NCBI GenBank assembly: GCA_018062345.1
Contig: JAGOSL010000001.1
Location: 170,493 to 234,492 of the forward strand
Length of the DNA: 64,000 bases
From: Pseudomonadota bacterium
GTDB lineage: Bacteria > Pseudomonadota > Alphaproteobacteria > Paracaedibacterales > CAITNM01
Direction of reading: 5' to 3'
In this document: positions 1 to 64,000 of the stretch, one piece after another
Position numbering within the stretch: position 1 is the first letter of the stretch
How the letters are laid out: the number at the start of each line of letters is the position of its first letter
The notes under the pieces: generated by a model
Database searches by the model: none
What the model was told of the DNA's origin: nothing
What the model saw: only the letters and a program-made list of their open reading frames with translations
Position numbers and translations under genes: made by a program

Positions 1-557
1 CAGAAAGCCAGCCGCCAACTTAGCCCGAAAGAAGTTACAATAGAAGCTAATCCAAGTGCTGCAGAGGTTCCAAGTGAAACAGAAAAAGCAAGTAAAGCAA
101 CGGCTGAATATCTAGCTGGTGGCTGGATGGTTTCGCTTAAATAAAGTTGAGCTCCTGTTATTTCTCCCATAGAAGACATGCCTTGAATAATGCGGCAGAT
201 AGTTACTATCCAGGCAGCTGTAATGCCAATTTGCGAGTAAGTCGGCAAGTTAGCCATCACTAAACATGAAAAAGACATCATGGTTGTGGTGATTACGACT
301 GTTACCTTTCTTCCTACGTTATCGCCAATATATCCGAAAGCAAGAGCGCCTATTGGCCTTAGAAGGTATGTTGAGCAAAAAGCAAAAGCCGTGAGTAAAG
401 CAGCCGTATGCGCATCAGTTTTAGGAAAAAACAGTTCGTTAAGAAGGACTGCCATATGTATATAAATCATGAGGTCGAAGTACTCTAAAAAAGTACCGAT
501 AGAAAGCAAAGCTACCGCTTCACCCTGTTCTTTTTTTAATCCAAACATACTTTTCAT
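1..557 (-). CDS. MFS transporter, metabolite:H+ symporter (ProP-like) family; N-terminal part only, gene runs off the window start
   Basis: Own minus-strand translation from ATG at 557 gives MKSMFGLKKEQGEAVALLSIGTFLEYFDLMIYIHMAV...FGYIGDNVGRK. The FLEYFD and GD..GRK motifs match the complete MFS at 20592-21845 (VEFYDFTIYGFF, GNLGDKIGRKK). It is absent from the ORF track because it is open at the window edge. Confidence 0.75.
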   Translation of the reverse strand, partial: MKSMFGLKKEQGEAVALLSIGTFLEYFDLMIYIHMAVLLNELFFPKTDAHTAALLTAFAFCSTYLLRPIGALAFGYIGDNVGRKVTVVITTTMMSFSCLVMANLPTYSQIGITAAWIVTICRIIQGMSSMGEITGAQLYLSETIQPPARYSAVALLAFSVSLGTSAALGLASIVTSFGLSWRLAF

Positions 558-844
558 CCTTTTGGTAAACAGTTTTAGGGCCGAAGACTAATTTTGTCCT
601 ATTGCCCTAAATAGGATAACAGATAAATTTTTCTTTTTTAGTAAAATTTTACAAGTAGTGTCGCCTAGGCAAACAATCATTATGCCCTCTGTTTATCATC
701 TCTTTGTTATTTTAGCAACGAGCATAGAAAACATTTTTTCACTTTTTTGTTGTATCCTGTAATTTATTTGAAAGAGCATATTTTTCTTACTGAGCAGAAA
801 AATTTTTAATCAATCTTCATAAATATGAGCTAGAATTTTATGTA

Positions 845-1405
845 GTTCAGTGGGATAGGGTTAACACCCTCGCCTTTAGGCGAACACTTTAGTATTATGA
901 CTTCATGGAATATCGTCGCGGCTCACATAGTCTATTTGACCTAAAATATCATGTGGTATTTTGCACAAAATATCGCTTTAGAGTTTTGACAGGACAAGTT
1001 TCAATAAGGACTCGGGAACTCATTAGAGAAGTTTGCGCAGCAAACTACATTGACATAATCAGCGGCAGTATGAGTCCTGATCATGTCCACCTGTTAATTT
1101 CTGTTCCACCAAGCATATCACTTTCAAAAACTGTTCAGTACATCAAGGGAAAGAGCAGCAGGAAATTGCTTCAAGAATTTGAGGTATTGCAGAAAAAATA
1201 TTGGGGGCAGCATCTTTGGGCCAGAGGATACTTTGCAGTGACGGTAGGAAATGTGAATACCGAAGATGTTCAACGTTATATAGAGCAACAGGAAGAGCAT
1301 CACAAAAAAGACGATTTTCGTATTTCAGAATTCTAGCGTTTACGCGTTGAATCTGCTTTGCAAGCGTTAAATCAAACTACCGGCTTTAGACGGTTGTTAT
1401 TGATG
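845..1405 (+). mobile_element. IS200-group (IS200/IS605 family) insertion sequence with tnpA only and no tnpB; boundaries approximate
   Basis: The Y1 transposase ORF is flanked by subterminal hairpins. On the left are AGGGT-TAAC-ACCCT (857-870) and TCGCC-TTTA-GGCGA (870-883). On the right is ACCG-GCTTTAGA-CGGT (1379-1394). Left and right hairpins share a CGsCTTTAGrCG core. Confidence 0.7.
905..1336 (+). CDS. tnpA: IS200/IS605 family Y1 (HUH) transposase TnpA
   Basis: 143 aa. It has YHVVFCTKYR, the HUH motif in SPDHVHLLISVPP, YIKGKSSRKL, and a C-terminal Tyr helix VQRYIEQQEEH. The size is typical for this family. Confidence 0.92.
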   Translation: MEYRRGSHSLFDLKYHVVFCTKYRFRVLTGQVSIRTRELIREVCAANYIDIISGSMSPDHVHLLISVPPSISLSKTVQYIKGKSSRKLLQEFEVLQKKYWGQHLWARGYFAVTVGNVNTEDVQRYIEQQEEHHKKDDFRISEF

Positions 1406-1426
1406 GAGAACTTTTTAACAAACTGT

Positions 1427-2227
1427 ATGAGCGAATCTAAAAAACATCCTTATCATTTGGTCGATCCCAGCCCGTGGCCTTTGGTGTCATCTCTTGCTGT
1501 GTTGGTGTTGGCAGTTGGTGGGGTTTTATTTATGCATCATATTGATCATTGGGTTTTTATAGTTGGAATATTTTTGGTGGTTGCTTGCGCTGTGGGGTGG
1601 TGGTTAGATGTTGTAAAGGAAGCAAACACAATAGGTCTGCACACGCTGGTTGTACAAAATGGATTAAAGATTGGCATGGCTTTATTTATTGCGTCTGAAG
1701 CTATGCTGTTTGTGGCTTTCTTCTGGGGATATCTTCATTCCAGTCTAAACCTTGCGGGGCATGTGGTATTTCAATGGCCGCCTAAAGGTATTGTTACATT
1801 TGATCCGATGCAATTGCCCTACCTCAACACGCTTATACTTCTATTATCTGGTACTACAGTTACGTGGGCGCATCATGAAATGCTAAAAGGAAATTTTTCC
1901 AAAGTTACGCAAGCTCTTATAATTACTGTAATTTTAGGCTTAATTTTTTCGTGTGTTCAAGTTGTTGAATACTCGCACGCGGCCTTTAACCTAAAAGACG
2001 GCATTTATCCGTCTAACTTTTTTATGGCCACTGGATTTCACGGGGCGCATGTTTTAATAGGTACGATATTTTTAGGTATTTGTTTACTGCGTAACATACG
2101 CAGAGAATTTCAGCCAAACCATCATGTTGGTTTCGAAGTTGCTGCTTGGTATTGGCATTTTGTGGATGTTGTGTGGTTGTTTCTATTTGTTACTATTTAT
2201 TGGAATAGTTCTGTGGCAGTGAAGTAG
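1427..2227 (+). CDS. coxC: cytochrome c oxidase subunit III
   Basis: MSESKKHPYHLVDPSPWP is the classical CoxIII N-terminus. Also seen are FFWGYLHSSL, MATGFHGAHVLIGT and AAWYWHFVDVVWLFLF. The track ORF begins at 1358 inside the IS right end, so I moved the start to ATG 1427. Confidence 0.92.
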   Translation: MSESKKHPYHLVDPSPWPLVSSLAVLVLAVGGVLFMHHIDHWVFIVGIFLVVACAVGWWLDVVKEANTIGLHTLVVQNGLKIGMALFIASEAMLFVAFFWGYLHSSLNLAGHVVFQWPPKGIVTFDPMQLPYLNTLILLLSGTTVTWAHHEMLKGNFSKVTQALIITVILGLIFSCVQVVEYSHAAFNLKDGIYPSNFFMATGFHGAHVLIGTIFLGICLLRNIRREFQPNHHVGFEVAAWYWHFVDVVWLFLFVTIYWNSSVAVK

Positions 2228-2541
2228 AAGATCTTCTTGATAAATCTGAGGTGTCTGGAATTGATTGATGTATTGAAAAATTATTGTTGATAAGTATTGC
2301 AATATTAAATCATTCTCTTTTAACTGTTCGGTGGATTCTGGTCCAAAAAATTACATCTTGAGTTAGAACCACTTTATTAAAAGCAATTTAACGAATAATT
2401 GCTTAAGTTATCCCCCTAAAATTTTTAATAAAAGTTAATTAAAAATGTTTTTAATCTGCGAAATATGGGGGGTTTTACAATAAAAGTGGTAAAAATGTGT
2501 CATATACACTACTTTTTTTTAGATAATAGCTAAATACCCCC

Positions 2542-2571
2542 TTGACCGCCGAGCAAAACCGCCCTTATCAT
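2542..2571 (+). promoter_or_regulatory. candidate sigma70-type promoter for hup
   Basis: TTGACC (2542-2547), an 18-nt spacer, then TATCAT (2566-2571), about 40 nt upstream of the hup start. Confidence 0.4.
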
Positions 2572-2610
2572 GAAATTGTAATTAATTAATCTAACGTAGG
2601 AGTGGGTTCC

Positions 2611-2886
2611 GTGAATAAAAGTGATCTAGTAAGCAGCGTTGCAAAAGCATCTGGTTTAACTAAAGCTGATGCAGAGCGCGCAATCGACGCAACTTTTCAA
2701 ACAATTACAAAGTCTCTTAAAAAAGGTGACGATGTTCGTTTGATCGGTTTTGGTACATTTGCAACTGCAAACCGTAAAGCAACTGAGGGCCGTAATCCTC
2801 GCACTGGTGCGAAGATTAAGATCCCTGCTAAGCGCTTACCGAAATTCCGCGCAGGAAAGCAATTGAAAGAAGCAGTTGAAAAATAA
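2611..2886 (+). CDS. hup: DNA-binding protein HU
   Basis: MNKSDLVSSVAKASGLTKADAERAIDATF...GFGTF...RNPRTGAKIKIPA is canonical HU/IHF. The RBS TAGGAG lies at 2597-2602. GTG at 2611 is preferred over GTG at 2602. Confidence 0.9.
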   Translation: MNKSDLVSSVAKASGLTKADAERAIDATFQTITKSLKKGDDVRLIGFGTFATANRKATEGRNPRTGAKIKIPAKRLPKFRAGKQLKEAVEK

Positions 2887-2905
2887 TCTGCTTTTTGCTA
2901 ATACT

Positions 2906-2935
2906 AGGCATGGTTCATTGAACCATGCCTTTTTT
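2906..2935 (+). terminator. rho-independent terminator after hup
   Basis: A 10-bp stem AGGCATGGTT/AACCATGCCT with loop CATTG, followed by TTTTT. Confidence 0.8.
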
Positions 2936-2939
2936 AAAT

Positions 2940-3014
2940 GGGTGATTAGCTCAGCGGTAGAGCGTCTCGTTTACACCGAGAGGGTCGGAGGTTCAATCCC
3001 TTCATCACCCACCA
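2940..3014 (+). tRNA. tRNA-Val (anticodon UAC), CCA encoded
   Basis: Cloverleaf folded by hand. Acceptor GGGTGAT/ATCACCC, D arm GCTC-AGCGGTA-GAGC, anticodon arm TCTCG-TTTACAC-CGAGA, T arm GGAGG-TTCAATC-CCTTC, then ACCA. Confidence 0.9.
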
Positions 3015-3034
3015 TTTTTCTTATTGTTTTTCTT

Positions 3035-3136
3035 ATGTTTCTTTCAGCTTGTGGGCGAAAAGGTAAGCTTGAACCAGACGAAAAAGATTCGTATCCTAGG
3101 CAGTATCCAGCTGCAGTAGAAGATATTTTGAAGTGA
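3035..3136 (+). CDS. small LptM/YifL-like lipoprotein (lipobox LSAC followed by GRKGKLEP); start codon uncertain
   Basis: The frame reads (I)FLIVFLMFLSACGRKGKLEPDEKDSYPRQYPAAVEDILK. The C-G-[RK]-K-G-x-L-x-P signature after the lipobox is the LptM/LPAM_2 pattern. The only ATG (3035) leaves too short a signal peptide, and in-frame ATT codons at 3014 and 3023 abut the tRNA 3' end. The stop overlaps the next gene's start (GTGA). Confidence 0.4.
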   Translation: MFLSACGRKGKLEPDEKDSYPRQYPAAVEDILK

Positions 3137-4440
3137 AGTTGTTACGATTCTTTGTTTTTTCCAGCATTATTAATTTTCCCATTTTTGCCGAATTAAAATC
3201 AGGTAGCGTTATTGTTGACGCGCGTGCAGAAAAGCTGGTGAACAATATTCTTTCTCGCTTGTGTAAATCTAGCAAATTACTTTTTGTTCCTAAAATCTAT
3301 TTTGTTGTTGATAAAAGTATTAACGCTTTTGCTACCGATGAATCCAAGATTTTTATTCACACTGGTCTTATTATCAAATTTAACAATGTGAATCAGCTCA
3401 TTGCTGTGCTTGCGCATGAGTTGGGGCACATTACCGGTGGGCATATGCATCGCATGAGTAATGAAATGAAGGGCGCTAATGTTGCTTCAGTTATTGGTAC
3501 ACTTCTCGGAGGTGTTGCAGCCCTTGCAGGAGGTGGATTTGAGGCGCTTATGGCAGGTAGTATGTTGGGGCAAAGTGCTGCGATGGGAACTTTTGCTAGT
3601 TTTTCAAGGACTCATGAAAAAGAAGCTGATGCAGCAGGGTTTCGCATGCTGCAAGAGGCAAATCTTGGTACTGAGGGTTTTATTGAAACCTTTGAATTGT
3701 TTAAAAAAATGAATGCATTTGGTGAAATTCCCTATTTACAGACCCATCCAAGCGATCAGGATCGTATTGATGCCTTTAAGCATTATCGCGATGCGCATCC
3801 TGATAGAGGTTCAACGCCAATGGAATGGGAGCAAGAATTTCAAATCATTAAAGCAATTTTTATGGCAAACTTGAACAAGCCCTCAGAAACTGAGCGCTAT
3901 TACTATCAAAAAAATACGCCAGCTGCTCACATTGCGCGCGCAATTATCTATTCTAGGAAAGGGTTGTACAGGCAAGCATTTAAAAAGTTGGATGAACTTT
4001 TGAGTGAATCACCTGATAATCCTTACTTACACGAAATGTATGGTCAATTTTTGTTAGAATCAGGGAATGCGCGTGCTGCTGTAGAGCATTTGCGAAAAGC
4101 GGTGAATTTATCTAGAGATGCTTTGTCTATTCGTTTACTTTATGCACAAGCACTGTATACCGATTCTAGCGATAACGCTCAAGAAGCTCTTGATCAACTG
4201 AATCGAATTACTCAGGATGATCCAGATAATATCATGGCTTGGCTGCTTAAAGTAGGAGCTTATCGCAAGCTTGGACAGCAGGGTTTTGCAGATATCGCAC
4301 AAGCAGAAGCTGCAATGCGTATGGGGGATGTGCAACTTGCAATCAGCCGTGCAATGCGTGCGAAAAAAAGCGACAATCCTAAAATAAAAGAGCAGGCAAA
4401 AATGCTTTTGGAAGACTCTCGTCTAAGAAGTGAAGAATAA
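3133..4440 (+). CDS. M48 family metalloprotease with C-terminal TPR region (BepA/YfgC-like)
   Basis: There is an N-terminal signal peptide, the HEXXH motif in AHELGHITGGH, a downstream EKEAD, and a TPR-like helical C-terminal half. Length is 435 aa. Confidence 0.8.
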   Translation: MKLLRFFVFSSIINFPIFAELKSGSVIVDARAEKLVNNILSRLCKSSKLLFVPKIYFVVDKSINAFATDESKIFIHTGLIIKFNNVNQLIAVLAHELGHITGGHMHRMSNEMKGANVASVIGTLLGGVAALAGGGFEALMAGSMLGQSAAMGTFASFSRTHEKEADAAGFRMLQEANLGTEGFIETFELFKKMNAFGEIPYLQTHPSDQDRIDAFKHYRDAHPDRGSTPMEWEQEFQIIKAIFMANLNKPSETERYYYQKNTPAAHIARAIIYSRKGLYRQAFKKLDELLSESPDNPYLHEMYGQFLLESGNARAAVEHLRKAVNLSRDALSIRLLYAQALYTDSSDNAQEALDQLNRITQDDPDNIMAWLLKVGAYRKLGQQGFADIAQAEAAMRMGDVQLAISRAMRAKKSDNPKIKEQAKMLLEDSRLRSEE

Positions 4441-4833
4441 TAAATTTTAGTGTGAAAAATTTACGTTTTAGAATCTAATATTGTTTGCTGAAATTGAAGA
4501 TTCTTTAATATAGATATTACTTATTCTCTATAAACTAGCCGTTATTTGAATTTGATGCTGGTCGTAAAATTTTATTTGAAAAAATATTAGACAATAAATT
4601 TTTTAGAGCGTTTTTTATAAGATTTTTTATTAATTAATAATAAAATTTATTAGCAATTTTCTGATTTATTCCTGTCTTTGTGGGGTATTTAGTGGCTGAG
4701 TTAATAAATAATTTTATTATAAATTTTAGTTTTATTTTATCTTTAATTAACAAATAATAAATATTTACTTAATTTATATTTAATATGTATTTGCAATAAT
4801 AAAAATTATTAATTATTGCAATGGAGCTTAATA

Positions 4834-5988
4834 ATGAAAATTAGTAAAAAATTTATTTCGCTATCCCTACTTGCTTTGTTTCATGTTACGCAACTTAGTG
4901 CATCTGAATGGAACGTCGAAGTTAACGATAGTGATGTGGCATATTTTACTACTGGGTTAACTGTTCACACTTTAAACAAATGGGGAACAGGACAACTTAA
5001 TATTACAGGTGGTGTCTATGACATGGATTTCATAGATGTAAAGGAGGGAACAGTCTATGTAAATGGAGTGAGTGAAGATTATATCTATTTAATTCAACCG
5101 ATCACTTTGACTGCTGGTGAAAAATATCCTGTTAGGAAAGCTATATTGAATGTAAGGGTAGATACTGGAGAAACAGGGTATGATTCGGGATCGATTACTT
5201 CAGCTGTGGTTAGAAAAATTGGTGGTGGTGTAGCTGTTTTCGAAGGTGCTGGTTGTGAAGTTGGTTATTTAGCTGTACTAGATGGTGTAGCTGTTTTGAA
5301 TGCTGCATATCTTATACCTGACATATCAGCTCAACTTGGTGCGTCAATACAGGCAAATAGTGATATTTCTCTTCCTAATGTAACAATGACTGCAGATGGT
5401 TCAATATCATCTTACTTAATACCAGAAGAATACTTGGTAACAATTAAGGATCTTGTGTTAGCTGGGTTTACTTTAACGACAGCTAACAAGAAAACAATCG
5501 TTACTATGTTGGACACTAGCGCTTCAGGTGGTACGATCTCAAATACTGACCAGGTGGTACTAAATGGGGCAAAAGGAAGTAATTTACTAACTAAACTTGA
5601 CAGTGGTCTGATGACAGCAGAGCAAGATTTAAGTAACGCTTCTATGCCAATTGATGTGTTAAAAGGTATATTACAGGTAATAGGTCTTGGTAAATTACCA
5701 ACTGGTGATATTACAATTGATAATGCTCTGGGGCATGAAAGTGTATTCAAATTGAGTGCAAGTAATCTTGCTGGAATTCCTTTAGCTGGAGCAGTTCCTG
5801 GACTTATGGAAATAAAATCAGGATGTACGCTTGAGGTAGATGCTGATCTTTCAGTTCCTTCAGCTAGTAGTGTAAATGATGTCTTTACCGGTGGTTTGAA
5901 AATGAATGGAGGTTCAACGTTGAAACTAGGTAATGGTGTTAATTTTGATCGTGATATTGTGGTGGGTACGGTTGTGCCTCATATATAA
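4834..5988 (+). CDS. secreted protein with autotransporter-passenger-type beta-strand (PATR-like) repeats and no beta-barrel domain
   Basis: Signal peptide MKISKKFISLSLLALFHVTQLSAS. PATR-like segments include LNKWGTGQLNITGGVYDMDFIDVKEGTVYVNG, VRKIGGGVAVFEGAGCEVGYLAVLDGVAVLN and GGLKMNGGSTLKLGNG. RBS GGAG lies at 4823-4826. Confidence 0.5.
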   Translation: MKISKKFISLSLLALFHVTQLSASEWNVEVNDSDVAYFTTGLTVHTLNKWGTGQLNITGGVYDMDFIDVKEGTVYVNGVSEDYIYLIQPITLTAGEKYPVRKAILNVRVDTGETGYDSGSITSAVVRKIGGGVAVFEGAGCEVGYLAVLDGVAVLNAAYLIPDISAQLGASIQANSDISLPNVTMTADGSISSYLIPEEYLVTIKDLVLAGFTLTTANKKTIVTMLDTSASGGTISNTDQVVLNGAKGSNLLTKLDSGLMTAEQDLSNASMPIDVLKGILQVIGLGKLPTGDITIDNALGHESVFKLSASNLAGIPLAGAVPGLMEIKSGCTLEVDADLSVPSASSVNDVFTGGLKMNGGSTLKLGNGVNFDRDIVVGTVVPHI

Positions 5989-6010
5989 GCATAGAACATT
6001 ACTAACTAAT

Positions 6011-6057
6011 GATCCTGCTATATCGTACATTTTGTGCGGGGATAGCAGGATCTTTTT
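6011..6057 (+). terminator. rho-independent terminator
   Basis: An 11-bp perfect stem GATCCTGCTAT/ATAGCAGGATC (6011-6021 and 6042-6052) followed by TTTTT. Confidence 0.7.
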
Positions 6058-6149
6058 AAATTATTGATTCAATTTTTCTGCCCAAAAAAATAATAGAGAA
6101 ATTGTAAAAAAAGGATTAGGGTATTTCTCAGTCATCTTCATTTTAGGGA

Positions 6150-7058
6150 ATGCTTGTGTTGAAATTAGTTTTTGAAAATTTTAAAATTTTGTATCTAATG
6201 TGCTTTTTACATGGTTGTGGGTATGTGAGCGCTGGTTGGTACACTCATGAGCAAGCGATAAATAAATACGATGAATTAAATTTGAAGATTCCGATGCCAG
6301 AAAATGATGGCAGGACGCAAACGCTCAATAAAAAAGGCGCCGCAACGGCGAAGTTCGATTATGCTACGAAAAAGTTTTTGGAATATGCCAAGGGAAAAAA
6401 CGTTTTAGAAATTGGTGGTGCGTACGGAGATGTTATGCTTGCCGCTCTAAAGCAAAGTAAAGATACTCAGTATACCCTTAGCGATTTAGATGAACGCCAT
6501 TTGTTTATAGCAGCTAAAAAATTATCTATCGTGATTGATGAGAAAAAGCTTAAGGAAGAAAGCTTAAATAGAGTGAAATTTATTCAAGCAGATATCACTC
6601 AAGCTAATGATATTAGTGAAATTGGAACATATGACGCTATTTTTGTTGGTAGGGTGCTGCATTTTTTAAACCCAGAACAGTTGCAAGCAACTGTTAGGCA
6701 CCTATTCTTATTGTTAAAGCCAGGAGGTCGAATTTTTGCTGTGGCAGTTACCCCTTATGTAAAACGTTATGAGAGGTTTATTCCAGAATACGAAAGACGT
6801 GTACATGCCGGTGAAAAAAATCCAGGTTTTATCACTTCACTGACAGACTATTTGAATGCTGATGTTACTACCCCAGCGCAAAGCCAAAATATTGCTAGCG
6901 ACCCCTTCTTCTTTTTAGATGATGAAGTAATGAGAAAGCTTTTTGAAAGTAATGATTTTAGGGTTATCGAAAGCAAAATGATGCCGCTATCTTATAGCTC
7001 AGCATCTTGGGCTCTTGATGGTCGTGAGAATGTTATTTTGATTGCTGAAAAGCAGTAA
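6150..7058 (+). CDS. class I SAM-dependent methyltransferase (paralog of 19781-20581); start uncertain
   Basis: Motif I VLEIGGAYGDV, then RVLHFLNPEQL and LKPGGRIFAV. It shares LKIP.P..DG...TLN..G, GAAYG, RV.HFL.P.QL and LKPGG with the second copy. Confidence 0.7.
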   Translation: MLVLKLVFENFKILYLMCFLHGCGYVSAGWYTHEQAINKYDELNLKIPMPENDGRTQTLNKKGAATAKFDYATKKFLEYAKGKNVLEIGGAYGDVMLAALKQSKDTQYTLSDLDERHLFIAAKKLSIVIDEKKLKEESLNRVKFIQADITQANDISEIGTYDAIFVGRVLHFLNPEQLQATVRHLFLLLKPGGRIFAVAVTPYVKRYERFIPEYERRVHAGEKNPGFITSLTDYLNADVTTPAQSQNIASDPFFFLDDEVMRKLFESNDFRVIESKMMPLSYSSASWALDGRENVILIAEKQ

Positions 7059-7101
7059 TTATGCGTAAAATTGCCTAGGCGAGTAAGTTGCAAAAGCTAA
7101 G

Positions 7102-8409
7102 ATGAGCTATGTTTTAAAGAGTGTCATTTTACAGAGAGCTTGTGGCAATCTAAGCTATGAATTAGCAGATATTTTTATAAAGAATGGTGTTATTGAAAAT
7201 ATTGATAGCTCAAAAATAGAACTATCTGATATTTCCTCTGATCATTTTTTTGTAACCCCAGGTTTTGTAAATAGTCATTTGCATCCCAATCAGTTGCTTG
7301 ATCGGCGTATGCTTGACGAGAAGTCGATTACTGACTTACTTAGCGCTATGCACATAGTGCAGCAAAAAACTGACGAGGATCGTTATCACCAAGCTATTTT
7401 TGTGTTGATAGACGCGCTTAAAAGTGGTGCAACAAGCATTTATGCCATAGCATCAAAGCCAGAGCCTGTGATTCGTGCATTTAATGATATTGGTATTACG
7501 GGTGCAATCAGCTGCTTTTTCAATGATGTTTGGGAAGGTGAGGGAAATACTCCAGCTCAAATTAGTTTGCAAGAAGTTGAAAGAAATTTTGCGGAATTTT
7601 TTAAGGCCAATAACAAAGATGTGAAAATTCATATTGGGTCTGCTTCTATTTTAACAGCGTCAAATGAATTGCTAAAATTATTTAATGACATTGCTGCTAG
7701 GTACAATACCAAGGTGAATATTCACATGAGTGAAGGTATTGATTCAGTTGAGAGATGTCGTCAGCATCGTGGAACGACGCCAATAAGATTGCTGGATCAG
7801 CTTGGAATTTTAAATGAGCGATGGAATCTTATTCATGCGGCAACTGTTGATGCAGAAGAAATTAAAATCATTGCGCGTTCTGGTGCTTCAGTTATCCATT
7901 GCCCTGTAAGTAACGCAAAAACAGGTGTGGGTATTGCGCCAATGCTTGATTTTTATAAAAAAGGGGTAAATATTGCGATTGGAACTGATGCGTGTTCGAA
8001 TAACAATACCAACAATATTTTGAATGAGGCATACTTTGCAACGTTGTTGCACAGTGCCATACATAGGGACGCCTTGGTTTTTAACGAAGAAATAATCTTT
8101 GAGTGGCTAATTCCTAACGGGTTAAAGATTATTGACTCCAAGAGAAATGGTAAAATTGAGGTTGGCGAGCGGGCTGATTTATTAATTTGGTCATTGAAAG
8201 ATCCGTGTTTTGTTCCATTGCATTATGGGAAATTTCGTTCAGCGTTTATTAATAATGCACCTGATGCTAAGCCACATACGGTGATATTGGGCGGCAGAAA
8301 AGTGATTGAAAATTATACGTTTACAGGTGATCTTGAAAAACGTGCTACGGATGCCATTAATAGGTGGACAAAAAAGGGCCTTTATCAAAAGGCCCCTGTT
8401 TCTTATTAG
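7102..8409 (+). CDS. amidohydrolase superfamily protein (ATZ/TRZ, MtaD/SsnA-like deaminase)
   Basis: Metal-ligand motifs PGFVNSHLHPNQ, NIHMSEG, HCPVSN and IGTDACSNN. Length is 435 aa. Confidence 0.7.
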   Translation: MSYVLKSVILQRACGNLSYELADIFIKNGVIENIDSSKIELSDISSDHFFVTPGFVNSHLHPNQLLDRRMLDEKSITDLLSAMHIVQQKTDEDRYHQAIFVLIDALKSGATSIYAIASKPEPVIRAFNDIGITGAISCFFNDVWEGEGNTPAQISLQEVERNFAEFFKANNKDVKIHIGSASILTASNELLKLFNDIAARYNTKVNIHMSEGIDSVERCRQHRGTTPIRLLDQLGILNERWNLIHAATVDAEEIKIIARSGASVIHCPVSNAKTGVGIAPMLDFYKKGVNIAIGTDACSNNNTNNILNEAYFATLLHSAIHRDALVFNEEIIFEWLIPNGLKIIDSKRNGKIEVGERADLLIWSLKDPCFVPLHYGKFRSAFINNAPDAKPHTVILGGRKVIENYTFTGDLEKRATDAINRWTKKGLYQKAPVSY

Positions 8410-8411
8410 TA

Positions 8412-8615
8412 CTAGCTCTTAAATTCCAAAATATCACCAGGTTGGCAATCTAGAGCTTTGCAAATGGCTTCAAGGGTTGAAAATCGCATAGCTTTTGCCT
8501 TGCCTGTTTTTAAAATTGAAAGATTTTGAACAGTAATATCAACGGTTTCGCTTAAATCTTGCAGCTTCATTTTCCGACGTGCCAGCATAACATCTAAGTT
8601 TACAATAATAGGCAT
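8412..8615 (-). CDS. XRE/Cro-type HTH transcriptional regulator (YozG-like)
   Basis: 67 aa. MLARRKMKLQDLSETVDITVQNLSILKTGKAKAMRFSTLEAICKALDCQPGDILEF is the typical short-HTH family. Confidence 0.8.
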   Translation of the reverse strand: MPIIVNLDVMLARRKMKLQDLSETVDITVQNLSILKTGKAKAMRFSTLEAICKALDCQPGDILEFKS

Positions 8616-8625
8616 GATGGCTCCT

Positions 8626-9192
8626 TTATACTGTTAGCTGGTTTTCGTCTTGCAAGTTTTGCGCTTCTTGCATAACTAGTGAAATGACAATAAGCAAGAT
8701 CCCAGAAGCTATTGCTTCAAAGTTTGGAGTGCCGAGGCTTACACTAATCCATCGATGGCCAGGAGGGTTTGACAAAGTTGCTGCGGTCGTCATCAAAGCT
8801 TGAACTATTGGAAGAATGAAAATTCCATTTAAAAATGCTAACCAACCAATCCTTTTATATATCTGAGTATTTTCATGCGTGAATATACTTTTTTGTTCAT
8901 AGGCGGCAAATAGTTTTTTAAGAAGTATGTAGCCTAAAATATAAGGAAGCACTTCTAATAACTGACCGAGACAGCCAATAAATTTTGATAAAGGTGTAAG
9001 TTTAATGTTGGCAAAATTAACAATGCCTTCTGGGGTTGTAATTGCCGACATAAAATACTCTTGGCGAATTGCTTCGTTAATTGGTGGCCATTCAATGCAT
9101 AACCATAGAATGATAATGAATGGAGCTGTGCTTACCGCTAGACTGTGGAAGACCTTTTTTAAATATTGGCTTAGTTTTTGCAGGTTTTTCAT
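8626..9192 (-). CDS. DUF2975-like integral membrane protein
   Basis: About 4 TM segments, sitting immediately upstream of the YozG-type HTH on the same strand. This pairing is conserved for the DUF2975 family (recalled, not searched). Confidence 0.5.
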   Translation of the reverse strand: MKNLQKLSQYLKKVFHSLAVSTAPFIIILWLCIEWPPINEAIRQEYFMSAITTPEGIVNFANIKLTPLSKFIGCLGQLLEVLPYILGYILLKKLFAAYEQKSIFTHENTQIYKRIGWLAFLNGIFILPIVQALMTTAATLSNPPGHRWISVSLGTPNFEAIASGILLIVISLVMQEAQNLQDENQLTV

Positions 9193-9277
9193 AAGTAATT
9201 TAGATTAAAGTTAATAAGTGTATTTTACAAAGAAAATATTTTTAGTCAATAAAAAATTAACGATTTTCGATAAAATA

Positions 9278-9955
9278 TTAATGATTAATTACAAAAATAT
9301 CTAAAAATCCTGAGATGTGGGCGCACTCTTGTAAAAATTTGCTTGGTACAAAACATGGTACATGTTCTGCATTAATATCTTTGGCTATGCATAAGTCTAC
9401 AAAGCCATAAAGTGCCATTTCAGAGTTGATAACGACAGCGTCGATGGCGTTATTGCGCAGCGCTTCTTCAATGTTTTGATGAAATGCAGTGCTGGGTTTG
9501 GTTGTGTATAAAATGACTTTGCTGGTTTGAAAGCCGCAGTTGTGTAGAATTTCAGCTACATCATGCCGCAGATGATTACCGCACCCAAAGATGATTGGCC
9601 CATCTTCTGGATTTAAATTTTCTTTAATCCATTCAATCAGGCTTAAAGCTGAAGGGTAAGCTTTATTGGAGGGTGATATGCTATTTTCAAACCCTATAGC
9701 TTTTGCTTTTAAGGCGGTGGCGTTGCCAACGGCGTACACGGGAAGAGAGCGATCCCAATCAGAGCTTTCAAGTGCCAATGCTGCATTGCTAGAGGTTATA
9801 ACAATTGCTTGTGGGGTAATATTGAGTGGTTCAATGGGTGAAAATTCTACATCTAACAACGACTGATGGAGAATTTTTGTGTATCCACAGTGATTCCAGA
9901 ATTTTGTCTCTTTGTCTGAGGGGGGGCGTGTTTGGGTAAGTAAAATGCTTTTCAT
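9278..9955 (-). CDS. hemD: uroporphyrinogen-III synthase
   Basis: 225 aa. ILLTQTRP start, VITSSNAA and YAVGNATALKAKAIGF are typical of the HemD two-lobe pattern. Confidence 0.55.
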   Translation of the reverse strand: MKSILLTQTRPPSDKETKFWNHCGYTKILHQSLLDVEFSPIEPLNITPQAIVITSSNAALALESSDWDRSLPVYAVGNATALKAKAIGFENSISPSNKAYPSALSLIEWIKENLNPEDGPIIFGCGNHLRHDVAEILHNCGFQTSKVILYTTKPSTAFHQNIEEALRNNAIDAVVINSEMALYGFVDLCIAKDINAEHVPCFVPSKFLQECAHISGFLDIFVINH

Positions 9956-10093
9956 GGGTTGAGTATGCGCATACTTTGCATTTTTAAAAAAGGATTTTTT
10001 AAATCATAATAGTTCGGGTTATTTATCTCTCTGTACAAACTTCAAAATCTCTGTGATATTACGCGCATAGCAGACTTAATTTGTAGGCATATC

Positions 10094-10990
10094 ATGGATT
10101 GGGATAGATTAAGAGTTTTTCATATAGTTGCGCAGGCGGGTAGTCTAACAGAAGCTGGGCATGCCCTGAATGTTAGCCAATCTGCAGTAAGTCGCCAGGT
10201 CAGCAGTCTTGAGGCAAGTATCGGCGTAAGTTTGTTTAATCGCCATGCTCGTGGTTTGGTGCTGACTGAACAAGGTGAACATTTATTTAGAATCACGCGT
10301 ATTATTTTTGCACAAGTGAATGCCATTGGCACGGTTATTAGTGAATCGCGAGATGGCTTATCAGGTAGCTTAAGAATTGCCACGACAATTGGAATTGGCT
10401 CAGTTTGGTTGGCATCACGCCTGAAGAAATTTACCCAAGCGTACCCAAAGCTGCGACTAAATATACATTTAACTGACGAAGGTGTAGACTTTACTATGCG
10501 TGAGGCGGATGTTTCGATTAATTATAATGAAGCATTGCCAACCGAAGATGTGACTCAAAAAGAATTGGCAACAATTCGCATGAGTGTTTATGCCAGCAAA
10601 GAATATGTTCAAAATTATGGAATGCCAAAAAAGCCAGAAGAGCTTGATCAGCATCGCCTAATTACGTTTGGTGAAGCAGGGGCGCCGGTTGCTAATGCAA
10701 GCTGGTTATTGCGTTTTGGAACACAGCCAGGGGTGTTGCGGGTGCCGTACCTATCTATCAATAATGCTTTTGGAATGTTACAGGCAGTAAAAGCAGGTAT
10801 TGGTATTGCAATTTTGGCCGATTTTATTGCAGCAGACCATGATGATTTGGTTGAGTTGTTTAGCGATATTCAAACTCCGACCATGACAATGTATATGACT
10901 TATCCTAAAGCGCTGGATGGCCTGGGGCGGATTCGTGCCTTATATGAATTCATTAAGGCAGAGCTGAATAAAAAATCAAAGTCAAAATAG
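10094..10990 (+). CDS. LysR family transcriptional regulator
   Basis: N-terminal wHTH LRVFHIVAQAGSLTEAGHALNVSQSAVSRQVSSLE plus a LysR substrate-binding domain. Length is 298 aa. Confidence 0.9.
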   Translation: MDWDRLRVFHIVAQAGSLTEAGHALNVSQSAVSRQVSSLEASIGVSLFNRHARGLVLTEQGEHLFRITRIIFAQVNAIGTVISESRDGLSGSLRIATTIGIGSVWLASRLKKFTQAYPKLRLNIHLTDEGVDFTMREADVSINYNEALPTEDVTQKELATIRMSVYASKEYVQNYGMPKKPEELDQHRLITFGEAGAPVANASWLLRFGTQPGVLRVPYLSINNAFGMLQAVKAGIGIAILADFIAADHDDLVELFSDIQTPTMTMYMTYPKALDGLGRIRALYEFIKAELNKKSKSK

Positions 10991-11020
10991 GGCAGTTTAA
11001 AGCTTAATATCTTTGGGTGT

Positions 11021-11452
11021 TTATGGCAAAGTCCAATTTTCAAGTGGAAGATTTTGGATATAAGAAAAATGCTTTGTATTGTTCGTAACTAAGGTTAAAG
11101 ATTGGCTTAAAGCATGAGCTGCAATTAAGGTATCCATAACCCCTATATCTTTTCCTTGCAGCAAAAGCTCAGTTCTGACTTTTCCATAAAGCCATGCCGC
11201 CTCTTCGTCAAACTCTAGAACGACAAAAGCGGTAAGCATATGTTCAATGGCATTGATGAGTTTTTCTTGTTTTGGTGTGTTTTTGTTTTTAAGGTTTTCC
11301 AAGCCTCTAGAGACTTCTGCTACAGAAATTACTGAGATCGCAATACTTCCTTCGGGTTCTTTTAGCAGACGTTGAAAAATATTTTTATGAAAAGTGTCAG
11401 TCTTTTTTACTAAATAGCTTAGAGTATCAGTATCCAGCAGGTAGCGAATCAA
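11021..11452 (-). CDS. vapC: type II toxin VapC (PIN-domain ribonuclease)
   Basis: MIRYLLDTDTLSY (first acidic residue), EVSRG, MDTLIAAHA and LVTNNTKHF. It has a 4-nt overlap with the upstream antitoxin. Confidence 0.85.
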   Translation of the reverse strand: MIRYLLDTDTLSYLVKKTDTFHKNIFQRLLKEPEGSIAISVISVAEVSRGLENLKNKNTPKQEKLINAIEHMLTAFVVLEFDEEAAWLYGKVRTELLLQGKDIGVMDTLIAAHALSQSLTLVTNNTKHFSYIQNLPLENWTLP

Positions 11453-11691
11453 AATAGGTTTGCCTTATCTGTATAATCTGGTGCATCGCGGAGAATTTCT
11501 AAATCGTCTGGCAATGCTGCTAAACTTTCTAACAAAGGTTTCCATGAAAGATTAACAGGCTCTAAAATGACTTTATTGCCGCATTTATGGATATAAACAC
11601 TTGAAGTATCTTTAAAACTAAACTTCTTTGGTAAGCGCACAGCTTGGCTTCCTCCGGTGATAAATAATTTTGCTGACTCAAAATTAAGCAT
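11449..11691 (-). CDS. vapB: type II antitoxin VapB (AbrB/SpoVT fold)
   Basis: 80 aa. AKLFITGGSQAVRLPKKF is the swapped-hairpin motif, and the gene is coupled to vapC. Confidence 0.8.
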   Translation of the reverse strand: MLNFESAKLFITGGSQAVRLPKKFSFKDTSSVYIHKCGNKVILEPVNLSWKPLLESLAALPDDLEILRDAPDYTDKANLF

Positions 11692-11801
11692 ACTGACCTC
11701 AAGAATATATGTACTTTATGTATATACAAAAAGTACTAATTTGTCAAGAATTAATATGAGCAAAAGACATTACCCATAAGTAACAACGGATATTAATCAC
11801 T

Positions 11802-11842
11802 GGATTCCATGCCTCCTTCGGAAGGTTCTGAATGACGAGTTG
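11802..11842 (+). repeat. GC-rich hairpin repeat, copy A
   Basis: GGATTCCATGCCTCCTTCGGAAGGTTCTGAATGACGAGTTG. The hairpin closes on a C(UUCG)G tetraloop. It lies about 150 nt upstream of the amidinotransferase. Confidence 0.5.
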
Positions 11843-11997
11843 GCTGGTTAGATTATCCATAAAATTTCTATAATATTGTCATGGATGCTATTTAAACACA
11901 TTAAATTTGAAATTTAAAAATTGGTTTTGGGGTTTTGTTTGCCATATTGATCGAATTTAGATAAGTTGACCTATCATTTTTGATAGGTAGCTGAATA

Positions 11998-13191
11998 ATG
12001 CGTCATGGCGAGTTAGCTCAGGATTTAATTTCTAATGTTGCACCAGCACGCGCCATTAATAGTTATGATGAGTGGTCTTCTTTAAAAGAGGTTATAGTTG
12101 GTTCACCCTTAAGCTATGAAGCGAATGAGTTGGATTTATCGTTTAAGGTTTTTTATGCAGATACTGCGTATTCATCTTTTGGCTATCCTACCTATAAAAA
12201 AAAGAGCGATAATTCAGCTTGTTTGGAGCAAGCAAAAAAACGAGCAATTAACAAAAGGTATTTAGAAGAACTAAATGAAGATGTTGAAGGCTTTGTTGAT
12301 GCTTTAGAAAAAGAAGGAGTTAAAGTTTTTAGGCCTATTGCCTTGAAAGAAGCGACAGAATTTAAAACACCCTATTGGAATGCGACAGGTATTCCGGCGT
12401 TGAACGTGCGTGATCAGGCAATTATATTCGGTGATGAGCTGGTTGAAACAAGCCCGCAAGTTAGGGCGCGTTATTTTGAAAGTGATCTTTTAAAGCCAAT
12501 TTTCTACCGCTATTTTAACTTAGGTTCTAAATGGACGTGTATGCCAAAACCAGTAATGACAGATCATTCTTTCGATTTATCATATGCTAAAGATATAAAA
12601 AGAGAGATGGTTGCTACAGAAGTTCTTTTTCAGCAATCTCGTTCTGATTTTGATGTGGGGTTTGAGATATTATTTGACGGTGCGCAGTGTATTCGTTTTG
12701 GTAAAGACGTGCTCGTTAATGTGACGACTCAGAATCATGAGTTGGGTTTTGAGTGGTTGCAGCAGCATTTGGGATCAAAATTTAGGCTTCATAAAGTTTT
12801 TAAATTAACTGATAATCATATCGACAGCATGATTTTACCTTTGCGTCCAGGTACGCTTTTGTTACGCAGTGCCAAATATTTAAAATTTTTGCCTGATTTT
12901 TTGAGAAAATGGGATATTATTTACCCACCAGAACCCCAATTAAATATTTTTCCAAATTATGAAAGCGATGATTTGGTGTTAACCAGTAAGTATATTGATT
13001 TAAACGTATTGTCACTTGATGAAAATAAAGTGGTAGTGAATTCTTTATTTCCTGAACTTATTGCCACCTTAGAAAAAAATGGATTTACCGTGATTCCGGT
13101 TCGGCATCGACACCGGCGAATTTTTGGAGGAGGATTTCACTGTTTTACCCTAGATACGGTAAGAGAAAGTTCCTTAGAAGATTATAGATAA
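11998..13191 (+). CDS. amidinotransferase (glycine/inosamine amidinotransferase, GATM/StrB1-like)
   Basis: 397 aa. HIDSMILPLRPGTLLL is present. The C-terminal catalytic-Cys region FGGGFHCFTLDTVRESSLEDYR closely resembles the GGGFHCWTCD end of AGAT-type enzymes as I recall them. Confidence 0.75.
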   Translation: MRHGELAQDLISNVAPARAINSYDEWSSLKEVIVGSPLSYEANELDLSFKVFYADTAYSSFGYPTYKKKSDNSACLEQAKKRAINKRYLEELNEDVEGFVDALEKEGVKVFRPIALKEATEFKTPYWNATGIPALNVRDQAIIFGDELVETSPQVRARYFESDLLKPIFYRYFNLGSKWTCMPKPVMTDHSFDLSYAKDIKREMVATEVLFQQSRSDFDVGFEILFDGAQCIRFGKDVLVNVTTQNHELGFEWLQQHLGSKFRLHKVFKLTDNHIDSMILPLRPGTLLLRSAKYLKFLPDFLRKWDIIYPPEPQLNIFPNYESDDLVLTSKYIDLNVLSLDENKVVVNSLFPELIATLEKNGFTVIPVRHRHRRIFGGGFHCFTLDTVRESSLEDYR

Positions 13192-13287
13192 ACTAATTCA
13201 GAATTCATCATATTGAAAAGAGTAAGCATCGTCTGGTTGTAGGCCTGAAACTTAGAAAGTATCCCATTACTATTGATCTTACCCACC

Positions 13288-13337
13288 AGATCATGCCCTC
13301 GTTGGGGGCTAAGGATGAAGCGTTTTAAAGCAGTTTG
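13288..13337 (+). repeat. GC-rich hairpin repeat, copy B
   Basis: AGATCATGCCCTCGTTGGGGGCTAAGGATGAAGCG...CAGTTTG. The hairpin is GCCCTC-GTT-GGGGGC. It lies between the amidinotransferase and the HK. Confidence 0.5.
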
Positions 13338-13394
13338 ACTTATTAAAAAATAGGAATATCTTATACGTTAATGTGAATAAAAAGGCAAAATAAA

Positions 13395-14657
13395 ATGCTT
13401 GAAAAGATTTTATCTTTTTCTGCAAAACGTGTTGAGCTGTTTGGTGCTCAATATAAAGCTTATGGAACCTTGGGTCTTATTAATTTTCCAGTGGCATACT
13501 TTATTTTGCATAACGCTATGCACCAGGATGAGAGTATAGGGCTGCGTTTATGCGCTGCTGTTTTATGTGTGCCTTTGGCTTTTCATACATACCTGCCTGA
13601 AAAATTTAAACCCTACCTTCCTTTGTATTGGCATGGAGTTCTAACGTATAGTTTTCCATTTTTTTGTACTTATATGCTTTTGAAAAATAATGTCTCTTTA
13701 GGATGGCTTACCAATGCGTCGCTAGCACTATTTATTTTTATACTGTTGGTTGATTGGTTAATGTTTGCCATTATTGTTTTTTTTGGAGCAGGGTTAGGGA
13801 TTGCGGCATATGCCATTTTCCATGGCTTTGCGAATTTTTATGTGCAGGCAAGTACAGATGATATTTCGCTAGCATGTAATCAATATTCTTTCATCATTAT
13901 TGTGGGGATTTTTTTCTCACGACATAAAGAGATTGTGAAACTTAAAGAAAGGCTTTGCTCAATGGAAAGTCTTGCGGCAACTATCGCTCATGAGCTGCGC
14001 ACGCCGCTGGCAAGTATTGCCATGGTAGGTGAATTGCTGAAAAAGCAGCTGCCTGTTCTTGAATCAGGGGCAAAGGGGGAAGAGCTGCAAAAGGCGTTAA
14101 AATTAATAGCATCAGTGCCTGAACGAATAAGCACAACAACACGCAACGCGTTTACGGTTATTGATATGGTGCTGATGAACCTGAAGAAAAAGCCCGTGTC
14201 TCATGAGCATAAAAATTGCTTGATGAGCGAGTGTATTGAATCAGCATTGTATGAGTATCCTTTGGAGGAAAAGCAAAAGGAATTAATTCATTGGGACAAA
14301 AGTGTAGATTTTTCCTTCAAGGGGAATGAGCTGTATTTGAAGCATGTGTTGTTTAATTTATTGAAAAATGCCCTGTATTACATGCGTGCGGCGAATAAGG
14401 GGGAATTGTTTATTTGGCTGGAGAAGGGCGATAAATACAATTCGTTGTATTTTAAGGATACCAGCACCGGCATTGCACCAGAGGTTTTACCACATATCTT
14501 TGAAAGCTTTTATTCAAAGACCGCGAGAGGTACAGGTGTGGGGTTGGCATTTTGCAAATCGACGATGCGCGAATTTGGGGGAGATATTGTGTGTGAGTCT
14601 ATGGAGGGTGAGTTCACGACTTTTGTGCTGACGTTTCCGGTGGTGGAAGAGGATTGA
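13395..14657 (+). CDS. membrane sensor histidine kinase with about six closely packed TM helices (CqsS/LqsS-like architecture) and no receiver domain
   Basis: H-box ATIAHELRTPLASI, N-box FNLLKNALYY, G1 FKDTSTGIAPE and G2 GTGVGLAFCKS. The N-terminal 175 aa are almost entirely hydrophobic with minimal loops. Confidence 0.85.
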   Translation: MLEKILSFSAKRVELFGAQYKAYGTLGLINFPVAYFILHNAMHQDESIGLRLCAAVLCVPLAFHTYLPEKFKPYLPLYWHGVLTYSFPFFCTYMLLKNNVSLGWLTNASLALFIFILLVDWLMFAIIVFFGAGLGIAAYAIFHGFANFYVQASTDDISLACNQYSFIIIVGIFFSRHKEIVKLKERLCSMESLAATIAHELRTPLASIAMVGELLKKQLPVLESGAKGEELQKALKLIASVPERISTTTRNAFTVIDMVLMNLKKKPVSHEHKNCLMSECIESALYEYPLEEKQKELIHWDKSVDFSFKGNELYLKHVLFNLLKNALYYMRAANKGELFIWLEKGDKYNSLYFKDTSTGIAPEVLPHIFESFYSKTARGTGVGLAFCKSTMREFGGDIVCESMEGEFTTFVLTFPVVEED

Positions 14658-14669
14658 TGGTATAGGGTT

Positions 14670-14717
14670 GGATCTTCACGCCTTCTTTGAAGGCTCAGGA
14701 TGACGGTGAGAGAGTTG
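14670..14717 (+). repeat. GC-rich hairpin repeat, copy C
   Basis: GGATCTTCACGCCTTCTTTGAAGGCTCAGGATGACGGTGAGAGAGTTG. The hairpin is GCCTTC-TTT-GAAGGC. It starts 13 nt after the HK stop. Confidence 0.5.
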
Positions 14718-14759
14718 TGAGGGGACGCACACTTTACGATACCTTGCGTCAAGGAGTCA

Positions 14760-15737
14760 TCAAGCCGCTCTACTAAAGGCCTCAAATGATAAAATTTGTT
14801 TATTGTCTAGATCAAACCCTCCAGGGCCATACGCATAATAATAAAGCTGATTTCCTTGAAGTTGCTGCGCTGGTCTAACATATTGATACCAATTCGAAGG
14901 GTCAGGAATTTCTATTGTTGCATGATTGTGAAAACATAACATTTTCTTGTGTGCTTGCATCTCATCGAACAGGGGATCAAAGAGTTCATGTGAACTGGTA
15001 ATTGCGTCTAAGTGATCTTGTAAAAAAGTGAAAAGACTACTGGCCTCGCCTTTTTTATTTAAAAGCAAGAACGTTCCTGTGGTTTCATGAAGATAATATT
15101 CGACGATGTTATTTTCTTCAACAAGTTTGAAAAAAAGCTCAATAAATGCTGGGTCTTCTAAAGCGGTGGTTGATTTGTCAAAGGTTGCAGCAGTTGTAAT
15201 AAGGCTTGAGGTTTGTTGAAAGTAGGTGAGTTGAGCTTCGACGATAGCTTTTTTTAATTTCTTAATAGATTCAAATTCATGTTTTTTTATGTATGCTTGG
15301 ATAAGCCCCTGATTAAAAGCATCGATGGCAATGTGTTCATCTTCATCACCTGTCAAAAGAATGCGTTGAATCCATGGATTGTTAATTTTTGAGCAGAGTT
15401 CTATTCCTGTGATGCCAGGCATATGGTAGTCAACAATAATCGTTGAAAGCTGTTTGAAGCGATTGGGGTTATAAACTTCCTTGTACAAATCGTAGATATT
15501 AAAATCAAGGCGCACATGCTGCCATGCATCGGGGTTTGTTTGTTCAACAAGTTGATGAGAGAAAAGTGTGTTTTCTTGATGCGCGTTGATGGTCTCTAGG
15601 GCTTGAAAAGGGTTTTGACAAGGTATGTATGTTGATGTGTCTTCATCAAGGCAGGGGATAAGATTTTCAACTATGCTTTGATCATCGTCGATGATCATTA
15701 CTTGGCTGGGAAGAAAAGTACAAGGGATTTTTTTCAT
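14760..15737 (-). CDS. atypical response regulator: receiver domain with a large insertion plus an uncharacterised C-terminal domain of about 190 aa
   Basis: Acidic pocket MIIDDDQ, phospho-acceptor IIVDYHMPGITG, LLTGDED and YIKKH. About 50 extra residues lie between the acidic pocket and the acceptor Asp. No recognisable DNA-binding output is seen. Start moved to MKKIP. Confidence 0.75.
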   Translation of the reverse strand: MKKIPCTFLPSQVMIIDDDQSIVENLIPCLDEDTSTYIPCQNPFQALETINAHQENTLFSHQLVEQTNPDAWQHVRLDFNIYDLYKEVYNPNRFKQLSTIIVDYHMPGITGIELCSKINNPWIQRILLTGDEDEHIAIDAFNQGLIQAYIKKHEFESIKKLKKAIVEAQLTYFQQTSSLITTAATFDKSTTALEDPAFIELFFKLVEENNIVEYYLHETTGTFLLLNKKGEASSLFTFLQDHLDAITSSHELFDPLFDEMQAHKKMLCFHNHATIEIPDPSNWYQYVRPAQQLQGNQLYYYAYGPGGFDLDNKQILSFEAFSRAA

Positions 15738-16052
15738 AAGATTCAGTCCTTCTTGCAATGAAAGAAGCCAAATTATTCAAGACAGTCTATATAACATAAA
15801 AAAAATAACAACCTATAACTTTTTATAGGTAGCCATACATTTTTAATAAATTTTTCCGGTTCTGCTTTTGTTAGAAAAACTCAGGCAATGTCACGTGTTT
15901 TTCGCGTTAACGATCTAGTAATGCATTTTCACTATCTTTAATTCAATGCGCAGCAACATAGGTTACTGCGGGTAATTAACAAATTCTTTACACGATCTGT
16001 GGATGCAAAAAGGGTTTGTTTTTTGTGTTTAATCATTTTGATGGAGAAATTT

Positions 16053-16358
16053 ATGTATAAGAAATTTTTGTTAAGCTTAGCGTTCGTTGTGTCTTTATCA
16101 GCAAATTTTGATGATAAAAACGGAGAAGAATTTGAAACGAATTTTGGAACAGTGTATCGATCAAGTACAAAATTGTATGTGAACGTAAATGATGCAGGCG
16201 AAATAAAGAAGATGAACGCAAAAAAAGGTGGTCTGCTAGTTTTTAAGGGAGGTCAGAGCCTTGGTGAATTTACTTTTCCTGATAGGTTAGTATTGACACA
16301 TAACATGACAAGAGAGAAATTTGTGCAAGCACTTAGTAATTATTTGATTGATGATTAA
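16053..16358 (+). CDS. small secreted hypothetical protein
   Basis: Signal peptide MYKKFLLSLAFVVSLSA. RBS GGAG at 16043-16046. No family recognised. Confidence 0.5.
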   Translation: MYKKFLLSLAFVVSLSANFDDKNGEEFETNFGTVYRSSTKLYVNVNDAGEIKKMNAKKGGLLVFKGGQSLGEFTFPDRLVLTHNMTREKFVQALSNYLIDD

Positions 16359-17302
16359 CTGACGCTAATTGTTTCAAAGTATTTTTTTAATAGTTGATAA
16401 TTAAGCGTATGACTTGGGTTGCAAGCCTCGTAATGACCAATTAATACATATTCTGCTAGGGCCATATCACCAATGGCATCTAGCAGTTTGTGACGCACAA
16501 GTTCATCACTATACCTTAGGCCTTCTTCATTCATGATAGCACCTTTGTGAATAACAACGGTGTTGTCTAGCGAGGCCCCTTTAGCAAGCCCGGCGGCCCA
16601 TAATTTTTGAGCATCTTCATAAAAACCAAAAGTTCGTGCTTTGGAAACAAGTGTTGCAAAATCATCTTTATAATATGAAAATTGTTGAAATTGTTCTTTT
16701 GTAAGGCCTTCATACCTATCGGTGGGGGTGAATTGCACACTGAACAAATTTGTATCATGAGGGCTTAACTGTGCCCAGCCATGTTCGTTTTCAACTCTTA
16801 TAGTTGTTGTGATTTTTAATGTGGGGCGTTGCTTGGATTGACTGATAATGCCTGATTCCTTAAGAGAGTTGCAGAATTCTTCAGAGCATCCATCCATAAT
16901 TGGGACTTCTGGCCCATCAATGGTAATTAGTGCATTGGTTATACCCATACCGTAAAGGGCTGCAAGTATGTGCTCAATTGTAGCAACAGACGTTCCATCA
17001 GCATTTGCAATGGTTGTGCACATATTGGTGGAAACTACAGTTTTCCAGCTAGCATGAATGCGATTTTGTTGCCCTTCGATGTCTGTGCGCTCAAAAATAA
17101 TTCCCTGATCAATTGCTGCTGGGTGCACAATCATGCATACAGCTTTTCCTGAATGAATGCCAACACCATGAAAAATCACTGGGCATGAAACAGTTTGTTG
17201 ATTCGAAAAATTTGAATATGGGACCTTATGCTTTTCCAGCTGACGGACTTTCACCTCATCTGGTAAAGCATTAGCTGTATTATTAGCAACAGAATACATC
17301 AC
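16355..17302 (-). CDS. lpxC: UDP-3-O-acyl-N-acetylglucosamine deacetylase
   Basis: FHGVGIHSG, ATIEHILAAL, FVRHKLLDAIGD-like (LVRHKLLDAIGDMAL) and NPSHTLN. Length is 315 aa. Confidence 0.92.
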   Translation of the reverse strand: MMYSVANNTANALPDEVKVRQLEKHKVPYSNFSNQQTVSCPVIFHGVGIHSGKAVCMIVHPAAIDQGIIFERTDIEGQQNRIHASWKTVVSTNMCTTIANADGTSVATIEHILAALYGMGITNALITIDGPEVPIMDGCSEEFCNSLKESGIISQSKQRPTLKITTTIRVENEHGWAQLSPHDTNLFSVQFTPTDRYEGLTKEQFQQFSYYKDDFATLVSKARTFGFYEDAQKLWAAGLAKGASLDNTVVIHKGAIMNEEGLRYSDELVRHKLLDAIGDMALAEYVLIGHYEACNPSHTLNYQLLKKYFETISVS

Positions 17303-17424
17303 TCCTCCACCTGTGTATGATGCCTTAAAGGGAGGGCAAATTTCAAATATAGATATGTTACTAAATTTTACCTTCTAAACGATTTATGGAGCATTATTTT
17401 CTAAAATTTGCTAGTTTTTGTGTG

Positions 17425-17838
17425 ATGACAGACATACATTTTACTTTAGATTCTATTGTTGATGCAGCAAAAGAAGTGGCCTCTTTGCTGCGACCTGGCT
17501 TGCCCTTGTTATTGTATGGCGAAATGGGTGCTGGAAAAACAACCTTGTCCAAGTATGCTATCAATGCTTTGGGGTGTGAAGAGGAAGTTACTAGTCCAAC
17601 TTTTACAATTATGCAGTCTTATGCAACACAAGCTGGGCCTTTATGGCATGTTGATTTGTACCGTTTAGAGGAACAGCCTCTTGATGAACTGGGGCTTGAT
17701 GAGTTGTGTAGAGGCACTATGATGATTATTGAGTGGCCGCAAAGATTAGGCAGTAGACTGTTTCCAAGATACATAAAAGGGGTATTATCAGTTCAACAAG
17801 ATGGAAGTCGAATGCTCAGTTTGGAGATCGTAGAATGA
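17425..17838 (+). CDS. tsaE: tRNA t6A37 biosynthesis ATPase TsaE; start ambiguous (17386 or 17425)
   Basis: Walker A YGEMGAGKTTL, SPTFTI and HVDLYRL. Confidence 0.85.
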   Translation: MTDIHFTLDSIVDAAKEVASLLRPGLPLLLYGEMGAGKTTLSKYAINALGCEEEVTSPTFTIMQSYATQAGPLWHVDLYRLEEQPLDELGLDELCRGTMMIIEWPQRLGSRLFPRYIKGVLSVQQDGSRMLSLEIVE

Positions 17839-18815
17839 GTGAGCGTTCTCCCAATTTTTTAGGCAAATACAATCATTTTAATAAACAGTATTTAACTGCT
17901 GATTTCTCACCACGTAAGTATTTTAGATGGCAGCATGAAAATACGTCGCGGGTGTTGATGGATTCTCCAAATTTGGAATCGCTAAGCGCTTTTATGGTTG
18001 TGGGTAACTACCTGAGAGAGCAAGGGTTGAGTGCGCCTGAAATTATAGAGGCAGACACTGAGAATGGTTTTTTGCTTTTAGAAGATTTTGGTGATGCTAC
18101 GTTCACAAAAGTTTTGCAAACAGATTTAACACGAGAACACCAAATTTATATTTCTGCTGTTGATGTGCTTGTGCATTTGCAAGAACGCACAGATACGGTG
18201 TTACCTTTTTTAAAAGAGTATACCGTTGATTTTGGCCTGAATAAGGTTAAGCAGTTCTTGATGCATTATTATCCAAGGGTAATGCAAGAAGAAATCTCAA
18301 ATTCAAATGAACAGAGTTACCTGACTGCTTGGGAAAGTGCGTTGAGATTAGCGCTGCAGACCAAAAAAAGCATTTTCATGCGTGATTATCACGTGGATAA
18401 TTTAATGGATTTAAAAGATCGCAGAGCCCCTAAAAATATTGGCTTACTTGACTTTCAGGATGCTGTTTGGGGACCTATAGCAGGAGATTTGGTTTCGTTG
18501 CTTGAAGATGCAAGGCGAGAAGTTTCGCCTGAGTTAACAAAGCAAATGTGGAGAAGATTTTTAGATGCTCACCCCAAAGGAGATCATCAAGAGATTTACG
18601 TGGCCGGAAATATTTTAAGTGCTGTGCGTCATGCGCGAATTCTGGGGTTATTTACAAAAGTTGCTAGCGAACGGAATGATAAAAGGTTTTTGAAACAAAT
18701 TCCACATTTATGGACACTACTGCAAAGATGCTGTGAACTTGAAGAATTGAAGCCGGTCAGGCAGTGGTTTGATGTGCATGTTCCTCAAGTAAAACGAGTG
18801 ATTCCACAATTATGA
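17835..18815 (+). CDS. amgK: aminoglycoside-phosphotransferase-fold kinase, AmgK-like (anomeric MurNAc/GlcNAc kinase)
   Basis: LLLEDFGD, catalytic DYHVDNLM and LLDFQDA. It has a 4-nt overlap with tsaE and with murU, which is the conserved alphaproteobacterial tsaE-amgK-murU order. Confidence 0.7.
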   Translation: MSERSPNFLGKYNHFNKQYLTADFSPRKYFRWQHENTSRVLMDSPNLESLSAFMVVGNYLREQGLSAPEIIEADTENGFLLLEDFGDATFTKVLQTDLTREHQIYISAVDVLVHLQERTDTVLPFLKEYTVDFGLNKVKQFLMHYYPRVMQEEISNSNEQSYLTAWESALRLALQTKKSIFMRDYHVDNLMDLKDRRAPKNIGLLDFQDAVWGPIAGDLVSLLEDARREVSPELTKQMWRRFLDAHPKGDHQEIYVAGNILSAVRHARILGLFTKVASERNDKRFLKQIPHLWTLLQRCCELEELKPVRQWFDVHVPQVKRVIPQL

Positions 18816-19525
18816 TAAATATTTCTTCAACTGCTATGATTTTAGCGGCAGGGTTTGGTAAGCGCCTTGGAGATATTACAAAGCACACACCAAAGCCATT
18901 AGTGTCGGTTGGCAATACTTGCTGTTTGGATATTTCTATAAATGCCTTAAAAAACGCAGGGTTTAAAAGAATTATTATTAATACTCATTATCTTGCCGAG
19001 CAAATTGCTGAGCATGTGAAACGCTATGATGATTTAGAAATACTTTTAAGTTATGAGCCCGTATTACTTGAAACTGCAGGTGGAATACGCAATGTTCTGC
19101 CTGAATTTGATGACAGGCCGTTCGTGACGATAAATGCAGATATGTACTGGCATGACACAAACCCTTCAGTTGTTCATCGCATGGCTCAAGAAATGCGAGA
19201 AACTGATGATTTTTGCTTGTGCGTAACGCCGCTTGATAATGCGAAAAGCTACTCGGGTTTAGGGGATTTTGTTCTTGAAAATGGCTTATTACGCAAACCC
19301 ACAGATGATGACTCAAATACAAGTAAGTATGTCTATATTGGAATACAGTTGGTTAATCCAAAAGTCATCAAGCCGCTAAGATTAGAGCCGTTGGCGTTGT
19401 CAGGCCTTTATAAGCAATCAGCACAAACAAAATCACTTCGTGGTATTACTTTTGAAGGCACTTGGATTGATGTGGGTAATGTGAATGGCTTGGCATTGGC
19501 GAGAAAGTTGCAGGCAGAACATTAA
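18812..19525 (+). CDS. murU: nucleotidyltransferase, MurU-like (MurNAc-1-P uridylyltransferase)
   Basis: MILAAGFGKRLGDITKHTPKPL is the sugar-nucleotidyltransferase signature. The gene is coupled to amgK. Confidence 0.7.
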   Translation: MINISSTAMILAAGFGKRLGDITKHTPKPLVSVGNTCCLDISINALKNAGFKRIIINTHYLAEQIAEHVKRYDDLEILLSYEPVLLETAGGIRNVLPEFDDRPFVTINADMYWHDTNPSVVHRMAQEMRETDDFCLCVTPLDNAKSYSGLGDFVLENGLLRKPTDDDSNTSKYVYIGIQLVNPKVIKPLRLEPLALSGLYKQSAQTKSLRGITFEGTWIDVGNVNGLALARKLQAEH

Positions 19526-19780
19526 CTCTATTTTTTATAGAAACTGTACAATTATACAGGTACTTTTTGACAGTTCAGTCTGTTTTAATATGATCTGAAA
19601 CTAATGATTTCAAAGCGATTGGAAGTTTTACTATTTTTGCATAAAGTACCAGGTGGACAGTACCGTTTTTTCATGCGACGAAGGACATGCTATCACAAAC
19701 GATGACAGATGGTCATAGTGTGACTTCATGTTATAGTTTTGTGGTTTTCTTTGGATGCTGTGATGGGAAGGATGGTTTCT

Positions 19781-20581
19781 ATGTCTGATTATCATGATTT
19801 TGTTATTTCTGCAGAGTTGAAGCTACTGGAAGAAGAATCTAAAGATTTAAAAATTCCTGCTCCTGCTCCTGATGGAAAAATTCCTACTTTGAATCAAACA
19901 GGGTATATGACACCAGAGAGTGATAAACTTTCTGATGATTTTATTGATTGCGCGGCTGAATGGGGTAAAGAAGGAATCCCCTCAATAGATATTGGTGCAG
20001 CTTATGGTGTTATTTCGTTAAAGGCACTTGAAAGAGGGGCTATTTTAATTGCCAACGATGTTGAAAAAAGACATTTACTTATTTTGCGAAAAAACGTGCC
20101 GAAAAAAAATTTAAGCCGGCTTCTTTTGAATATTTATTCATTCCCAGAAGAAACAGTTTTTCCTGCTAATTCAATAGGGGCAATTTTGTTGAGAAGAGTT
20201 ATTCACTTTCTGAGGCCTGCACAGTTAGAAGTAGCAATAGATAAAGTTACTCAGTGGCTAAAGCCTGGAGGAAGTGTTTTTATTATCACAATGAGCCCTT
20301 ACCATTACTCTTTGAAAGATTTTGATAAAATTTATGAAGAGCGTTGGGATCAAAAGAATCTCTGGCCAGGGGAAATATTCACCATGCGTGATTATGCGCC
20401 ACATTGTGCAAAAGATATTTCGAACTATTTACACGTGATGGACACGCGTCCTTTGATCCAAGCGCTAGAGAAAAGAGGATTAATCATAAAGCAAGCCTTC
20501 CTTTTTGGGTATAAACGTGCAAAATCACGAGGTGACGATATTAATGGCTACTGCGCGATAGAAGCTCAAAAGTCTTATTAA
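19781..20581 (+). CDS. class I SAM-dependent methyltransferase (paralog of 6150-7058)
   Basis: SIDIGAAYGVISL, RVIHFLRPAQL and LKPGGSVFII. RBS GGAAGGA at 19766-19772, followed by ATG at 19781. Confidence 0.7.
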   Translation: MSDYHDFVISAELKLLEEESKDLKIPAPAPDGKIPTLNQTGYMTPESDKLSDDFIDCAAEWGKEGIPSIDIGAAYGVISLKALERGAILIANDVEKRHLLILRKNVPKKNLSRLLLNIYSFPEETVFPANSIGAILLRRVIHFLRPAQLEVAIDKVTQWLKPGGSVFIITMSPYHYSLKDFDKIYEERWDQKNLWPGEIFTMRDYAPHCAKDISNYLHVMDTRPLIQALEKRGLIIKQAFLFGYKRAKSRGDDINGYCAIEAQKSY

Positions 20582-20591
20582 TGGAGCGAAT

Positions 20592-21845
20592 ATGATAAAA
20601 TTACCCAAGAAAATTCTGGCTTCTTCAATACTTGGTGGCATGGTGGAATTTTATGATTTTACAATTTATGGATTTTTTGCACCGATTATTGGCCCCTTAT
20701 TTTTTCCATCTCATGATGCGCTTGTGTCTACCCTTTTAGGGTATGCTGTCTTTGCTGTGGGTTTTATTTTGCGGCCTTTGGGGGCAATGTTTTTTGGTAA
20801 TTTGGGCGATAAGATTGGTCGAAAAAAAGGGTTATGTTTGTCATTGTTTTTGATGGCTTTTGCAACCGGCATGATGGGAATTCTTCCCACTTATGCTGAG
20901 TGGGGTATATATGCTTCATTTTTAATGATTTTTGCACGCATACTTCAAGGGCTATCAGCAGGTGGGGAGTATTCTGGAGGAATTATTTTTGCCGTAGAGC
21001 ACTCTCCTTCTAACGCAAAAGGTCGCGCTGGAAGCATTGTTGTTGCAGGGTGTATGAGTGGGGTGTTTTTGGGGGCTTTAGCTTCATACCTTTGCAGTTT
21101 GCCTTTTTTGAGTAGTTGTGCTTGGGGGTGGAGAATTCCTTTTCTTTTAGGATTTTTTATCTCGATTATAGGATTATATATTCGCACTAATACGTCAGAA
21201 TCAGTGGAATTTAAAAGAAGCAAAATAATAGAAAATCCGCTTTCATATGGGATTAAAAATTATCCCTATCAATGCATAGCAGCTGTTGGAATTGCAGCGT
21301 TTAGTGGTGTGTTTTATCCTATTCTTTCTATGTTTATGCCAACATACTTAACCAAGGTTTTGGGGATGCCGCTGAGCCAAGCGAAATTGTTTTCTCTTGT
21401 TATGACAGTAACAATGGTAAGCTTAATTCCTGTATTTGGGTCTATTTCTGATAAACTTGGCAGGCTTTTAATGATGAGATTAAGTGCAATTTTGGTAAGC
21501 GTGCTTATATTTCCTTATCTATGGAGTCTTGAGTATTCTTCTTTTATGGGCATTCTTGCATCAGGTATGTGTGTTACTTGTGTTGTGGCTATGTTTATGG
21601 GCTGTATGAATACTTATCTCTTGGAAATTTTTCCTGTTAATGTGCGCTATAGCTGTTTTGGGTTTTTCTACAGCATTGGAATGGGGATTTTTGGAGGTAC
21701 TGCTCCAATGATAGGCACTTATTTTTTAACGTTACCTTCTAGTTTTATTATCCTCGGTATTTATTTGATTTTTGGTTGCATGTTGGGGTTATTGGGTGTT
21801 GCAGCCTCAAGGCGACATGTCGGTGTGAATACTAGTCTCGCTTGA
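20592..21845 (+). CDS. MFS transporter, metabolite:H+ symporter (ProP-like) family
   Basis: 417 aa with 12 TM. GGMVEFYDFTIYGFFAP and GNLGDKIGRKKG motifs. Confidence 0.85.
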   Translation: MIKLPKKILASSILGGMVEFYDFTIYGFFAPIIGPLFFPSHDALVSTLLGYAVFAVGFILRPLGAMFFGNLGDKIGRKKGLCLSLFLMAFATGMMGILPTYAEWGIYASFLMIFARILQGLSAGGEYSGGIIFAVEHSPSNAKGRAGSIVVAGCMSGVFLGALASYLCSLPFLSSCAWGWRIPFLLGFFISIIGLYIRTNTSESVEFKRSKIIENPLSYGIKNYPYQCIAAVGIAAFSGVFYPILSMFMPTYLTKVLGMPLSQAKLFSLVMTVTMVSLIPVFGSISDKLGRLLMMRLSAILVSVLIFPYLWSLEYSSFMGILASGMCVTCVVAMFMGCMNTYLLEIFPVNVRYSCFGFFYSIGMGIFGGTAPMIGTYFLTLPSSFIILGIYLIFGCMLGLLGVAASRRHVGVNTSLA

Positions 21846-22606
21846 GAAGCAGATTTAAGTAAATCTGTTTTTTTATCGACTCCTAATTTGCGCTTAATGT
21901 TTTCGATATACCATTCAATCGTTCGGGGAGAACGATTAATGCATCGTGCTATTTCTTTACTTGTATATCCTGCGCTTATAAAATCTAAACATTCTCGTTC
22001 GCGTGTTGTTAATAAAGTTTCTGGAGTCTTTATTTTTTTTATGGGTTCCTCTGGTTGATTTTTTGCAGAGAAAATGTTTGGATTAACAGTAGATTGAGAA
22101 AATTGAAGGAATTCACTTCTTTTGGCAATGCTTAACAGTTTTTCTTTAAAATCAGTGTAATACTGTTCGAGTAAGTGGGATTGGTTAAGGTAATAATTTA
22201 CCCAATCGGCTCCCCCTTCTGCGTTAGAAAAATAAAATCCTTCAATAAAATCATTACATTTGATGTAGCAACAAATGGTATTCCATATTCCTAATTGATA
22301 TAAATGTCGAGACAATTCATCTTTGACTGCTGGTAAGCCCATGCGAACTATATGGTATTTTCCTGAATGATAAGTATTAGTGACTTCTGTTTCGTAGCGA
22401 CCTAACATTATTTCTGATAAATGATTAATGAAAAAGTGGTTCCATTGCTTATTATCTGACCAACCAAAGCTTTTGCCCGATCGATCAAAGCAGCGATAAC
22501 CAAATACACTGGTTTGTAAAAAGGTTGGTAAAAGAGGTTTTAGATTCGTGGTTAAAGTGTCCGTAAAAGCCAAATGATTTGAAGGTATCATCACTTTATT
22601 GCCCAT
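21761..22606 (-). CDS. LuxR-family transcriptional regulator with an uncharacterised N-terminal domain
   Basis: C-terminal HTH LTTRERECLDFISAGYTSKEIARCINRSPRTIEWYIENIKRKLGV. The roughly 190-aa N-terminal domain was not recognised. Its 3' end overlaps the convergent MFS gene by 85 nt. Confidence 0.8.
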   Translation of the reverse strand: MGNKVMIPSNHLAFTDTLTTNLKPLLPTFLQTSVFGYRCFDRSGKSFGWSDNKQWNHFFINHLSEIMLGRYETEVTNTYHSGKYHIVRMGLPAVKDELSRHLYQLGIWNTICCYIKCNDFIEGFYFSNAEGGADWVNYYLNQSHLLEQYYTDFKEKLLSIAKRSEFLQFSQSTVNPNIFSAKNQPEEPIKKIKTPETLLTTRERECLDFISAGYTSKEIARCINRSPRTIEWYIENIKRKLGVDKKTDLLKSASQARLVFTPTCRLEAATPNNPNMQPKIK

Positions 22607-22695
22607 TTTTTATTAGGTTTATACACCATACAAAGAAATGAAAAAATTATATACCCAGAAAAAACTACATAATGTTATAGGTTTCTCTAGAGTTT

Positions 22696-22710
22696 TAGAA
22701 AAATTTTCTA
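22696..22710. promoter_or_regulatory. 15-bp perfect palindrome in the divergent luxR-family / ORF22844 promoter region (candidate operator)
   Basis: TAGAAAA-A-TTTTCTA. An adjacent 8-bp palindrome CTCTAGAG lies at 22685-22692. Confidence 0.3.
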
Positions 22711-22843
22711 GGTCTACATTTTTTATGTTCTCCCAACTACATCCCCGTATTTTTTTCGTAATAACTACGAAAGACATTGGTTCCTAATTTTGACTAAATC
22801 TATACTCAGCTAAAGCGCTAATTCAATTAATAAAAGGTGAGAA

Positions 22844-23188
22844 ATGAAGGTAGAAATACTTACTGAAGATGAATGCGCAGCCTTACCTGCTCGAGAAAAA
22901 GCTCGTTTACAAATTTGGCCAAGAATTGGAATTCGTTTAGAGAAAGTAATGGCAGTGACAGGGCATATGGAGGATCTTGCCCGATTATTGCGTGAAGATG
23001 AAGGGTATGCTGGTATGTATACAATTGAGGAGCAGATTCAGCGTGCCTCAGATCGACTTCGTGCATCTATTCGAATTTTTGAGAAAGCTCACCAGGTAAA
23101 AGTAGAGATTTTTACGCCTTATAGTCCTTTCGAAGATTATACGGAACAATTTATTGGCTCAATTAAAAAACCAGAGGAAGTGTCTTAA
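22844..23188 (+). CDS. hypothetical protein (114 aa)
   Basis: Clean ORF with RBS-like AAGGTGAG upstream. No family recognised. Confidence 0.45.
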   Translation: MKVEILTEDECAALPAREKARLQIWPRIGIRLEKVMAVTGHMEDLARLLREDEGYAGMYTIEEQIQRASDRLRASIRIFEKAHQVKVEIFTPYSPFEDYTEQFIGSIKKPEEVS

Positions 23189-23322
23189 TACGTGCAATAT
23201 AATCAGATTCAGGTTTTACTTGGTTAGAATTTTGTTTGTCTTATAGTAATTACGTTTTGATTAACTAATTATTAATGTCACTCATGATATCTTGAAAGTA
23301 CTATAAAAGTATTTCGTTTTTC

Positions 23323-23709
23323 ATGAGCAGTATATTTGTAGTTTTATTATTGATGATTAGCACGCTATATGCAGGTATGGAAGAACGAGAGGGTCGTTCT
23401 TCTAAACGCGCTTTTGTTGCTATGAAGCGCATGTATTGGGCTGATCAACAAGAAGAAGCTGCTGATAAAAGGCGAAAAAAATATCGACTTGGTAATACAG
23501 CAAACAAGGATTCAAGTCCTGTCGCTAAGCGTCAGCTAATTCCTGTTAAAATGTCAGTTCTAGAAGATAAGATCCGTCTAAGCTATGAACCTGCAGCCTA
23601 TAAAGCAGAGAAAAATTTGCATTTCGTCGGGCATCAAGATAAATCTCAACTAATTTCGCAAGCGCGTGAGCCTGATTTTCTTTCTCATAAAGAACAAAAA
23701 TCAGGATAA
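23323..23709 (+). CDS. hypothetical secreted, basic protein (128 aa)
   Basis: N-terminal hydrophobic signal MSSIFVVLLLMISTLYAG followed by a Lys/Arg-rich body. No family recognised. Confidence 0.4.
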   Translation: MSSIFVVLLLMISTLYAGMEEREGRSSKRAFVAMKRMYWADQQEEAADKRRKKYRLGNTANKDSSPVAKRQLIPVKMSVLEDKIRLSYEPAAYKAEKNLHFVGHQDKSQLISQAREPDFLSHKEQKSG

Positions 23710-23849
23710 GATTCTGGGCTAATATTGCTATTGTGGACTCGTCTAATAGATCACTCATCTTATTTTTTAAATTAACTGCTTAGCTTAGCTATTAACGAAA
23801 AATTTATTAGATTTTGTGATAATAAAAAGAAAAATTAAGGCAATTTTCT

Positions 23850-25703
23850 TTGAGCTCAGCGAGTGCATTTAATAAACTTGATTTTTTAAAGCCGCTACAG
23901 CGTGCACGTTTGGCAACTGTTGCAACAGAGGAGGTAGTAGGATCAGGCAAAGTTATCTTTAAAGAAGGTTCTGCATCGAAATTCTTTTATGTGTTGCTTG
24001 AAGGAAAGGTTGAAATTCAGAACAAAGTTAGAAAAGAAGTTATTTCAAAGGGGAATTTTTTTGGTACTGAAGTGCCTTGTGGTATTGAACAGTACCTTTT
24101 TACCGCTGTTACAAAAAGCAAATGTACGCTTTTAAAAATAAAAAAGGAAGTTTTGTACGATACGATTGATCAACTTGATTTACAAAAATTTCAGAAACGA
24201 TTTTTACAAAATTTTGTTGGCACATTTTATTCGCAAAAATTTTTAGTATTTAAAAAAGACTCAGCAGAGCAGTTGTTTGCTCAAGCAGATCGATTTTGGA
24301 TTGATGGTTTGGGCTGGATATTAGCCGCTGTCGTTCCATTCATTATGCATTGGCTTCTCAATAAAACGACAATGAATCATCAAAGTCAGATTTTCTTGTC
24401 GATTCTTTCGGCATGGTCAGTCATTGCAACTTTTCGTTTGCTTTCAGATTATGTGGCCACAATGATGACAATTTTTCTTTTAATTGGCGGAGGTGTTGTT
24501 AAAACAAAGGTTATTTTGGCGGGGTTTAGCTCAAGCAATTTCATTGTGGCTTTAAGTCTTTTGGGTCTTTCAAGTGTGTTGGTTTCCTCGGGTGTTGCTT
24601 ATCGAGTATTGATAAAAATTTTAAAATTTTGTAGGCCAACTTATTGGGGTGACAATTTAATTTTATTAAGCATCGGTGGGTGGCTAACTTTAGGAGTTCC
24701 CTCATTTTTGATGCGCATGGATATGATGAAAATTTTCTACCAAGATGCTTTGCGAGTTCGTAATTTATCAGAAAATTCTAAGCAAGCGCAGGCAATGGGT
24801 TTTAGTGCGTACTGCGGGGCTGGAATTTTTTCTCAAAGTATTTTAAGCGCGTCAATGATGCATTTTGTATTGCTAGGATTTTTTTGGGGGCAATACTCTA
24901 GTCAGTTTGATTGGTGGGAATGGCTTTTTGCTTCTTTAGGTTCTCTTACTGTGCTTCTGGTGGGATATTTTCTCGTGGTTTACTTTTCTTTTGGCAAAAG
25001 AGATAAGTATCAATCGCCGCTTAATGCTGATAAAAATCACTTAGAAGATATACTAGAGATTTTGGGGCCAACTTCTTCTACTGAAAAGGCTTCTTTAATT
25101 TGTATGTTTGGGGCAATTTTAAGCCTTGCAACTGTTAGCTTGCATGACATAGCACCTGATGTCATTTGTTTGTTGATTTTGCTTTTTCTTTTTACTTTTC
25201 AGTTTATGAATGATAAGGGATTTCAAACACGCATCAAATGGGATTTCCTTATTTTTATGTGCGGTTTGTCAGGTATTGCTTTTGCTGCCAGTGACGTCGG
25301 GCTTATAGGCTGGCTTGAAGACAATACAAAATGGATGGGCGAGTATTTTAACCACCATTTTTTTGAACTAACAACGTTTATGATTGTTTTTACACTTTTA
25401 ATGCAGTTAATCCTTCCAAGAGATGTGAACATTAATATCTTAAGCATTATGTTTATTCCACTATTTCAAAAAAATGGTGTTAATCCATGGATTGCGGTTT
25501 TTGTTATTAACACCATTGGTAGAGTTTGGTTCTTCGAATATCAAGAGCCTGAATATGCAATTTTCACAAAGAATACCAAGAATTTTTCGCTTGATATGTC
25601 AGGCGTGATTAAGAAAACACGAATAAGATTGAATATATTCTATATTATTTCAATTTATGTTGGGATTTATTACTGGAAGTGGATTGGGATTTTGTCATGG
25701 TAA
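23850..25703 (+). CDS. fusion of an N-terminal cyclic-nucleotide-binding-like (CAP-fold) domain to a DASS/SLC13-like (ion-transporter superfamily) permease
   Basis: The N-terminal 125 aa carry GKVIFKEGSASKFFYVLLEGKVEI...GNFFGTE. At least 10 hydrophobic helices follow, including GFSSSNFIVALSLLGLSSVLVSSGVAYRVLIKIL. TTG start. Confidence 0.6.
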   Translation: MSSASAFNKLDFLKPLQRARLATVATEEVVGSGKVIFKEGSASKFFYVLLEGKVEIQNKVRKEVISKGNFFGTEVPCGIEQYLFTAVTKSKCTLLKIKKEVLYDTIDQLDLQKFQKRFLQNFVGTFYSQKFLVFKKDSAEQLFAQADRFWIDGLGWILAAVVPFIMHWLLNKTTMNHQSQIFLSILSAWSVIATFRLLSDYVATMMTIFLLIGGGVVKTKVILAGFSSSNFIVALSLLGLSSVLVSSGVAYRVLIKILKFCRPTYWGDNLILLSIGGWLTLGVPSFLMRMDMMKIFYQDALRVRNLSENSKQAQAMGFSAYCGAGIFSQSILSASMMHFVLLGFFWGQYSSQFDWWEWLFASLGSLTVLLVGYFLVVYFSFGKRDKYQSPLNADKNHLEDILEILGPTSSTEKASLICMFGAILSLATVSLHDIAPDVICLLILLFLFTFQFMNDKGFQTRIKWDFLIFMCGLSGIAFAASDVGLIGWLEDNTKWMGEYFNHHFFELTTFMIVFTLLMQLILPRDVNINILSIMFIPLFQKNGVNPWIAVFVINTIGRVWFFEYQEPEYAIFTKNTKNFSLDMSGVIKKTRIRLNIFYIISIYVGIYYWKWIGILSW

Positions 25704-26764
25704 GTAGTATTAACGAAGCCAAGCAAAAATCTTTAATTCTAAAAATGCTAAAAGGCATAGTTTTTTCAAGTCTATTGGGGCTTTTGCTATTTTATAATTT
25801 AAGTCGACCCAAGATTATGATTGTGCATAGCTATGATCCAACTTTGGATATTGTGGAAGATTTCGATAAGGGGGTGAAGAAAAGTTTAGAAAATAAAATT
25901 GGTCCATTGGTGCAAAGTTATTATCTTAATATGTTTAGTAAAAATACGATCAAGCAAAAAACTGAAGCTGGAGTTGAGGCCAGGGCATCTGTTGATCGTT
26001 TTAAGCCTGATATACTAATTGCTATTGGTGACGAAGCTCAAGAATTTGTTGCAAAATTTTATTTAGGCGAAAAGAAAATGAAAGTGATTTTTGCCGGTGT
26101 GAAAGGAGATTTAGAAAAAATCGGATATATCCCAGAGAAAAATGTAAGTGGAATCATTGAAATGCCTCAGCTTCAAGAATTAAATAAATTAATTAATCAT
26201 ATGTTTCCTGGGAAAAAAAATATTCGTTTAGCGCATTTAGGAGATACATCGACAATTGTAAGTTTGACAGAGGAAATGTTGACTCAATACGTGTGGAAAA
26301 ATGTCAAATTTCAAGATTCAGTAAAAGTACTTGATATTAATAATTTTAAAAAAGCAGCACAGCTTTTGGATAAACATTGTGATGTATTGCTTATTTCAAG
26401 TTACAGGGGATTAAAAAGCGGTCTCGATACTGAAGAAGATATTATTTCCACAGAAGCCATGCAGTGGGTTATAAACAACACTTCAATACCTATTGTTTCA
26501 ACGTTTGGGTATGCCGTTGAAGAAGGGGCGGGTGTTGCTATTGTCTCATCAGCATATGAGCAAGGAACGCTTGCGATGGATTTAGCGCTAAAAATGCTAG
26601 AGGATGATTCCCACCATGCCAGTGCGATTTCTAAGGTTTTTGCTGTATACCTTAATGATACCCATTTAAGTAAATGTAATATTCAAATCCCCTTAATTTA
26701 TCGATCTTTTGCGGTTGGCACTCAAAAACTATTTGAAACAGCTAAATCAGAGGAAAGTTTATGA
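25697..26764 (+). CDS. membrane-anchored periplasmic binding protein, ABC_sub_bind (PF04392)-like
   Basis: One N-terminal TM (IVFSSLLGLLLFYNL). It then has IMIVHSYDPT...FKPDILIAIGDEAQEF...VIFAGV...NVSGIIE...IPIVSTF...EQGTLAMDLALKML, which matches the family pattern from memory. The ATG overlaps the upstream stop (ATGGTAA). GTG at 25679 is an alternative start. Confidence 0.55.
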   Translation: MVSSINEAKQKSLILKMLKGIVFSSLLGLLLFYNLSRPKIMIVHSYDPTLDIVEDFDKGVKKSLENKIGPLVQSYYLNMFSKNTIKQKTEAGVEARASVDRFKPDILIAIGDEAQEFVAKFYLGEKKMKVIFAGVKGDLEKIGYIPEKNVSGIIEMPQLQELNKLINHMFPGKKNIRLAHLGDTSTIVSLTEEMLTQYVWKNVKFQDSVKVLDINNFKKAAQLLDKHCDVLLISSYRGLKSGLDTEEDIISTEAMQWVINNTSIPIVSTFGYAVEEGAGVAIVSSAYEQGTLAMDLALKMLEDDSHHASAISKVFAVYLNDTHLSKCNIQIPLIYRSFAVGTQKLFETAKSEESL

Positions 26765-27699
26765 GAACGTTTATAGCTTTCATATTTTTCTTTGCATGCT
26801 TTTCTATTGATGGACGTATCCAAATACGTCAAACAGGATCCTCTACTATATATCCATTTGCGGTAAAAGTGGCTCGTGAGTTTTCTAAAAAAGCAGAATA
26901 TGTATATCCTTTGATTGAAAGCACAGGCACTGGTGATGGTTTTATAGATATTGTAAAAACAAAAAATGGTAATTGGTGCGATATTGTTGGCGCTTCTAGG
27001 CCGATTAAGCGGTCAGAATTAGAAAAATGTAAAAAAGCAGGCGTTATTTCAATGATGGAATTATGTATTGGTCTTGATGGCATTGCTTTAGCTACTCAAA
27101 AATCTTTGAAAGGATTTGAAGATTTTCGAGTACAGGATCTTTATGCTGCAATTGCTATGAAAATTAAAAATGATAAAGGGGTTTTGGTCGATAATCCTTA
27201 CCAAAAATGGAATGAAATTAATCCTAATTTACCAAATATTCCTATTCGTATTTTAATACCCTCTAAATCTCATGGTACGCGTGATGCTTTTGAAAATCTT
27301 ATTATGCATGGTGGGTGTGAAATTAGAAAAGGCAACGAGGTGCGTGAAATTAGTGCTTATGAGGTTGCGGATAATCATCATCTACTGTTTGATTTTTTGG
27401 AACGCAATACTGATGTAGTAGCGTTTATAGCGGCAAGTCTTTTGCAAAGTCGAGATCATATAAAAGCTTTACGAATAAATGGTGTAGAGCCAACTTATTT
27501 GAATATTCAAAATGAAACTTATCCCTTAATTCGAAAGCTGTTTATCTATGTTCGAAAGGAAAATTATGCAACCACAGAAAGTTTGCAAGCTTATGTAAAT
27601 GAGTGGTTTAGCCCTGAGGCCATTGGAGAGCATGGTTATCTTACAAAAATGGGTTTAGTCTCTCTTCCTGAAGGTACTAAAAACAGCAAAATTCTTTGA
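26761..27699 (+). CDS. PstS-family (PBP_like_2) periplasmic substrate-binding protein
   Basis: Signal peptide, then RQTGSSTIYPFAVKVAREF. ATGA overlap with the upstream gene. No pstCAB is adjacent. Confidence 0.65.
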   Translation: MRTFIAFIFFFACFSIDGRIQIRQTGSSTIYPFAVKVAREFSKKAEYVYPLIESTGTGDGFIDIVKTKNGNWCDIVGASRPIKRSELEKCKKAGVISMMELCIGLDGIALATQKSLKGFEDFRVQDLYAAIAMKIKNDKGVLVDNPYQKWNEINPNLPNIPIRILIPSKSHGTRDAFENLIMHGGCEIRKGNEVREISAYEVADNHHLLFDFLERNTDVVAFIAASLLQSRDHIKALRINGVEPTYLNIQNETYPLIRKLFIYVRKENYATTESLQAYVNEWFSPEAIGEHGYLTKMGLVSLPEGTKNSKIL

Positions 27700-27745
27700 T
27701 TTTGGTTGGCACGACTTTTGCATAAATAGTGCAAAAGGAGAAATC

Positions 27746-28492
27746 ATGAGCAAACTTTTAGTCGTAGTATGTTTGTCTTTGCTTGGATTATTTGCAAGTT
27801 CACAATACGAATCATTTATAAAAATGCAAGAAGATGCTCATGGGATTCCTTCATTGTTGTTGCGTGCTGTTTCCAATGTGGAATCAGGGCGTTTGATGGG
27901 AGGAAAAATTTCTCCATGGCCTTGGACAATTAATGTTGAAGGTAAAGGGTATATCTTTGAAACTAAGCAAAAGGCAATTCAGGCAGTTGAAAGATTTCAA
28001 AGAATGGGGGCGAAGAGTATCGATGTAGGAATCATGCAAATTAACTTGCGTCATCATCCTCACGCTTTTCGTAACCTTGAGGAAGCTTTTGATCCGCAAC
28101 TTAATGTTTCATACGGTGCTAAATTTTTAAAGCAATTATTTCAACAACATAAAAGTTGGCATTCAGCAATTGGCCATTATCACTCAGCTACACCTAAATA
28201 TCATAATGCTTATAAGCAAAGAGTAATGAGTAACTGGGCACGGCTTACCAACAATAAGAGCCAAACGCCTCGTTTGGAGCGAGCAGTAATGAAATTTGAT
28301 AATGTAGATGAGCTTGCAAAGGTGCCTAAAGTTGTAAAAAAAATTGAGCGGCAAAACATCACTCCTTTTGCAAGGGTTAAAAAGGTTTATTATTCCCTAG
28401 ATTCAGGAGCGCCTTCTCAAGCGATACAAACTAAAAAAACTAGTTATGCATTGGAAGATGCATCGAGTAAGCAGTATTATTCCTTAGATTAA
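27746..28492 (+). CDS. lytic transglycosylase (SLT domain)
   Basis: Signal peptide, catalytic VESGR, PWPWTINVEGKGY and DVGIMQIN. Confidence 0.8.
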   Translation: MSKLLVVVCLSLLGLFASSQYESFIKMQEDAHGIPSLLLRAVSNVESGRLMGGKISPWPWTINVEGKGYIFETKQKAIQAVERFQRMGAKSIDVGIMQINLRHHPHAFRNLEEAFDPQLNVSYGAKFLKQLFQQHKSWHSAIGHYHSATPKYHNAYKQRVMSNWARLTNNKSQTPRLERAVMKFDNVDELAKVPKVVKKIERQNITPFARVKKVYYSLDSGAPSQAIQTKKTSYALEDASSKQYYSLD

Positions 28493-28680
28493 AGTAATTG
28501 GGTATTTTTAGTCAGCTACTTTTCAAATTCGAAATGCTGGAATTTATCAGAGCTAAAAATTTTTGATAGCCTTTCTCAAACTGCTTGATCAAAACTTGTG
28601 AAAATTGTTTGATCTTTTACGTAGTAAGAGTTTTTTAAAAAATTACAATGCCTACATCAACTTAATTTTTGAGGCAAAGC

Positions 28681-29100
28681 ATGACAGTAATTTTAAGAAA
28701 AATCCCAGCTTATAATCCTTTAAATGATTCTGTGTATATGTCCCCCAGAATGAAACAGTATTTTGAGGAAAAACTCTATCAAGAATTACAAAAATTAATT
28801 GAAGAAGAAATTTTTCTGTCTGAATCTCTTGCAGAGGTTTCAAAGCGTGAGCCTGATTTTGTTGATCAGAGTGCCGAGGAAAGATTACGCTTTAATAACT
28901 ATGTCTATCACGAACATGAGCAGCATTTGCGGCATGATGTCGAGTCAGCCCTAAAGCGCTTGGAAGATGGCAGTTATGGGTATTGTGTTGCAACGGGTAA
29001 GCCGATAGGAATTGAAAGGCTTATCGCTGCGCCTTATGCGCTTTATTGCTTTGATGTGCAAGCGCAAGTTGAGCATGAAGAACACCGAAAATGGGGGTAA
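28681..29100 (+). CDS. dksA: DksA/TraR-family RNA polymerase-binding factor with a degenerate zinc finger
   Basis: Coiled-coil tip DFVDQSAEE and GSYGYCVATGKPIGIERLIAAPYALYCFDVQ. Only the first Cys of each CxxC pair is retained (CxxT...CxxV). Confidence 0.75.
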   Translation: MTVILRKIPAYNPLNDSVYMSPRMKQYFEEKLYQELQKLIEEEIFLSESLAEVSKREPDFVDQSAEERLRFNNYVYHEHEQHLRHDVESALKRLEDGSYGYCVATGKPIGIERLIAAPYALYCFDVQAQVEHEEHRKWG

Positions 29101-29101
29101 A

Positions 29102-29647
29102 CTATGCCATCTGTTTTTCATGGTCGAGCAGCCATTTCTTACGTGAAATGCCACCGCCATAACCTCCAAGTTTTCCGTCACTGTTGATGATACGATGACA
29201 TGGAATGATTATCGCAATATTATTGGCGCCATTAGCATTAGCAACGGCTCGAAATGCTAAAGGTCTTTCAAGTGCTATTGCTTGATCAGCATAGCTTCTA
29301 GTTTGCCCATATGGAGTGCGAATTAGTTCTTTCCATGCATTTTTCTGAAATGGGCTACCTGTAAGAATAAGCGGGATGCTAAATTTTTTTAATTTACGTT
29401 CGAAGTAAGTTTTAAGTTCTGATTCTACTGATTCGATAATGGGGGTCATTCCAGGAATGATATTTGCGTTTGCATTCGCGCAGAATTTCTCGATTTTTCC
29501 CTTAAGCTTTTGTCTTTCAACGAACTCTAAAAAATACAAGGATTTTTCATCAGCGACAGCTACCATAAAGCCTAGAGGTGTTTCTATCGATGATGATTTC
29601 AGTATTATGTGTTGTTTTATTTGCCTTGAAGAAAATACATTTTTCAC
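29102..29647 (-). CDS. ogt: methylated-DNA--protein-cysteine methyltransferase
   Basis: IIIPCHRII active site, and YGQTRSYADQA. Confidence 0.88.
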   Translation of the reverse strand: MKNVFSSRQIKQHIILKSSSIETPLGFMVAVADEKSLYFLEFVERQKLKGKIEKFCANANANIIPGMTPIIESVESELKTYFERKLKKFSIPLILTGSPFQKNAWKELIRTPYGQTRSYADQAIALERPLAFRAVANANGANNIAIIIPCHRIINSDGKLGGYGGGISRKKWLLDHEKQMA

Positions 29648-29702
29648 TGGAGTGTCCCGTATTCAATGGATACCGTAAAATACAAGATCACTTTCTATAA
29701 AA

Positions 29703-30125
29703 TCAATCTTTTTTGTATAATATGTATGGTTCTGCTGTGTCTTGGTGTATAGATGCTTGATGCCAGCCATGTTTTTCATAAAAACTACATACTCTTAAAT
29801 TATCCATCGCAACTTTAAGAGTCATTGGTCGTTCAAGGTTTTTTTCGGCGATTTGTAGCAACTGTGTGCCTTTGCCGCACCTTTGGTGGGATGGGTGAAT
29901 AAACAAATTATGGATAAAATTATCAGCAGAATACACAGATACAAAACCGATGATTACAGTATTTTCTTCCATTACCCATACTTCATCATCTGCTGTTGAT
30001 TTCTGGTAATCTCCAATCTGAAATTCATTTTTAGGGCGTGAAGCAAATGTTTCCTGGCGAGTAAATTGAAAAAATATTTCAAGCTGCTGAATATCTTCGT
30101 GCTTGGCTCTGCGAATGCTTATCAT
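29703..30125 (-). CDS. GNAT family N-acetyltransferase
   Basis: LFIHPSHQRCGKGTQLL is the acetyl-CoA binding motif A. Length is 140 aa. Confidence 0.8.
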   Translation of the reverse strand: MISIRRAKHEDIQQLEIFFQFTRQETFASRPKNEFQIGDYQKSTADDEVWVMEENTVIIGFVSVYSADNFIHNLFIHPSHQRCGKGTQLLQIAEKNLERPMTLKVAMDNLRVCSFYEKHGWHQASIHQDTAEPYILYKKD

Positions 30126-30141
30126 TTACACTGATCCCAGT

Positions 30142-30741
30142 TTAAATTAGCGTATTCAAAAAATCTAATATAAAATTTGCAATGGCGAAAATTAGTTTAT
30201 GAACAGGGCCGCTAAATATCAGCAAAGCGCCAATTACGATCAACAAGCCAAAACGCTCAAAAAAGCGAAATAATTGATGGTGTTGGGGTAAAAAGCACGT
30301 GATCATTCGGCCTCCATCAAGTGGCAAAATAGGAAGTAAATTAAATGCAGCTAAAATAATATTAATTTGAACTGCTGTGTTCATTATTTCAGTGCTAAAA
30401 ATGCCAATTTTCCAAAGAATCCCCGCGATAAGAGCTAGGAAAATATTCATCAAAGGGCCAGCAAAAGCTACAAAGAATACGCCAATTTTTTGTGGCCTAA
30501 GGTTTGAAAAATTTACAGGAACAGGTTTTGCCCAACCGATCAGTATTGGTGCATGGGCTATAAATAATATGAGGGGTAGAAATATTGATCCTAGGGGATC
30601 GATATGATTAAGGGGGTTCGCACTCAGACGCCCTTCATGCTGAGCAGTGCGATCACCAAACGCGTAGGCCATTAATCCATGCCCTAACTCGTGCAGAACG
30701 ATAGATACAACCAAACACAATATTTTTACTATAAATTCCAT
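30142..30741 (-). CDS. site-2 protease (M50) family membrane metalloprotease
   Basis: HELGHGLMA in TM1, NLLPILPLDGG, and about 6 TM. Length is 199 aa. Confidence 0.8.
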   Translation of the reverse strand: MEFIVKILCLVVSIVLHELGHGLMAYAFGDRTAQHEGRLSANPLNHIDPLGSIFLPLILFIAHAPILIGWAKPVPVNFSNLRPQKIGVFFVAFAGPLMNIFLALIAGILWKIGIFSTEIMNTAVQINIILAAFNLLPILPLDGGRMITCFLPQHHQLFRFFERFGLLIVIGALLIFSGPVHKLIFAIANFILDFLNTLI

Positions 30742-30971
30742 AATTTCCGCCGTTTTAGAACTTAAAAAATAATTTTATGAATTTTTAATGCTAACTCAAG
30801 TTTGCTTACACATCTTTTTTGTGAAATTCAAGACTTGAAATTCATCTTTTTTTGCTTATTAATAAGTCTACCTTCTGACGTTCAATGTACTTGATTCTTA
30901 AGATATTTTCTAAAGAATAGTGCATTTTTGTCGGCTGAGTGTGGTTTTATTTTTTTAGCAGTGAGGTTTTA

Positions 30972-33900
30972 ATGAAAATACACCGTCGTTTTACGGTTGC
31001 TGGGCAATCCCCATATGAAGGAATTGATTTCCGCTTAACTGCTAGTGAAATAAAAAATCCTGATGGGTCAGTGGTTTTTCTTCAGGAAAATATTGAGGTT
31101 CCTGCTCATTGGTCGCAAGTGGCGAGTGACGTTATTGCGCAGAAGTATTTTCGCAAGGCTGGTATTCCAGATGAGCTTGTTACAGTAAAAGAAGATGGCG
31201 TTCCAAATTGGCTTCAACGCAAAAAAGCAAAAGCTGGATGTTCACTGCGTGGTGAAAATTCTGCTAAAGAAGTCTTTAATCGTTTGGCTGGTACCTGGAC
31301 CTATTGGGGCTGGAAAAATGGGTATTTTGATACAGAAGAAGACGCTCTCGCTTTTTATGATGAAATGCAGTACATGCTGTGTATGCAAGTTGCTGCTCCT
31401 AATTCACCTCAGTGGTTTAATACGGGTATTTACTGGGCATATGGCGTTGATGGTCCGGCTCAAGGGCATTTTTTCGTTGATGAAAAAACAGGCCAACTAA
31501 AACAGTCTACTTCAGCGTATGAGCGTCCTCAACCTCATGCTTGTTTTATTCAATCAGTTAGTGACGATTTGGTAAATGATGGTGGTATTATGGACCTTTG
31601 GGTTCGTGAAGCGCGTTTGTTTAAGTATGGGTCAGGAACTGGGTCTAATTTTTCACGGTTGCGTGGGTCTGGTGAAAAACTATCAGGTGGTGGAGTTTCT
31701 TCAGGTTTGATGAGTTTCTTGCGCATTGGTGACCGTTCTGCTGGTGCTATTAAATCAGGTGGAACTACGCGCCGTGCAGCAAAAATGGTGGTTCTTGATA
31801 TTGACCATCCAGATGTTATTGATTTTATCGACTGGAAAGTTATTGAAGAGCAAAAAGTAGCTGCTCTGGTAACTGGATCTAGGCTAAACCAGATTCATTT
31901 AAACGAAATTGTGACAGCCTGTATCAATAATGATTTGAAAGAAGCTGATCGCTTTGATGCTAAGACAAACCCTGGTTTAAAATCTGCAATTCGTGCAGCA
32001 CGAACTGCATTGGTTCCTGAAAACTATATAAGACGTGCTATTCACATGGCTCAGCTTGGATATACTAGTTATCCATTCCCTACCTACAACACAGATTGGG
32101 ATAGTGAGGCATATGGGACAGTTTCTGGGCAAAATTCAAACAATACAGTACGTGTTACAAATGCATTCTTAGAGAGTGTTTTGGAAGATAAAGAATGGAG
32201 CTTAACATCAAGAACAAACGGGGAGGCACTGAAGAAGCTTCCTGCGAAAGAATTGTGGGATAAGATTGGTTTTGCAGCGTGGGCATGCGCTGATCCAGGT
32301 ATACAATTTGATACAACGATTAATGAATGGCACACTTGCCCAAATAGCGGGCGAATTGACGCCTCTAATCCTTGTTCTGAATACATGTTTCTTAATGATA
32401 CAGCGTGTAACCTTGCTTCAATCAATTTGGTTACTTTGTATAAAGATAATAAGTTTGATATTGGTGCTTATGAGCATGCTATTTCACTTTGGACAATTGT
32501 TCTTGAAATAGCTGTGTTAATGGCGCAGTTCCCTTCTCGTGCAATTGCTCAGCTATCATATGATTTCCGCACGCTTGGGCTTGGATATGGAAATCTAGGC
32601 GGGCTTTTGATGGCTATGGGGATTGCTTATGATAGCCCAGAAGGTAGATGTATTGGCGGTGCACTTGCGGCAGTTTTGACAGGTGTAAGTTATAGAACAT
32701 CAGCATTGATGTCGAAAGAGCTTGGTGCCTTCCCAGGATATGCAAAGAATAAAGAGCCTATGCTAAAGGTAATGCGCAACCATCGTCGTGCTGCTTATGG
32801 GGAGACACAAGGGTATGAAGGCTTATCAATAGTTCCTGTGCCACTTCGTGCGAGTGATTGTACTGTTCCTGGGTTAATTGAGGCAGCATGCCAAGCTTGG
32901 GAAGAAGCAGTATCACTTGGTGAGCAGTTTGGGTACCGTAATGCACAGACTACTTGTATAGCGCCAACTGGTACAATTGGATTAGTGATGGATTGCGATA
33001 CAACAGGTATTGAGCCAGATTTTGCTTTAGTGAAATTCAAAAAACTTGCTGGTGGTGGATACTTTAAGATTATCAACCAAATGGTGCCATCTGCGTTGAA
33101 AATTTTGGGATATAGCGCTGAAGAAATGCAAGATATTGCTAATTATGCGGTTGGGTATGGTTCAATTAAAGACTCACCTACAGTTAATTACGCAGCTTTG
33201 AAGGGTAAAGGGTTTACAGATAAAGAGCTGAAATTGCTTGAAGGTGCGTTGAAAAATGTCTTCGATATTAAGTTTGCCTTTAATAAATACACGTTGGGCG
33301 AAGATTTTTGCAAAACAGTTCTAAAGCTAAGTGATGAGCAATTAAGCGATTCAGGCTTTGATATGTTGACTCACCTTGGATTTAGTAAACAAGATATTGA
33401 GTCCGCCAATATTTATTGTTGCGGTGCAATGACTCTTGAGGGAGCTCCTCATTTGAAAATTGAGCATCTTCCTGTTTTTGATTGCGCTAATCCGTGTGGT
33501 CGTACAGGAAAGAGATTTTTATCATTTGATAGTCACATTGAAATGATGGCAGCAGTGCAGCCATTTATTAGTGGTGCAATTTCAAAAACTGTTAACATGC
33601 CAGCTCAAGCAACAATTGAGGATTGTCAATCAGCGTATATGAAATCATGGCGTTTGTGCTTGAAAGCAAATGCTTTGTATCGTGACGGCTCTAAGCTTTC
33701 TCAGCCCCTTAATAGTTTGGCTTTTGATGAAGACGAAGCTGAAGATATTGCGAAAATGCCACAAACTCAAAAAGCCCAAGTTATAGCTGAAAAGATTGTG
33801 GAGCGGGTGATTGAGCGGGTAGTTTACGAATCAAAGCGTCAAAAGTTACCAAACCGTCGCGGTGGATATACTCAAAAAGCTGTTGTTGGTGGGCATAAGA

Positions 33901-34550
33901 TTTATATTCGTACTGGTGAGTATGATGATGGAAAACTTGGAGAAATCTTCGTTGATATGCATAAAGAAGGGGCATCGTTCCGTTCGCTAATGCATAATTT
34001 TGCTATGGCAATATCGATTGGCTTGCAATATGGAGTGCCTCTTGATGAATACGTTGAAGCCTTTACATTTACTCGTTTTGAGCCATCCGGTATGGTTGAG
34101 GGGAACGATTGGGTGAAAATGGCGACATCGATTCTCGACTATATTTTCCGTGATTTAGCAATTAACTACTTAGGTCGCAATGATCTTGCTCATGTGCAGC
34201 CCAATGATTTAACGCCAGACACGATTGGTGATAGAACCGATTACATGGTAAATCGTTCATCAGAAAGTGAAGGTTCATTGGTTGTTGAAGCAACAGTGAT
34301 TCGTGATGAGGTTGTTTCAATGAATATGAATGGACAAATGGACAGCTTTGAGAATAAAGCGACCGGTACTTACGGTACCTCAAATGTTGTGTCTTACTCA
34401 ACTTCGAAACGTAAAGTTGAAAAATCTGCTCAAGCAAAGCTTCAAGGTTATGAAGGTGATGCGTGTGGAGAGTGTGGAAACTTCACGATGGTTCGAAATG
34501 GTACTTGTTTGAAATGTGTGACGTGCGGTTCTACGAGCGGATGTTCTTAA
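30972..34550 (+). CDS. nrdJ: class II (adenosylcobalamin-dependent) ribonucleoside-diphosphate reductase
   Basis: About 1190 aa. [62 protein letters not shown] and a C-terminal Cys-rich tail [27 protein letters not shown]. Start moved to ATG 30972 (RBS GTGAGG). Confidence 0.92.
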
Positions 34551-34571
34551 CACATTGATTCTTTCATAATG

Positions 34572-34596
34572 GCCGCATGTATATGCGGCTTTTCTG
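34572..34596 (+). terminator. rho-independent terminator after nrdJ
   Basis: GCCGCAT-GTAT-ATGCGGC followed by TTTTCT. Confidence 0.65.
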
Positions 34597-34662
34597 TTGG
34601 TATCAAAAAATAGAAAGAGGCATCGTTCACTAAACGTATGGTTTGAGCAGCAAGGAGAACAA

Positions 34663-35259
34663 ATGAACCCCCTAAGTATTGAGTTTTTGGTTATTATTAT
34701 TGCTGTGGCAACGTATTTTTTTGCAGCAATTCCTTTTGGTTTAGTTTTTTCAAAGCTTTCAGGGCTAGGAGATATTAGAAATATTGGCTCAGGAAATATC
34801 GGAGCGACTAATGTTTTGCGTACTGGCAATAAGAAAATTGCTGCGTTAACGCTACTTTTTGATGCCATAAAAGGAGCAATAGCAGTGCTGGTTAGTGCTC
34901 ATTTCATTCCTGGGCATGAATATGCAATTGGATTTCTGGCAATTTTTGCACATATTTTCCCGGTCTATTTGAAATTTAAAGGGGGAAAGGGCGTTGCAAC
35001 TACACTTGGCGTGTATTTTTCTTGGAGCCCTTTATTGGGCTTTCTTGTGTTAGCAACATGGTTGATTACAGCAAAGTTGTTCAAAGTGTCTTCATTATCG
35101 GCCCTTGTGGCGGCAATTTTTGCACCAATTTTTGTTTATTTCTTAGGTGTTAATTCTGAGATACTTCCTTTTACGGCGTTGATAACAGCTACACTTTTTT
35201 ACACGCACCGAGATAACATTAAAAGGATTCTAAATAAAAAAGAATCAATCATTTCTTAA
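34663..35259 (+). CDS. plsY: glycerol-3-phosphate acyltransferase PlsY
   Basis: GSGNIGATNVLRTG and KGGKGVAT. RBS AAGGAG at 34652-34657. Confidence 0.9.
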   Translation: MNPLSIEFLVIIIAVATYFFAAIPFGLVFSKLSGLGDIRNIGSGNIGATNVLRTGNKKIAALTLLFDAIKGAIAVLVSAHFIPGHEYAIGFLAIFAHIFPVYLKFKGGKGVATTLGVYFSWSPLLGFLVLATWLITAKLFKVSSLSALVAAIFAPIFVYFLGVNSEILPFTALITATLFYTHRDNIKRILNKKESIIS

Positions 35260-35271
35260 AAAGGGGTAAAT

Positions 35272-35826
35272 ATGGTTCAAATCACGCGTGTGTATACACG
35301 CTCAGGAGACAAAGGGAAGACATCACTTGGGGATGGAACTCGAAGAAAAAAGTCGGATATCCGCTTTGAAACGATAGGCACTATTGATGAGGCTAATTCC
35401 TACTGCGGACTGATGGTGCCTGAAATCTCTCCGAAGCTTCAAAAACTTATTAAGCATATTCAAAATGATTTATTTGATTTAGGGGCTGATTTGGCTGTGC
35501 CTCAGGGTGAGGCGCTGCGTATTAGTGCTGACCATGTGGAATTTTTAGAAAATCAAATCGATGCTTTTAATGAATTCCTTAAACCTTTGGATTCTTTTGT
35601 TCTTCCGGGTGGAACTAGGGCGAGTGCATTGATGCACGTGGCAAGAACCATAGTAAGACGGGCTGAGCGCTGTATGGTTCTTTTAAACGAATATGAGCTT
35701 GTAAATAGCAATGCGATGAAATATATGAACCGTTTATCCGATTTGCTGTTCGTGCTATGCCGTCATTTAAATGACGATGGAAAGTCAGATGTTCTTTGGG
35801 TTCCTGGTGGAAAAAGAAAGTCTTAG
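35272..35826 (+). CDS. ATP:cob(I)alamin adenosyltransferase, PduO/MMAB type
   Basis: ITRVYTRSGDKGKTSL N-terminus, DLFDLGADLA and RTIVRRAER. Confidence 0.88.
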   Translation: MVQITRVYTRSGDKGKTSLGDGTRRKKSDIRFETIGTIDEANSYCGLMVPEISPKLQKLIKHIQNDLFDLGADLAVPQGEALRISADHVEFLENQIDAFNEFLKPLDSFVLPGGTRASALMHVARTIVRRAERCMVLLNEYELVNSNAMKYMNRLSDLLFVLCRHLNDDGKSDVLWVPGGKRKS

Positions 35827-35838
35827 TACTTATAAAAA

Positions 35839-35915
35839 TGGTCGGGACGAGAGGATTCGAACCTCCGACATCCAGTACCCAAAACTGGCGCGCTACCAGG
35901 CTGCGCTACGTCCCG
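35839..35915 (-). tRNA. tRNA-Pro (anticodon UGG), CCA encoded
   Basis: The reverse complement is CGGGACGTAGCGCAGCCTGGTAGCGCGCCAGTTTTGGGTACTGGATGTCGGAGGTTCGAATCCTCTCGTCCCGACCA. The anticodon loop is TTTGGGT and the T loop is GGTTCGAATCC. Confidence 0.9.
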
Positions 35916-36012
35916 AACAGCTTATACACTATCTGAAAAAAAAGAGATTGCCAAGCGAAATAACTGTTAGTTGGGTTTTTTCCTAGTTCAGCAGTTTTGA
36001 AAAAATTTTTGT

Positions 36013-36366
36013 TTAGAAGCATAGGCAGCCGATCCATACTAGAATTACCAATGCAAATGCTAAGAAAACAGCTGCAGACGCTGCATCTTTTACAAATCCA
36101 ATGGCGAGATCATGCTCCATTGTGACTCTGTCAGCTAAGCGTTCTATAGCGCAGTTTATCAGTTCCAGACAAAGAACTAGCATGTATACAGATAGCATAA
36201 GAACTTTTCTGAAGAGGGTAACAGGTAAAAAGCCTAATACTATTAATAAAAAAGGAAGAAGATATATTTCTAATCGAAAAGAGTAATCATTGTTAAATGC
36301 TGCTTTTATGCCAGTGCAGGAGTATTTAAAACTGTTTTGAATTTTTCTTATCATAGCGCTTACCAT
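36013..36366 (-). CDS. dgkA: diacylglycerol kinase
   Basis: 117 aa with 3 TM. RLEIYL, LELINCAIERLADRV and VKDAASAAVF. Confidence 0.85.
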   Translation of the reverse strand: MVSAMIRKIQNSFKYSCTGIKAAFNNDYSFRLEIYLLPFLLIVLGFLPVTLFRKVLMLSVYMLVLCLELINCAIERLADRVTMEHDLAIGFVKDAASAAVFLAFALVILVWIGCLCF

Positions 36367-36421
36367 TTATTTACACTTACTTTGCTAAAGTTTTGAATAA
36401 GTAGCAAGAATTAGGTGTCAT

Positions 36422-36856
36422 TTGGGAAAATTTTTTAATTCTTTGCAGAAATTATTGCGAGTAAAACGGTATTCTATTGATCAATTGCGTCGACAAGTAG
36501 CGTTACTTAATGAACAAATTGATTTGCGCCTTTTGGCAATTGAAAAAAATATCGCTTATATCAATACGGAGCGCTTAATTGCATCTGTTAATATTAATGG
36601 ATCTGACACGCTTGTGGCATTTATGGAGCAAAAAATGCTTCAGAATAAGCAGTATGAAATGGAAAGAGAAGAATTACAAATGATGGTTAAAAAGCTTCAA
36701 GATCAATTATATGAAGCTTATGTGGAAGAAAAACAGCTTGAAAAAGTTCAATCTCAAGAAAAAATACGTATGACCATTGAAGAAAAACGTAGAGAAAACC
36801 AAGTAATGGATGAAATGGCAACCCAGACAAATAGAAAAAATTTGCTTAAATATTAA
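36422..36856 (+). CDS. fliJ: flagellar export protein FliJ (alphaproteobacterial type)
   Basis: 144-aa coiled coil. LLRVKRYSIDQLRRQVALLNEQID and the C-terminal EKVQSQEKIRMTIEEKRRENQVMDEMA parallel the Caulobacter-type FliJ pattern (RLRRFQVDEKRRQVAQIE ... E..E.DE.A) as I recall it. TTG start. Confidence 0.6.
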   Translation: MGKFFNSLQKLLRVKRYSIDQLRRQVALLNEQIDLRLLAIEKNIAYINTERLIASVNINGSDTLVAFMEQKMLQNKQYEMEREELQMMVKKLQDQLYEAYVEEKQLEKVQSQEKIRMTIEEKRRENQVMDEMATQTNRKNLLKY

Positions 36857-36925
36857 ATAAAACTTACAATATAGTGTAGTATTGATCTACATAAGTTAAA
36901 TTTACAGCGTGAGGGTAAAGAAACT

Positions 36926-37597
36926 ATGGGTAAATATCTTTCAGAAGTCTTAGGAACTTGTTTGTTCGTGCTTTTTGGTTGTGGAAGTGCTGTTTTGGCA
37001 GGAGGTCATATAGGGTTAGTTGGGGTAGCGTTATCATTCGGATTTGCGTTACTTATGCTTACCTACTGGTTGGAGCCAATTTCCGGCTGTCATCTCAATC
37101 CTGCTGTTACGCTAGTTTTGGCTTTTTCTAAGAAATTTCCAATGCGTGATATCGTCCCATATATTATTGCTCAATTAGTTGGTGGTATTCTTGGTGGGTA
37201 CTTATTATTGCACATCGCCCAAGGCCATGCACATTTCAGTGTGGAGGCAGGATTTGCATGTAATGGATTTGGCGAGTATTCTCCGGGTGGATACTCAGAG
37301 CTTAGTGGTCTAATTACAGAGGTTGTCATGACAACTGTGCTACTGTTAGCCGCACTTGCAATAAAATGTAAGAAATTTCCTGTTGATGCCTCCGGGCTTT
37401 TCATGGGGGTAACGCTTGCATCAATTCATCTGTTGAGTCTTCCTGTCACAAATACTTCCGTAAATATAGCCAGAAGCTTAGGTGTTGCTGTAATTCATGG
37501 TGGATGGGCAATGCAGCAATTGTGGTTATTTGGGGTGGCACAACTTCTTGCTGTGGTAATTGCAGTTGTTATATTTAAAGTTTTAGAAGATGAATAA
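36926..37597 (+). CDS. aqpZ: aquaporin Z-like MIP channel with a variant second NPA box (NIA)
   Basis: SGCHLNPAVT is the first NPA box. NTSVNIARSLG is the second box, read from codons AAT ATA GCC. 6 TM, 223 aa. Confidence 0.88.
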   Translation: MGKYLSEVLGTCLFVLFGCGSAVLAGGHIGLVGVALSFGFALLMLTYWLEPISGCHLNPAVTLVLAFSKKFPMRDIVPYIIAQLVGGILGGYLLLHIAQGHAHFSVEAGFACNGFGEYSPGGYSELSGLITEVVMTTVLLLAALAIKCKKFPVDASGLFMGVTLASIHLLSLPVTNTSVNIARSLGVAVIHGGWAMQQLWLFGVAQLLAVVIAVVIFKVLEDE

Positions 37598-37638
37598 GGA
37601 TTTTAAAATCAAGATAATCCCCCTTAAGGTATTAGAAA

Positions 37639-37662
37639 AGGGCCCTCATTATCGAGGGCCCT
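37639..37662. terminator. bidirectional hairpin terminator between aqpZ and a small minus-strand ORF
   Basis: A 9-bp GC-rich stem AGGGCCCTC/GAGGGCCCT with loop ATTATC. There are A/T runs on both sides. Confidence 0.7.
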
Positions 37663-37678
37663 TTAATTATTAATTTTT

Positions 37679-37831
37679 TTAGTCTTCTTTTGAGCTTTGA
37701 TTGGGCGTTCTCTTTTCTTCAAAACTCAGGTCCTTTTCTTTAATTTTTTGCTGTTCAAATGAAGATGGTCCTGACAATAAAATTTCGAGGGCTTTGGCAA
37801 TTTCGTTATTTTTACCTTCTTTTATAAACAT
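37679..37831 (-). CDS. possible small protein (50 aa), below the ORF-track cutoff
   Basis: Own translation gives MFIKEGKNNEIAKALEILLSGPSSFEQQKIKEKDLSFEEKRTPNQSSKED. AAGGAA lies 8 nt upstream of the ATG, and the ORF ends at the bidirectional terminator. Confidence 0.3.
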   Translation of the reverse strand: MFIKEGKNNEIAKALEILLSGPSSFEQQKIKEKDLSFEEKRTPNQSSKED

Positions 37832-38024
37832 TGGGGTATTCCTTTTGCAAATCCTGCCGTGAGGGTAAAAAAATTTTTCCTTAGTTACTACGTGGAATTT
37901 TATTGAAAATTCACTTTGCTATCTGATTTTATTCTGTTGTATACGCTCGCGATGTCCAATATCCCTTTAAGTATTGAATTTTGGGATTTTTGTTGCAATT
38001 TTGATGCATCAATAAAAGTCTTAA

Positions 38025-38327
38025 TTAGCTTGGGGTGTCTTCTAAAGGGGTGTCAGGAAGCTTGCTTTTTAAAACCCCTGTATTATGAGATAAGTTTATT
38101 TCTAAAGACCTTGCTCTTTCTTCTCCAGTAGTTAGCCTGCTTTCCACTTCTTTAGAAAAAGTTTTAAAGGAATTTTGTAAGTTTGTAATATCATTCTCTA
38201 TGACATCAAGTTTTCTTCTTTCCTCTTTCCTATTTTTCCATTTTTCTATGATGAGCGGAGGTAGTAATCCTGCAAAAAAACCAAGAAGGGCGGGTATTAA
38301 AAATTTCCAATCTAAAGACATCATCAT
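38025..38327 (-). CDS. hypothetical single-pass membrane protein with a coiled-coil tail; start ambiguous (38381 or the MMM cluster near 38327)
   Basis: TM segment FLIPALLGFFAGLLPPLII followed by a charged helix. It sits downstream of rimM on the same strand. Confidence 0.4.
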   Translation of the reverse strand: MMMSLDWKFLIPALLGFFAGLLPPLIIEKWKNRKEERRKLDVIENDITNLQNSFKTFSKEVESRLTTGEERARSLEINLSHNTGVLKSKLPDTPLEDTPS

Positions 38328-38432
38328 CCCCTTTATTTTGATTAAAGCAATTACTAATAAGCCTAAGCTTAGATAGCACAATAAGGTCTTAGATACAAAT
38401 CTTGGTGTGAATTTACAATTTAATATAACTGC

Positions 38433-38921
38433 TTAAATCAGGAAATGATCTTCTTCACACTCAAGTTTGTCGGAAAGAATGGTGCAACTGGTTAAATGTA
38501 TGTTTCCTGTTTTTCCTGATTGCGTTTGAACTTCACAAAAGGTTCCAGCGCCGAAGTCAAAAACTCCTATTACGTGACCTAATATTTTATTATTTGCTAT
38601 CAGCGGTAGCCCTATTAATTGTTCGTAATAGATTTCATCATCAGAAGGAGGAGGGAGCTGATGGTCAAAAATGAAAATTTTACTACCCTTTAAAAGTTCA
38701 GCCTGATTCCGGGTTGTTACTCCATCAATTGAAGCAATAGCAATGGTTGGGGCTTTGATAGTTAAACTTGTAATTGATATAGGCTCCTGCTTTTCATTAA
38801 CAAGAGACCCGTACATAGTTAGGCTATCGGACGAGCTTGCAAAGATTTTAATTTTCACTTGGCCTTTAATGCCATGGGCTGCTGTGATTTGTCCAAGGCA
38901 AATCAAATGGTTCATTGGCAA
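38433..38921 (-). CDS. rimM: 16S rRNA processing protein RimM
   Basis: ICLGQITAAHGIKGQVKIKIF is the RimM N-terminal motif, followed by a PRC barrel. Length is 162 aa. Confidence 0.85.
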   Translation of the reverse strand: MPMNHLICLGQITAAHGIKGQVKIKIFASSSDSLTMYGSLVNEKQEPISITSLTIKAPTIAIASIDGVTTRNQAELLKGSKIFIFDHQLPPPSDDEIYYEQLIGLPLIANNKILGHVIGVFDFGAGTFCEVQTQSGKTGNIHLTSCTILSDKLECEEDHFLI

Positions 38922-39081
38922 CTCACATTATCTTAAAAATGAATTTAGAAGGTTGGGGCAAAGATTTTTCTTCCTGATCTTTGAAAATAGGGTGAATATC
39001 CAGTGAGTAAGGTTACTATTAGTTCACTGGATTGCCACACTCAGTATATAGTCTCGCAAGTAATTCTTGCATAGGCTATAT

Positions 39082-39543
39082 TTATTCGGCTGCTGGTGCT
39101 TCTGTAGCAGCTTCTTCTGTAGTTACCGGAGCGTCTTCTACTGGTGCAGTAGTTTCAGCGGCTGGTACTTCAACAACAGTTTCTTCCGCTGCTTGTGCCG
39201 CAGCAGCAGCGGCTTCTTCAGCTGCTTTTAAACGATCTTGTGCTTTTTTCTTAGGCAGTGATTTCTTAGGAGTCACACTGTTGGCTGGTTTTTTCAACAG
39301 GTCGATATTCGCTAAAAAGCCAATAACGCGATCAGTTGGTTGTGCGCCAACAGAAAGCCAATATTTTGCGCGATCAGCGTCGATTATAACACGCTCTTTA
39401 TTCCCGTGCTCTAAAAACGGATTGTATGAACCAATACGTTCAACAAAACGACCATCTCTTGGTGCAGTCGCTTCAGCTACCACAATACGGTAGAAAGGAC
39501 GCTTCTTCGCGCCACCACGCGCTAAGCGAATTTTTAATGCCAT
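39082..39543 (-). CDS. rpsP: 30S ribosomal protein S16 with a long Ala/Glu/Thr-rich C-terminal extension
   Basis: [42 protein letters not shown]. Length is 153 aa against about 85 aa for the core. Confidence 0.92.
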
Positions 39544-39566
39544 GTGTATTACTCCTTAAACACTCT

Positions 39567-40919
39567 TTATATTCCACGCATCATTGCGCCTAAACCTTGG
39601 CGCATGAAACCCTTTTTCCCTATCTTTCCCATTCGTTTGAACATTGTTTGCATTTGTTCAAACTGCTTGAGCAAGCGGTTAACTTCCATTACTTGCACCC
39701 CAGCACCTAATGCAATACGCTTGCGGCGTGATCCATTTAGGATATTGGGAGTTCGTCGCTCTTTTTTTGTCATTGATCTAATAACAGCAAGTTGACGGCG
39801 AACAAGGCTGTCATCAAGGCCAGCCCCTTCCAGTTTATCTTGTATTTTGCCAATTCCGGGCAAAAAACCAAGCATACTAGAAAGCCCGCCCATTTTTTGC
39901 ATGCCTTCTAATTGTTTGGCCATATCATTCAGATCAAAATGCCCTTTTTCTAATTTTTTTGCAAGCTTTTCTTGATCTTCACTTTCAGCAAGTGCAGAAG
40001 CTCTTTCTACTAAGGCAATAATATCGCCCATATCAAGGATACGGCTGGCAACGCGATGGGGGTCAAATATCTCTAATTGGTCAATACGCTCGCCCATTCC
40101 AAGAAATTTAATCGGGCATCCAGTTACGTGACGCATAGAAAGAGCGGCGCCCCCGCGGCCGTCACCATCTGCTCGTGTGAGGATAATTGATGTTAGGCCT
40201 ATAGCATCATGGAAGCTTTTTGCTATATTTACAGCATCTTGTCCAGTGAGACTGTCAGCTACTAAGAATGTTTCTATAGGCTTTGATAGAGATTTTATTT
40301 CTTTTAATTCTGCCATCAATTCATCGTCGATGTGTAAACGTCCGGCAGTATCTAAAATAATAACATCTGTATTTTGGGTTTTTGCTGCGGTCATTGCACG
40401 CTTTGTTATCGCAAGTGGCTTCTCGCTATCAACAATAGGCAAACTTGGAATGTTCATTTGCTTAGCCAGCGTTTCCAATTGTAATTGAGCGGCAGGGCGG
40501 TATACGTCTAATGAGGCTAATAAAACATTTTTTCCAAACTTAGTGGTAAGTAATTTTGCGAGTTTTGCTGAAGTGGTAGTTTTTCCTGATCCTTGCAAAC
40601 CAGTCATTAAAATGACCATAGGTGAAGGGGCAGCAAGATTGATGGGTTCAGGCTCACCACCTAAAGCATGAATCAATTGTTCATTTACAATTTTTACAAC
40701 CATTTGGGCAGGATTAATGCTTTTGACAAGCTCTTGCCCAATAGCCTTTTCTTTTGCTTGTTCGATAAATTCTTTGACAACGGGTAAGGCTACGTCTGCC
40801 TCAAGAAGGGCAATGCGAATTTCACGCATCGCTGTGTTGACGTCATCTTCTGAAAGGGCGCCACGACCTTTTAAGCGATCAAAGATTCCGGATAAGCGAT
40901 CAGATAGTGATTTGTACAT
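39567..40919 (-). CDS. ffh: signal recognition particle protein Ffh
   Basis: GLQGSGKTTT, DTAGRL, TRADGDGRGGAALS and a Met-rich M domain. Confidence 0.95.
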   Translation of the reverse strand: MYKSLSDRLSGIFDRLKGRGALSEDDVNTAMREIRIALLEADVALPVVKEFIEQAKEKAIGQELVKSINPAQMVVKIVNEQLIHALGGEPEPINLAAPSPMVILMTGLQGSGKTTTSAKLAKLLTTKFGKNVLLASLDVYRPAAQLQLETLAKQMNIPSLPIVDSEKPLAITKRAMTAAKTQNTDVIILDTAGRLHIDDELMAELKEIKSLSKPIETFLVADSLTGQDAVNIAKSFHDAIGLTSIILTRADGDGRGGAALSMRHVTGCPIKFLGMGERIDQLEIFDPHRVASRILDMGDIIALVERASALAESEDQEKLAKKLEKGHFDLNDMAKQLEGMQKMGGLSSMLGFLPGIGKIQDKLEGAGLDDSLVRRQLAVIRSMTKKERRTPNILNGSRRKRIALGAGVQVMEVNRLLKQFEQMQTMFKRMGKIGKKGFMRQGLGAMMRGI

Positions 40920-40998
40920 ATGCCCTCGTAAAATGTATTTTTAAAATAGGGAATATCAGGGGAAATTACAAGAATGAGTATACCCAATATTTTTGCTG

Positions 40999-42192
40999 CT
41001 AATCGTATTCCGTATTTACTAAATTATCCCAGTCAGGAAAATCATCATTGAAATTATTCTTGGCAAGTTGTTCAGATGAAATAGATGCTAATGTCTGAGG
41101 AAGAAGAAATGGGAGATCATCAGCTGTTATTTCATCATCGCTATCTTCTTCGCTTGAGGTCCAAGATTTTTGCTTTGATCTTTTTAGCAGTGAACTTCTT
41201 TTAAGAGTATTTGGAGTAATCATCTTTCCATTGTCATCGAATTCTAAGCTATTTCTTCTGCCTCGAAAGCTTTTAAGTGTCTTATTTTTAAGCAACTCTA
41301 TTCTATCTGGAAATTGAACGCTGCGTGAGTTGGTTTTTAAAGCCTTTTCAGGCCCCAACCTGCAAGATGTTTCAATGCTGAGTTCTCCGCCGGCCCTAAT
41401 TCCATCATAGATTATTTGTGGTGCTATATATGCACGAAACTTAGCAGTAAGAGCAACCATAGATGAAAACATAAAAATAGTGTATTTGGGTTTTTTTGAT
41501 AGGTTTGGTATGTGTTGTGTGCAACCTTTTATCCAGATTGCTAAATTAGGGTAATGTGATTTGAATTCTTTTTTAAAATTTAGTAGTGGGTTTAAGTTAG
41601 CTGTATATCCAATAATATGGCGAAGAGCTAAGTTAAGCTCTACATCTTCATTTGTGCCATCTAGATCATCCCATATTTTTGAAAAGACTCGAGCGAAAGT
41701 TTCTAACTTCCATAAGTTTCCTGTATTTCTGCAAGGGTCTGGAGTGTTGATGATCTTTAAAAAAATGAATAATGTATTGCGTGTGATATCTTGTTCATAC
41801 AAGGGGTTGAAATATATTTGGGAAGTTACTTGCCGTTTCAAAGTGTATGCTTTAAGAATTTTCTCGGAAAGTATTTTTATTTCGTCAAGAACAGGTCTTT
41901 GAGAAAAAATCTCATTAATAATTTGACCAAAAAGAGGCGTTTGTTCAAAATTTATAGCTGGGACTCGAGGAGCATGACTAAGTAGGTGTTGAAAAATAGC
42001 TGGATTAATAGCTATTTTTTCAGTCCAAAAATTGGGAATAAAAGTGCTAGGAACTAAGTAAAGACCCGCAACAAAGGGCTGCATAGCATAATTTTGATCT
42101 TGCTCAAATTCTTTGTCATCTTTTGCTTCAGCACTGTATAATGCGAAAACTATTACGATAGCTAAAAAACTTAGAATAAAATGTCGAAACAT
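40999..42192 (-). CDS. secreted hypothetical protein, family A paralog 1 (397 aa)
   Basis: Signal peptide MFRHFILSFLAIVIVFALYSAEA. It aligns by eye to ORF 56617-57525 (for example FIFLKIINTPDP vs TSFLSIINTPSV, HYPNLAIW vs PYPDLAEW, and APQII vs ASQII). Confidence 0.6.
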   Translation of the reverse strand: MFRHFILSFLAIVIVFALYSAEAKDDKEFEQDQNYAMQPFVAGLYLVPSTFIPNFWTEKIAINPAIFQHLLSHAPRVPAINFEQTPLFGQIINEIFSQRPVLDEIKILSEKILKAYTLKRQVTSQIYFNPLYEQDITRNTLFIFLKIINTPDPCRNTGNLWKLETFARVFSKIWDDLDGTNEDVELNLALRHIIGYTANLNPLLNFKKEFKSHYPNLAIWIKGCTQHIPNLSKKPKYTIFMFSSMVALTAKFRAYIAPQIIYDGIRAGGELSIETSCRLGPEKALKTNSRSVQFPDRIELLKNKTLKSFRGRRNSLEFDDNGKMITPNTLKRSSLLKRSKQKSWTSSEEDSDDEITADDLPFLLPQTLASISSEQLAKNNFNDDFPDWDNLVNTEYD

Positions 42193-42341
42193 CTGCTGAG
42201 TGTGAATGCTTTTCTTATTAAAGTATAAAGTCCAAATTTTCAGATACTCAAGAAATATATTCTAGGTGGACGGTGCCACCTTGGCGTATTACCTGAAACA
42301 ATTTTTTTATTTCTAAGATTGCTGCTCAAAAATTCTGTTTG

Positions 42342-42356
42342 TGGCATGATTTTTGT
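42342..42356 (+). promoter_or_regulatory. possible sigma54 (-24/-12) promoter upstream of fliD
   Basis: TGGCAT-GATTT-TTGT against the consensus TGGCAC-N5-TTGC, about 40 nt upstream of the fliD ATG. There are two mismatches, so support is weak. Confidence 0.3.
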
Positions 42357-42395
42357 ATATAAGAACATACTATATAGTAAACAAAAGGTAGTTAC

Positions 42396-44243
42396 ATGCC
42401 TGGCGAAGTTAGCATGGGTAGAGCCATTGTGGATCCAAAAGGTCAAAAGCCTGTACGTGTTGGTATGAATCACGGTGGTCTTGATATGCAAGCAACCGGT
42501 AAAGAAATAAAAGAAGCTACTCTTGCCTCTACAAAAAAGCAAAGCGATGCTATTGAGAAAAATAAAACAGGGGTTCTTCCAGCTATCAGCGCTTTGCAAG
42601 AAAAAGTTAAATTATTACAAAGTGATGCTATTGCACTTAGTAACTACCTTGGAGATCGGCCTGGAATTGAAAGCAGTTTTAAAAGTCTTGTTCCTACAGT
42701 TTCTAAATCTGGAGAATTCTCAACAACTTCATTTGTGGACGTTACTCTAGATAGTGCCGTTGCTAAACCAACATCTGGATCAGTTTCCATGCGTGTTCTT
42801 CAGCTAGCAGTTGAGGACTCACGTATAACGGTAGATACAATCAAAGATTCAAGTAATAATCCCATTACATCAATTAACCAAGAGTTAGGCATATCAGGTA
42901 GTTTCACAATTAATGGTGGCGCCACAATTAATGTAAGAACAACTGATACATTGTACTCAATTGTTTCAGCAATTAACAATTCAAACTCAGGTGTGCAGGC
43001 AAATTTTTCCCAAAATGGTTTCGAACACTATTTAACATTAACAGGAACAAAACTTGCAAAGTCTCTCTTTTTTTCAGATAACGACGGCCTGCTGCAAACT
43101 CATTTTGGTATCGACACGGGGCCTACAGATATAGGAAACTTACAGGCAAAAATAGAATGTGATGTAACCGATGGCAAAAGAGGTGTCGTCACAAAAACCT
43201 ATGAATTTGACTCTAATATCGTTAAAGACCTAATTCCGGGTGCAACCCTAAAGCTTTTGAATACCACAAAAAATAGTGGTGGTGGTTATGACAACCTCAA
43301 TATTAATATTAGCAATAATAGCAAAGAAGCATGCGACAAAATTCTCGCATTCTACCAACACTATAATGAGATACGAGAAACTCTTAACAGAAATCTAATG
43401 ACAGATGACGATGGAAATCCCTTGGATCCAGAAGCTGTTATGGTAAGGTCGCCCTTGATTAAAAAACTTAATGAAGATTTGAGAGCGATTTCTCATTTTA
43501 CATTAGTAGGCTCGGAAAGAGATGATTTTGTAACAGTTAGAGATATAGGAATCGTGCGCGATGAAACAGCTACAGGGTTTCAAGCGGGTATATTTACAAT
43601 AGCTGATGCACAAAAACTTTTAGCAGCAATCCAAAATAATTTTGAGAAAGTCAAAAAGTTATTTGGAAATTACACTACAGTCTCAAATAGTAACTTTCGC
43701 GTAACGGATCTTGGTCCTTCTCTTGACCCTATGCTTGCGGGACGACCAATAACTGTTACGCTTAGCAATGTTGGCGGTAAATATTATTCCAGATTTTTAT
43801 GCGGCAATAACGATACAGGAAATGTAGAGCAAAAATCCTCATCCCGTCTGGTGGGAAAGGAAAATAGTGTTTTTGATAAAATTACGATCGACTATAAGGG
43901 GGCTCCTGTTCAAGATGGAGATAGTGTTACCTTTACTTTGACAGCAACCCAAGGGCTTGGCGTCTCAGTTAGCAATACACTAGGAAGCCTTTTAACAAAA
44001 GAAACTATTGATAAAAAAACCGGTAGAGTAGTAGAGGCAGATGGCGATTTTTCCATTGAGGTAAAACGCATACAACAAAAAAATGAAAAATTAGAAAAGC
44101 AAGTTAAAAGGATTGAAAAAAATGCTGAACGTGAAGAAAAAAGGTGGATAGCTCAGGCTGCACGCTATGATGCAATGAAAGCCAGCTATTCTAGCCTTTC
44201 AAAGCAACTAGAAAGTATGTCGATGGCTCACAGAAGAGATTAG
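42396..44243 (+). CDS. fliD: flagellar filament cap protein FliD (hook-associated protein 2)
   Basis: 615 aa. It has an N-terminal heptad region (ISALQEKVKLLQSDAIALSNYL) and a C-terminal coiled coil (RWIAQAARYDAMKASYSSLSKQLESM). It is followed by fliS. Confidence 0.7.
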   Translation: MPGEVSMGRAIVDPKGQKPVRVGMNHGGLDMQATGKEIKEATLASTKKQSDAIEKNKTGVLPAISALQEKVKLLQSDAIALSNYLGDRPGIESSFKSLVPTVSKSGEFSTTSFVDVTLDSAVAKPTSGSVSMRVLQLAVEDSRITVDTIKDSSNNPITSINQELGISGSFTINGGATINVRTTDTLYSIVSAINNSNSGVQANFSQNGFEHYLTLTGTKLAKSLFFSDNDGLLQTHFGIDTGPTDIGNLQAKIECDVTDGKRGVVTKTYEFDSNIVKDLIPGATLKLLNTTKNSGGGYDNLNINISNNSKEACDKILAFYQHYNEIRETLNRNLMTDDDGNPLDPEAVMVRSPLIKKLNEDLRAISHFTLVGSERDDFVTVRDIGIVRDETATGFQAGIFTIADAQKLLAAIQNNFEKVKKLFGNYTTVSNSNFRVTDLGPSLDPMLAGRPITVTLSNVGGKYYSRFLCGNNDTGNVEQKSSSRLVGKENSVFDKITIDYKGAPVQDGDSVTFTLTATQGLGVSVSNTLGSLLTKETIDKKTGRVVEADGDFSIEVKRIQQKNEKLEKQVKRIEKNAEREEKRWIAQAARYDAMKASYSSLSKQLESMSMAHRRD

Positions 44244-44252
44244 GACTTAATT

Positions 44253-44648
44253 ATGTATAATCGCTATAAACAAACATCCGTCCAAGGGTTAACAGTTAAT
44301 CGGCAGATTGCAACTGTCATAAAAGATATTCATATGAAGTTGCAAGAAAGCGAACGCTTATTTAGAAGTTATAAATTAGCTGCCAGTATAGAAAGCGGTG
44401 AAAAAGCTGTTTATAAATCAATTGCTCTTTCAAATATTATGGAAGGGTATATAGATCAAACGATAAAAAAGAATCAAGGAAATTCAGAAGTTTTAGAGGG
44501 TCTGAAAGAGCTGCAACTGCATTTTAATAGTTTGCATCACACGATTAACCAATATGTTATCAAGCGTAATAAAGAGTTATATGAAAAAATAATTCTTAAT
44601 TTAAAAGCAATGGAAAATTTTTGGAATGAATTGCCTGCTGTAGAATAG
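44253..44648 (+). CDS. fliS: flagellar export chaperone FliS
   Basis: 131-aa helical protein immediately downstream of fliD. YKQTSVQG start and a C-terminal ...MENFWNEL. Confidence 0.55.
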   Translation: MYNRYKQTSVQGLTVNRQIATVIKDIHMKLQESERLFRSYKLAASIESGEKAVYKSIALSNIMEGYIDQTIKKNQGNSEVLEGLKELQLHFNSLHHTINQYVIKRNKELYEKIILNLKAMENFWNELPAVE

Positions 44649-44655
44649 AAAGCTT

Positions 44656-46011
44656 TTACCTATCAATTCTTATTCCAAAAGCTTTTAATTCTTTAAGAAT
44701 TGTTTGTAAATCTTGTTCAGTATTGCCTTCTGCTCTTACGATTAATGCACTTTGGGTGTTAGATGCGCGTACTAACCACCAGCCGTAAGTATTCTCAACG
44801 CGAACACCATCAATTTCATTAAAGCTTTTCCCTGCATCAGTTAGTTTTTTCTTTAAATCATGAATGATTTGAAGTTTCTCTCTTTCATTACAGTTAAGGC
44901 GTATTTCAGGAGTGCTGTAAGCTTTTGGAAGCTGGGCTACTAAATCAGAGAAATTTACTTCAAGTTTTTGAATATAATTCAGCAGGAAAATCGCAGCATA
45001 CAATCCATCGTCAAAACCGTAATAATCATGTTTAAAAAACATGTGCCCGCTCATTTCACCAGCAAATATAGCATTATGTTGAATCATCGCCTGTTTTATC
45101 CAAGAATGTCCTGTCCGCTCCATCACTGGTTTTCCACCAGCCGCTGTAATAGCATTGAATGTATGATTGCTGCACTTGACATCGGCAATAATTGTACCGC
45201 CTTTCGCATCTTGCAAAATCGCATGGCTTATAATCGCGACTAGCTCATCACCCGCAATAATACGCCCCGTGGAGTCTACAATTCCCACGCGGTCTGCATC
45301 ACCATCAAAAGCAAAGCCAATATCGCAATTATTTTCTTTTACAGCTGCAATAAGGTGACTTAAATTTTCAGGTACACTTGGGTCGGGGTGGTGATTGGGG
45401 AAATTGCAATCAATATTCGTAAATAATGGCACATGACTATGTTTAGAAAGGTCTTTGCAAAATGCTTCTATAACGGGTCCCGCAGCGCCATTTCCGGCAT
45501 CCCAGGCAATTCTTAGCGGCTTTTTAAAAGTGTGCCCTAACAACACTCGTTTAACGTATTTATCAAAAACATCTTTGTGTTCTGTATAATTTCCACCAGG
45601 TTTTTTTGTCACCTCTTGCAGAAGTAGATTTTGAATTTGTGTTCCAAAAAATGGTTTGTTCCTTAAGGTGATTTTAATGCCGTTATCATCCTTGGGATTA
45701 TGTGATCCTGTAATCATTAACGTTGCATCGGCATTCAGCTCAAAACCAGCGAAATAGCTCATAGGGGTTGGGCCCACGCCAATATCTAGTACCTCAAGGC
45801 CACAATCTATTAAAGCGTTACATAAAACTGCATGAAGTGCTGGCGAACTACTGCGCCCATCGCGGCAAACTACAACTGTTTTTCCACCATTGTCGCGCAA
45901 TAAGCTACCGAAGTGTTCACCTAACCACGTGGCATCAGCCTCAAAAAGGTTCTTGCCATAGGTGCCGCGTATATCATATTCACGCAAAATAATGGGGTTA
46001 GGCTGATACAT
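44656..46011 (-). CDS. phosphomannomutase/phosphoglucomutase
   Basis: Phosphoserine loop ITGSHNPKDDNG, metal loop FDGDADR and GEMSGH. Length is 451 aa. Confidence 0.9.
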   Translation of the reverse strand: MYQPNPIILREYDIRGTYGKNLFEADATWLGEHFGSLLRDNGGKTVVVCRDGRSSSPALHAVLCNALIDCGLEVLDIGVGPTPMSYFAGFELNADATLMITGSHNPKDDNGIKITLRNKPFFGTQIQNLLLQEVTKKPGGNYTEHKDVFDKYVKRVLLGHTFKKPLRIAWDAGNGAAGPVIEAFCKDLSKHSHVPLFTNIDCNFPNHHPDPSVPENLSHLIAAVKENNCDIGFAFDGDADRVGIVDSTGRIIAGDELVAIISHAILQDAKGGTIIADVKCSNHTFNAITAAGGKPVMERTGHSWIKQAMIQHNAIFAGEMSGHMFFKHDYYGFDDGLYAAIFLLNYIQKLEVNFSDLVAQLPKAYSTPEIRLNCNEREKLQIIHDLKKKLTDAGKSFNEIDGVRVENTYGWWLVRASNTQSALIVRAEGNTEQDLQTILKELKAFGIRIDR

Positions 46012-46225
46012 GCTCTATCGTTGTTAAAAATATGGGATATTCTAAATCATTCACAAAAAAAATAGCAATAATTTATCCTGCTCAAAATTTTACAAAGAAA
46101 TATGTATTGCAAAAAATTACAGCTATCACTAAATAATAAATGAAAGAAATCAGGCATTACAACAATATCAGCAACTGATGCAACAAATGGCTGCTCTACC
46201 ACGAGCGTGTGATGTAGAAAATAAT

Positions 46226-47104
46226 TTAAGCTGATAGAGGTATTTTAAGGTTTGTAAACACAGATTTCAAATAGGGACGAAGTTCAGGGTCACTTGCTGC
46301 CAGGGCAAGATTTGCCTGTAACCAGCCTACTTTTGTGCCGCAGTCATAGCGCTCACCAGAAAAACGAAACCCCGTTAAAGGAACATTAGCTCCAAGCATC
46401 GATTGTAACCCGTCTGTTAGCTGAATTTCCCCTCCAGTACCAGCTTTTTTTAAGCCCAACGGCTCAAAGATTGAAGTGCTTAAAATATAGCGGCCAATAA
46501 TCGCGGTTGAAGAAGGGGCTGCAGATATATCCGGTTTTTCAATAACGGCTTTTGCATTTACCTTTGCGCCTGACTGCGACCCAATATCAAGAACGCCATA
46601 ACGATTAACTTCATTTTTTGGCACATCAATTACAGCCACCATGTTGCCATCGTCTTTAGTGTAAGAATCAACCATTTGTTTTAGGCAAGGAACTTTTGAT
46701 TGAATTAAATCATCAGCAAGTAAAAGTGCAAATGCATCTTCTTGGATAAAATGGCGTGCACACCAAACTGCATGTCCTAACCCTAATGGTTCATGCTGAC
46801 GAACGAATAATGCTTGCCCTTCTGGAATGCGAATTGAGCGAATTTTTTCAAGGTCTTCTATTTTTCCGCGAGCTTGCAAAGTCGATTCAAGCCCGCTATG
46901 GCTATCAAAATGATTCTCGATTGCTTCTTTACCTTGAGAAGTTATAAAAATAAATTTTTCAATTCCTGCTGCTTTTGCTTCTTCAACTGCATATTGAATA
47001 AGTGGCTTGTCAACAACTACTAGCATTTCCTTTGGGATAGCTTTTGTAGCTGGCAAAAAACGGCTTCCAAGTCCAGCTACTGGGAAAACAGCAGTTTTAA
47101 TCAT
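46226..47104 (-). CDS. galU: UTP--glucose-1-phosphate uridylyltransferase
   Basis: AVFPVAGLGSRFLPATKAIPKEML and VEKP. TGATG overlap with mipZ. Confidence 0.92.
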   Translation of the reverse strand: MIKTAVFPVAGLGSRFLPATKAIPKEMLVVVDKPLIQYAVEEAKAAGIEKFIFITSQGKEAIENHFDSHSGLESTLQARGKIEDLEKIRSIRIPEGQALFVRQHEPLGLGHAVWCARHFIQEDAFALLLADDLIQSKVPCLKQMVDSYTKDDGNMVAVIDVPKNEVNRYGVLDIGSQSGAKVNAKAVIEKPDISAAPSSTAIIGRYILSTSIFEPLGLKKAGTGGEIQLTDGLQSMLGANVPLTGFRFSGERYDCGTKVGWLQANLALAASDPELRPYLKSVFTNLKIPLSA

Positions 47105-47931
47105 CAGGCAACTTTCCTGCTTTGTTTCGGAATTTGAATCATTTCTAGCAGCTGGTTTAGTTCTTGGCGAGCAGCAACATGAGAAATATTCATCGCAACT
47201 CTTGCTTCGCGTAAATCAAGTAACGTAATTCCATTTAAAAATAACTCACGGAAAATTACACGCTCACCAAAACCTGCAACCAGGCGAAAACCTATTCGCT
47301 TTGAAAGATTCTCCAAAGCTTTGCGCATTTCTTCCTTATTACGTGAATTTACAGAAGTTAAACGGTTGCGCAGCACAATCCAATCGATAGCTCTGCGATC
47401 ACCGCGTATTGCGCGTTGTTTTTTTTGCTCCCATACCATTTCTGAATAGGTGCTAGGACGAACAACTTCTAAAGTTTCGGGGTTTAATCGCGCCAACATA
47501 TCAAGATCGATAAAACTGTCATTTAACGGAGTAATCAACGTGTTCGCAAAGCTATGTGCTAAGCGTGATAAATACATATCACTACCAGGTGTATCAACTA
47601 CTATATAGTCACAGGCTGCCAGTTTTTCCATGGCTTCTTTAAAATTTTTTTCATCTTCTGCTTGAGCTTCCTCAACTATAGATTTTTCTGAACGAAAAAC
47701 TGGATAATGCTCAGGTAAAGGTAAGTGTTCATCAGGTTTAGCTTCACTTCGCAGGCGGCGATTCTCAACATAGCGAGACAACGTTCCCTGACGCGCGTCC
47801 ACATCAATACTACCCACCTTGTATCCTTGGCGTAAAAGGGACGTGATAATATGCATTGCTGCAGTTGATTTACCCGTCCCGCCTTTTTCGTTGCCCAATA
47901 CAACAACATAAGGATTATGATTTTCAGACAC
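47104..47931 (-). CDS. mipZ: ParA-like division-plane positioning ATPase MipZ
   Basis: VVVLGNEKGGTGKSTAAMHIITSLL...GSIDVDARQGTLSRYVENRR closely follows the Caulobacter MipZ N-terminus as recalled. Length is 275 aa. Confidence 0.8.
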   Translation of the reverse strand: MSENHNPYVVVLGNEKGGTGKSTAAMHIITSLLRQGYKVGSIDVDARQGTLSRYVENRRLRSEAKPDEHLPLPEHYPVFRSEKSIVEEAQAEDEKNFKEAMEKLAACDYIVVDTPGSDMYLSRLAHSFANTLITPLNDSFIDLDMLARLNPETLEVVRPSTYSEMVWEQKKQRAIRGDRRAIDWIVLRNRLTSVNSRNKEEMRKALENLSKRIGFRLVAGFGERVIFRELFLNGITLLDLREARVAMNISHVAARQELNQLLEMIQIPKQSRKVA

Positions 47932-48082
47932 TTGATATTCCTTTGCTTAAATTCTGATTTCATAATAGAAAGAAATAAGGAATAAATTCAAGATTTTATT
48001 ATCAGAGATTAAATATTACTAAATTTAATTGATTATTAATTTAAAATTTTAACAGTGCATTGGTAATTTAAGGTCTATGCTT

Positions 48083-48112
48083 AAAAAACAGGCCCTCACT
48101 GGTTAATGAGGG
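48083..48112 (-). terminator. rho-independent terminator for ORF 48131-49549
   Basis: Minus strand reads CCCTCA-TTAACCAG-TGAGGG followed by CCTGTTTTTT. Confidence 0.7.
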
Positions 48113-48130
48113 TCTATTTAAATAAACTAA

Positions 48131-49549
48131 TTAGACTTCTTCATTAGCAACATTGTTAGCACCTGAAGTTGTTAAAAGAGCTGCTTCGTTTAATTCTTCT
48201 TCAGAAGATGTTTGGGGCAACTCCTTCTCGATAATTTTATGTTCAGAATCATCATCAATAACATCCAAATCTAGACGTATTCCAGGTAATTCAGAAACCT
48301 CTGCCAACGTACTAGTTTTAAGCAATGCCTGAGCTCCTAACATTTTTGCTAAAAAGTTAGTTGTTGCTGTTCTCAGGTTAATCATAAATTCTGAATTTAG
48401 GTCTATTCCAGTTAGGAAAACAGCATCATCAATCATGGAAATTGAGCCATCACTCTTTACAACTAATTTTTGCGAAGCAGAAGTTGATGGTAGAGTTCCG
48501 TGTAATGTATAAATTTTACTAGCTAGAATATTGGTGGGACTTTGATCTGTCACAAACGAAGTTGCTGCAGGAACAGTTGAGGGCTTTATCATAACCCCAA
48601 AAAGCGCATCAAAAGCTGCGTAAGCCAAAGTTTTTCTAACATCAAGCTCTCTAATTTGTAATACTTGTAAAGCATCTGGTTGTATTGAAGTGCTTAATCC
48701 TCCCCATGCAGATTTCGTAGCTGCCTTATTAACCTCTTGAATCTGCCCTAGAATTGATTGCAAATATTCACCAATTATCGGAACAATTCCGCGCATCTGC
48801 GGGATGATATTTACCAAAAAACTTGCTCGTGTAAGATTGTCAGCTGTATTAGTATCACAAGCAATATTACGTACGCACTTTAAAAGTGAGTCTAGTTGCT
48901 GATTCAGTGATACCGCAAGATCCACAGGAGAAGTTAGGTACCGGCGAATATTCAAAAAATAAACTTGTTCAGCAATAGGTAGAGAAGAAGTTTTTTGTTC
49001 TATCGCAAGATATAATGAACACAGCTGTCCTGGCACAACCTCGCTTTGTTCTGAAAGTACCGAAAATGCATGCACACCAGGGCTTTGAAGTTGTTGATGG
49101 GCTTCGTACACATCATCTTGTAACAACTCAATTTCATCGCTTAACTTATTTATTTCAGTCTGCAATGAAATAATAATATCTTGATTTTTTTTATTGGTGC
49201 TAAGAATGCCTGCTTTTGCCCCAACGCAATATGATAAGCAGCCCTTAACTTTTGGTTTATTAGTTACAGATGCTTGAGCATCTTCAAAAAATCTTATAGG
49301 TAAAGAAGAACTCGAAATTTGTTTGATTAATTCTTGTTTAAGAACATCTTTATCTATCGTATCTATTAATTTTTCTACATAAGCAGCAAATATTTTTGGT
49401 CCTTGCTCTCCTGAAAAGCGTCCCGTTTCTTGACTTAGCTCTGAAAGAGTATCTAAAGAATATTCTGTGCTTGCAGCATCTAAGCTTTGAATGTGTAAAA
49501 CACCACCCAGTAGCAGAGCAATTGCCGTAAATTTTAGGGATGACTTCAT
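48131..49549 (-). CDS. secreted hypothetical protein (472 aa)
   Basis: Signal peptide MKSSLKFTAIALLLGGVLHIQSLDAA, a helical body and an acidic C-terminus. No family recognised. Confidence 0.55.
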   Translation of the reverse strand: MKSSLKFTAIALLLGGVLHIQSLDAASTEYSLDTLSELSQETGRFSGEQGPKIFAAYVEKLIDTIDKDVLKQELIKQISSSSLPIRFFEDAQASVTNKPKVKGCLSYCVGAKAGILSTNKKNQDIIISLQTEINKLSDEIELLQDDVYEAHQQLQSPGVHAFSVLSEQSEVVPGQLCSLYLAIEQKTSSLPIAEQVYFLNIRRYLTSPVDLAVSLNQQLDSLLKCVRNIACDTNTADNLTRASFLVNIIPQMRGIVPIIGEYLQSILGQIQEVNKAATKSAWGGLSTSIQPDALQVLQIRELDVRKTLAYAAFDALFGVMIKPSTVPAATSFVTDQSPTNILASKIYTLHGTLPSTSASQKLVVKSDGSISMIDDAVFLTGIDLNSEFMINLRTATTNFLAKMLGAQALLKTSTLAEVSELPGIRLDLDVIDDDSEHKIIEKELPQTSSEEELNEAALLTTSGANNVANEEV

Positions 49550-49622
49550 ATAGTAACTCCTGAAAAAATGATACTTACCTAATTAGTGTAGGCCTCAAGA
49601 TGAAAAAATAAAGCACTTTTTC

Positions 49623-50528
49623 TTACTGTTTTTTATCTTTTTCAAAAAGAACTTTTATTTTACTGCTAAGTAATAATGCCACATCTAGTGAATGGAATTT
49701 AAGCGGTAATACTTGCTGCTCAATTGTCTGAGTGATCGATACTTGTTTTATTACTGATTTTTCAACACGCATAGCCGCTTTTGCAGATAACACTGCATGT
49801 GTTACAACTGCCTCAACAGATAAGGCTCCTTGCTTTACAAGAAATTCTGCAGCACAACACAAAGTACTTCCGGTATCAATAATATCATCCACCAAAATGC
49901 AATCATAACCGGCTACATTCGTATTAAGCCCACTCATCTGGCATGTAGTGTCTGCCTTTCTAATTTTATTCATGACTGCAAAATTACATCCAAGTGCTTG
50001 GCTTAGCTTTTGTGCACGTATCCTACTTCCCGCATCGGGAGAAACAATCATTAAATTTTTGCGATTCCTTAAAAAATCAGCAAATAATGGTGTTGTTTCG
50101 ACATTTTGTACGGGAATGGAAAAAAAATCAGTAATATTTTGAGCGTGTAAATCAACCGTGATCAAATGATCAACTCCAACTACTTCAAAAAGTGTTGATA
50201 CCACTTGCGCAGATATTGGCCCGTTCAAGCTTGTAACTTTGTTTTGGCGGGCATATCCAAAATAGGGCAGTACTGCAATCACCCGGCTGGCCCCTGAATA
50301 CTTTACAGCATTAACCAGTAGTAATAGTTCCATTAAATGATCATTCACTGGATTTGAGGTTGATTGCACAATAACCACATCTTTTCCACGTAGGTCATTT
50401 GCTACTTCAACTCGAAGCTCTCTATCTTCGAAGTAAGCAGTTTGTGCATCCACAAAATCTATGCCAAGCATGTTACTAAGTTTTTTTGCTAACTTTAGGC
50501 TACTGCTGCCGGCAATAAGTTTGGTCAT
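49623..50528 (-). CDS. prs: ribose-phosphate pyrophosphokinase
   Basis: VLPYFGYARQ, the PRPP loop ILVDDIIDTGSTL, and DLHA. Confidence 0.92.
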   Translation of the reverse strand: MTKLIAGSSSLKLAKKLSNMLGIDFVDAQTAYFEDRELRVEVANDLRGKDVVIVQSTSNPVNDHLMELLLLVNAVKYSGASRVIAVLPYFGYARQNKVTSLNGPISAQVVSTLFEVVGVDHLITVDLHAQNITDFFSIPVQNVETTPLFADFLRNRKNLMIVSPDAGSRIRAQKLSQALGCNFAVMNKIRKADTTCQMSGLNTNVAGYDCILVDDIIDTGSTLCCAAEFLVKQGALSVEAVVTHAVLSAKAAMRVEKSVIKQVSITQTIEQQVLPLKFHSLDVALLLSSKIKVLFEKDKKQ

Positions 50529-50603
50529 AGAAAAAATGTTCTGAATTTTTAATAAGAGTAGAATATAAGCGACAGAAAATCTTCATTAAAAGTGGTTTTA
50601 AAA

Positions 50604-51485
50604 TTAATAAAAAAAATCAGGATTCTCAGTGGATTTTCTCCTTTTCTTTCTTTGCTCTTGTTCTTGAGCAGAAGCGTAAATACAAGAAAACCTGTCTTCA
50701 CTTGTTGTTGCTTCATCCTCTAAAGAGTTAAAGTAACTTGCTGCGATTTTACGAGCATTTTTTAATTTTTTAGATCTAGTTTTTCTTATTATTTTTGACA
50801 ATCTTGCCTTTGTATACCAAGGAACAATTTCATCTTCTGAGGAGAAAAATTCTTCAAGAGAATTTTCTGCATATCTATGATGACCCAACAAAGAATCATT
50901 CTGCAAAATATCGCAAGCCGTGAACGCTTTTGCTGAAATTTCAAGATTCTTCCAAACTGAAATCGCGTGCTTATGATGCGCCTTGAACTCAGGATTATTT
51001 AAAATCTTGCAAGCAATAACTTCTTTCGCTAAAGAAACTGACGAATGAGTGCTTTTATCAGAACTGAAGTCTTTCCATGCTCTTATTGCTGCTTCATGCT
51101 CGTAATATTCTCCTAAGGACGTATTTGTGAACAGCTGCAAAGCAATGAATGCTTTTGCTTTAATAGGAAAATCTCTTTCAGTAATCAGAACAGCTGCAGT
51201 AGCCGCTACTTGTATGTGCAATTCTTCTAACTCTCTTTTAAGCAAAATGGTATTTATAAGGTTTGCTTTGATGCTAGAAGAAACTTTTGAGTTTTCAAGG
51301 TAGGGCAATGCTTCTTCTGCTCTTGCTTGATGATATTGACTCAAATCTTTATTTGCCAAAACATGACTAATAATTTCTGCATAATAATCAGGGTGATGAA
51401 TCGGCCCTTCCATTGCATGGAAAGAACTTATGAATTGCGTCATTGAAAAACATAGGCCACTGATTTTAAAAACAATTTTTAGCAA
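50604..51485 (-). CDS. hypothetical helical-repeat protein with a basic C-terminal tail
   Basis: Three to four tandem units of about 45 aa (PIKAKAFIALQLFTN, VSLAKEVIACKILNN, ISAKAFTACDILQND), each preceded by an aromatic/His-x2-A-x3-W/L segment. The tail is EQEQRKKRRKSTE. Confidence 0.5.
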   Translation of the reverse strand: MLKIVFKISGLCFSMTQFISSFHAMEGPIHHPDYYAEIISHVLANKDLSQYHQARAEEALPYLENSKVSSSIKANLINTILLKRELEELHIQVAATAAVLITERDFPIKAKAFIALQLFTNTSLGEYYEHEAAIRAWKDFSSDKSTHSSVSLAKEVIACKILNNPEFKAHHKHAISVWKNLEISAKAFTACDILQNDSLLGHHRYAENSLEEFFSSEDEIVPWYTKARLSKIIRKTRSKKLKNARKIAASYFNSLEDEATTSEDRFSCIYASAQEQEQRKKRRKSTENPDFFY

Positions 51486-51552
51486 TACATTGATCTTTTC
51501 ATTAATTTAAACCAGAAATATATAGTATTATATTTCTAATTTCAACAGATCA

Positions 51553-52647
51553 TCAAGTTTTAGTTGCCGTGATCATCCATGAATTACGCCTTCCGTTGAA
51601 AGAATTTATCGGAACTCGTTCGTGCTGAATATTTAAAAATCCTTGTTTTTGCAAGAATTTGTTAATAGAAGAATCTGGTTGTGATTGTTCGAGTCTTTCT
51701 AATTCAAGTGCCACAACTGCGCTAAGAGATAACTGAAAGTGTTCTGCCTTGGTTAAGAAATCTTCAGCAAAAATACCTATTTCTGTATTTAGCAGCGCGA
51801 AATACTCAGTTTCATCAAGACGAATTAATCCAGTAGCAGTAGTCATTGCTTCCTGCACTGACCTTATAGCTTGCTCGCAAAGCGCCACTTTTTCTTTGCC
51901 CCTAGAAATTAATTCTTCTATTTTTTCGGGTAAAGCGCCTTGAGAAGATAATCGCTCTGTTGTTTCACTCCATACTTGCTCAGTCTCAGAAGACATTGCT
52001 GCCTTTAATAAATCTGGAAATAAAGGGTATGCATAAAAACTAAATGGATTTTTAATTATTGCTTCTTGGTTTTTAGAAATTAAAGGAAGGTGTTCTATGA
52101 AAAGATTAGCTCCTGACCGCATATTATTTGCTAAATTTTTAATAGCTCTTGGCATAAGAAAAAAATCTATAGTTGGTGGAGTGTCCATATCCTCAAGCAT
52201 TTTAGCTATTAGCTTTTTGCGTATTTTTGCTGGATAATTTGCTAATTTCTCAGAAACCTTTGCTACTATAGATTTTTTTATTTCTGGATCATTAGCTGCA
52301 GCTATCCTTTCTAAATCAAGAGCTGTTCGTACTCCTTCGCTAGGAAAAAGTTCCATGAATACAGCAGCAATAGGTTTTTTAAAACCAAATATGCAAACAT
52401 CTGTTCCAGAAATATGATTTGCTATTCCAGTATCAGGGCGCAAATCTAAAGTTGTGGCTCTACCACCAAATGTAAGGGTATGTGTAAAATCAGTTTCAGA
52501 ATTATGATAATAAGATTCAAGATACGGGTTGTTAATCTGACCAACAGTCCTATTGCTACCAACTACTAGATATAACTCTTCAGCACCATAAATAACTGAA
52601 AAAATTATCAAAATAAAAAATAAGCCAACTCTATTGATTTTTCTCAT
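51553..52647 (-). CDS. secreted hypothetical protein (364 aa)
   Basis: Signal peptide MRKINRVGLFFILIIFSVIYGA. No family recognised. Confidence 0.55.
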   Translation of the reverse strand: MRKINRVGLFFILIIFSVIYGAEELYLVVGSNRTVGQINNPYLESYYHNSETDFTHTLTFGGRATTLDLRPDTGIANHISGTDVCIFGFKKPIAAVFMELFPSEGVRTALDLERIAAANDPEIKKSIVAKVSEKLANYPAKIRKKLIAKMLEDMDTPPTIDFFLMPRAIKNLANNMRSGANLFIEHLPLISKNQEAIIKNPFSFYAYPLFPDLLKAAMSSETEQVWSETTERLSSQGALPEKIEELISRGKEKVALCEQAIRSVQEAMTTATGLIRLDETEYFALLNTEIGIFAEDFLTKAEHFQLSLSAVVALELERLEQSQPDSSINKFLQKQGFLNIQHERVPINSFNGRRNSWMITATKT

Positions 52648-52732
52648 ATTGCATTTCTTAAAACTAATGAATTGTAAAAATAATATAATATAAGAAGCTT
52701 TTTAGAAACTTTTATTTTCAAAATTTTTATTT

Positions 52733-53482
52733 CTACAACAAGCCAATCGTTGAAAGTTGATTGCCATAGAAAGATTCCCCACGATGGGCAGAGCGCCTGC
52801 AGCTGAAATATTCATCCTCCAGCGCATAAGTATCTAAACTCAGTACCTCAGTATTTTTAATGCCCTGTGTTTCAAGTTCATGTAATACATATCCAGCTAA
52901 ATCAAAAAGATAATAACTTAAACGTACTGACGAAATAAAAAATTTTTCCTGCTTTGCAGCAGCAAAAACTTCTTGGCCCACTTCGTAACTTTTTTGATGA
53001 ATACATGGGCCAATAGCTGCTGTAATATTTTCCTTTTTAGCACCCAGCGACTGCATAGCATCAATGGTTTTTTCAACAATACCAGCAACTGCACTGCGCC
53101 AACCAGCGTGAATGGCGCCTATAATTCCTTCAAAAGGATCTGTTAGCAAGATTGGTGCGCAATCCGCCGTTTGAATAGCGAGTAATCGACCAGGCATTTT
53201 ACTAACCATCGCGTCGCTTTGATGCCCATTTATTGTGTTTTTATCGACAATTAATACATCACTTTTGTGCACTTGGCGCAGCGTCACCATATGAGAAATT
53301 CCCATCACGCTACATATACGCTGGCGATTTTCAATAATATTAGCATCGTCATCATCTTTGTGAAACCCGGTATTAAGGCTTGTATAAATTCCTTGGCTCA
53401 CGCCTCCCTGACGACCAAAAAAGCCATGCACAATATTTTTGTGATCAAGTTTTTTAGCTTTTTGAAATGGAGGCGTTACCAT
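52733..53482 (-). CDS. pgeF: peptidoglycan editing factor PgeF / YfiH (laccase-domain protein)
   Basis: HGFFGRQGGVS, LRQVHKSDV, TADCAPIL and AIHAGWR. Confidence 0.88.
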   Translation of the reverse strand: MVTPPFQKAKKLDHKNIVHGFFGRQGGVSQGIYTSLNTGFHKDDDDANIIENRQRICSVMGISHMVTLRQVHKSDVLIVDKNTINGHQSDAMVSKMPGRLLAIQTADCAPILLTDPFEGIIGAIHAGWRSAVAGIVEKTIDAMQSLGAKKENITAAIGPCIHQKSYEVGQEVFAAAKQEKFFISSVRLSYYLFDLAGYVLHELETQGIKNTEVLSLDTYALEDEYFSCRRSAHRGESFYGNQLSTIGLL

Positions 53483-54501
53483 TGAAAAACCTCAAGTACT
53501 TTAAAGCGTTGCCCCATTTCACTCGGTGCTACCAAACGGGTCGCTCCTGTTGTTAAGCTAAATCGTTGCTCAGGTGAAGCAATGCCAATTAGCTTTTCAA
53601 GGCGTTGTTCAATACCTAAACGCAACAAGAAATTTCCTTGTGGTTGAAACCTGAAATTTATAGCAATGCTGCACAATTTATGAAAATCAACCTGATGTGA
53701 TAAATCAGCAAAACTTAAACTCTGCAGCACATTAACTGGTTTATGCTGAAACAATGCTTGCAGCGTATCACCAAAGCGTGCTTCAGATGGGGTGTCATCA
53801 CCGTAGTCAATAATTAATGCCACCCCAGGACTAAGATAATTCATAATTTCATGCATCACTGCCTCTGCAGCAGGGCATGATTCTTTAATAGTTTTTGGAT
53901 TTCCAGGCGGAGAAAAAATCAGTGTATTTTCTTGTTCGCTATAACGCACCTTTCGTTCTTCGTGTCCAATGAACTGACGAATAGGCAATGTATCAAAAAA
54001 TTCATTAGCAACAATTATTGTAAAATCTGCACCTTTTGGTACTTCTGAAAGACTTGTGTGCCAGAAAATCGAAGGAAAATCACCTAATGCTTCACGCTGT
54101 TGCTCGCGAAGCGGCGCACAAATTTCGATACAACTAACTGTTAAACTTTCCAAAAAACCTTCCTGACGAGCCCCGATACGTAAAATATCTTGCATTAATG
54201 TTCCTCTGCCAGGCCCTAATTCAATTAGATGTAACGACGCGGGCATTCCTGCTTCTTGCCATTGAGCAATACACCAAAAAGCAAGCATTTCACCAAATAG
54301 CTGAGAAATTTCAGGTGCTGTTATAAAATCACCCTGAGAACCAATAACACTGTTGTGCACATAGTACCCAAACTCTGGATGGTAAAGACCAAGTTTTTGA
54401 GCTTCTTCTACTGTGACAGGACCGTTTTTTCGGATGTAGTCTTGAATACACGAAGGCGCACCATCATCAATATGATGCTTAGCAAAAGCATGAGCGTACA
54501 T
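53476..54501 (-). CDS. class I SAM-dependent methyltransferase, MidA/NDUFAF7 (DUF185) family
   Basis: GLYHPEFGYY, GDFITAPEISQLFGEMLA and LIELGPGRGTLMQDIL. Confidence 0.85.
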   Translation of the reverse strand: MYAHAFAKHHIDDGAPSCIQDYIRKNGPVTVEEAQKLGLYHPEFGYYVHNSVIGSQGDFITAPEISQLFGEMLAFWCIAQWQEAGMPASLHLIELGPGRGTLMQDILRIGARQEGFLESLTVSCIEICAPLREQQREALGDFPSIFWHTSLSEVPKGADFTIIVANEFFDTLPIRQFIGHEERKVRYSEQENTLIFSPPGNPKTIKESCPAAEAVMHEIMNYLSPGVALIIDYGDDTPSEARFGDTLQALFQHKPVNVLQSLSFADLSHQVDFHKLCSIAINFRFQPQGNFLLRLGIEQRLEKLIGIASPEQRFSLTTGATRLVAPSEMGQRFKVLEVFQW

Positions 54502-55238
54502 AATATAACACCAACCCCTAGATTATATGTGCCCAACTGCACAATCACCTCTTGTATTTTAAACGCTTCAACGCTTAAGCGAAAGAGTGCATATAAGCTC
54601 AAAAACAAACAGCCTGTTAATCCCTTGCATTTCCTGACTACTGGAACTGTTTTATAAATAAAGTTCAAAGTAAAAAATAATACTAAACCCTCTAAAAGTG
54701 CCTCGTAAATCTGGGTTGGGTGCTGTGCCACTATTTGTTTTGGAAATATTACTCCCCAAGGCATTTTTGTTTCTACTCCGCATAATTCAGCATTGATAAA
54801 ATTTGCTAGTCTGCCAAAAAATAAACCAATAGGTGAAATAAGAGCCATTAAATCGCCAAGGCTATAAAAATCCAAATGATGACGTTTTGCATAAGCAATA
54901 GCCATAACAACAACACCCAGCAGGCCACCATGAAATGACATCCCGCCTTGCCAAACTTGTAAAATTTCTAATGGGTGATTTAAGTAATAGCCAGGGTCAT
55001 AAAGCATAGTATGACCTAAACGTCCGCCTATAACAATTCCTACAACAGCATGTGGTAAAAGGTCATCAAACAATTTGGGGGTAATATTAAATTCAAAACG
55101 CCTAATCAGTGCATGAGCCCAGTGACATGCCAAAATAATACCAACTACATAAGCAATTCCGTACCAGTGTACTTTCAAAGGTCCAAGTGTTACTGCAACG
55201 GGGTCAATAGCAGGAAAAGAAATCACTACAACATGCAT
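54408..55238 (-). CDS. lgt: prolipoprotein diacylglyceryl transferase
   Basis: IDPVAVTLGPLKVHWYGIAYVVG, GGRLGH, QGGMSFHGG and GRLANFINAEL. Confidence 0.9.
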   Translation of the reverse strand: MHVVVISFPAIDPVAVTLGPLKVHWYGIAYVVGIILACHWAHALIRRFEFNITPKLFDDLLPHAVVGIVIGGRLGHTMLYDPGYYLNHPLEILQVWQGGMSFHGGLLGVVVMAIAYAKRHHLDFYSLGDLMALISPIGLFFGRLANFINAELCGVETKMPWGVIFPKQIVAQHPTQIYEALLEGLVLFFTLNFIYKTVPVVRKCKGLTGCLFLSLYALFRLSVEAFKIQEVIVQLGTYNLGVGVILCTLMLLLSIILMMVRLRVFKTTSEKTVLSQ

Positions 55239-55402
55239 CTTTGGAAACTAATTTCACAACTTTATCATATAATACCAAACGCGAAAAGACGATGCTTGTG
55301 CGCCTATTGAAGGGGTAAATAAAAACTATTTTTTGAAAGAGTTTTAACTTTCTAATTTATATGGTGGATAACACACTAAAAGTGCCTAGGATTATAAAAA
55401 TT

Positions 55403-56176
55403 TCACATGCTAAAGCTATTTACTAGACTACCACACAACATATTCCAGCCATCAATCAATACAAAGAAAATAATTTTAAATGGCATGGAAATCAGCATTG
55501 GCGGCAGCATCATCATCCCCATACTCATTAGAATGCTAGCAATTACCATGTCGATTACCACGAAAGGTAAATAAATCAAAAAACCGATTTCAAAACCTCG
55601 ACGTAGCTCACTAATCACAAAAGCTGGCACTAAAATTCGCATAGGAACATCTTTTGCTGATTTAATATTGGTTTCCTTACCTAGGAACATAAACAGTTCA
55701 AGATCTTTTTCTCTTACATTTTTACGCATAAAAGCATGAATTGGAGCGCAAATTTTTTCATAAGCTGTTTCATAAGAAATTTTATCATCCATTAAGGGCG
55801 CTACTCCATCTTGATAAGATTTATTAAGTACAGGCCCCATAATGAACAGTGTCAAAAATAGTGCGAGACTAATTAGAATCATATTTGGGGGGGATTGTTG
55901 CGTTCCTAGTGCATTTCTGAGGAAGGAAAACACAACTACAATACGCGTGAATGAAGTGACTACAACAATGATTGATGGAGCTATTGTTAGTAACGCCATC
56001 AAAGCGCTTAATTGAATCATACGACCAATAAGACTGCCGCTGCTATCGCCCAAATTTAAAGTAAAGCTATCAGCACATAGCGGCGTTTGCATAAAAATAA
56101 ATAGAAATGCCCCAATACAACACAAATTATTGATGTGAAAACGTTTTGGCCGAAAATTTTTCAAAAAATTAAACAT
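55403..56176 (-). CDS. fliP: flagellar export apparatus protein FliP
   Basis: TSFTRIVVVFSFLRNALGTQQSPPNMILISLALFLTLFIMGPV is canonical FliP. Start moved to MFNFLK, which overlaps the fliO stop by 8 nt. Confidence 0.9.
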   Translation of the reverse strand: MFNFLKNFRPKRFHINNLCCIGAFLFIFMQTPLCADSFTLNLGDSSGSLIGRMIQLSALMALLTIAPSIIVVVTSFTRIVVVFSFLRNALGTQQSPPNMILISLALFLTLFIMGPVLNKSYQDGVAPLMDDKISYETAYEKICAPIHAFMRKNVREKDLELFMFLGKETNIKSAKDVPMRILVPAFVISELRRGFEIGFLIYLPFVVIDMVIASILMSMGMMMLPPMLISMPFKIIFFVLIDGWNMLCGSLVNSFSM

Positions 56177-56468
56177 GCTGACGATCAAGATCCGCCACTT
56201 CGATGGAAAGGGCTGCGGGTGTTGTTTCAAGCAAAACATCATTGTTAGGGCCTAATAATAGCACATGACGTTTGCCACGATGAGTAATGTTAACGATGCG
56301 TCTTTTACCATCAATCATTATTGGTGGCTCAATAATCACTCCCTGCTGTTTAGCATTGAAAAGCGGAAAGCTCGAAAATTTTCCTGATTGCTGAAAATAG
56401 CGCAGCGCTAGAGCAAACAAGCCAATCAATCCAAAAACAACAAAAATCGCTGCTATCACATTAAGCAT
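56169..56468 (-). CDS. fliO: flagellar biosynthesis protein FliO
   Basis: 99 aa, single N-terminal TM (IAAIFVVFGLIGLFALAL), coupled directly to fliP. Confidence 0.6.
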   Translation of the reverse strand: MLNVIAAIFVVFGLIGLFALALRYFQQSGKFSSFPLFNAKQQGVIIEPPIMIDGKRRIVNITHRGKRHVLLLGPNNDVLLETTPAALSIEVADLDRQHV

Positions 56469-56616
56469 ACTTTACCTTTTTTTTGCCGTTCTTTAATGCT
56501 AGCTCACATTTTTTTTAAAAAGCAAGTGAAAGTAAAAAGTTGTTCGCAGCATATCCGGCTTTCCTTTTTATATTAAAACTTTTATAATTCGCGAAAAATT
56601 AATACAAAATAAAACA

Positions 56617-57525
56617 ATGATTAAATTACTTATTTTAACTTTTTTGTGCGCAACCGTTTATAGGGCGGGCGCTACCGAGATAGATGAAGAAGGTCTGGTA
56701 CCACATAATAAACTCACAAAGTTTCCCTATTTTAAAAAAATTCAACACTCAGCTGATTTATCCAATGGAGTCTTTTGCTCTCAAATTTTTCCTGAATTAT
56801 TAAAACAATACCCAAGAATCTTTTTAGTGCCAGTAAACAGACAACTTGTAAGTCAATATCTTGAAGCAATTAAAGCTACCCCAACCATTAAGGATGAAAT
56901 AACCAAATTTGCAAATGACACCCTAAGTATTTATGCGTGTGCAAATGAAGAAAAAATTTCTAGTAAATTTAATCTGATCTATGAGTATGATCTTGGTGTT
57001 TTGCGCATGGCGCTGACTTCTTTTTTAAGTATTATAAACACTCCCAGTGTGGTCGATAATTTAGCAGAGTGGCGAATAGAAGCAATGATAAGATCCCTCA
57101 CATCTATTTTCTCCATTTTATCTCCACAAGAAAGTAATCATGATTTATATACCAGGCTTCCGATAAGAATAATGGAAATTCTCTTATTTCCTTCAGGGAA
57201 AATATTTGAACATCCTTATCCTGACTTAGCAGAGTGGGCAAGAAGTATTCCTAATCAGTCGGGAAAATTAGCTTTTCCAGTTTTTGCGCTTTCGCTTATG
57301 CACTCATTGGCTTTTAAAGTAAAGGCTCCCTTTGCATCGCAAATAATTGTGGCTCAAGATTGGCAAGAGACGTTATCTACTCAGCAATCAATTACTTCTG
57401 TTACGCAAACATTAGTGCAGACAAATCCTTCAAATACTTTTTCTGGTTTTATAGCACCTACTCCTAAAAAAAAGGGGAAGATTTTACGGCGATTCACCGA
57501 AAAACTTCGTGATTTTGAAAAATAG
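56617..57525 (+). CDS. secreted hypothetical protein, family A paralog 2 (302 aa)
   Basis: Signal peptide MIKLLILTFLCATVYRAGA. Homologous by eye to ORF 40999-42192 across about 200 aa. Confidence 0.6.
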   Translation: MIKLLILTFLCATVYRAGATEIDEEGLVPHNKLTKFPYFKKIQHSADLSNGVFCSQIFPELLKQYPRIFLVPVNRQLVSQYLEAIKATPTIKDEITKFANDTLSIYACANEEKISSKFNLIYEYDLGVLRMALTSFLSIINTPSVVDNLAEWRIEAMIRSLTSIFSILSPQESNHDLYTRLPIRIMEILLFPSGKIFEHPYPDLAEWARSIPNQSGKLAFPVFALSLMHSLAFKVKAPFASQIIVAQDWQETLSTQQSITSVTQTLVQTNPSNTFSGFIAPTPKKKGKILRRFTEKLRDFEK

Positions 57526-57748
57526 CTGCCTTTCAATTTTTTAACCGCCTAACGATGAATATCGTATAGTGGAAATCATTGAAAGTATTCGAGTTTATCA
57601 GCGTGGATAAAGTAATTAATTAAAATTATTTTAAAATTTTATTACTTGCTGATGAATTGTTTAAAGAAAAATTGACTCTCTTCTTAAATTAATAAACAGT
57701 TAAATAATTGATATTAAAATTTTTATATAATATAAATTCGCAATACAT

Positions 57749-59233
57749 ATGATTAAGAAATTTATTCTAACATTTTGGCTGATCTCTTTTTTTGTGTTTT
57801 TCTCCACAGCTGCCTTCTGCATGCACTACGATCCTACAAATTTTCCTAATATTGGTGATTTGTGGATTAATCCTGTTCTTACTCGCCCTTGTCTCACGAA
57901 AAAATTCTGGAGAAAGCAAAGTGGTGACCACTTAATTTCATATAGCGAAACAGGCTTAACCATAATGAAATTAAAATATTTTCCAGCAAGAGGTGATCAT
58001 TTTGAAACCAAAATGGAGCTCACAAATGTATGGAATTTTCCTATTCAACTGCTTCGTGGAAAAATAAAATATTCCAATGATAATTCAGAAGTTCTTGCAT
58101 TACAGGACTATAAAAATGCTTGCTATTTTTGGCATTTTCCTGAGTTAAGAGACGCCACTAGTGCAAAAGAACGCAAGGAAGAATATGATAGTTTATTTGA
58201 CAAGCTAGTCAGAAGACTTAAAGCACGGAACAGTTTTTATGAAGGTCGCGCAATATCAATTTATGATCTTTATCTTGATCAGAATAATCATATTGTTGGC
58301 TTGCAATTTGGATTTCCTGAAAATTTTTCTTTAAAAGGAAATATTACTCAAAAGGAATTCGACATAAGCTGGATCACTACGCCTCTAGATTTAAGTGTGG
58401 ATGAATATGAATTTCATGAACCCCTGCAAAGGCATAACGCAAATATTTCTGGGCGGGTAATTCCCTACTATTACGTAGCTCCTTCTTCCCATGCCATGCC
58501 GATTGAAAAAACTATTGTAATGCTTTCTGGTGGCCCAAAGCTCCAGTATATTGGAGAATACTCATCCATAATAAAAATGTTCAGTGACGCAGGGTGGGCT
58601 ACTATTCTTCCCCAAGAGAGTCTGCGTACAGGTTTTGGTTGGAAACATTTCTCTACTGGTATTGGAGAGATAGGACGAAAAAACATGCATCAGCTCCTTC
58701 ACGTTTTTCACGATGCAATAGACAAAGGTCTAATTACAAATACTAGCCAAATATATTTTTATGGTCGCAGTTATGGTGGTTTTGTTGGGACTCTTTTTTC
58801 TGTGAAATGGGACGATTTGCATAAAGAGGCAGGCCTTGCAAAACGATTTAATTTTCAATTAATCATGGCTGAAGCTTCCCTAGTGGATCTTAGTCCCTTA
58901 AGGCCAGTTTCTTTTTATCTGCCATTTATTGGAGATATAGATCTTGAAAGATTTCGCAAGATTTTTATGCCTCTGCATAACATTAAGTCAGGCGAATCAT
59001 TGTCGGCACCATTAATTATGATTCATGGCTATAGTGATAAAAAATGCCCACCTTCAGAAATTCAAGAATTTTCGCAAAAACTACTTTCTGCTGGCTGCGA
59101 ACACTCTCTATTATGGCACGATGGAGGGCATGGTGTTCAACACTCAACTTATTCTAATTTTTTGTTAGCTCAAGCTCAGGCAAAAGAAACTGACAATTTA
59201 GAAAGGCAGATAGGTCTAATAAAAACTTTTTAA
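57749..59233 (+). CDS. secreted S9-type serine peptidase / alpha-beta hydrolase with an unrecognised N-terminal domain
   Basis: Signal peptide. Nucleophile elbow GRSYGG, acid IHGYSDKKCP and His DGGHGV lie in the order Ser-Asp-His. Confidence 0.7.
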   Translation: MIKKFILTFWLISFFVFFSTAAFCMHYDPTNFPNIGDLWINPVLTRPCLTKKFWRKQSGDHLISYSETGLTIMKLKYFPARGDHFETKMELTNVWNFPIQLLRGKIKYSNDNSEVLALQDYKNACYFWHFPELRDATSAKERKEEYDSLFDKLVRRLKARNSFYEGRAISIYDLYLDQNNHIVGLQFGFPENFSLKGNITQKEFDISWITTPLDLSVDEYEFHEPLQRHNANISGRVIPYYYVAPSSHAMPIEKTIVMLSGGPKLQYIGEYSSIIKMFSDAGWATILPQESLRTGFGWKHFSTGIGEIGRKNMHQLLHVFHDAIDKGLITNTSQIYFYGRSYGGFVGTLFSVKWDDLHKEAGLAKRFNFQLIMAEASLVDLSPLRPVSFYLPFIGDIDLERFRKIFMPLHNIKSGESLSAPLIMIHGYSDKKCPPSEIQEFSQKLLSAGCEHSLLWHDGGHGVQHSTYSNFLLAQAQAKETDNLERQIGLIKTF

Positions 59234-59300
59234 ATTCTCTATTCCACATTTCAAATTTTGCTTTTAGACTATTCGTTCTGTACATAATTTTAATGTGGAT

Positions 59301-59780
59301 ATGATTAAGAAGTTTATTTTTCAATTTTTATATATGGTTATTATCAATTTAGCTCTAGGTAACGTGCACGGGGTATTTGACAATGTAATTGAGATTAAAC
59401 GAAACACACAGAAAACATCAGTATATCCATTGGTAATTAACCTAGATTGTGAATTACAAAAATCAGGAATATTTTTTATTCTGGTAGATAATACGTCTGG
59501 TTACATAGGAGTGTCTAATGGAAGTAATAATTTTTTCTGGGCACATTTTTCAAAAGCTCCTGATTGTTATGAATTTTTAGCTGAGGTTTTTTACAGTAAT
59601 CCTTACCGCTATAATCTTCCGCTTAAATTGCGAAAAGCTCCTTCCACATACGAAGAATGGCTTAAAATATTAAATAATTCAGCAATTTCTAAAAAAGCAC
59701 CAACAAACGCATCGACTCTTCTCATAACTGTGGAAAAAAAGCAGATATTTCGCAGGGATAGGGGATATAGTTTTGGTTAG
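59301..59780 (+). CDS. secreted hypothetical protein
   Basis: Signal-like N-terminus MIKKFIFQFLYMVIINLALG. No family recognised. Confidence 0.45.
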   Translation: MIKKFIFQFLYMVIINLALGNVHGVFDNVIEIKRNTQKTSVYPLVINLDCELQKSGIFFILVDNTSGYIGVSNGSNNFFWAHFSKAPDCYEFLAEVFYSNPYRYNLPLKLRKAPSTYEEWLKILNNSAISKKAPTNASTLLITVEKKQIFRRDRGYSFG

Positions 59781-59793
59781 AAAGACAATAGAT

Positions 59794-60390
59794 TTACGCA
59801 ACCTTATAGCGATGGGTGAGAGCAGTTGAAAGTGTGCCATCATCAAGATAATCTAGCTCGCCCCCCACAGGCACACCGTGTGCAAGGCTAGAAATATTTT
59901 CCACATATGCTGCAATGCGTTCGCGTACATAATGCATTGTGGTTTGTCCATCAAGAGTTGCGCTAAGGGCAAAGATGACTTCTTGAAATGAAGTGGTTTG
60001 CACTTTTTCAAGTAAATGTTGAAAATTTAGTTGTTCTGGCCCTATACCTTGCATAGCGGACAAATTTCCTCCTAATACAAAATATTGCCCACGATATGTA
60101 TTTGAGCGTTCCATCGCCCATAAGTCACTAACTGATTCTACAATGCAAAGTGTGTGTGGGTCTCGTTTAGAGTCACGGCACAAGCTACAAATTGGATGGC
60201 TATCAAGATTGAAGCAACGCTGACAAATTTGAATGGTTTGGTACGCGCAAGAAAGGGCTTCAATAAGCGGCGTCATGTGGGATTCTTTTTTTTGTAGCAG
60301 ATGCAGAGCAGCTCTTCGCCCAGATCTGGGGCCAAGCCCAGGAAGCCGGCTCAAAAGCTGTATCAGCCGTTGAATTTCGGGGCTATTCAT
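59794..60390 (-). CDS. recR: recombination protein RecR
   Basis: LPGLGPRSGRRAALHLL, the C4 zinc finger CQRC...CSLC, and the Toprim segment CIVESVSDLWAME. Confidence 0.92.
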   Translation of the reverse strand: MNSPEIQRLIQLLSRLPGLGPRSGRRAALHLLQKKESHMTPLIEALSCAYQTIQICQRCFNLDSHPICSLCRDSKRDPHTLCIVESVSDLWAMERSNTYRGQYFVLGGNLSAMQGIGPEQLNFQHLLEKVQTTSFQEVIFALSATLDGQTTMHYVRERIAAYVENISSLAHGVPVGGELDYLDDGTLSTALTHRYKVA

Positions 60391-60433
60391 TGTAGAGTTT
60401 CCAAATGCACATACATTTAATTAGCACGGTTTT

Positions 60434-61342
60434 GTGATAACGACTAGTCCCCTTCGTATAGGAACCAGGAAATCTGCGTTAGCAATTGTGCAAGCCAGGC
60501 AAGTGATTGCGGCTATGGATATCGGCACAAATTATGAGCTGCTACCCATTGTCAGTTCTGGTGATAGGATAGAAGGACCTTTACACAGTTGTGGAGGGAA
60601 ATCTTTATTCACAAAAGAGCTAGATGCTGCCTTGTTGCAAGGTGAAGTAGATCTTGTTGTGCATTCTATGAAGGATGTAGAAACTCCACTCCCTGAGGGG
60701 CTTGAGCTTGCTGCAGTGCCCTTTCGCCTTGATCCAAGAGATGTGTTGATTACCAATCCAAGTGTTGAAATTGAAAATAGTGATACACCTATCACTATCG
60801 GAACATCATCTTTACGTCGAGGTCATCAACTAAGGTTTCGTTATCCTCATATCTCTATTTTGCCATGCAGAGGTAATATCCAAAATCGCCTACAAAAATA
60901 TGCTAATGGAGAATTTGGTGGGATTATTCTAGCTGTAGCTGGATTAATGCGCATGGGGCTTTTTAATGAAAATCGTATCGATAGCATTATGGCTGATGTA
61001 CAGATTCTTGATACTCATTCCTACGTGCCAGCGCCAGGGCAAGGCGCGCTAGCCGTAGTGAAGCGAAAAGATGATGTGCGATTTGACACGGTGCTGCAAA
61101 AAGTAAATTGCCCAAGCAGTTTTCTGGCTGTGAAAATCGAGAGAATGATTACAGATGCTCTTAATTTGTCATGTCATGATGCGGTTGGTGTATACGCATT
61201 AATTGAAGGCGCTCTATTCTCGGTGCATATTATTTTGTTCACGCCTCAAGGACAAATTGAAAAAAAAGCCAATGGATTGTTGAAGAATCGTGACAAAATT
61301 ATCCCAGCATTTATTGAGGAAATTCAGCAGCTGAGGGTATAG
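60434..61342 (+). CDS. hemC: hydroxymethylbilane synthase (porphobilinogen deaminase)
   Basis: LRIGTRKSALAIVQA, GGKSLFTKELD, AVHSMKDV-like (VVHSMKDV) and GTSSLRR. GTG start. Confidence 0.9.
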   Translation: MITTSPLRIGTRKSALAIVQARQVIAAMDIGTNYELLPIVSSGDRIEGPLHSCGGKSLFTKELDAALLQGEVDLVVHSMKDVETPLPEGLELAAVPFRLDPRDVLITNPSVEIENSDTPITIGTSSLRRGHQLRFRYPHISILPCRGNIQNRLQKYANGEFGGIILAVAGLMRMGLFNENRIDSIMADVQILDTHSYVPAPGQGALAVVKRKDDVRFDTVLQKVNCPSSFLAVKIERMITDALNLSCHDAVGVYALIEGALFSVHIILFTPQGQIEKKANGLLKNRDKIIPAFIEEIQQLRV

Positions 61343-61344
61343 CT

Positions 61345-62319
61345 TTATCTTTGGTCCAGCTTAAATTCAATGCGACGATTGCGATCAAGCTTTGCTTCTT
61401 CTGTACTAAGAGGCTGAAACTCTCCAAAACCAGCTGCCACTAAATGTTTTCCATCAATGCCTTTTTTAATCATGTATTGCACCACAGCAATGGCCCGCGC
61501 AGATGAAAGTTCCCAGTTCGAAGGAAATTGTGGGCTTTTTATGGGCCGTTTATCTGTATGGCCATCCACGCGCAGGATCCATTTAATTTCAGGGGGAATT
61601 TTGCTCCCAATTTCTTTAAGAGCATTAATAAGTTCGATGAGTTGTTTTTTTCCTTCTTCACCAAGTTCAGCCGATCCTATTTCAAATAGAACTTCTGATT
61701 GGAAAACGAATCTATCATCAACAACTCGTACATCGCTGCGATCACCTAGGATTTTTTTTAACTGAGCGAAGAATTGTGAGCGGAACTGTCCTACCTTGAT
61801 TGAACTTTTGTATTTTTCCTGGTCTTTTTCTAAATTTTGTAAACCAAGCTGAAGTTTTTTGACCTCTTCATCTTTTTGTGCTGAGTCAGCCTGCGCTTGG
61901 TCAAGGAGATATTGCAAGTGCTTTAGGCGCTCCTCTAGTTTTTCTAAATCGGTCTTGATGCGTTCATTTGTTGTGCGTTGGTCGCTGTGTTGTTGTTTTT
62001 CAAGGTTTAAATCTTGAGCAAGCTTTGCTAACTGTGTATTAAGATTTGTAATCAGTTCTTCTAAAGAAGTTACTTTTGCCGATGCAGCTGTGTGTTGATT
62101 TTTTGCTTTTTCTAAGCTCTGTTCAAATAATCTTAACTGCGCTTGCAGCCGTGTGACCTCAGAATCTTTTGTGTTGATTGTCTCAACTAAAAACACTTGG
62201 GCAACTAAAAACGTCATAAGGACAAAAATAATTGCCATTAGCACTGTTGAAAGAGCATCTACGAAAGTAGGCCATACTTCAAGACGAACAGAAGACCGAG
62301 GTCGTGCGAAAAACATCAA
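61345..62319 (-). CDS. MotB-like protein: TM helix with a conserved Asp, a coiled coil of about 170 aa, and an OmpA/MotB peptidoglycan-binding domain
   Basis: WPTFVDALSTVLMAIIFVL is a MotB-type TM with Asp. A long heptad region follows. The C-terminal part reads VDGHTDKRPI...SNWELSSARAIAVVQYM...GFGEFQPL...NRRIEF. Confidence 0.7.
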   Translation of the reverse strand: MMFFARPRSSVRLEVWPTFVDALSTVLMAIIFVLMTFLVAQVFLVETINTKDSEVTRLQAQLRLFEQSLEKAKNQHTAASAKVTSLEELITNLNTQLAKLAQDLNLEKQQHSDQRTTNERIKTDLEKLEERLKHLQYLLDQAQADSAQKDEEVKKLQLGLQNLEKDQEKYKSSIKVGQFRSQFFAQLKKILGDRSDVRVVDDRFVFQSEVLFEIGSAELGEEGKKQLIELINALKEIGSKIPPEIKWILRVDGHTDKRPIKSPQFPSNWELSSARAIAVVQYMIKKGIDGKHLVAAGFGEFQPLSTEEAKLDRNRRIEFKLDQR

Positions 62320-62349
62320 AAACTCATGAAAATAAGAACACTTAAATTC

Positions 62350-62910
62350 TTACGTATTTTTTAGGAATCTCCAAAAGGTTTTTGCATATTGAAGTCCAGA
62401 GGCAACAGTAAATAGGCTTGTTAAAATGAGAAGAATACTTTCACTGAACAAAAGTAGAGAACTAACCGAGGTAACTTGTAGCCTATATGTTACAACTAAA
62501 ATGCATAGTATTTGTAAAAAGGTATTGATTTTGCTGGCTTTAGTTGGCGACAAGTCATTCTTGTATGGTGATCTCATCATTGAAAACCCACCAAGAGTAA
62601 TTAATATGTCGCGTGCAAGGCACAAACACACAAAAGTTAATGGCATGGCTTTTAAATACCCAAGAGTTGCAAATATTGCGATCATTAATGTTTTATCAGC
62701 TATAGGGTCGAATATCTTACCAAATAGTGATTCTTGATTGAATTTACGAGCAAAAAATCCATCTAACCAATCGGTTGTTCCAAGTGCTAACGTCAACCAA
62801 AAGGCTAAAAAATACTCGTGAGAAAAATATAGATAAACAAGCACCGGTGCGCCAAAAAAGCGAACACCGGTAAGGGTATTGGGAATATTAACCAACAATT
62901 TCCATTTCAC
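62350..62910 (-). CDS. pgsA: CDP-diacylglycerol--glycerol-3-phosphate 3-phosphatidyltransferase
   Basis: CDP-alcohol motif [27 protein letters not shown]. The start is set at GTG 62910 ([18 protein letters not shown]) and overlaps the ndk end by 23 nt. The longer track ORF is probably over-extended. Confidence 0.8.
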
Positions 62911-63310
62911 TGAAGAAAAAAGCAATTTCTTTAGCTGCATTCTCTGCAGAGTCGGATCCATGAACAGAATTAGCTTCAATAGATTCTGCAAATTCTTGAC
63001 GAATTGTTCCTTCTTTCGCGTTAGCAGGATTTGTAGCGCCCATGATGTCGCGGTATTTTGCTATAGCTTCATCACCTTCCAGAGCTTGAACTACAACAGG
63101 TCCGCTGATCATGAATTGGCATAGCTCACCAAAAAAAGAGCGTTCAGCGTGCACCGCATAAAATGCCTGTGCTTGAGCTAAGCTTAATTGTAAACGCTTT
63201 TGTGCAACAATACGTAAGCCCGCTGCTTCGATTTTTGCATTGATTTTCCCTGTAATGTTACGACGAGTCGCATCAGGTTTTAGGATAGAAAGAGTTCTTT
63301 GTGTGTTCAT
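62888..63310 (-). CDS. ndk: nucleoside diphosphate kinase
   Basis: [10 protein letters not shown] and NSVHGSDS (catalytic His). Length is 140 aa. Confidence 0.95.
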
Positions 63311-63377
63311 ACAACTTTTACATATACTTTAGGGTGACTAGTGTATGTTATCAGGCTATCCTTTGCAAGGATATATA

Positions 63378-63896
63378 ATGGCTTTTGATATGACTAAGAT
63401 TTTGGGACTTGATCCTGGGCTTCAATGCACAGGATGGGGGATAGTGCAAAAAAAAGAAAACTCACTGAGTTACGTAGCGCATGGTGTGGTAAAAACAGAT
63501 GCAAAACTACCCTTGGCGGAGAGATTGAACACTTTATATCAAGGATTATCTAAGGTGCTAGAACAATTCCAACCCCAAGAAGCAGCAGTTGAAGAAACGT
63601 TTGTTAATCAAAATCCTGTTTCGACGCTAAAACTTGGTATGGCGCGTGGTGTCGTTTTGTTTACGCCTGCTTCTTTTGGGTTGGGTGTTTGGGAATATTC
63701 AGCAAATAAAGTGAAAAAATCAGTCGTTGGCTCAGGGCATGCGCAAAAGCATCAGGTGGCTCAAATGGTGTCTTGGCTTTTGCCAGCAATGCCTAAGAAT
63801 GTTGTCGATGATGCTGCTGATGCTTTGGCTGTTGCTATTTGTCATGCACATCATCGTGCGCTTAATGAAAAGCTAAAGGATATATCTCGGCTATAG
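63378..63896 (+). CDS. ruvC: crossover junction endodeoxyribonuclease RuvC
   Basis: ILGLDPGLQCTGWGIV, AVEETFV and DAADALAVAICHA. RBS AAGGA at 63367-63371. Confidence 0.9.
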   Translation: MAFDMTKILGLDPGLQCTGWGIVQKKENSLSYVAHGVVKTDAKLPLAERLNTLYQGLSKVLEQFQPQEAAVEETFVNQNPVSTLKLGMARGVVLFTPASFGLGVWEYSANKVKKSVVGSGHAQKHQVAQMVSWLLPAMPKNVVDDAADALAVAICHAHHRALNEKLKDISRL

Positions 63897-63968
63897 TTTC
63901 TGACTTGGCATTGTTGGAATTCTCGCCTACTCTAAGTGAATTCAAAAAAATAAAATTTAGGAGAGTTT

Positions 63969-64000
63969 ATGTCTTTTTCGGTAAAGGAATCACCAACTCA
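63969..64000 (+). CDS. 5' end of an unidentified CDS (runs off the window end)
   Basis: AGGAGAG RBS followed by ATG TCT TTT TCG GTA AAG GAA. Too short to identify. Confidence 0.3.
   Translation, partial: MSFSVKESPT

Follow-up and report, generated by a model that had tools for sequence, protein, structure and literature searches.

A DASS-type permease with a CNB-like domain and its tethered binding-protein partner: a candidate binding-protein-assisted secondary transporter

Gene content and layout of the operon

The window analysed here, a 64-kb stretch of DNA from an endosymbiont-type alphaproteobacterium, carried an operon of three overlapping genes on the forward strand, as taken from the ORF list and read directly from the DNA (Table 1). 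The longest ORF of gene 2 has a GTG start at 25679, upstream of the ATG from which its length was counted. The overlapping stop and start codons given in the preliminary description were both found on direct reading. A 4- or 7-nt overlap like that between genes 1 and 2 recurred in the majority of some 50 distinct loci, and the overlaps are therefore not due to chance. An ATGA-type overlap between genes 2 and 3 was also found in L001, L011-L018 and L099. The preliminary description had noted no adjacent ABC component, and this held in relatives as well. Neither an LSGGQ ABC signature nor a PstC, PstA or PstB homolog was present in the 64-kb window, and no ABC membrane or ATPase gene adjoined any of the homologous loci examined.

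Table 1. Features of the three-gene operon (positions in the window).
Feature	Position	Strand	Description	Evidence
Gene 1	23850..25703	+	617 aa, TTG start; CNB-like domain and DASS/SLC13 permease	Pfam, AF2, Foldseek, profile search
CNB-like beta-roll	23940..24170	+	residues 31-107	PF00027 cNMP_binding, E 1e-10, 41.8 bits vs cutoff 27.5
Degenerate phosphate-binding cassette GTEVPCGIEQYLFTA	24063..24107	+	Tyr82 in place of the canonical Arg	
HPin tip VPSFLMR	24696..24716	+	aligns with first SNT motif of DASS	profile alignments
HPout tip region PRDVNIN	25416..25436	+	aligns with second SNT motif, strongly diverged; register uncertain by 1-2 residues	
ATGGTAA	25697..25703	+	gene 1 stop / gene 2 start, 7-nt overlap	read from DNA
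Gene 2	25697..26764	+	355 aa from ATG; PF04392-like, TM-anchored	Pfam, AF2, Foldseek, synteny
Gene 2 membrane anchor	25754..25801	+	hydrophobic residues 20-35 after Lys-rich segment	sequence
ATGA	26761..26764	+	gene 2 stop / gene 3 start, 4-nt overlap	read from DNA
Gene 3	26761..27699	+	312 aa; secreted CpPstS-type phosphate-binding protein	PF12849, 9JWY match
PSKSHGTRD loop of gene 3	27259..27285	+	Pro167, Gly172 and Thr173 equal CpPstS Pro169, Gly174 and Thr175; includes the clade-specific His171 (Ser in CpPstS)	

The permease domain of gene 1

The membrane domain of gene 1 is a true member of DASS/SLC13 by fold and by family. Residues 199-500 matched CitMHS in Pfam (E 5e-9), and profile searches detected AtDiT2.1 (E 2e-45) and LaINDY (E 2.5e-33). 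The AF2 model (pLDDT 75.5) aligned in Foldseek with AtDiT2.1, NaCT, NaDC3 and VcINDY, with TM-scores on target of 0.71-0.80. The earlier assignment to DASS/SLC13-type permeases thus stood, as the Foldseek and profile matches agreed and pointed to no non-transporter family. It was refined by the profile alignments and by Arg289, which place the permease nearest to the Na+-independent DASS exchangers (DiT, LaINDY) rather than to the Na+ symporters. Arg289, in the HPin tip, aligned with Arg159 of LaINDY, which acts in DASS exchangers as the surrogate for Na1 (PMC7553777), and was invariant in A1, A4, A5 and A6.

The counterparts of the tip of the first transport hairpin (HPin) in the profile alignments were PSTTARA in DiT, PSNSART in LaINDY and SNTAT in NaDC1; in the core clade the second transport hairpin (HPout) read PIS[AT]TIV. 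The SNT positions of the window permease were S-F-L in HPin and R-D-V in HPout. Since both motifs have diverged, transport is not assured. The hairpin tips were strongly conserved inside the clade, an argument in favour of a functional binding site.

The CNB-like domain and links to second messengers

The N-terminal domain of gene 1 resembled the CNB domains of PKG, PKA and HCN in sequence and fold. It is non-canonical: the Arg of the phosphate-binding cassette, already reported missing in the preliminary description, was replaced by Tyr82 in HMMER alignments to the PKG and PKA domains. Across the family the cassette followed the pattern GEE[AS]x7[YH]xxxAxA, with Tyr or His at the Arg position. 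The missing Arg is the residue that binds the cyclic phosphate, and cyclic-nucleotide gating is accordingly doubtful in the window's clade. Cyclases of the dCache-HAMP class III type adjoined the gene 1/gene 2 pair in seven distinct loci, either upstream or downstream, and permease variants with an extra GAF domain were found, as were variants with 4HB_MCP modules. The neighbouring cyclases and the GAF variants tie the family to second-messenger control.

The recurrent cyclases, the 4HB_MCP or GAF sensor modules and the divergence of both SNT motifs would also fit a sensor or transceptor. The DASS-like protein would then no longer move bulk substrate, and would report periplasmic solute or phosphate status together with the tethered protein and PstS or the Cache-cyclase. 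By analogy, the binding proteins would be co-sensors, as LuxP, TorT and XylFII are for their kinases, and these three signalling proteins are among the structural neighbours of gene 2. We regard this explanation as unlikely. Gene 1 had no recognisable output domain (the domain search returned no kinase, GGDEF or DNA-binding domain), and CNB domains are normally inputs. Moreover, the entire 11-helix DASS body was strongly conserved, exchanger Arg included, and the acyl-CoA-synthetase-like gene coupled in some relatives (L044, 4-nt overlap) points to substrate uptake.

The tethered binding protein and its pairing with the permease

Gene 2 matched ABC_sub_bind (PF04392) in Pfam with E 1.6e-9 (37.9 bits against a cutoff of 25.9). 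Its AF2 model (pLDDT 76) had a type I periplasmic-binding-protein fold and a long N-terminal helix (residues 5-35). The best Foldseek matches were 3LFT, 3LKV and CD0873, followed by LuxP, XylFII and TorT, and the model was nearest to ligand-binding PF04392 proteins. The anchor and the Lys-rich segment before it indicate that the N-terminus is inside and the binding domain periplasmic. Together these results bear out the earlier reading of gene 2 as a TM-anchored, PF04392-like periplasmic binding fold. A hydrophobic 19-mer anchor was kept in almost all homologs, and a KPR[IV]L[IV]LHSYD motif was conserved at the end of the first strand.

The pairing of permease and tethered protein is ancient and nearly invariant. 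In 44 of the 45 informative loci from metagenomes, which belong to a clade about 27% identical to the window, the permease gene was followed directly by a gene 2 homolog, and the overlap was usually 4 or 7 nt across loci with a GC content of 36-66%. Homologs were also found directly 3′ of the permease in L001-L019 (all close relatives), L004, L005, L099, L101 and L102.

Gene 2 might alternatively be an auxiliary subunit that delivers no substrate. The permease would then be a regulated DASS exchanger, gene 2 a structural, assembly or regulatory beta-subunit with a borrowed binding-protein fold, and gene 3 a buffer or scavenger of phosphate in the periplasm, with no effect beyond a higher local phosphate concentration. 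Exchanger-type DASS proteins function without binding proteins (PMC7553777), several gene 2 orthologs had a weak PF04392 match or none, and gene 2 was anchored in diderm bacteria too, as would suit a permanent subunit better than a shuttling binding protein. However, the conserved residues of gene 2 appear, from their likely placement in the model, to lie at strand ends and in loops, where such folds hold their ligands, and the translational coupling of gene 3 survived deep divergence. An auxiliary role of this kind seems rather improbable to us.

The PstS-type protein and the extent of the three-gene unit

Gene 3 matched PBP_like_2 (PF12849, E 4e-29) in Pfam and the CpPstS of SAR11 (PDB 9JWY, E 5e-46), and its N-terminus was a hydrophobic, signal-like segment, in line with the signal-peptide PstS/PBP_like_2 protein described earlier. 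It scored below the NCBIfam PstS cutoff (130.5 vs 206.6 bits). All seven phosphate ligands of CpPstS were retained (Ser32, Ser33, Thr34, Thr61, Ser83, Gly174 and Thr175), as was Pro169. A substitution specific to the clade, His171 for Ser, was located next to the ligand loop.

The preliminary description had treated the three genes as one unit. In relatives of the window the trio was indeed syntenic: four lineages, with permease identity as low as 30%, shared the gene order and the 4-nt coupling in unrelated neighbourhoods, one of them in a reduced genome of 1.1 Mb. These four lineages make up the only subfamily with the PstS-like gene, which was absent from most of the family. The conserved unit is the two-gene cassette of gene 1 and gene 2, with the PstS-like gene as an accessory found in a single subfamily. 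In other members, the third gene was a dCache-HAMP cyclase, an AEC permease or an acyl-CoA-synthetase-like gene, or was lacking altogether. As the PstS-like gene was mostly absent and the phosphate ligands were changed in the homolog from L101, phosphate is not the general substrate of the family.

Gene 3 could instead be a displaced PstS working with a pstCAB at another site, in an operon that joins it by coincidence to a functionally unrelated permease pair. Its intact phosphate site and its absence from most permease loci agree with this, as do orphan homologs such as P0069 and the closest outgroup, P0067 (37% identity), a normal PstS within a canonical pstSCAB operon. Such a coincidence is distinctly improbable, given the order and coupling retained in four lineages, the reduced genome among them, the clade's own His171 beside the ligand loop and the lack of pst genes within 64 kb.

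Proposed function

We suggest that the operon encodes a regulated, binding-protein-assisted DASS transporter, adapted in the window's clade to phosphate or a phosphorylated anion; this proposal has, in our judgement, about an even chance of being correct. Genes 1 and 2 would form one membrane complex. Its permease would be a DASS dimer that works by an elevator mechanism and belongs with the Na+-independent exchangers, and gene 2 would be its obligatory partner, with a binding-protein fold that a single helix tethers to the membrane. The tethered protein, joined in the window's clade by the soluble PstS-type protein, would catch an anion in the periplasm and either pass it to the outward-facing permease or license the permease. 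In the window's clade this anion would most likely be phosphate or a small phosphorylated compound. The cytoplasmic CNB-like domain would tune permease activity to a cytoplasmic small molecule; in cyclase-linked relatives this is probably a cyclic nucleotide, produced upon a signal from the periplasm.

In favour of an assisted transporter are the nearly invariant pairing, the almost universal anchor of gene 2, a genuine DASS permease with conserved hairpin tips, the place and coupling of the PstS-like gene in four lineages, the absence of ABC genes and the recurrent cyclases. The TAXI-GltS proposal offers a precedent, as it uses the same genetic argument. Against it, an exchanger mechanism is poorly suited to the one-way uptake that binding proteins usually impose, two binding proteins are encoded in one operon, no binding-protein/permease fusion was detected among 10 long variants of the permease, the cassette lacks its Arg and the PstS-like gene is missing from most of the family.

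Comparison with known systems

Our literature search, like the preliminary description, yielded no described example of such a permease/binding-protein system, and the gene 1/gene 2 pair may be a widespread, undescribed and new kind of binding-protein-assisted secondary transporter. Its components have clear counterparts. Gene 3 resembles CpPstS in its ligands, but unlike the PstS of PstSCAB it has no pstCAB neighbour, is coupled to a DASS operon and carries His171 for Ser. The DASS exchangers (LaINDY and the plant plastid DiT1 and DiT2.1; TC 2.A.47) were the best profile and fold matches of gene 1, and share with it the Arg at the LaINDY Arg159 position and the layout of scaffold and transport domain with two hairpins. 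Gene 1 differs in its N-terminal CNB-like domain, in the replacement of the SNT/STT tips and in its co-encoded tethered binding protein, whereas the solved DASS matches are described without such a partner.

A regulatory analogy is provided by yeast Pho87 and Pho90, DASS-family phosphate transporters with an N-terminal cytoplasmic SPX regulatory domain. Pho90 was among the Foldseek matches of gene 1, although neither protein was matched in the profile search at E < 0.01. These proteins are eukaryotic, have SPX instead of CNB and lack binding proteins.

TRAP transporters (DctPQM, TAXI-TRAP) likewise pair an ATP-independent secondary elevator permease from the fold superfamily of gene 1 with a co-encoded periplasmic binding protein, and their membrane subunits have the DASS fold in common (PMC12344293). 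They combine a DctM permease and a Q subunit with DctP or TAXI binding proteins, whereas the operon has a DASS permease, no Q subunit and binding proteins of the PF04392 and PstS types. TRAP permeases are Na+-driven monomers, whereas the gene 1 permease is probably a Na+-independent dimer.

A parallel in argument is TAXI-GltS of Bordetella pertussis (BP0402/BP0403), proposed in 2025, in which a binding protein is joined to a non-TRAP secondary permease; the system was inferred from linkage and translational coupling, and its binding protein was shown to bind glutamate (PMC12344293). It consists of an ESS/GltS permease and a TAXI binding protein, neither of which is represented in the window's operon, and natural fusions of the two exist (PMC12344293), unlike in the gene 1 family. 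The preliminary description counted TRAP and TTT as the only known secondary transporters that depend on binding proteins and spoke of a possible third architecture, which is out of date since TAXI-GltS has already been added to them. If our proposal is correct, the operon would represent a further class beyond TRAP, TTT and TAXI-GltS.

Operon organisation and surroundings

The operon comprises a 617-aa permease with an N-terminal CNB-like domain (gene 1), a 355-aa tethered binding protein (gene 2) and a 312-aa PstS-type protein (gene 3), in a window of about 37% GC. Both junctions with overlapping stop and start codons reported in the preliminary description were confirmed in the sequence. 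Pfam assigned cNMP_binding (residues 31-107) and, above cutoff, CitMHS to gene 1, PF04392 (ABC_sub_bind) to gene 2 and PF12849 (PBP_like_2) to gene 3. The reported lack of an ABC component was also borne out, as no ORF of the 64-kb window carried an LSGGQ signature and none was a homolog of PstC, PstA or PstB. Class III cyclase homologs were likewise absent from the ORFs of the window. An Rfam search around the operon returned no element, and a promoter and terminator scan fell below shuffled expectation and was uninformative.

A 128-aa ORF without a Pfam match lies upstream of the operon and an SLT lytic transglycosylase gene downstream. They are syntenic with the three genes in close relatives only, and not in the loci L004, L099 and L101, and hence probably lie outside the module. 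A 281-aa LuxR/GerE-type regulator, about 1.2 kb upstream and in opposite orientation, has 190 N-terminal residues that match no Pfam family. Farther along the window the GC skew switches sign, with a cumulative maximum near 44 kb, and gene orientation changes from mostly plus to mostly minus at about 39 kb. This may mark the region where replication starts (origin) or ends (terminus), or a plain strand-bias boundary. The window also holds a MipZ gene, consistent with Alphaproteobacteria. Named relatives were MAGs of Candidatus Finniella, Candidatus Odyssella and unclassified Alphaproteobacteria. Both observations place the source of the window among the Holosporales/Paracaedibacteraceae-like bacteria, which are protist endosymbionts. 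Nothing on phosphate uptake was found in the Holosporales literature.

Table. Features of the operon and its surroundings, in window coordinates
Feature	Position	Strand	Basis or remark
Gene 1 ORF	23850-25703	+	ORF scan
Gene 2 ORF	25697-26764	+	ORF scan; longest ORF from GTG at 25679
Gene 3 ORF	26761-27699	+	ORF scan
Gene 1/gene 2 junction, ATGGTAA	25697-25703	+	Read in sequence
Gene 2/gene 3 junction, ATGA	26761-26764	+	Read in sequence
Gene 3 residues 167-175	27259-27285	+	Loop with His171
LuxR/GerE-type regulator	21761-22606	-	
128-aa ORF	23323-23709		
SLT lytic transglycosylase	27746-28492		
Change of GC skew sign	38000-46000		

Permease family and its conserved partner

When 1.84 billion representatives were searched exhaustively with HMMER, 685 clusters were recovered at E < 1e-3. 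The permease family, with 137 clusters (50% identity) at E < 1e-30, consists mostly of proteins of 600-630 aa that can be aligned end to end. The co-occurrence of the three genes, for which a check had been proposed, extends through unrelated neighbourhoods down to 30% identity. The trio was found in all close relatives (69-99% identity; L001-L003, L010-L019), in L004 (45%), in L099/L100 (31%), located in the complete 1.107-Mb alphaproteobacterial genome CP060236.1, and in L101 (30%). The last three lie in unrelated neighbourhoods. Only genes 1 and 2 were found in L102 (27%). The contigs of P0077 and P0078 were too short to reveal neighbours. In L019, from a Candidatus Odyssella MAG, the permease and gene 2 are each broken into two ORFs (7001-9919), and in L016 the permease is broken into separate ORFs (5491-7259). 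These are assembly-error frameshifts or incipient pseudogenes.

Metagenome contigs were scanned with an alignment of the core clade, the metagenomic permeases about 27% identical to that of the window (A7), since the alignments of the wider family (A4, A5, A6) spanned too much diversity for this purpose. The scan gave 58 loci, none of which had a PstS-like gene. Where a core-clade permease match was accompanied by downstream DNA, a gene 2 homolog followed immediately in 44 of the 45 loci, with hmmsearch E-values from 8e-9 in the most truncated copy to 1e-84. The exception, L091, has a truncated permease adjoining an ABC permease. Its 107-aa C-terminal permease fragment, followed by the ABC permease with its EAA loop (339-1087), is probably a remnant or the product of a chimeric contig.

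In most of about 50 distinct loci, with GC contents of 36-66%, the start of gene 2 and the stop of the permease gene share 4 or 7 nt, and in almost all gene 2 products an N-terminal hydrophobic anchor is followed by KPR[IV]L[IV]LHSYD. Given this adjacency, the recurrent overlap and the constant anchor and motif, the conserved unit is the pair of genes 1 and 2. Constant adjacency and overlap over such divergence are typical of the subunits of one complex, and joint action of genes 1 and 2 at the membrane is what we infer most strongly.

The permease body

A profile of the membrane domain built from 18 diverse homologs (A2) matched the characterised DASS proteins AtDiT2.1 (E 2e-45), AtDiT1 (1e-40), LaINDY (2.5e-33) and VcINDY (2e-17). 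The profile was required for matches in the PDB, where a search with the single gene 1 membrane domain found none. The AlphaFold2 model of gene 1 (pLDDT 75.5) has the predicted elevator fold, with scaffold and transport domains and two re-entrant hairpins. Foldseek gave it target-normalised TM-scores of 0.71-0.80 for AtDiT2.1, NaCT, NaDC3 and VcINDY; NaS1 was also matched, and Pho90 and TRAP SiaQM more weakly. Because the profile and the model both match solved DASS proteins, membership of DASS/SLC13 (TC 2.A.47) is established, in agreement with the original call of a DASS/SLC13-type permease and with Pfam CitMHS.

Judged by sequence, the closest relatives of gene 1 are Na+-independent exchangers. 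Arg289, invariant in every alignment made, is aligned to Arg159 in the PSNSAR motif of LaINDY, where it provides a basic side chain in place of Na1 (Sauer et al., PMC7553777). It is thus the putative Na1-replacing residue characteristic of DASS exchangers such as LaINDY and DiT. For the residue replacing Na2 (LaINDY His392) no His was aligned; Arg524 is nearby, in a second hairpin of uncertain register.

The two SNT-type hairpin motifs, which bind substrate and Na+ in DASS, are missing from the window permease. The tip of its first hairpin reads VPSFLMR, where DiT has PSTTARA and LaINDY has PSNSART; the motif positions there are P-S-F-L-M-R, and those of the second hairpin P-R-D-V-N-I-N. The motifs S-x-N-G-R and P-I-S-A-T are retained in the core clade. 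The polar SNT-type residues are absent from the clade of the window, the substrate motifs of which have diverged. We also considered a PRD-type second-hairpin motif tracking the PstS-like gene. This was rejected, as L101 has the PstS-like gene but P-S-G-S-T, and L102 lacks the first-hairpin Asn yet has no PstS. The trend is loose and was not used as evidence.

The CNB-like domain and variable neighbours

The N-terminal domain of gene 1 scored 41.8 bits against PF00027 (cutoff 27.5) and matched the CNB domains of PKA, PKG and HCN in sequence and fold (HMMER, Foldseek). In alignments to PKG and PKA, the Arg of the phosphate-binding cassette is replaced by Tyr82, and the cassette has G-T-E instead of G-E, with the Gly-Glu shifted, so that the residues contacting cyclic phosphate and ribose are not in place. 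The missing Arg had been pointed out in the preliminary description, and it proved to be family-wide: about 60 members share the pattern GEE[AS]x7[YH]xxxAxA, with Tyr or His at the Arg position. The ligand may therefore be something other than a classical cyclic nucleotide. The canonical PRSAT cassette is retained in a distinct and more remote group, CNB-DASS fusions of 800-900 aa; homologs of genes 2 and 3 were both lacking near its members (L020-L035, L082-L092), in which high-GC ORF calls were ambiguous.

The gene following the pair varies. A dCache_1-HAMP-class III cyclase lies after gene 2 in L005/L006, L041, L046, L074, L083 and L097, and ahead of gene 1 in L055. L033, a CNB-DASS member of the canonical type, likewise has a cyclase as divergent neighbour. 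That cyclases recur on either side of the pair speaks for a possible functional link of the CNB-like domain with a cyclic nucleotide, even though the Arg is missing. An acyl-CoA-synthetase-like (AMP-binding) gene follows gene 2 in L044 (with a 4-nt overlap), L045 and L078, and an AEC-family permease in L053 and L073. L044 (WBZP01000008.1) and L078 (WBZP01000012.1) belong to one MAG project with two copies of the pair. The AMP-binding gene behind both copies hints at an organic-acid substrate in this clade. In long variants, GAF+CNB, 4HB_MCP+CNB or CstA+CNB precede the DASS body, and extra CNB domains were also seen. P0113, P0121 and P0201 include GAF+CNB+DASS and 4HB_MCP+CNB+DASS forms and a 1380-aa CstA-CNB-DASS fusion.

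The tethered binding protein

Gene 2 belongs to the type I periplasmic-binding-protein fold, scoring 37.9 bits against PF04392 (cutoff 25.9), and reached 29 bits against NCBIfam TrpX (cutoff 390). Its neighbour is invariably a DASS permease, not the ABC parts of a PF04392/TrpX operon: no ABC permease or ATPase accompanied it in the 64-kb window or beside gene 2 at more than 50 loci. In the AF2 model (pLDDT 76) a long helix at the N-terminus leads into an alpha/beta domain of two lobes. Residues conserved across the family fall at strand ends and loops of the model, which would be the ligand-holding positions of this fold.

The best Foldseek matches were the PF04392 ligand-binding proteins 3LFT (Trp bound), 3LKV and CD0873, followed by the signalling binding proteins LuxP, XylFII and TorT. 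Genes 1 and 2 could form a sensing complex, a reading that we consider unlikely. Less likely again is that gene 2 is an auxiliary subunit that does not deliver substrate. In the preferred reading gene 2, with its ligand-binding fold turned towards the periplasm, would be the partner of the permease.

The PstS-type protein

The closest solved relative of gene 3 was 9JWY (E 5e-46), the PstS of SAR11 strain HTCC7211 (CpPstS; PMC12421899). CpPstS binds phosphate through Ser32, Ser33, Thr34, Thr61, Ser83, Gly174 and Thr175, and has Pro169 where Arg is usual (PMC12421899). In the HMMER alignment these ligands correspond to S27, S28, T29, T57, S79, G172 and T173 of gene 3, so that all seven predicted phosphate ligands are kept, and P167 corresponds to Pro169. 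Apart from L101, the orthologs differ at ligand positions by Ser/Thr swaps and one Ala for Gly (L014). His171 replaces the Ser found before the phosphate-binding Gly-Thr in CpPstS and pstSCAB-linked relatives, and is constant in the trio clade but for an Arg in L017 and an Asn in L101. In the L101 ortholog (8902-9951) several or most of the phosphate ligands are gone, with GAPS for GSST, AVR for ASR and G-D for G-T, which places A-P-S, Val and Asp at ligand positions. This PstS-like protein probably binds something other than phosphate.

Gene 3 scored 130.5 bits against the NCBIfam PstS model TIGR02136, below the cutoff of 206.6. Neither the window nor the trio loci contained pstCAB, and gene 3 thus lies outside a pstSCAB operon. 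Its nearest outgroup, P0067 (37% identity), is located in a standard pstS-pstC-pstA-pstB operon, which identifies gene 3, on sequence grounds, as a recruited PstS. A coincidental operon with a displaced PstS is the least probable of the alternatives considered here. The recurrence of the trio in unrelated neighbourhoods speaks against it, and the confinement of the PstS-like gene to part of the family speaks for it.

A possible binding-protein-assisted carrier

The genome context is unusually consistent. The simplest model is a binding-protein-assisted DASS carrier, since gene 2 has a binding-protein fold on the periplasmic side and the permease would be an elevator carrier with the fold of the TRAP M subunit. 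In the subfamily of the window a phosphate-binding protein would have been added and long retained, which suggests that the substrate or effector there is phosphate or a phosphorylated anion. The CNB-like domain would adjust permease activity from the cytoplasmic side. We give this model about an even chance. More tentatively, the family may represent a widespread and hitherto unrecognised class of ATP-independent transporter, in which a dimeric DASS exchanger depends on a tethered binding protein and is switched by a second messenger through a co-encoded periplasm-sensing cyclase, PstS having been recruited in protist-endosymbiont alphaproteobacteria to give an ABC-free carrier of phosphate or organophosphate.

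If the pairing of DASS with a binding protein is true, elevator-type carriers would have recruited binding proteins repeatedly, and the pair would offer a naturally occurring model for the coupling of binding proteins to dimeric exchangers. The fused sensor domain would also tie transport to signalling by cyclic nucleotides or other small molecules. Endosymbionts with reduced genomes may use the system to acquire phosphate or phosphorylated host metabolites. The large family now carries generic public labels only, namely "SLC13 family permease" or "cyclic nucleotide-binding domain-containing protein".

Comparison with known systems

TRAP and TTT were long regarded as the only systems of ATP-free binding-protein-dependent uptake. 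The literature on binding-protein-dependent secondary transport now covers TRAP, TTT and TAXI-GltS, proposed in 2025 as a further case (PMC12344293), so that the earlier statement that TRAP and TTT are the only such systems is outdated. Open-access papers and bioRxiv contained nothing on DASS with binding proteins, PF04392 with secondary carriers or PstS with SLC13.

The window permease belongs to the DASS family, although its substrate motifs have diverged. Pfam and NCBIfam matched only DASS/CitMHS, PF04392 and PF12849, and the parts of TRAP (DctM/DctQ with DctP or TAXI), TTT (TctA/TctB with TctC) and GltS with TAXI were absent. Naturally occurring fusions between a binding protein and a permease, a mark of those systems, were not found among the 10 long variants, a small sample. 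The window system is therefore not one of them and resembles them in logic only. What it shares with TRAP, TTT and TAXI-GltS is the conserved linkage and translational coupling of binding-protein genes (here genes 2 and 3) with that of a secondary permease.

What the first reader, a model, noticed from the sequence alone, without database searches (positions are those of the whole stretch)
40999..42395. Paralogous secreted-protein family placed head-to-head with two separate flagellar operons
Seen in sequence:
- ORF 40999-42192 (minus strand, 397 aa) and ORF 56617-57525 (plus strand, 302 aa) both have Sec-type signal peptides.
- They align by eye over about 200 aa: LDEIKILSEKILKAY / KDEITKFANDTLSIY, YFNPLYEQDITRNTLFIFLKIINTP / KFNLIYEYDLGVLRMALTSFLSIINTP, HYPNLAIWIKG / PYPDLAEWARS, and FRAYIAPQII / VKAPFASQII.
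- Both end in basic tails.
- The first is divergent from fliD-fliS, sharing a 203-bp promoter region that contains a weak sigma54-like TGGCAT-N5-TTGT.
- The second is divergent from fliO-fliP, sharing a 148-bp region.
- I recognise no known domain.

Inference: two independent divergent pairings with flagellar genes suggest co-regulation with the flagellar or type III export system. These could be a novel accessory component, a periplasmic assembly factor or a secreted cargo.
Basis: partly seen in the sequence, partly recalled or inferred. Interest (0 to 1): 0.65.

Follow-up and report, generated by a model that had tools for sequence, protein, structure and literature searches.

The report
Fast-evolving secreted paralogue pair near fliOP
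Two related signal-peptide proteins belong to a tiny, very fast-evolving orphan family found only in Finniella-like endosymbionts of protists, and their position beside two flagellar gene pairs comes from inherited gene order plus one local inversion, not from two independent associations.

Summary
ORF A (40999-42192, minus) and ORF B (56617-57525, plus) are true paralogues (BLASTP E 3e-16; subfamily profiles E 4e-52). Both have cleavable Sec-type signal peptides and no known domain. One detail is wrong: A's tail is acidic, not basic.

The inference of two independent flagellar pairings fails.
- An exhaustive HMMER search of 1.84 billion proteins found only 21 members, all from Finniella-like (Paracaedibacteraceae) genomes.
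- In seven other lineages the two subfamilies (T1, like A; T2, like B) sit in tandem between fliP-fliO and ffh-rpsP-rimM.
- The window's species differs by one ~15.5-kb inversion (42193-57748), supported by reversed third-position GC skew. That inversion placed A next to fliD.
- Only the fliO adjacency is ancestral. In one lineage a 1.75-kb gene is inserted between fliO and the family gene, so the promoter halves are separable.

The neighbours are 75-97% identical between lineages, while the family is 26-58% identical (dN 15-30 times that of FliP/FliO). A Sec signal peptide excludes flagellar type III cargo.

Best reading: a lineage-specific, rapidly diversifying exported protein pair with a new all-alpha core and disordered, oppositely charged tails, probably acting at the host or envelope interface. 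Function is untested. Interest is modest.

The parts
40999..42192 (-). Paralogue A, subfamily T1, 397 aa. Signal peptide residues 1-23, all-alpha core about residues 52-260, disordered acidic tail residues 261-397.
   Evidence: ORF. Homology. AF2 core pLDDT 77-97 and tail below 50. Intact in four near-identical strains, dN/dS 0.36.
42124..42192 (-). Signal peptide of A (MFRHFILSFLAIVIVFALYSAEA)
   Evidence: Only KD19 hydropathy peak in the protein. A-E-A site read from the sequence. Coordinates.
41413..42039 (-). Conserved all-alpha core domain of A. Motifs: LSxKIL..Y, FLxIINTPDP, W(K/R)xxTFxRxF, YPxLxxW, NxSxKPxxxxFxxSxMxALTxK.
   Evidence: Alignment A2. AF2 model. No PDB fold match, best Foldseek E 0.22 and TM below 0.2.
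41236..41265 (-). T1 tail motif RGRRNSLEFD (R-R-x-S-hydrophobic-acidic), conserved in T1 tails that are otherwise unalignable
   Evidence: Alignments. Local pLDDT rise to 57-64. Coordinates.
42193..42395 (.). A-fliD spacer, one junction of the inversion. Contains a sigma70-like site for A (42251-42222, minus strand) and a sigma54-like site for fliD (42342-42356, plus strand).
42396..44648 (+). fliD (42396-44243) and a 131-aa ORF in the fliS position (44253-44648)
   Evidence: FliD_C and Flagellin_IN Pfam hits. No family hit for the 131-aa ORF.
42193..57748 (.). About 15.5-kb segment inverted in this species relative to relatives (fliD, fliS, pgm ... lgt, fliP, fliO, B)
   Evidence: Colinearity with L012-L015 once the segment is flipped. 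Third-position GC skew is -0.12 for its 12 minus-strand genes, against +0.22 for minus-strand genes of the left flank. The same arrangement appears in more than 6 independent assemblies of the species.
55403..56468 (-). fliO-like gene (56169-56468, 99 aa) overlapping fliP (55403-56176) by 8 nt
   Evidence: FliP Pfam E 3e-80. FliO TIGR03500 E 0.004, below cutoff. Gene calls in relatives.
56493..56525 (.). 33-bp element TTAATGCTAGCTCACATTTTTTTTAAAAAGCAA, near-invariant in six lineages, 25 nt upstream of the fliO ATG. On the fliO strand it reads TTGCTT-N18-TAGCAT, a likely fliO promoter.
   Evidence: Alignment. Unique in the window. Remains with fliO when a gene is inserted in L025. The promoter reading is inference.
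56617..57525 (+). Paralogue B, subfamily T2, 302 aa. Signal peptide residues 1-19, core about residues 43-244, basic tail with APTPKKKGK.
39567..40919 (-). ffh, the conserved downstream neighbour of the T1 gene (79-nt gap), followed by rpsP and rimM
57749..59233 (+). Peptidase_S9-like secreted protein at the other inversion junction. Its 5' end forms a weak inverted repeat with the 5' end of A.
   Evidence: Pfam hit. Inverted repeat I5, 42165-42195 against 57746-57776, 71% complementary. Shared N-terminal motif.

Best explanation
A and B are the two members (T1 and T2) of an old tandem gene pair. They encode a lineage-specific, rapidly diversifying family of Sec-exported proteins. The family is restricted to Finniella-like Paracaedibacteraceae, which are obligate endosymbionts of protists.

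Each protein has a cleavable signal peptide, a ~200-aa all-alpha core with no detectable relative, and a disordered tail. The tail is acidic in T1, with a conserved R-R-x-S-hydrophobic-acidic motif. It is basic in T2, with a P-x-P-K/R-K/R motif and often FG(P/S)YF.

Shown:
- The pair's ancestral place is between fliP-fliO and ffh-rpsP-rimM.
- In the window's species one ~15.5-kb inversion, with a breakpoint between the two genes, carried B with fliO and left A beside fliD.
- The double flagellar neighbourhood is therefore one inherited adjacency plus a rearrangement.

Inferred:
- The proteins are exported by Sec and act at the envelope or host interface, as candidate host-interaction proteins, possibly as a T1/T2 complex through their oppositely charged tails.
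- They are not parts or cargo of the flagellum.
- They are transcribed from their own promoter, separable from that of fliO.
For: Paralogy.

Distribution: 21 proteins in 1.84 billion representatives. The one named genome is a Ca. Finniella inopinata MAG.

Gene order:
- Tandem pair between fliO and ffh in L009, L010, L011 (fliO side not on the contig), L012-15, L018 (ffh side not on the contig), L022 and L024.
- L012-15 is colinear with both window neighbourhoods.
- Reversed GC3 skew of the inverted segment.

Two old clades: NJ tree, bootstrap 51-84%.

Rate contrast:
- Window against relatives: Ffh 89-94%, FliP 85-91%, FliO 75-86%, T1/T2 26-43%.
- L018 against L009: FliP 97% (omega 0.03), FliO 96% (omega 0.05), T1-like 38% (dN 0.60, omega 0.44), T2 58% (dN 0.29, omega 0.40).
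- Within species, A has the highest dN of 30 genes.

Separable promoters: the conserved element lies only on the fliO side, and a 1.75-kb gene is inserted between the halves in L025.

Structure: confident all-alpha core and disordered tail, with no PDB, Pfam or NCBIfam relative.

Precedent: in the related Ca. Bodocaedibacter, 158 proteins carry signal peptides, 105 of them uncharacterised and mostly lineage-restricted (PMC8163844).
Against: - No direct evidence of export beyond the inner membrane, of host contact, or of expression.
- The fliO adjacency is kept in 7 of the 8 lineages where it can be seen, although both flanking junctions (lgt-fliP and pair-ffh) took up insertions. This could reflect a regulatory constraint.
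- Average omega is 0.4-0.5, not above 1, so relaxed constraint is as compatible as diversifying selection.
- The eukaryote-like reading of the tail motifs rests on recalled consensus patterns, not on a test.
- A secretion route across the outer membrane was not identified, because only 64 kb of the genome was seen.
Confidence: 0.6

Rival explanations
1. A clade-specific periplasmic accessory pair of the flagellum, for example an assembly factor or scaffold near the export gate or basal body, transcribed divergently from and co-regulated with fliO-fliP.
For: - Divergent adjacency to fliO with a 140-185-bp spacer in seven lineages, kept even by the inversion in the window species.
- The signal peptide fits a periplasmic location.
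- Flagellar genes in this genome are scattered in ones and twos, so small units are normal here.
Against: - It evolves 15-30 times faster at non-synonymous sites than FliO/FliP, and much faster than the FliJ-like protein, which is 60% identical.
- It is absent from all other flagellated bacteria.
- Long disordered Ser/Asp/Glu-rich tails are unusual for periplasmic machine parts.
- No sequence or fold similarity to any known flagellar protein.
- A gene is inserted between fliO and the family gene in L025, and T2 is lost there.
- The conserved intergenic element belongs to the fliO half only.
Confidence: 0.17
2. Exported envelope or periplasmic proteins with a housekeeping or structural role unrelated to both the host and the flagellum, drifting fast under the relaxed selection typical of small endosymbiont populations.
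For: - Omega is 0.36-0.48, not above 1.
- Other orphan genes nearby (h472, h364) show similar omega of 0.42-0.48.
- No secretion system was seen in the window.
Against: - The core fold and the short tail motifs are kept across about 30% identity, and both paralogues are retained in at least 7 lineages. This argues for function under selection.
- The locus repeatedly gains other secreted orphan genes.
- The T1-like gene differs far more than its flanks between close relatives, 55% against 96-99%.
Confidence: 0.18
3. Secreted cargo of the flagellar type III export apparatus.
For: Proximity to fliO-fliP and fliD. A review notes that flagella of Holosporineae might also serve as a secretion system (PMC11909080).
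Against: All full-length members start with a classical cleavable Sec-type signal peptide and have no other hydrophobic segment. By established knowledge, flagellar type III substrates carry uncleaved, non-hydrophobic N-terminal signals. The fliD adjacency is a by-product of an inversion.
Confidence: 0.03

Closest known systems
Lineage-restricted signal-peptide orphan proteins of Paracaedibacteraceae endosymbionts (e.g. Ca. Bodocaedibacter vickermanii secretome, PMC8163844)
   Same: Same bacterial family and the same lifestyle. Sec signal peptide, no known domain, homologues only in the closest relatives.
   Different: No sequence relation was tested or shown to those proteins. Here the family is a conserved two-gene tandem with a defined all-alpha core, charged tails and a fixed chromosomal place beside fliO.
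Periplasmic flagellar accessory proteins (FlgA, FlgT/FlgP, MotC, PflA/PflB, FliL)
   Same: Signal peptide or membrane anchor, encoded next to flagellar genes, some restricted to particular clades.
   Different: No sequence or fold match. The family evolves far faster than the flagellar genes beside it. It has long disordered tails and is limited to one small clade.
Non-flagellar proteins exported through the flagellar type III apparatus (e.g. Campylobacter Cia/FlaC, Yersinia YplA; from my own knowledge)
   Same: The idea of cargo encoded near or co-regulated with flagellar genes.
   Different: Those substrates lack Sec signal peptides. This family has them.
Periplasmic proteins of infectious-form Holospora that are released into the host (89-kDa and 63-kDa proteins; from my own knowledge, not checked here)
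   Same: Holosporales, Sec-exported, reach the host without a dedicated injection signal. This gives a precedent for the route proposed.
   Different: No homology was tested. Finniella-like bacteria are not known to have such a specialised infectious form.

Membership tests
Flagellar type III export substrates | Uncleaved, non-hydrophobic N-terminal export signal and no Sec signal peptide | tested here: not met
   Every full-length member has a positively charged n-region, a hydrophobic h-region and a small-x-small site, followed by an acidic stretch.
Known flagellar protein families (Pfam/NCBIfam Flg, Fli, Mot, Pfl models) | Significant profile match | tested here: not met
   No family at E up to 0.1-1 for A, B or any of the 21 members.
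Known flagellar protein families | Fold similarity to a solved flagellar component | tested here: not met
Flagellar regulon member (co-regulated with fliOP or fliD) | Shared or flagellar-type promoter serving the gene | tested here: inconclusive
   The sigma54-like site points to fliD, not to A. The conserved element is fliO-proximal and separable from the family gene's upstream half. There are no expression data.
Flagellar regulon member | Conserved linkage to flagellar genes across relatives beyond general synteny | tested here: inconclusive
   Next to fliO in 7 lineages and interrupted in 1 (L025). All lineages are close relatives with the whole region syntenic.
Sec-dependent exported proteins | N-terminal signal peptide with n-, h- and c-regions, and no further transmembrane segment | tested here: met
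   Single KD19 hydropathy peak at the N-terminus. AEA|K and AGA|T sites (and the sequence). No dedicated predictor was available.
Host-directed effectors of intracellular bacteria | Lineage restriction and accelerated evolution relative to housekeeping neighbours | tested here: met
   21 members in 1.84 billion proteins. dN is 15-30 times that of FliP/FliO. 26-43% identity against 75-94% for neighbours.
Host-directed effectors of intracellular bacteria | Delivery into the host, or a demonstrated eukaryote-like functional motif | not testable with these tools
   The conserved R-R-x-S-hydrophobic-acidic motif (T1), the P-x-P-K/R-K/R motif (T2) and the acidic Ser/Asp runs are suggestive only. No secretion system was seen in the 64-kb window.

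The most novel reading that the evidence does not exclude
T1 and T2 form a heterodimeric exported effector pair of Finniella-like endosymbionts that reaches the protist cytoplasm. The conserved R-R-x-S-hydrophobic-acidic motif and acidic-aromatic C-terminus of T1, and the basic P-x-P-K-R tail of T2, would be host-recognised short linear motifs (kinase or protease site, targeting signal). The persistent placement next to fliO-fliP would reflect expression timed with the flagellar, transmission-stage programme. This would be a new effector fold and a first handle on how Paracaedibacteraceae manipulate their hosts.
Probability: 0.12. Interest if true: 0.65.

Novelty: new member of a known kind. 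Interest (0 to 1): 0.3.

Why it matters
Holosporales and Paracaedibacteraceae are widespread protist endosymbionts for which almost no host-interaction proteins are known. A conserved, fast-diversifying, Sec-exported gene pair with an unmatched fold and conserved tail motifs is a reasonable candidate for such work.

As a genome-scan lesson, it shows that two separate adjacencies to the same functional class can be a single ancestral adjacency split by an inversion. As it stands, this is an uncharacterised orphan family of a common sort in endosymbiont genomes, with no demonstrated link to the flagellum.

Tried and rejected
- Word-indexed protein searches with A, B and the family alignment returned only same-species copies plus one relative. 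The exhaustive profile search was needed.
- The first AF2 run on a 6-sequence alignment failed, pLDDT 30. The 21-sequence alignment gave a usable core.
A hand-made degenerate pattern found 3 genome loci.
- The metagenome scan with FliD returned only the window's own species. The ancestral fliD neighbourhood, predicted to be fliD divergent from the Peptidase_S9 gene, could not be seen directly.
- Local alignment of the two junction spacers to the T2-T1 spacers of relatives gave nothing consistent. One of 12 comparisons, the B-pepS9 spacer against L018, passed the 95th percentile of shuffles but not their maximum. The breakpoints are therefore placed only to within the spacers.
- The sigma54-like site was considered as a promoter for A and rejected because of its orientation.
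- Further copies in the window were looked for. None exist.
- The L022 346-aa gene was tested as a third paralogue. It is not a member.
- L025 first looked like a family member without flagellar linkage. DNA comparison showed it is the same locus with an insertion.
- L012 and L014 turned out to be one species, more than 99% identical, and are counted once.
Full report
**1. What is in the window.**
ORF A (40999-42192, minus strand, 397 aa) and ORF B (56617-57525, plus strand, 302 aa) are present as described.
- A lies between ffh-rpsP-rimM (downstream, same strand) and a divergent fliD. FliD has Pfam FliD_C at E 9.5e-15 plus Flagellin_IN. It is followed by a 131-aa ORF in the fliS position that matches no family.
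- B is divergent from a 99-aa gene that overlaps fliP by 8 nt. FliP scores Pfam E 3e-80. The 99-aa gene gives only a sub-threshold FliO hit, E 0.004.
- The spacers are 203 and 148 bp.
- The window has 37.6% G+C.
- Its flagellar genes are scattered singly or in pairs among housekeeping genes: a FliJ-like gene at 36422-36856, fliD and fliS?, fliO and fliP, and a MotB/OmpA-like peptidoglycan-binding gene at 61345-62319. None lie in the first 36 kb.

**2. The paralogy is real.**
- BLASTP gives 30% identity over 202 aa, E 3e-16.
- In a six-frame search of the window each protein finds only the other.
- Profiles of the two subfamilies align with hhalign at probability 100%, E 3.8e-52, over the signal peptide and core. 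The tails do not align.
- Both proteins have one N-terminal hydrophobic segment with an A-x-A type site and no other hydrophobic segment.
A's tail is acidic (pI 5.1) and B's is basic (pI 10.6).

**3. The family.**
- Word-indexed searches found only copies that are at least 96% identical.
- An exhaustive HMMER profile search of 1.84 billion representative proteins found 21 members and nothing else.
- Members are 300-400 aa. Each has a signal peptide followed by an acidic stretch, a ~200-aa core with conserved motifs (LSN.IL..Y, SFL.II.TPDP, EWK.QTF.R.F, YP.L..W, N.S.KP....F.LSLM.ALT.K) and a variable tail.
- A neighbour-joining tree of the core separates two old clades.
  - T1 contains A. Its tails are acidic, with FPNRLEEAKRK, then (N)RGRRNSLEFDANGK, then a Ser/Asp/Glu run followed by aromatic residues.
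  - T2 contains B. Its tails are basic, with (A/C)P.P(K/R)(K/R) and often FG(P/S)YF.
- No Pfam, NCBIfam or PDB sequence match exists for any member.
- With the 21-sequence alignment, AlphaFold2 gives a confident all-alpha core (residues 52-260, pLDDT 77-97) and a disordered tail.

**4. Who carries it.**
One of the genome contigs with the family is labelled Candidatus Finniella inopinata. The others are unnamed Alphaproteobacteria MAGs. Finniella belongs to the Paracaedibacteraceae (Holosporales/Holosporineae), cytoplasmic endosymbionts of cercozoans and ciliates with relatives in freshwater metagenomes (PMC11909080). The window's neighbours are very similar to those of the relatives: Ffh 89-94%, FliP 85-91%, MipZ 93%. 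The window therefore comes from the same shallow clade.

**5. Genomic context in relatives.**
The tandem pair sits between fliO and ffh in seven lineages.

| Lineage | Arrangement |
|---|---|
| L009 | fliP<-fliO<- \| T1-like -> T2 -> \| <-327 aa \| ffh -> |
| L010/L016 | Same, with a His_Phos_1 gene before ffh |
| L018 (Ca. Finniella inopinata MAG) | fliP<-fliO<- \| T1-like -> T2; contig ends before the ffh side |
| L012-L015 (one species) | fliP<-fliO<- \| T2 -> T1 -> ffh -> rpsP -> rimM |
| L022/L023 | As L012-L015, with one extra secreted orphan gene before ffh |
| L024 | As L012-L015 |
| L011 | T2 -> T1 -> NUDIX -> ffh; upstream side not on the contig |

- No relative shows a family member next to fliD.
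- L012-L015 is colinear with both window neighbourhoods at once: NTP-transferase, mipZ ... Cu-oxidase_4, Methyltransf_28, lgt ... fliP, fliO | T2, T1, ffh, rpsP, rimM ... MIP, fliJ-like, DAGK ... Cob_adeno_trans.
- Flipping window 42193-57748 reproduces that order exactly.

**6. The inversion.**
- The same derived arrangement is seen in many independent assemblies of the window's species, so it is not a misassembly.
- Third-position GC skew, referred to the plus strand, is +0.32 for plus-strand genes and +0.22 for minus-strand genes in the left flank. It is -0.12 for the twelve minus-strand genes of 44.6-56.5 kb, and positive or near zero again on the right, +0.18 and +0.02 (window profiles). 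A replication-linked skew that is reversed only in this segment is what a fairly recent inversion predicts. Single short genes (B, the fliS-position ORF, pgm) deviate, within noise.
- The 5' ends of A and of the Peptidase_S9 gene encode similar signal peptides (MFRHFILSFL and MIKKFILTFW). They form a weak 31-nt inverted repeat (71%) that brackets the segment exactly. This suggests recombination between these repeats as the mechanism, but repeats of that quality are common, so it is not proof.
- Spacer comparisons could not refine the breakpoints.
- Consequence: the A-fliD pairing is a by-product of the inversion. Only the fliO adjacency is ancestral.

**7. Is the fliO adjacency functional?**
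- Across six lineages the fliO-family spacer keeps one near-invariant 33-bp element (window 56493-56525). It lies 25 nt upstream of the fliO start and is unique in the window. On the fliO strand it reads TTGCTT-N18-TAGCAT.
- The half of the spacer nearer the family gene is poorly conserved between subclades.
- In L025, a close relative of L009 (flanks 94-96% identical in DNA), a 582-aa secreted orphan gene is inserted between the two halves. The conserved element stays with fliO. About 95 nt of upstream sequence stays with the T1-like gene, and T2 is missing. The two genes therefore have separable control regions, and the junction is not inviolable.
- Co-regulation cannot be excluded without expression data, but nothing in the sequence calls for it. 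In a clade this shallow, conserved adjacency is the default.

**8. Evolutionary rate.**

| Comparison | Gene | aa identity | dN | omega |
|---|---|---|---|---|
| L018 vs L009 | FliP | 97% | 0.020 | 0.03 |
| L018 vs L009 | FliO | 96% | 0.025 | 0.05 |
| L018 vs L009 | T1-like | 38% | 0.60 | 0.44 |
| L018 vs L009 | T2 | 58% | 0.29 | 0.40 |
| L025 vs L009 | Flanking genes | 96-99% | | |
| L025 vs L009 | T1-like | 55% | | |

- Window against relatives: family 26-43% identical, neighbours 60-94%.
- Within the window's species, A has the highest dN of 30 genes compared (0.018, omega 0.36). ffh has omega 0.03, fliD 0.05 and fliP 0.
- The genes are intact in all strains, and omega is below 1, so they are functional. 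They are under far weaker or more diversifying selection than any flagellar gene beside them.

**9. Interpretation.**
- A cleavable Sec signal peptide excludes export through the flagellar type III gate (established knowledge of that pathway).
- Four things argue against a structural or assembly role in the flagellum: extreme divergence next to highly conserved FliO/FliP, restriction to one small clade, long disordered charged tails, and no similarity to any flagellar protein.
- The same features are typical of lineage-specific exported proteins of obligate intracellular bacteria. In the related Ca. Bodocaedibacter, 158 proteins carry signal peptides, and 105 of them are uncharacterised and mostly lineage-restricted (PMC8163844).
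- The fliO-ffh interval also repeatedly acquires other secreted orphan genes.
- I therefore favour an exported T1/T2 pair acting at the envelope or host interface, confidence about 0.6 overall. The evolutionary account is much firmer than the functional one.
- Two further ideas are inference only. One is that the opposite charges of the T1 and T2 tails indicate a complex. The other is that the conserved R-R-x-S-hydrophobic-acidic and P-x-P-K/R-K/R motifs are host-recognised linear motifs; this rests on recalled consensus patterns.
- Rivals: a clade-specific periplasmic flagellar accessory (0.17), an envelope protein drifting under relaxed constraint (0.18), and flagellar cargo (0.03).

**10. 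Novelty and score.**
The family is undescribed and has no detectable relative in sequence or, as far as could be tested, in fold. As a kind of thing it is common: a lineage-restricted, signal-peptide-bearing orphan of an endosymbiont. The feature that made it look special, two independent flagellar pairings, is explained away. Interest 0.3. The most novel reading not excluded, a host-delivered effector pair expressed with the flagellar or transmission programme, has probability about 0.12.

Noticed in passing
window 27707-27721 (+), upstream of 27746-28492: TGGCACGACTTTTGC is a perfect sigma54 -24/-12 consensus, 25 nt upstream of an SLT-domain lytic transglycosylase gene. This may be a flagellar rod-insertion transglycosylase (SltF/PleA-like) under sigma54 control. 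The weaker TGGCAT-N5-TTGT sits at a comparable distance upstream of fliD.
   Followed up: partly
window 56493-56525; also L009, L010, L012, L014, L018, L025: A 33-bp element, TTAATGCTAGCTCACATTTTTTTTAAAAAGCAA, is near-invariant upstream of fliO in every lineage while the rest of the spacer has diverged. It is conserved well beyond the two promoter-like hexamers, so it may also bind a regulator.
   Followed up: partly
window 42165-42195 and 57746-57776; 56617, 57749, 59301: Four exported proteins share an N-terminal motif M-[IF]-[KR]-x-F-I-[LF]-x-F: A, B, the Peptidase_S9-like protein and the orphan at 59301-59780. The 5' ends of A and the peptidase gene form a weak inverted repeat exactly at the two inversion junctions.
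   Followed up: partly
L022 8320-9360; L025 307-2055 and 4492-5067; L009 4588-5571: The interval between fliO and ffh is a hotspot for lineage-specific secreted orphan genes. Examples are a 346-aa protein, a 582-aa protein with a GPGSSGA serine-protease-like motif, and a signal-peptide protein with acidic EEDFDFD/SDSEEDF runs resembling T1 tails.
   Followed up: partly
L009, L010, L018 versus window, L011, L012-15, L022, L024: The order of the two subfamilies is swapped between two subclades. The T1-like gene is next to fliO in one, and T2 is next to fliO in the other. This is unexplained; a small rearrangement or duplication followed by loss could account for it.
   Followed up: no
window 48131-49549, 51553-52647, 50604-51485, 11998-13191, 4816-5988: Several further orphan ORFs have no Pfam or NCBIfam match. 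The 472-aa and 364-aa ones have within-species dN/dS of 0.42-0.48, as high as A.
   Followed up: partly
window 36422-36856 (+): An isolated 144-aa coiled-coil gene between DAGK and an MIP channel gene is a weak FliJ match (TIGR02473, E 7e-5). It is conserved at the same place in relatives, about 60% identical. This is another sign that flagellar genes are dispersed singly in this genome.
   Followed up: partly
window 905-1336 (+): An IS200-like Y1 transposase (Pfam E 4e-44) lies directly upstream of a cytochrome oxidase subunit III gene.
   Followed up: no
window 23850-25703 (+): A 617-aa protein combines a cyclic-nucleotide-binding domain with a CitMHS-type transporter domain.
   Followed up: no
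window 61345-62319 (-): A 324-aa OmpA/MotB-like peptidoglycan-binding protein best matches NF006543 (PRK09039), with weaker MotB/MotD matches. Whether it is a stator component was not resolved.
   Followed up: no
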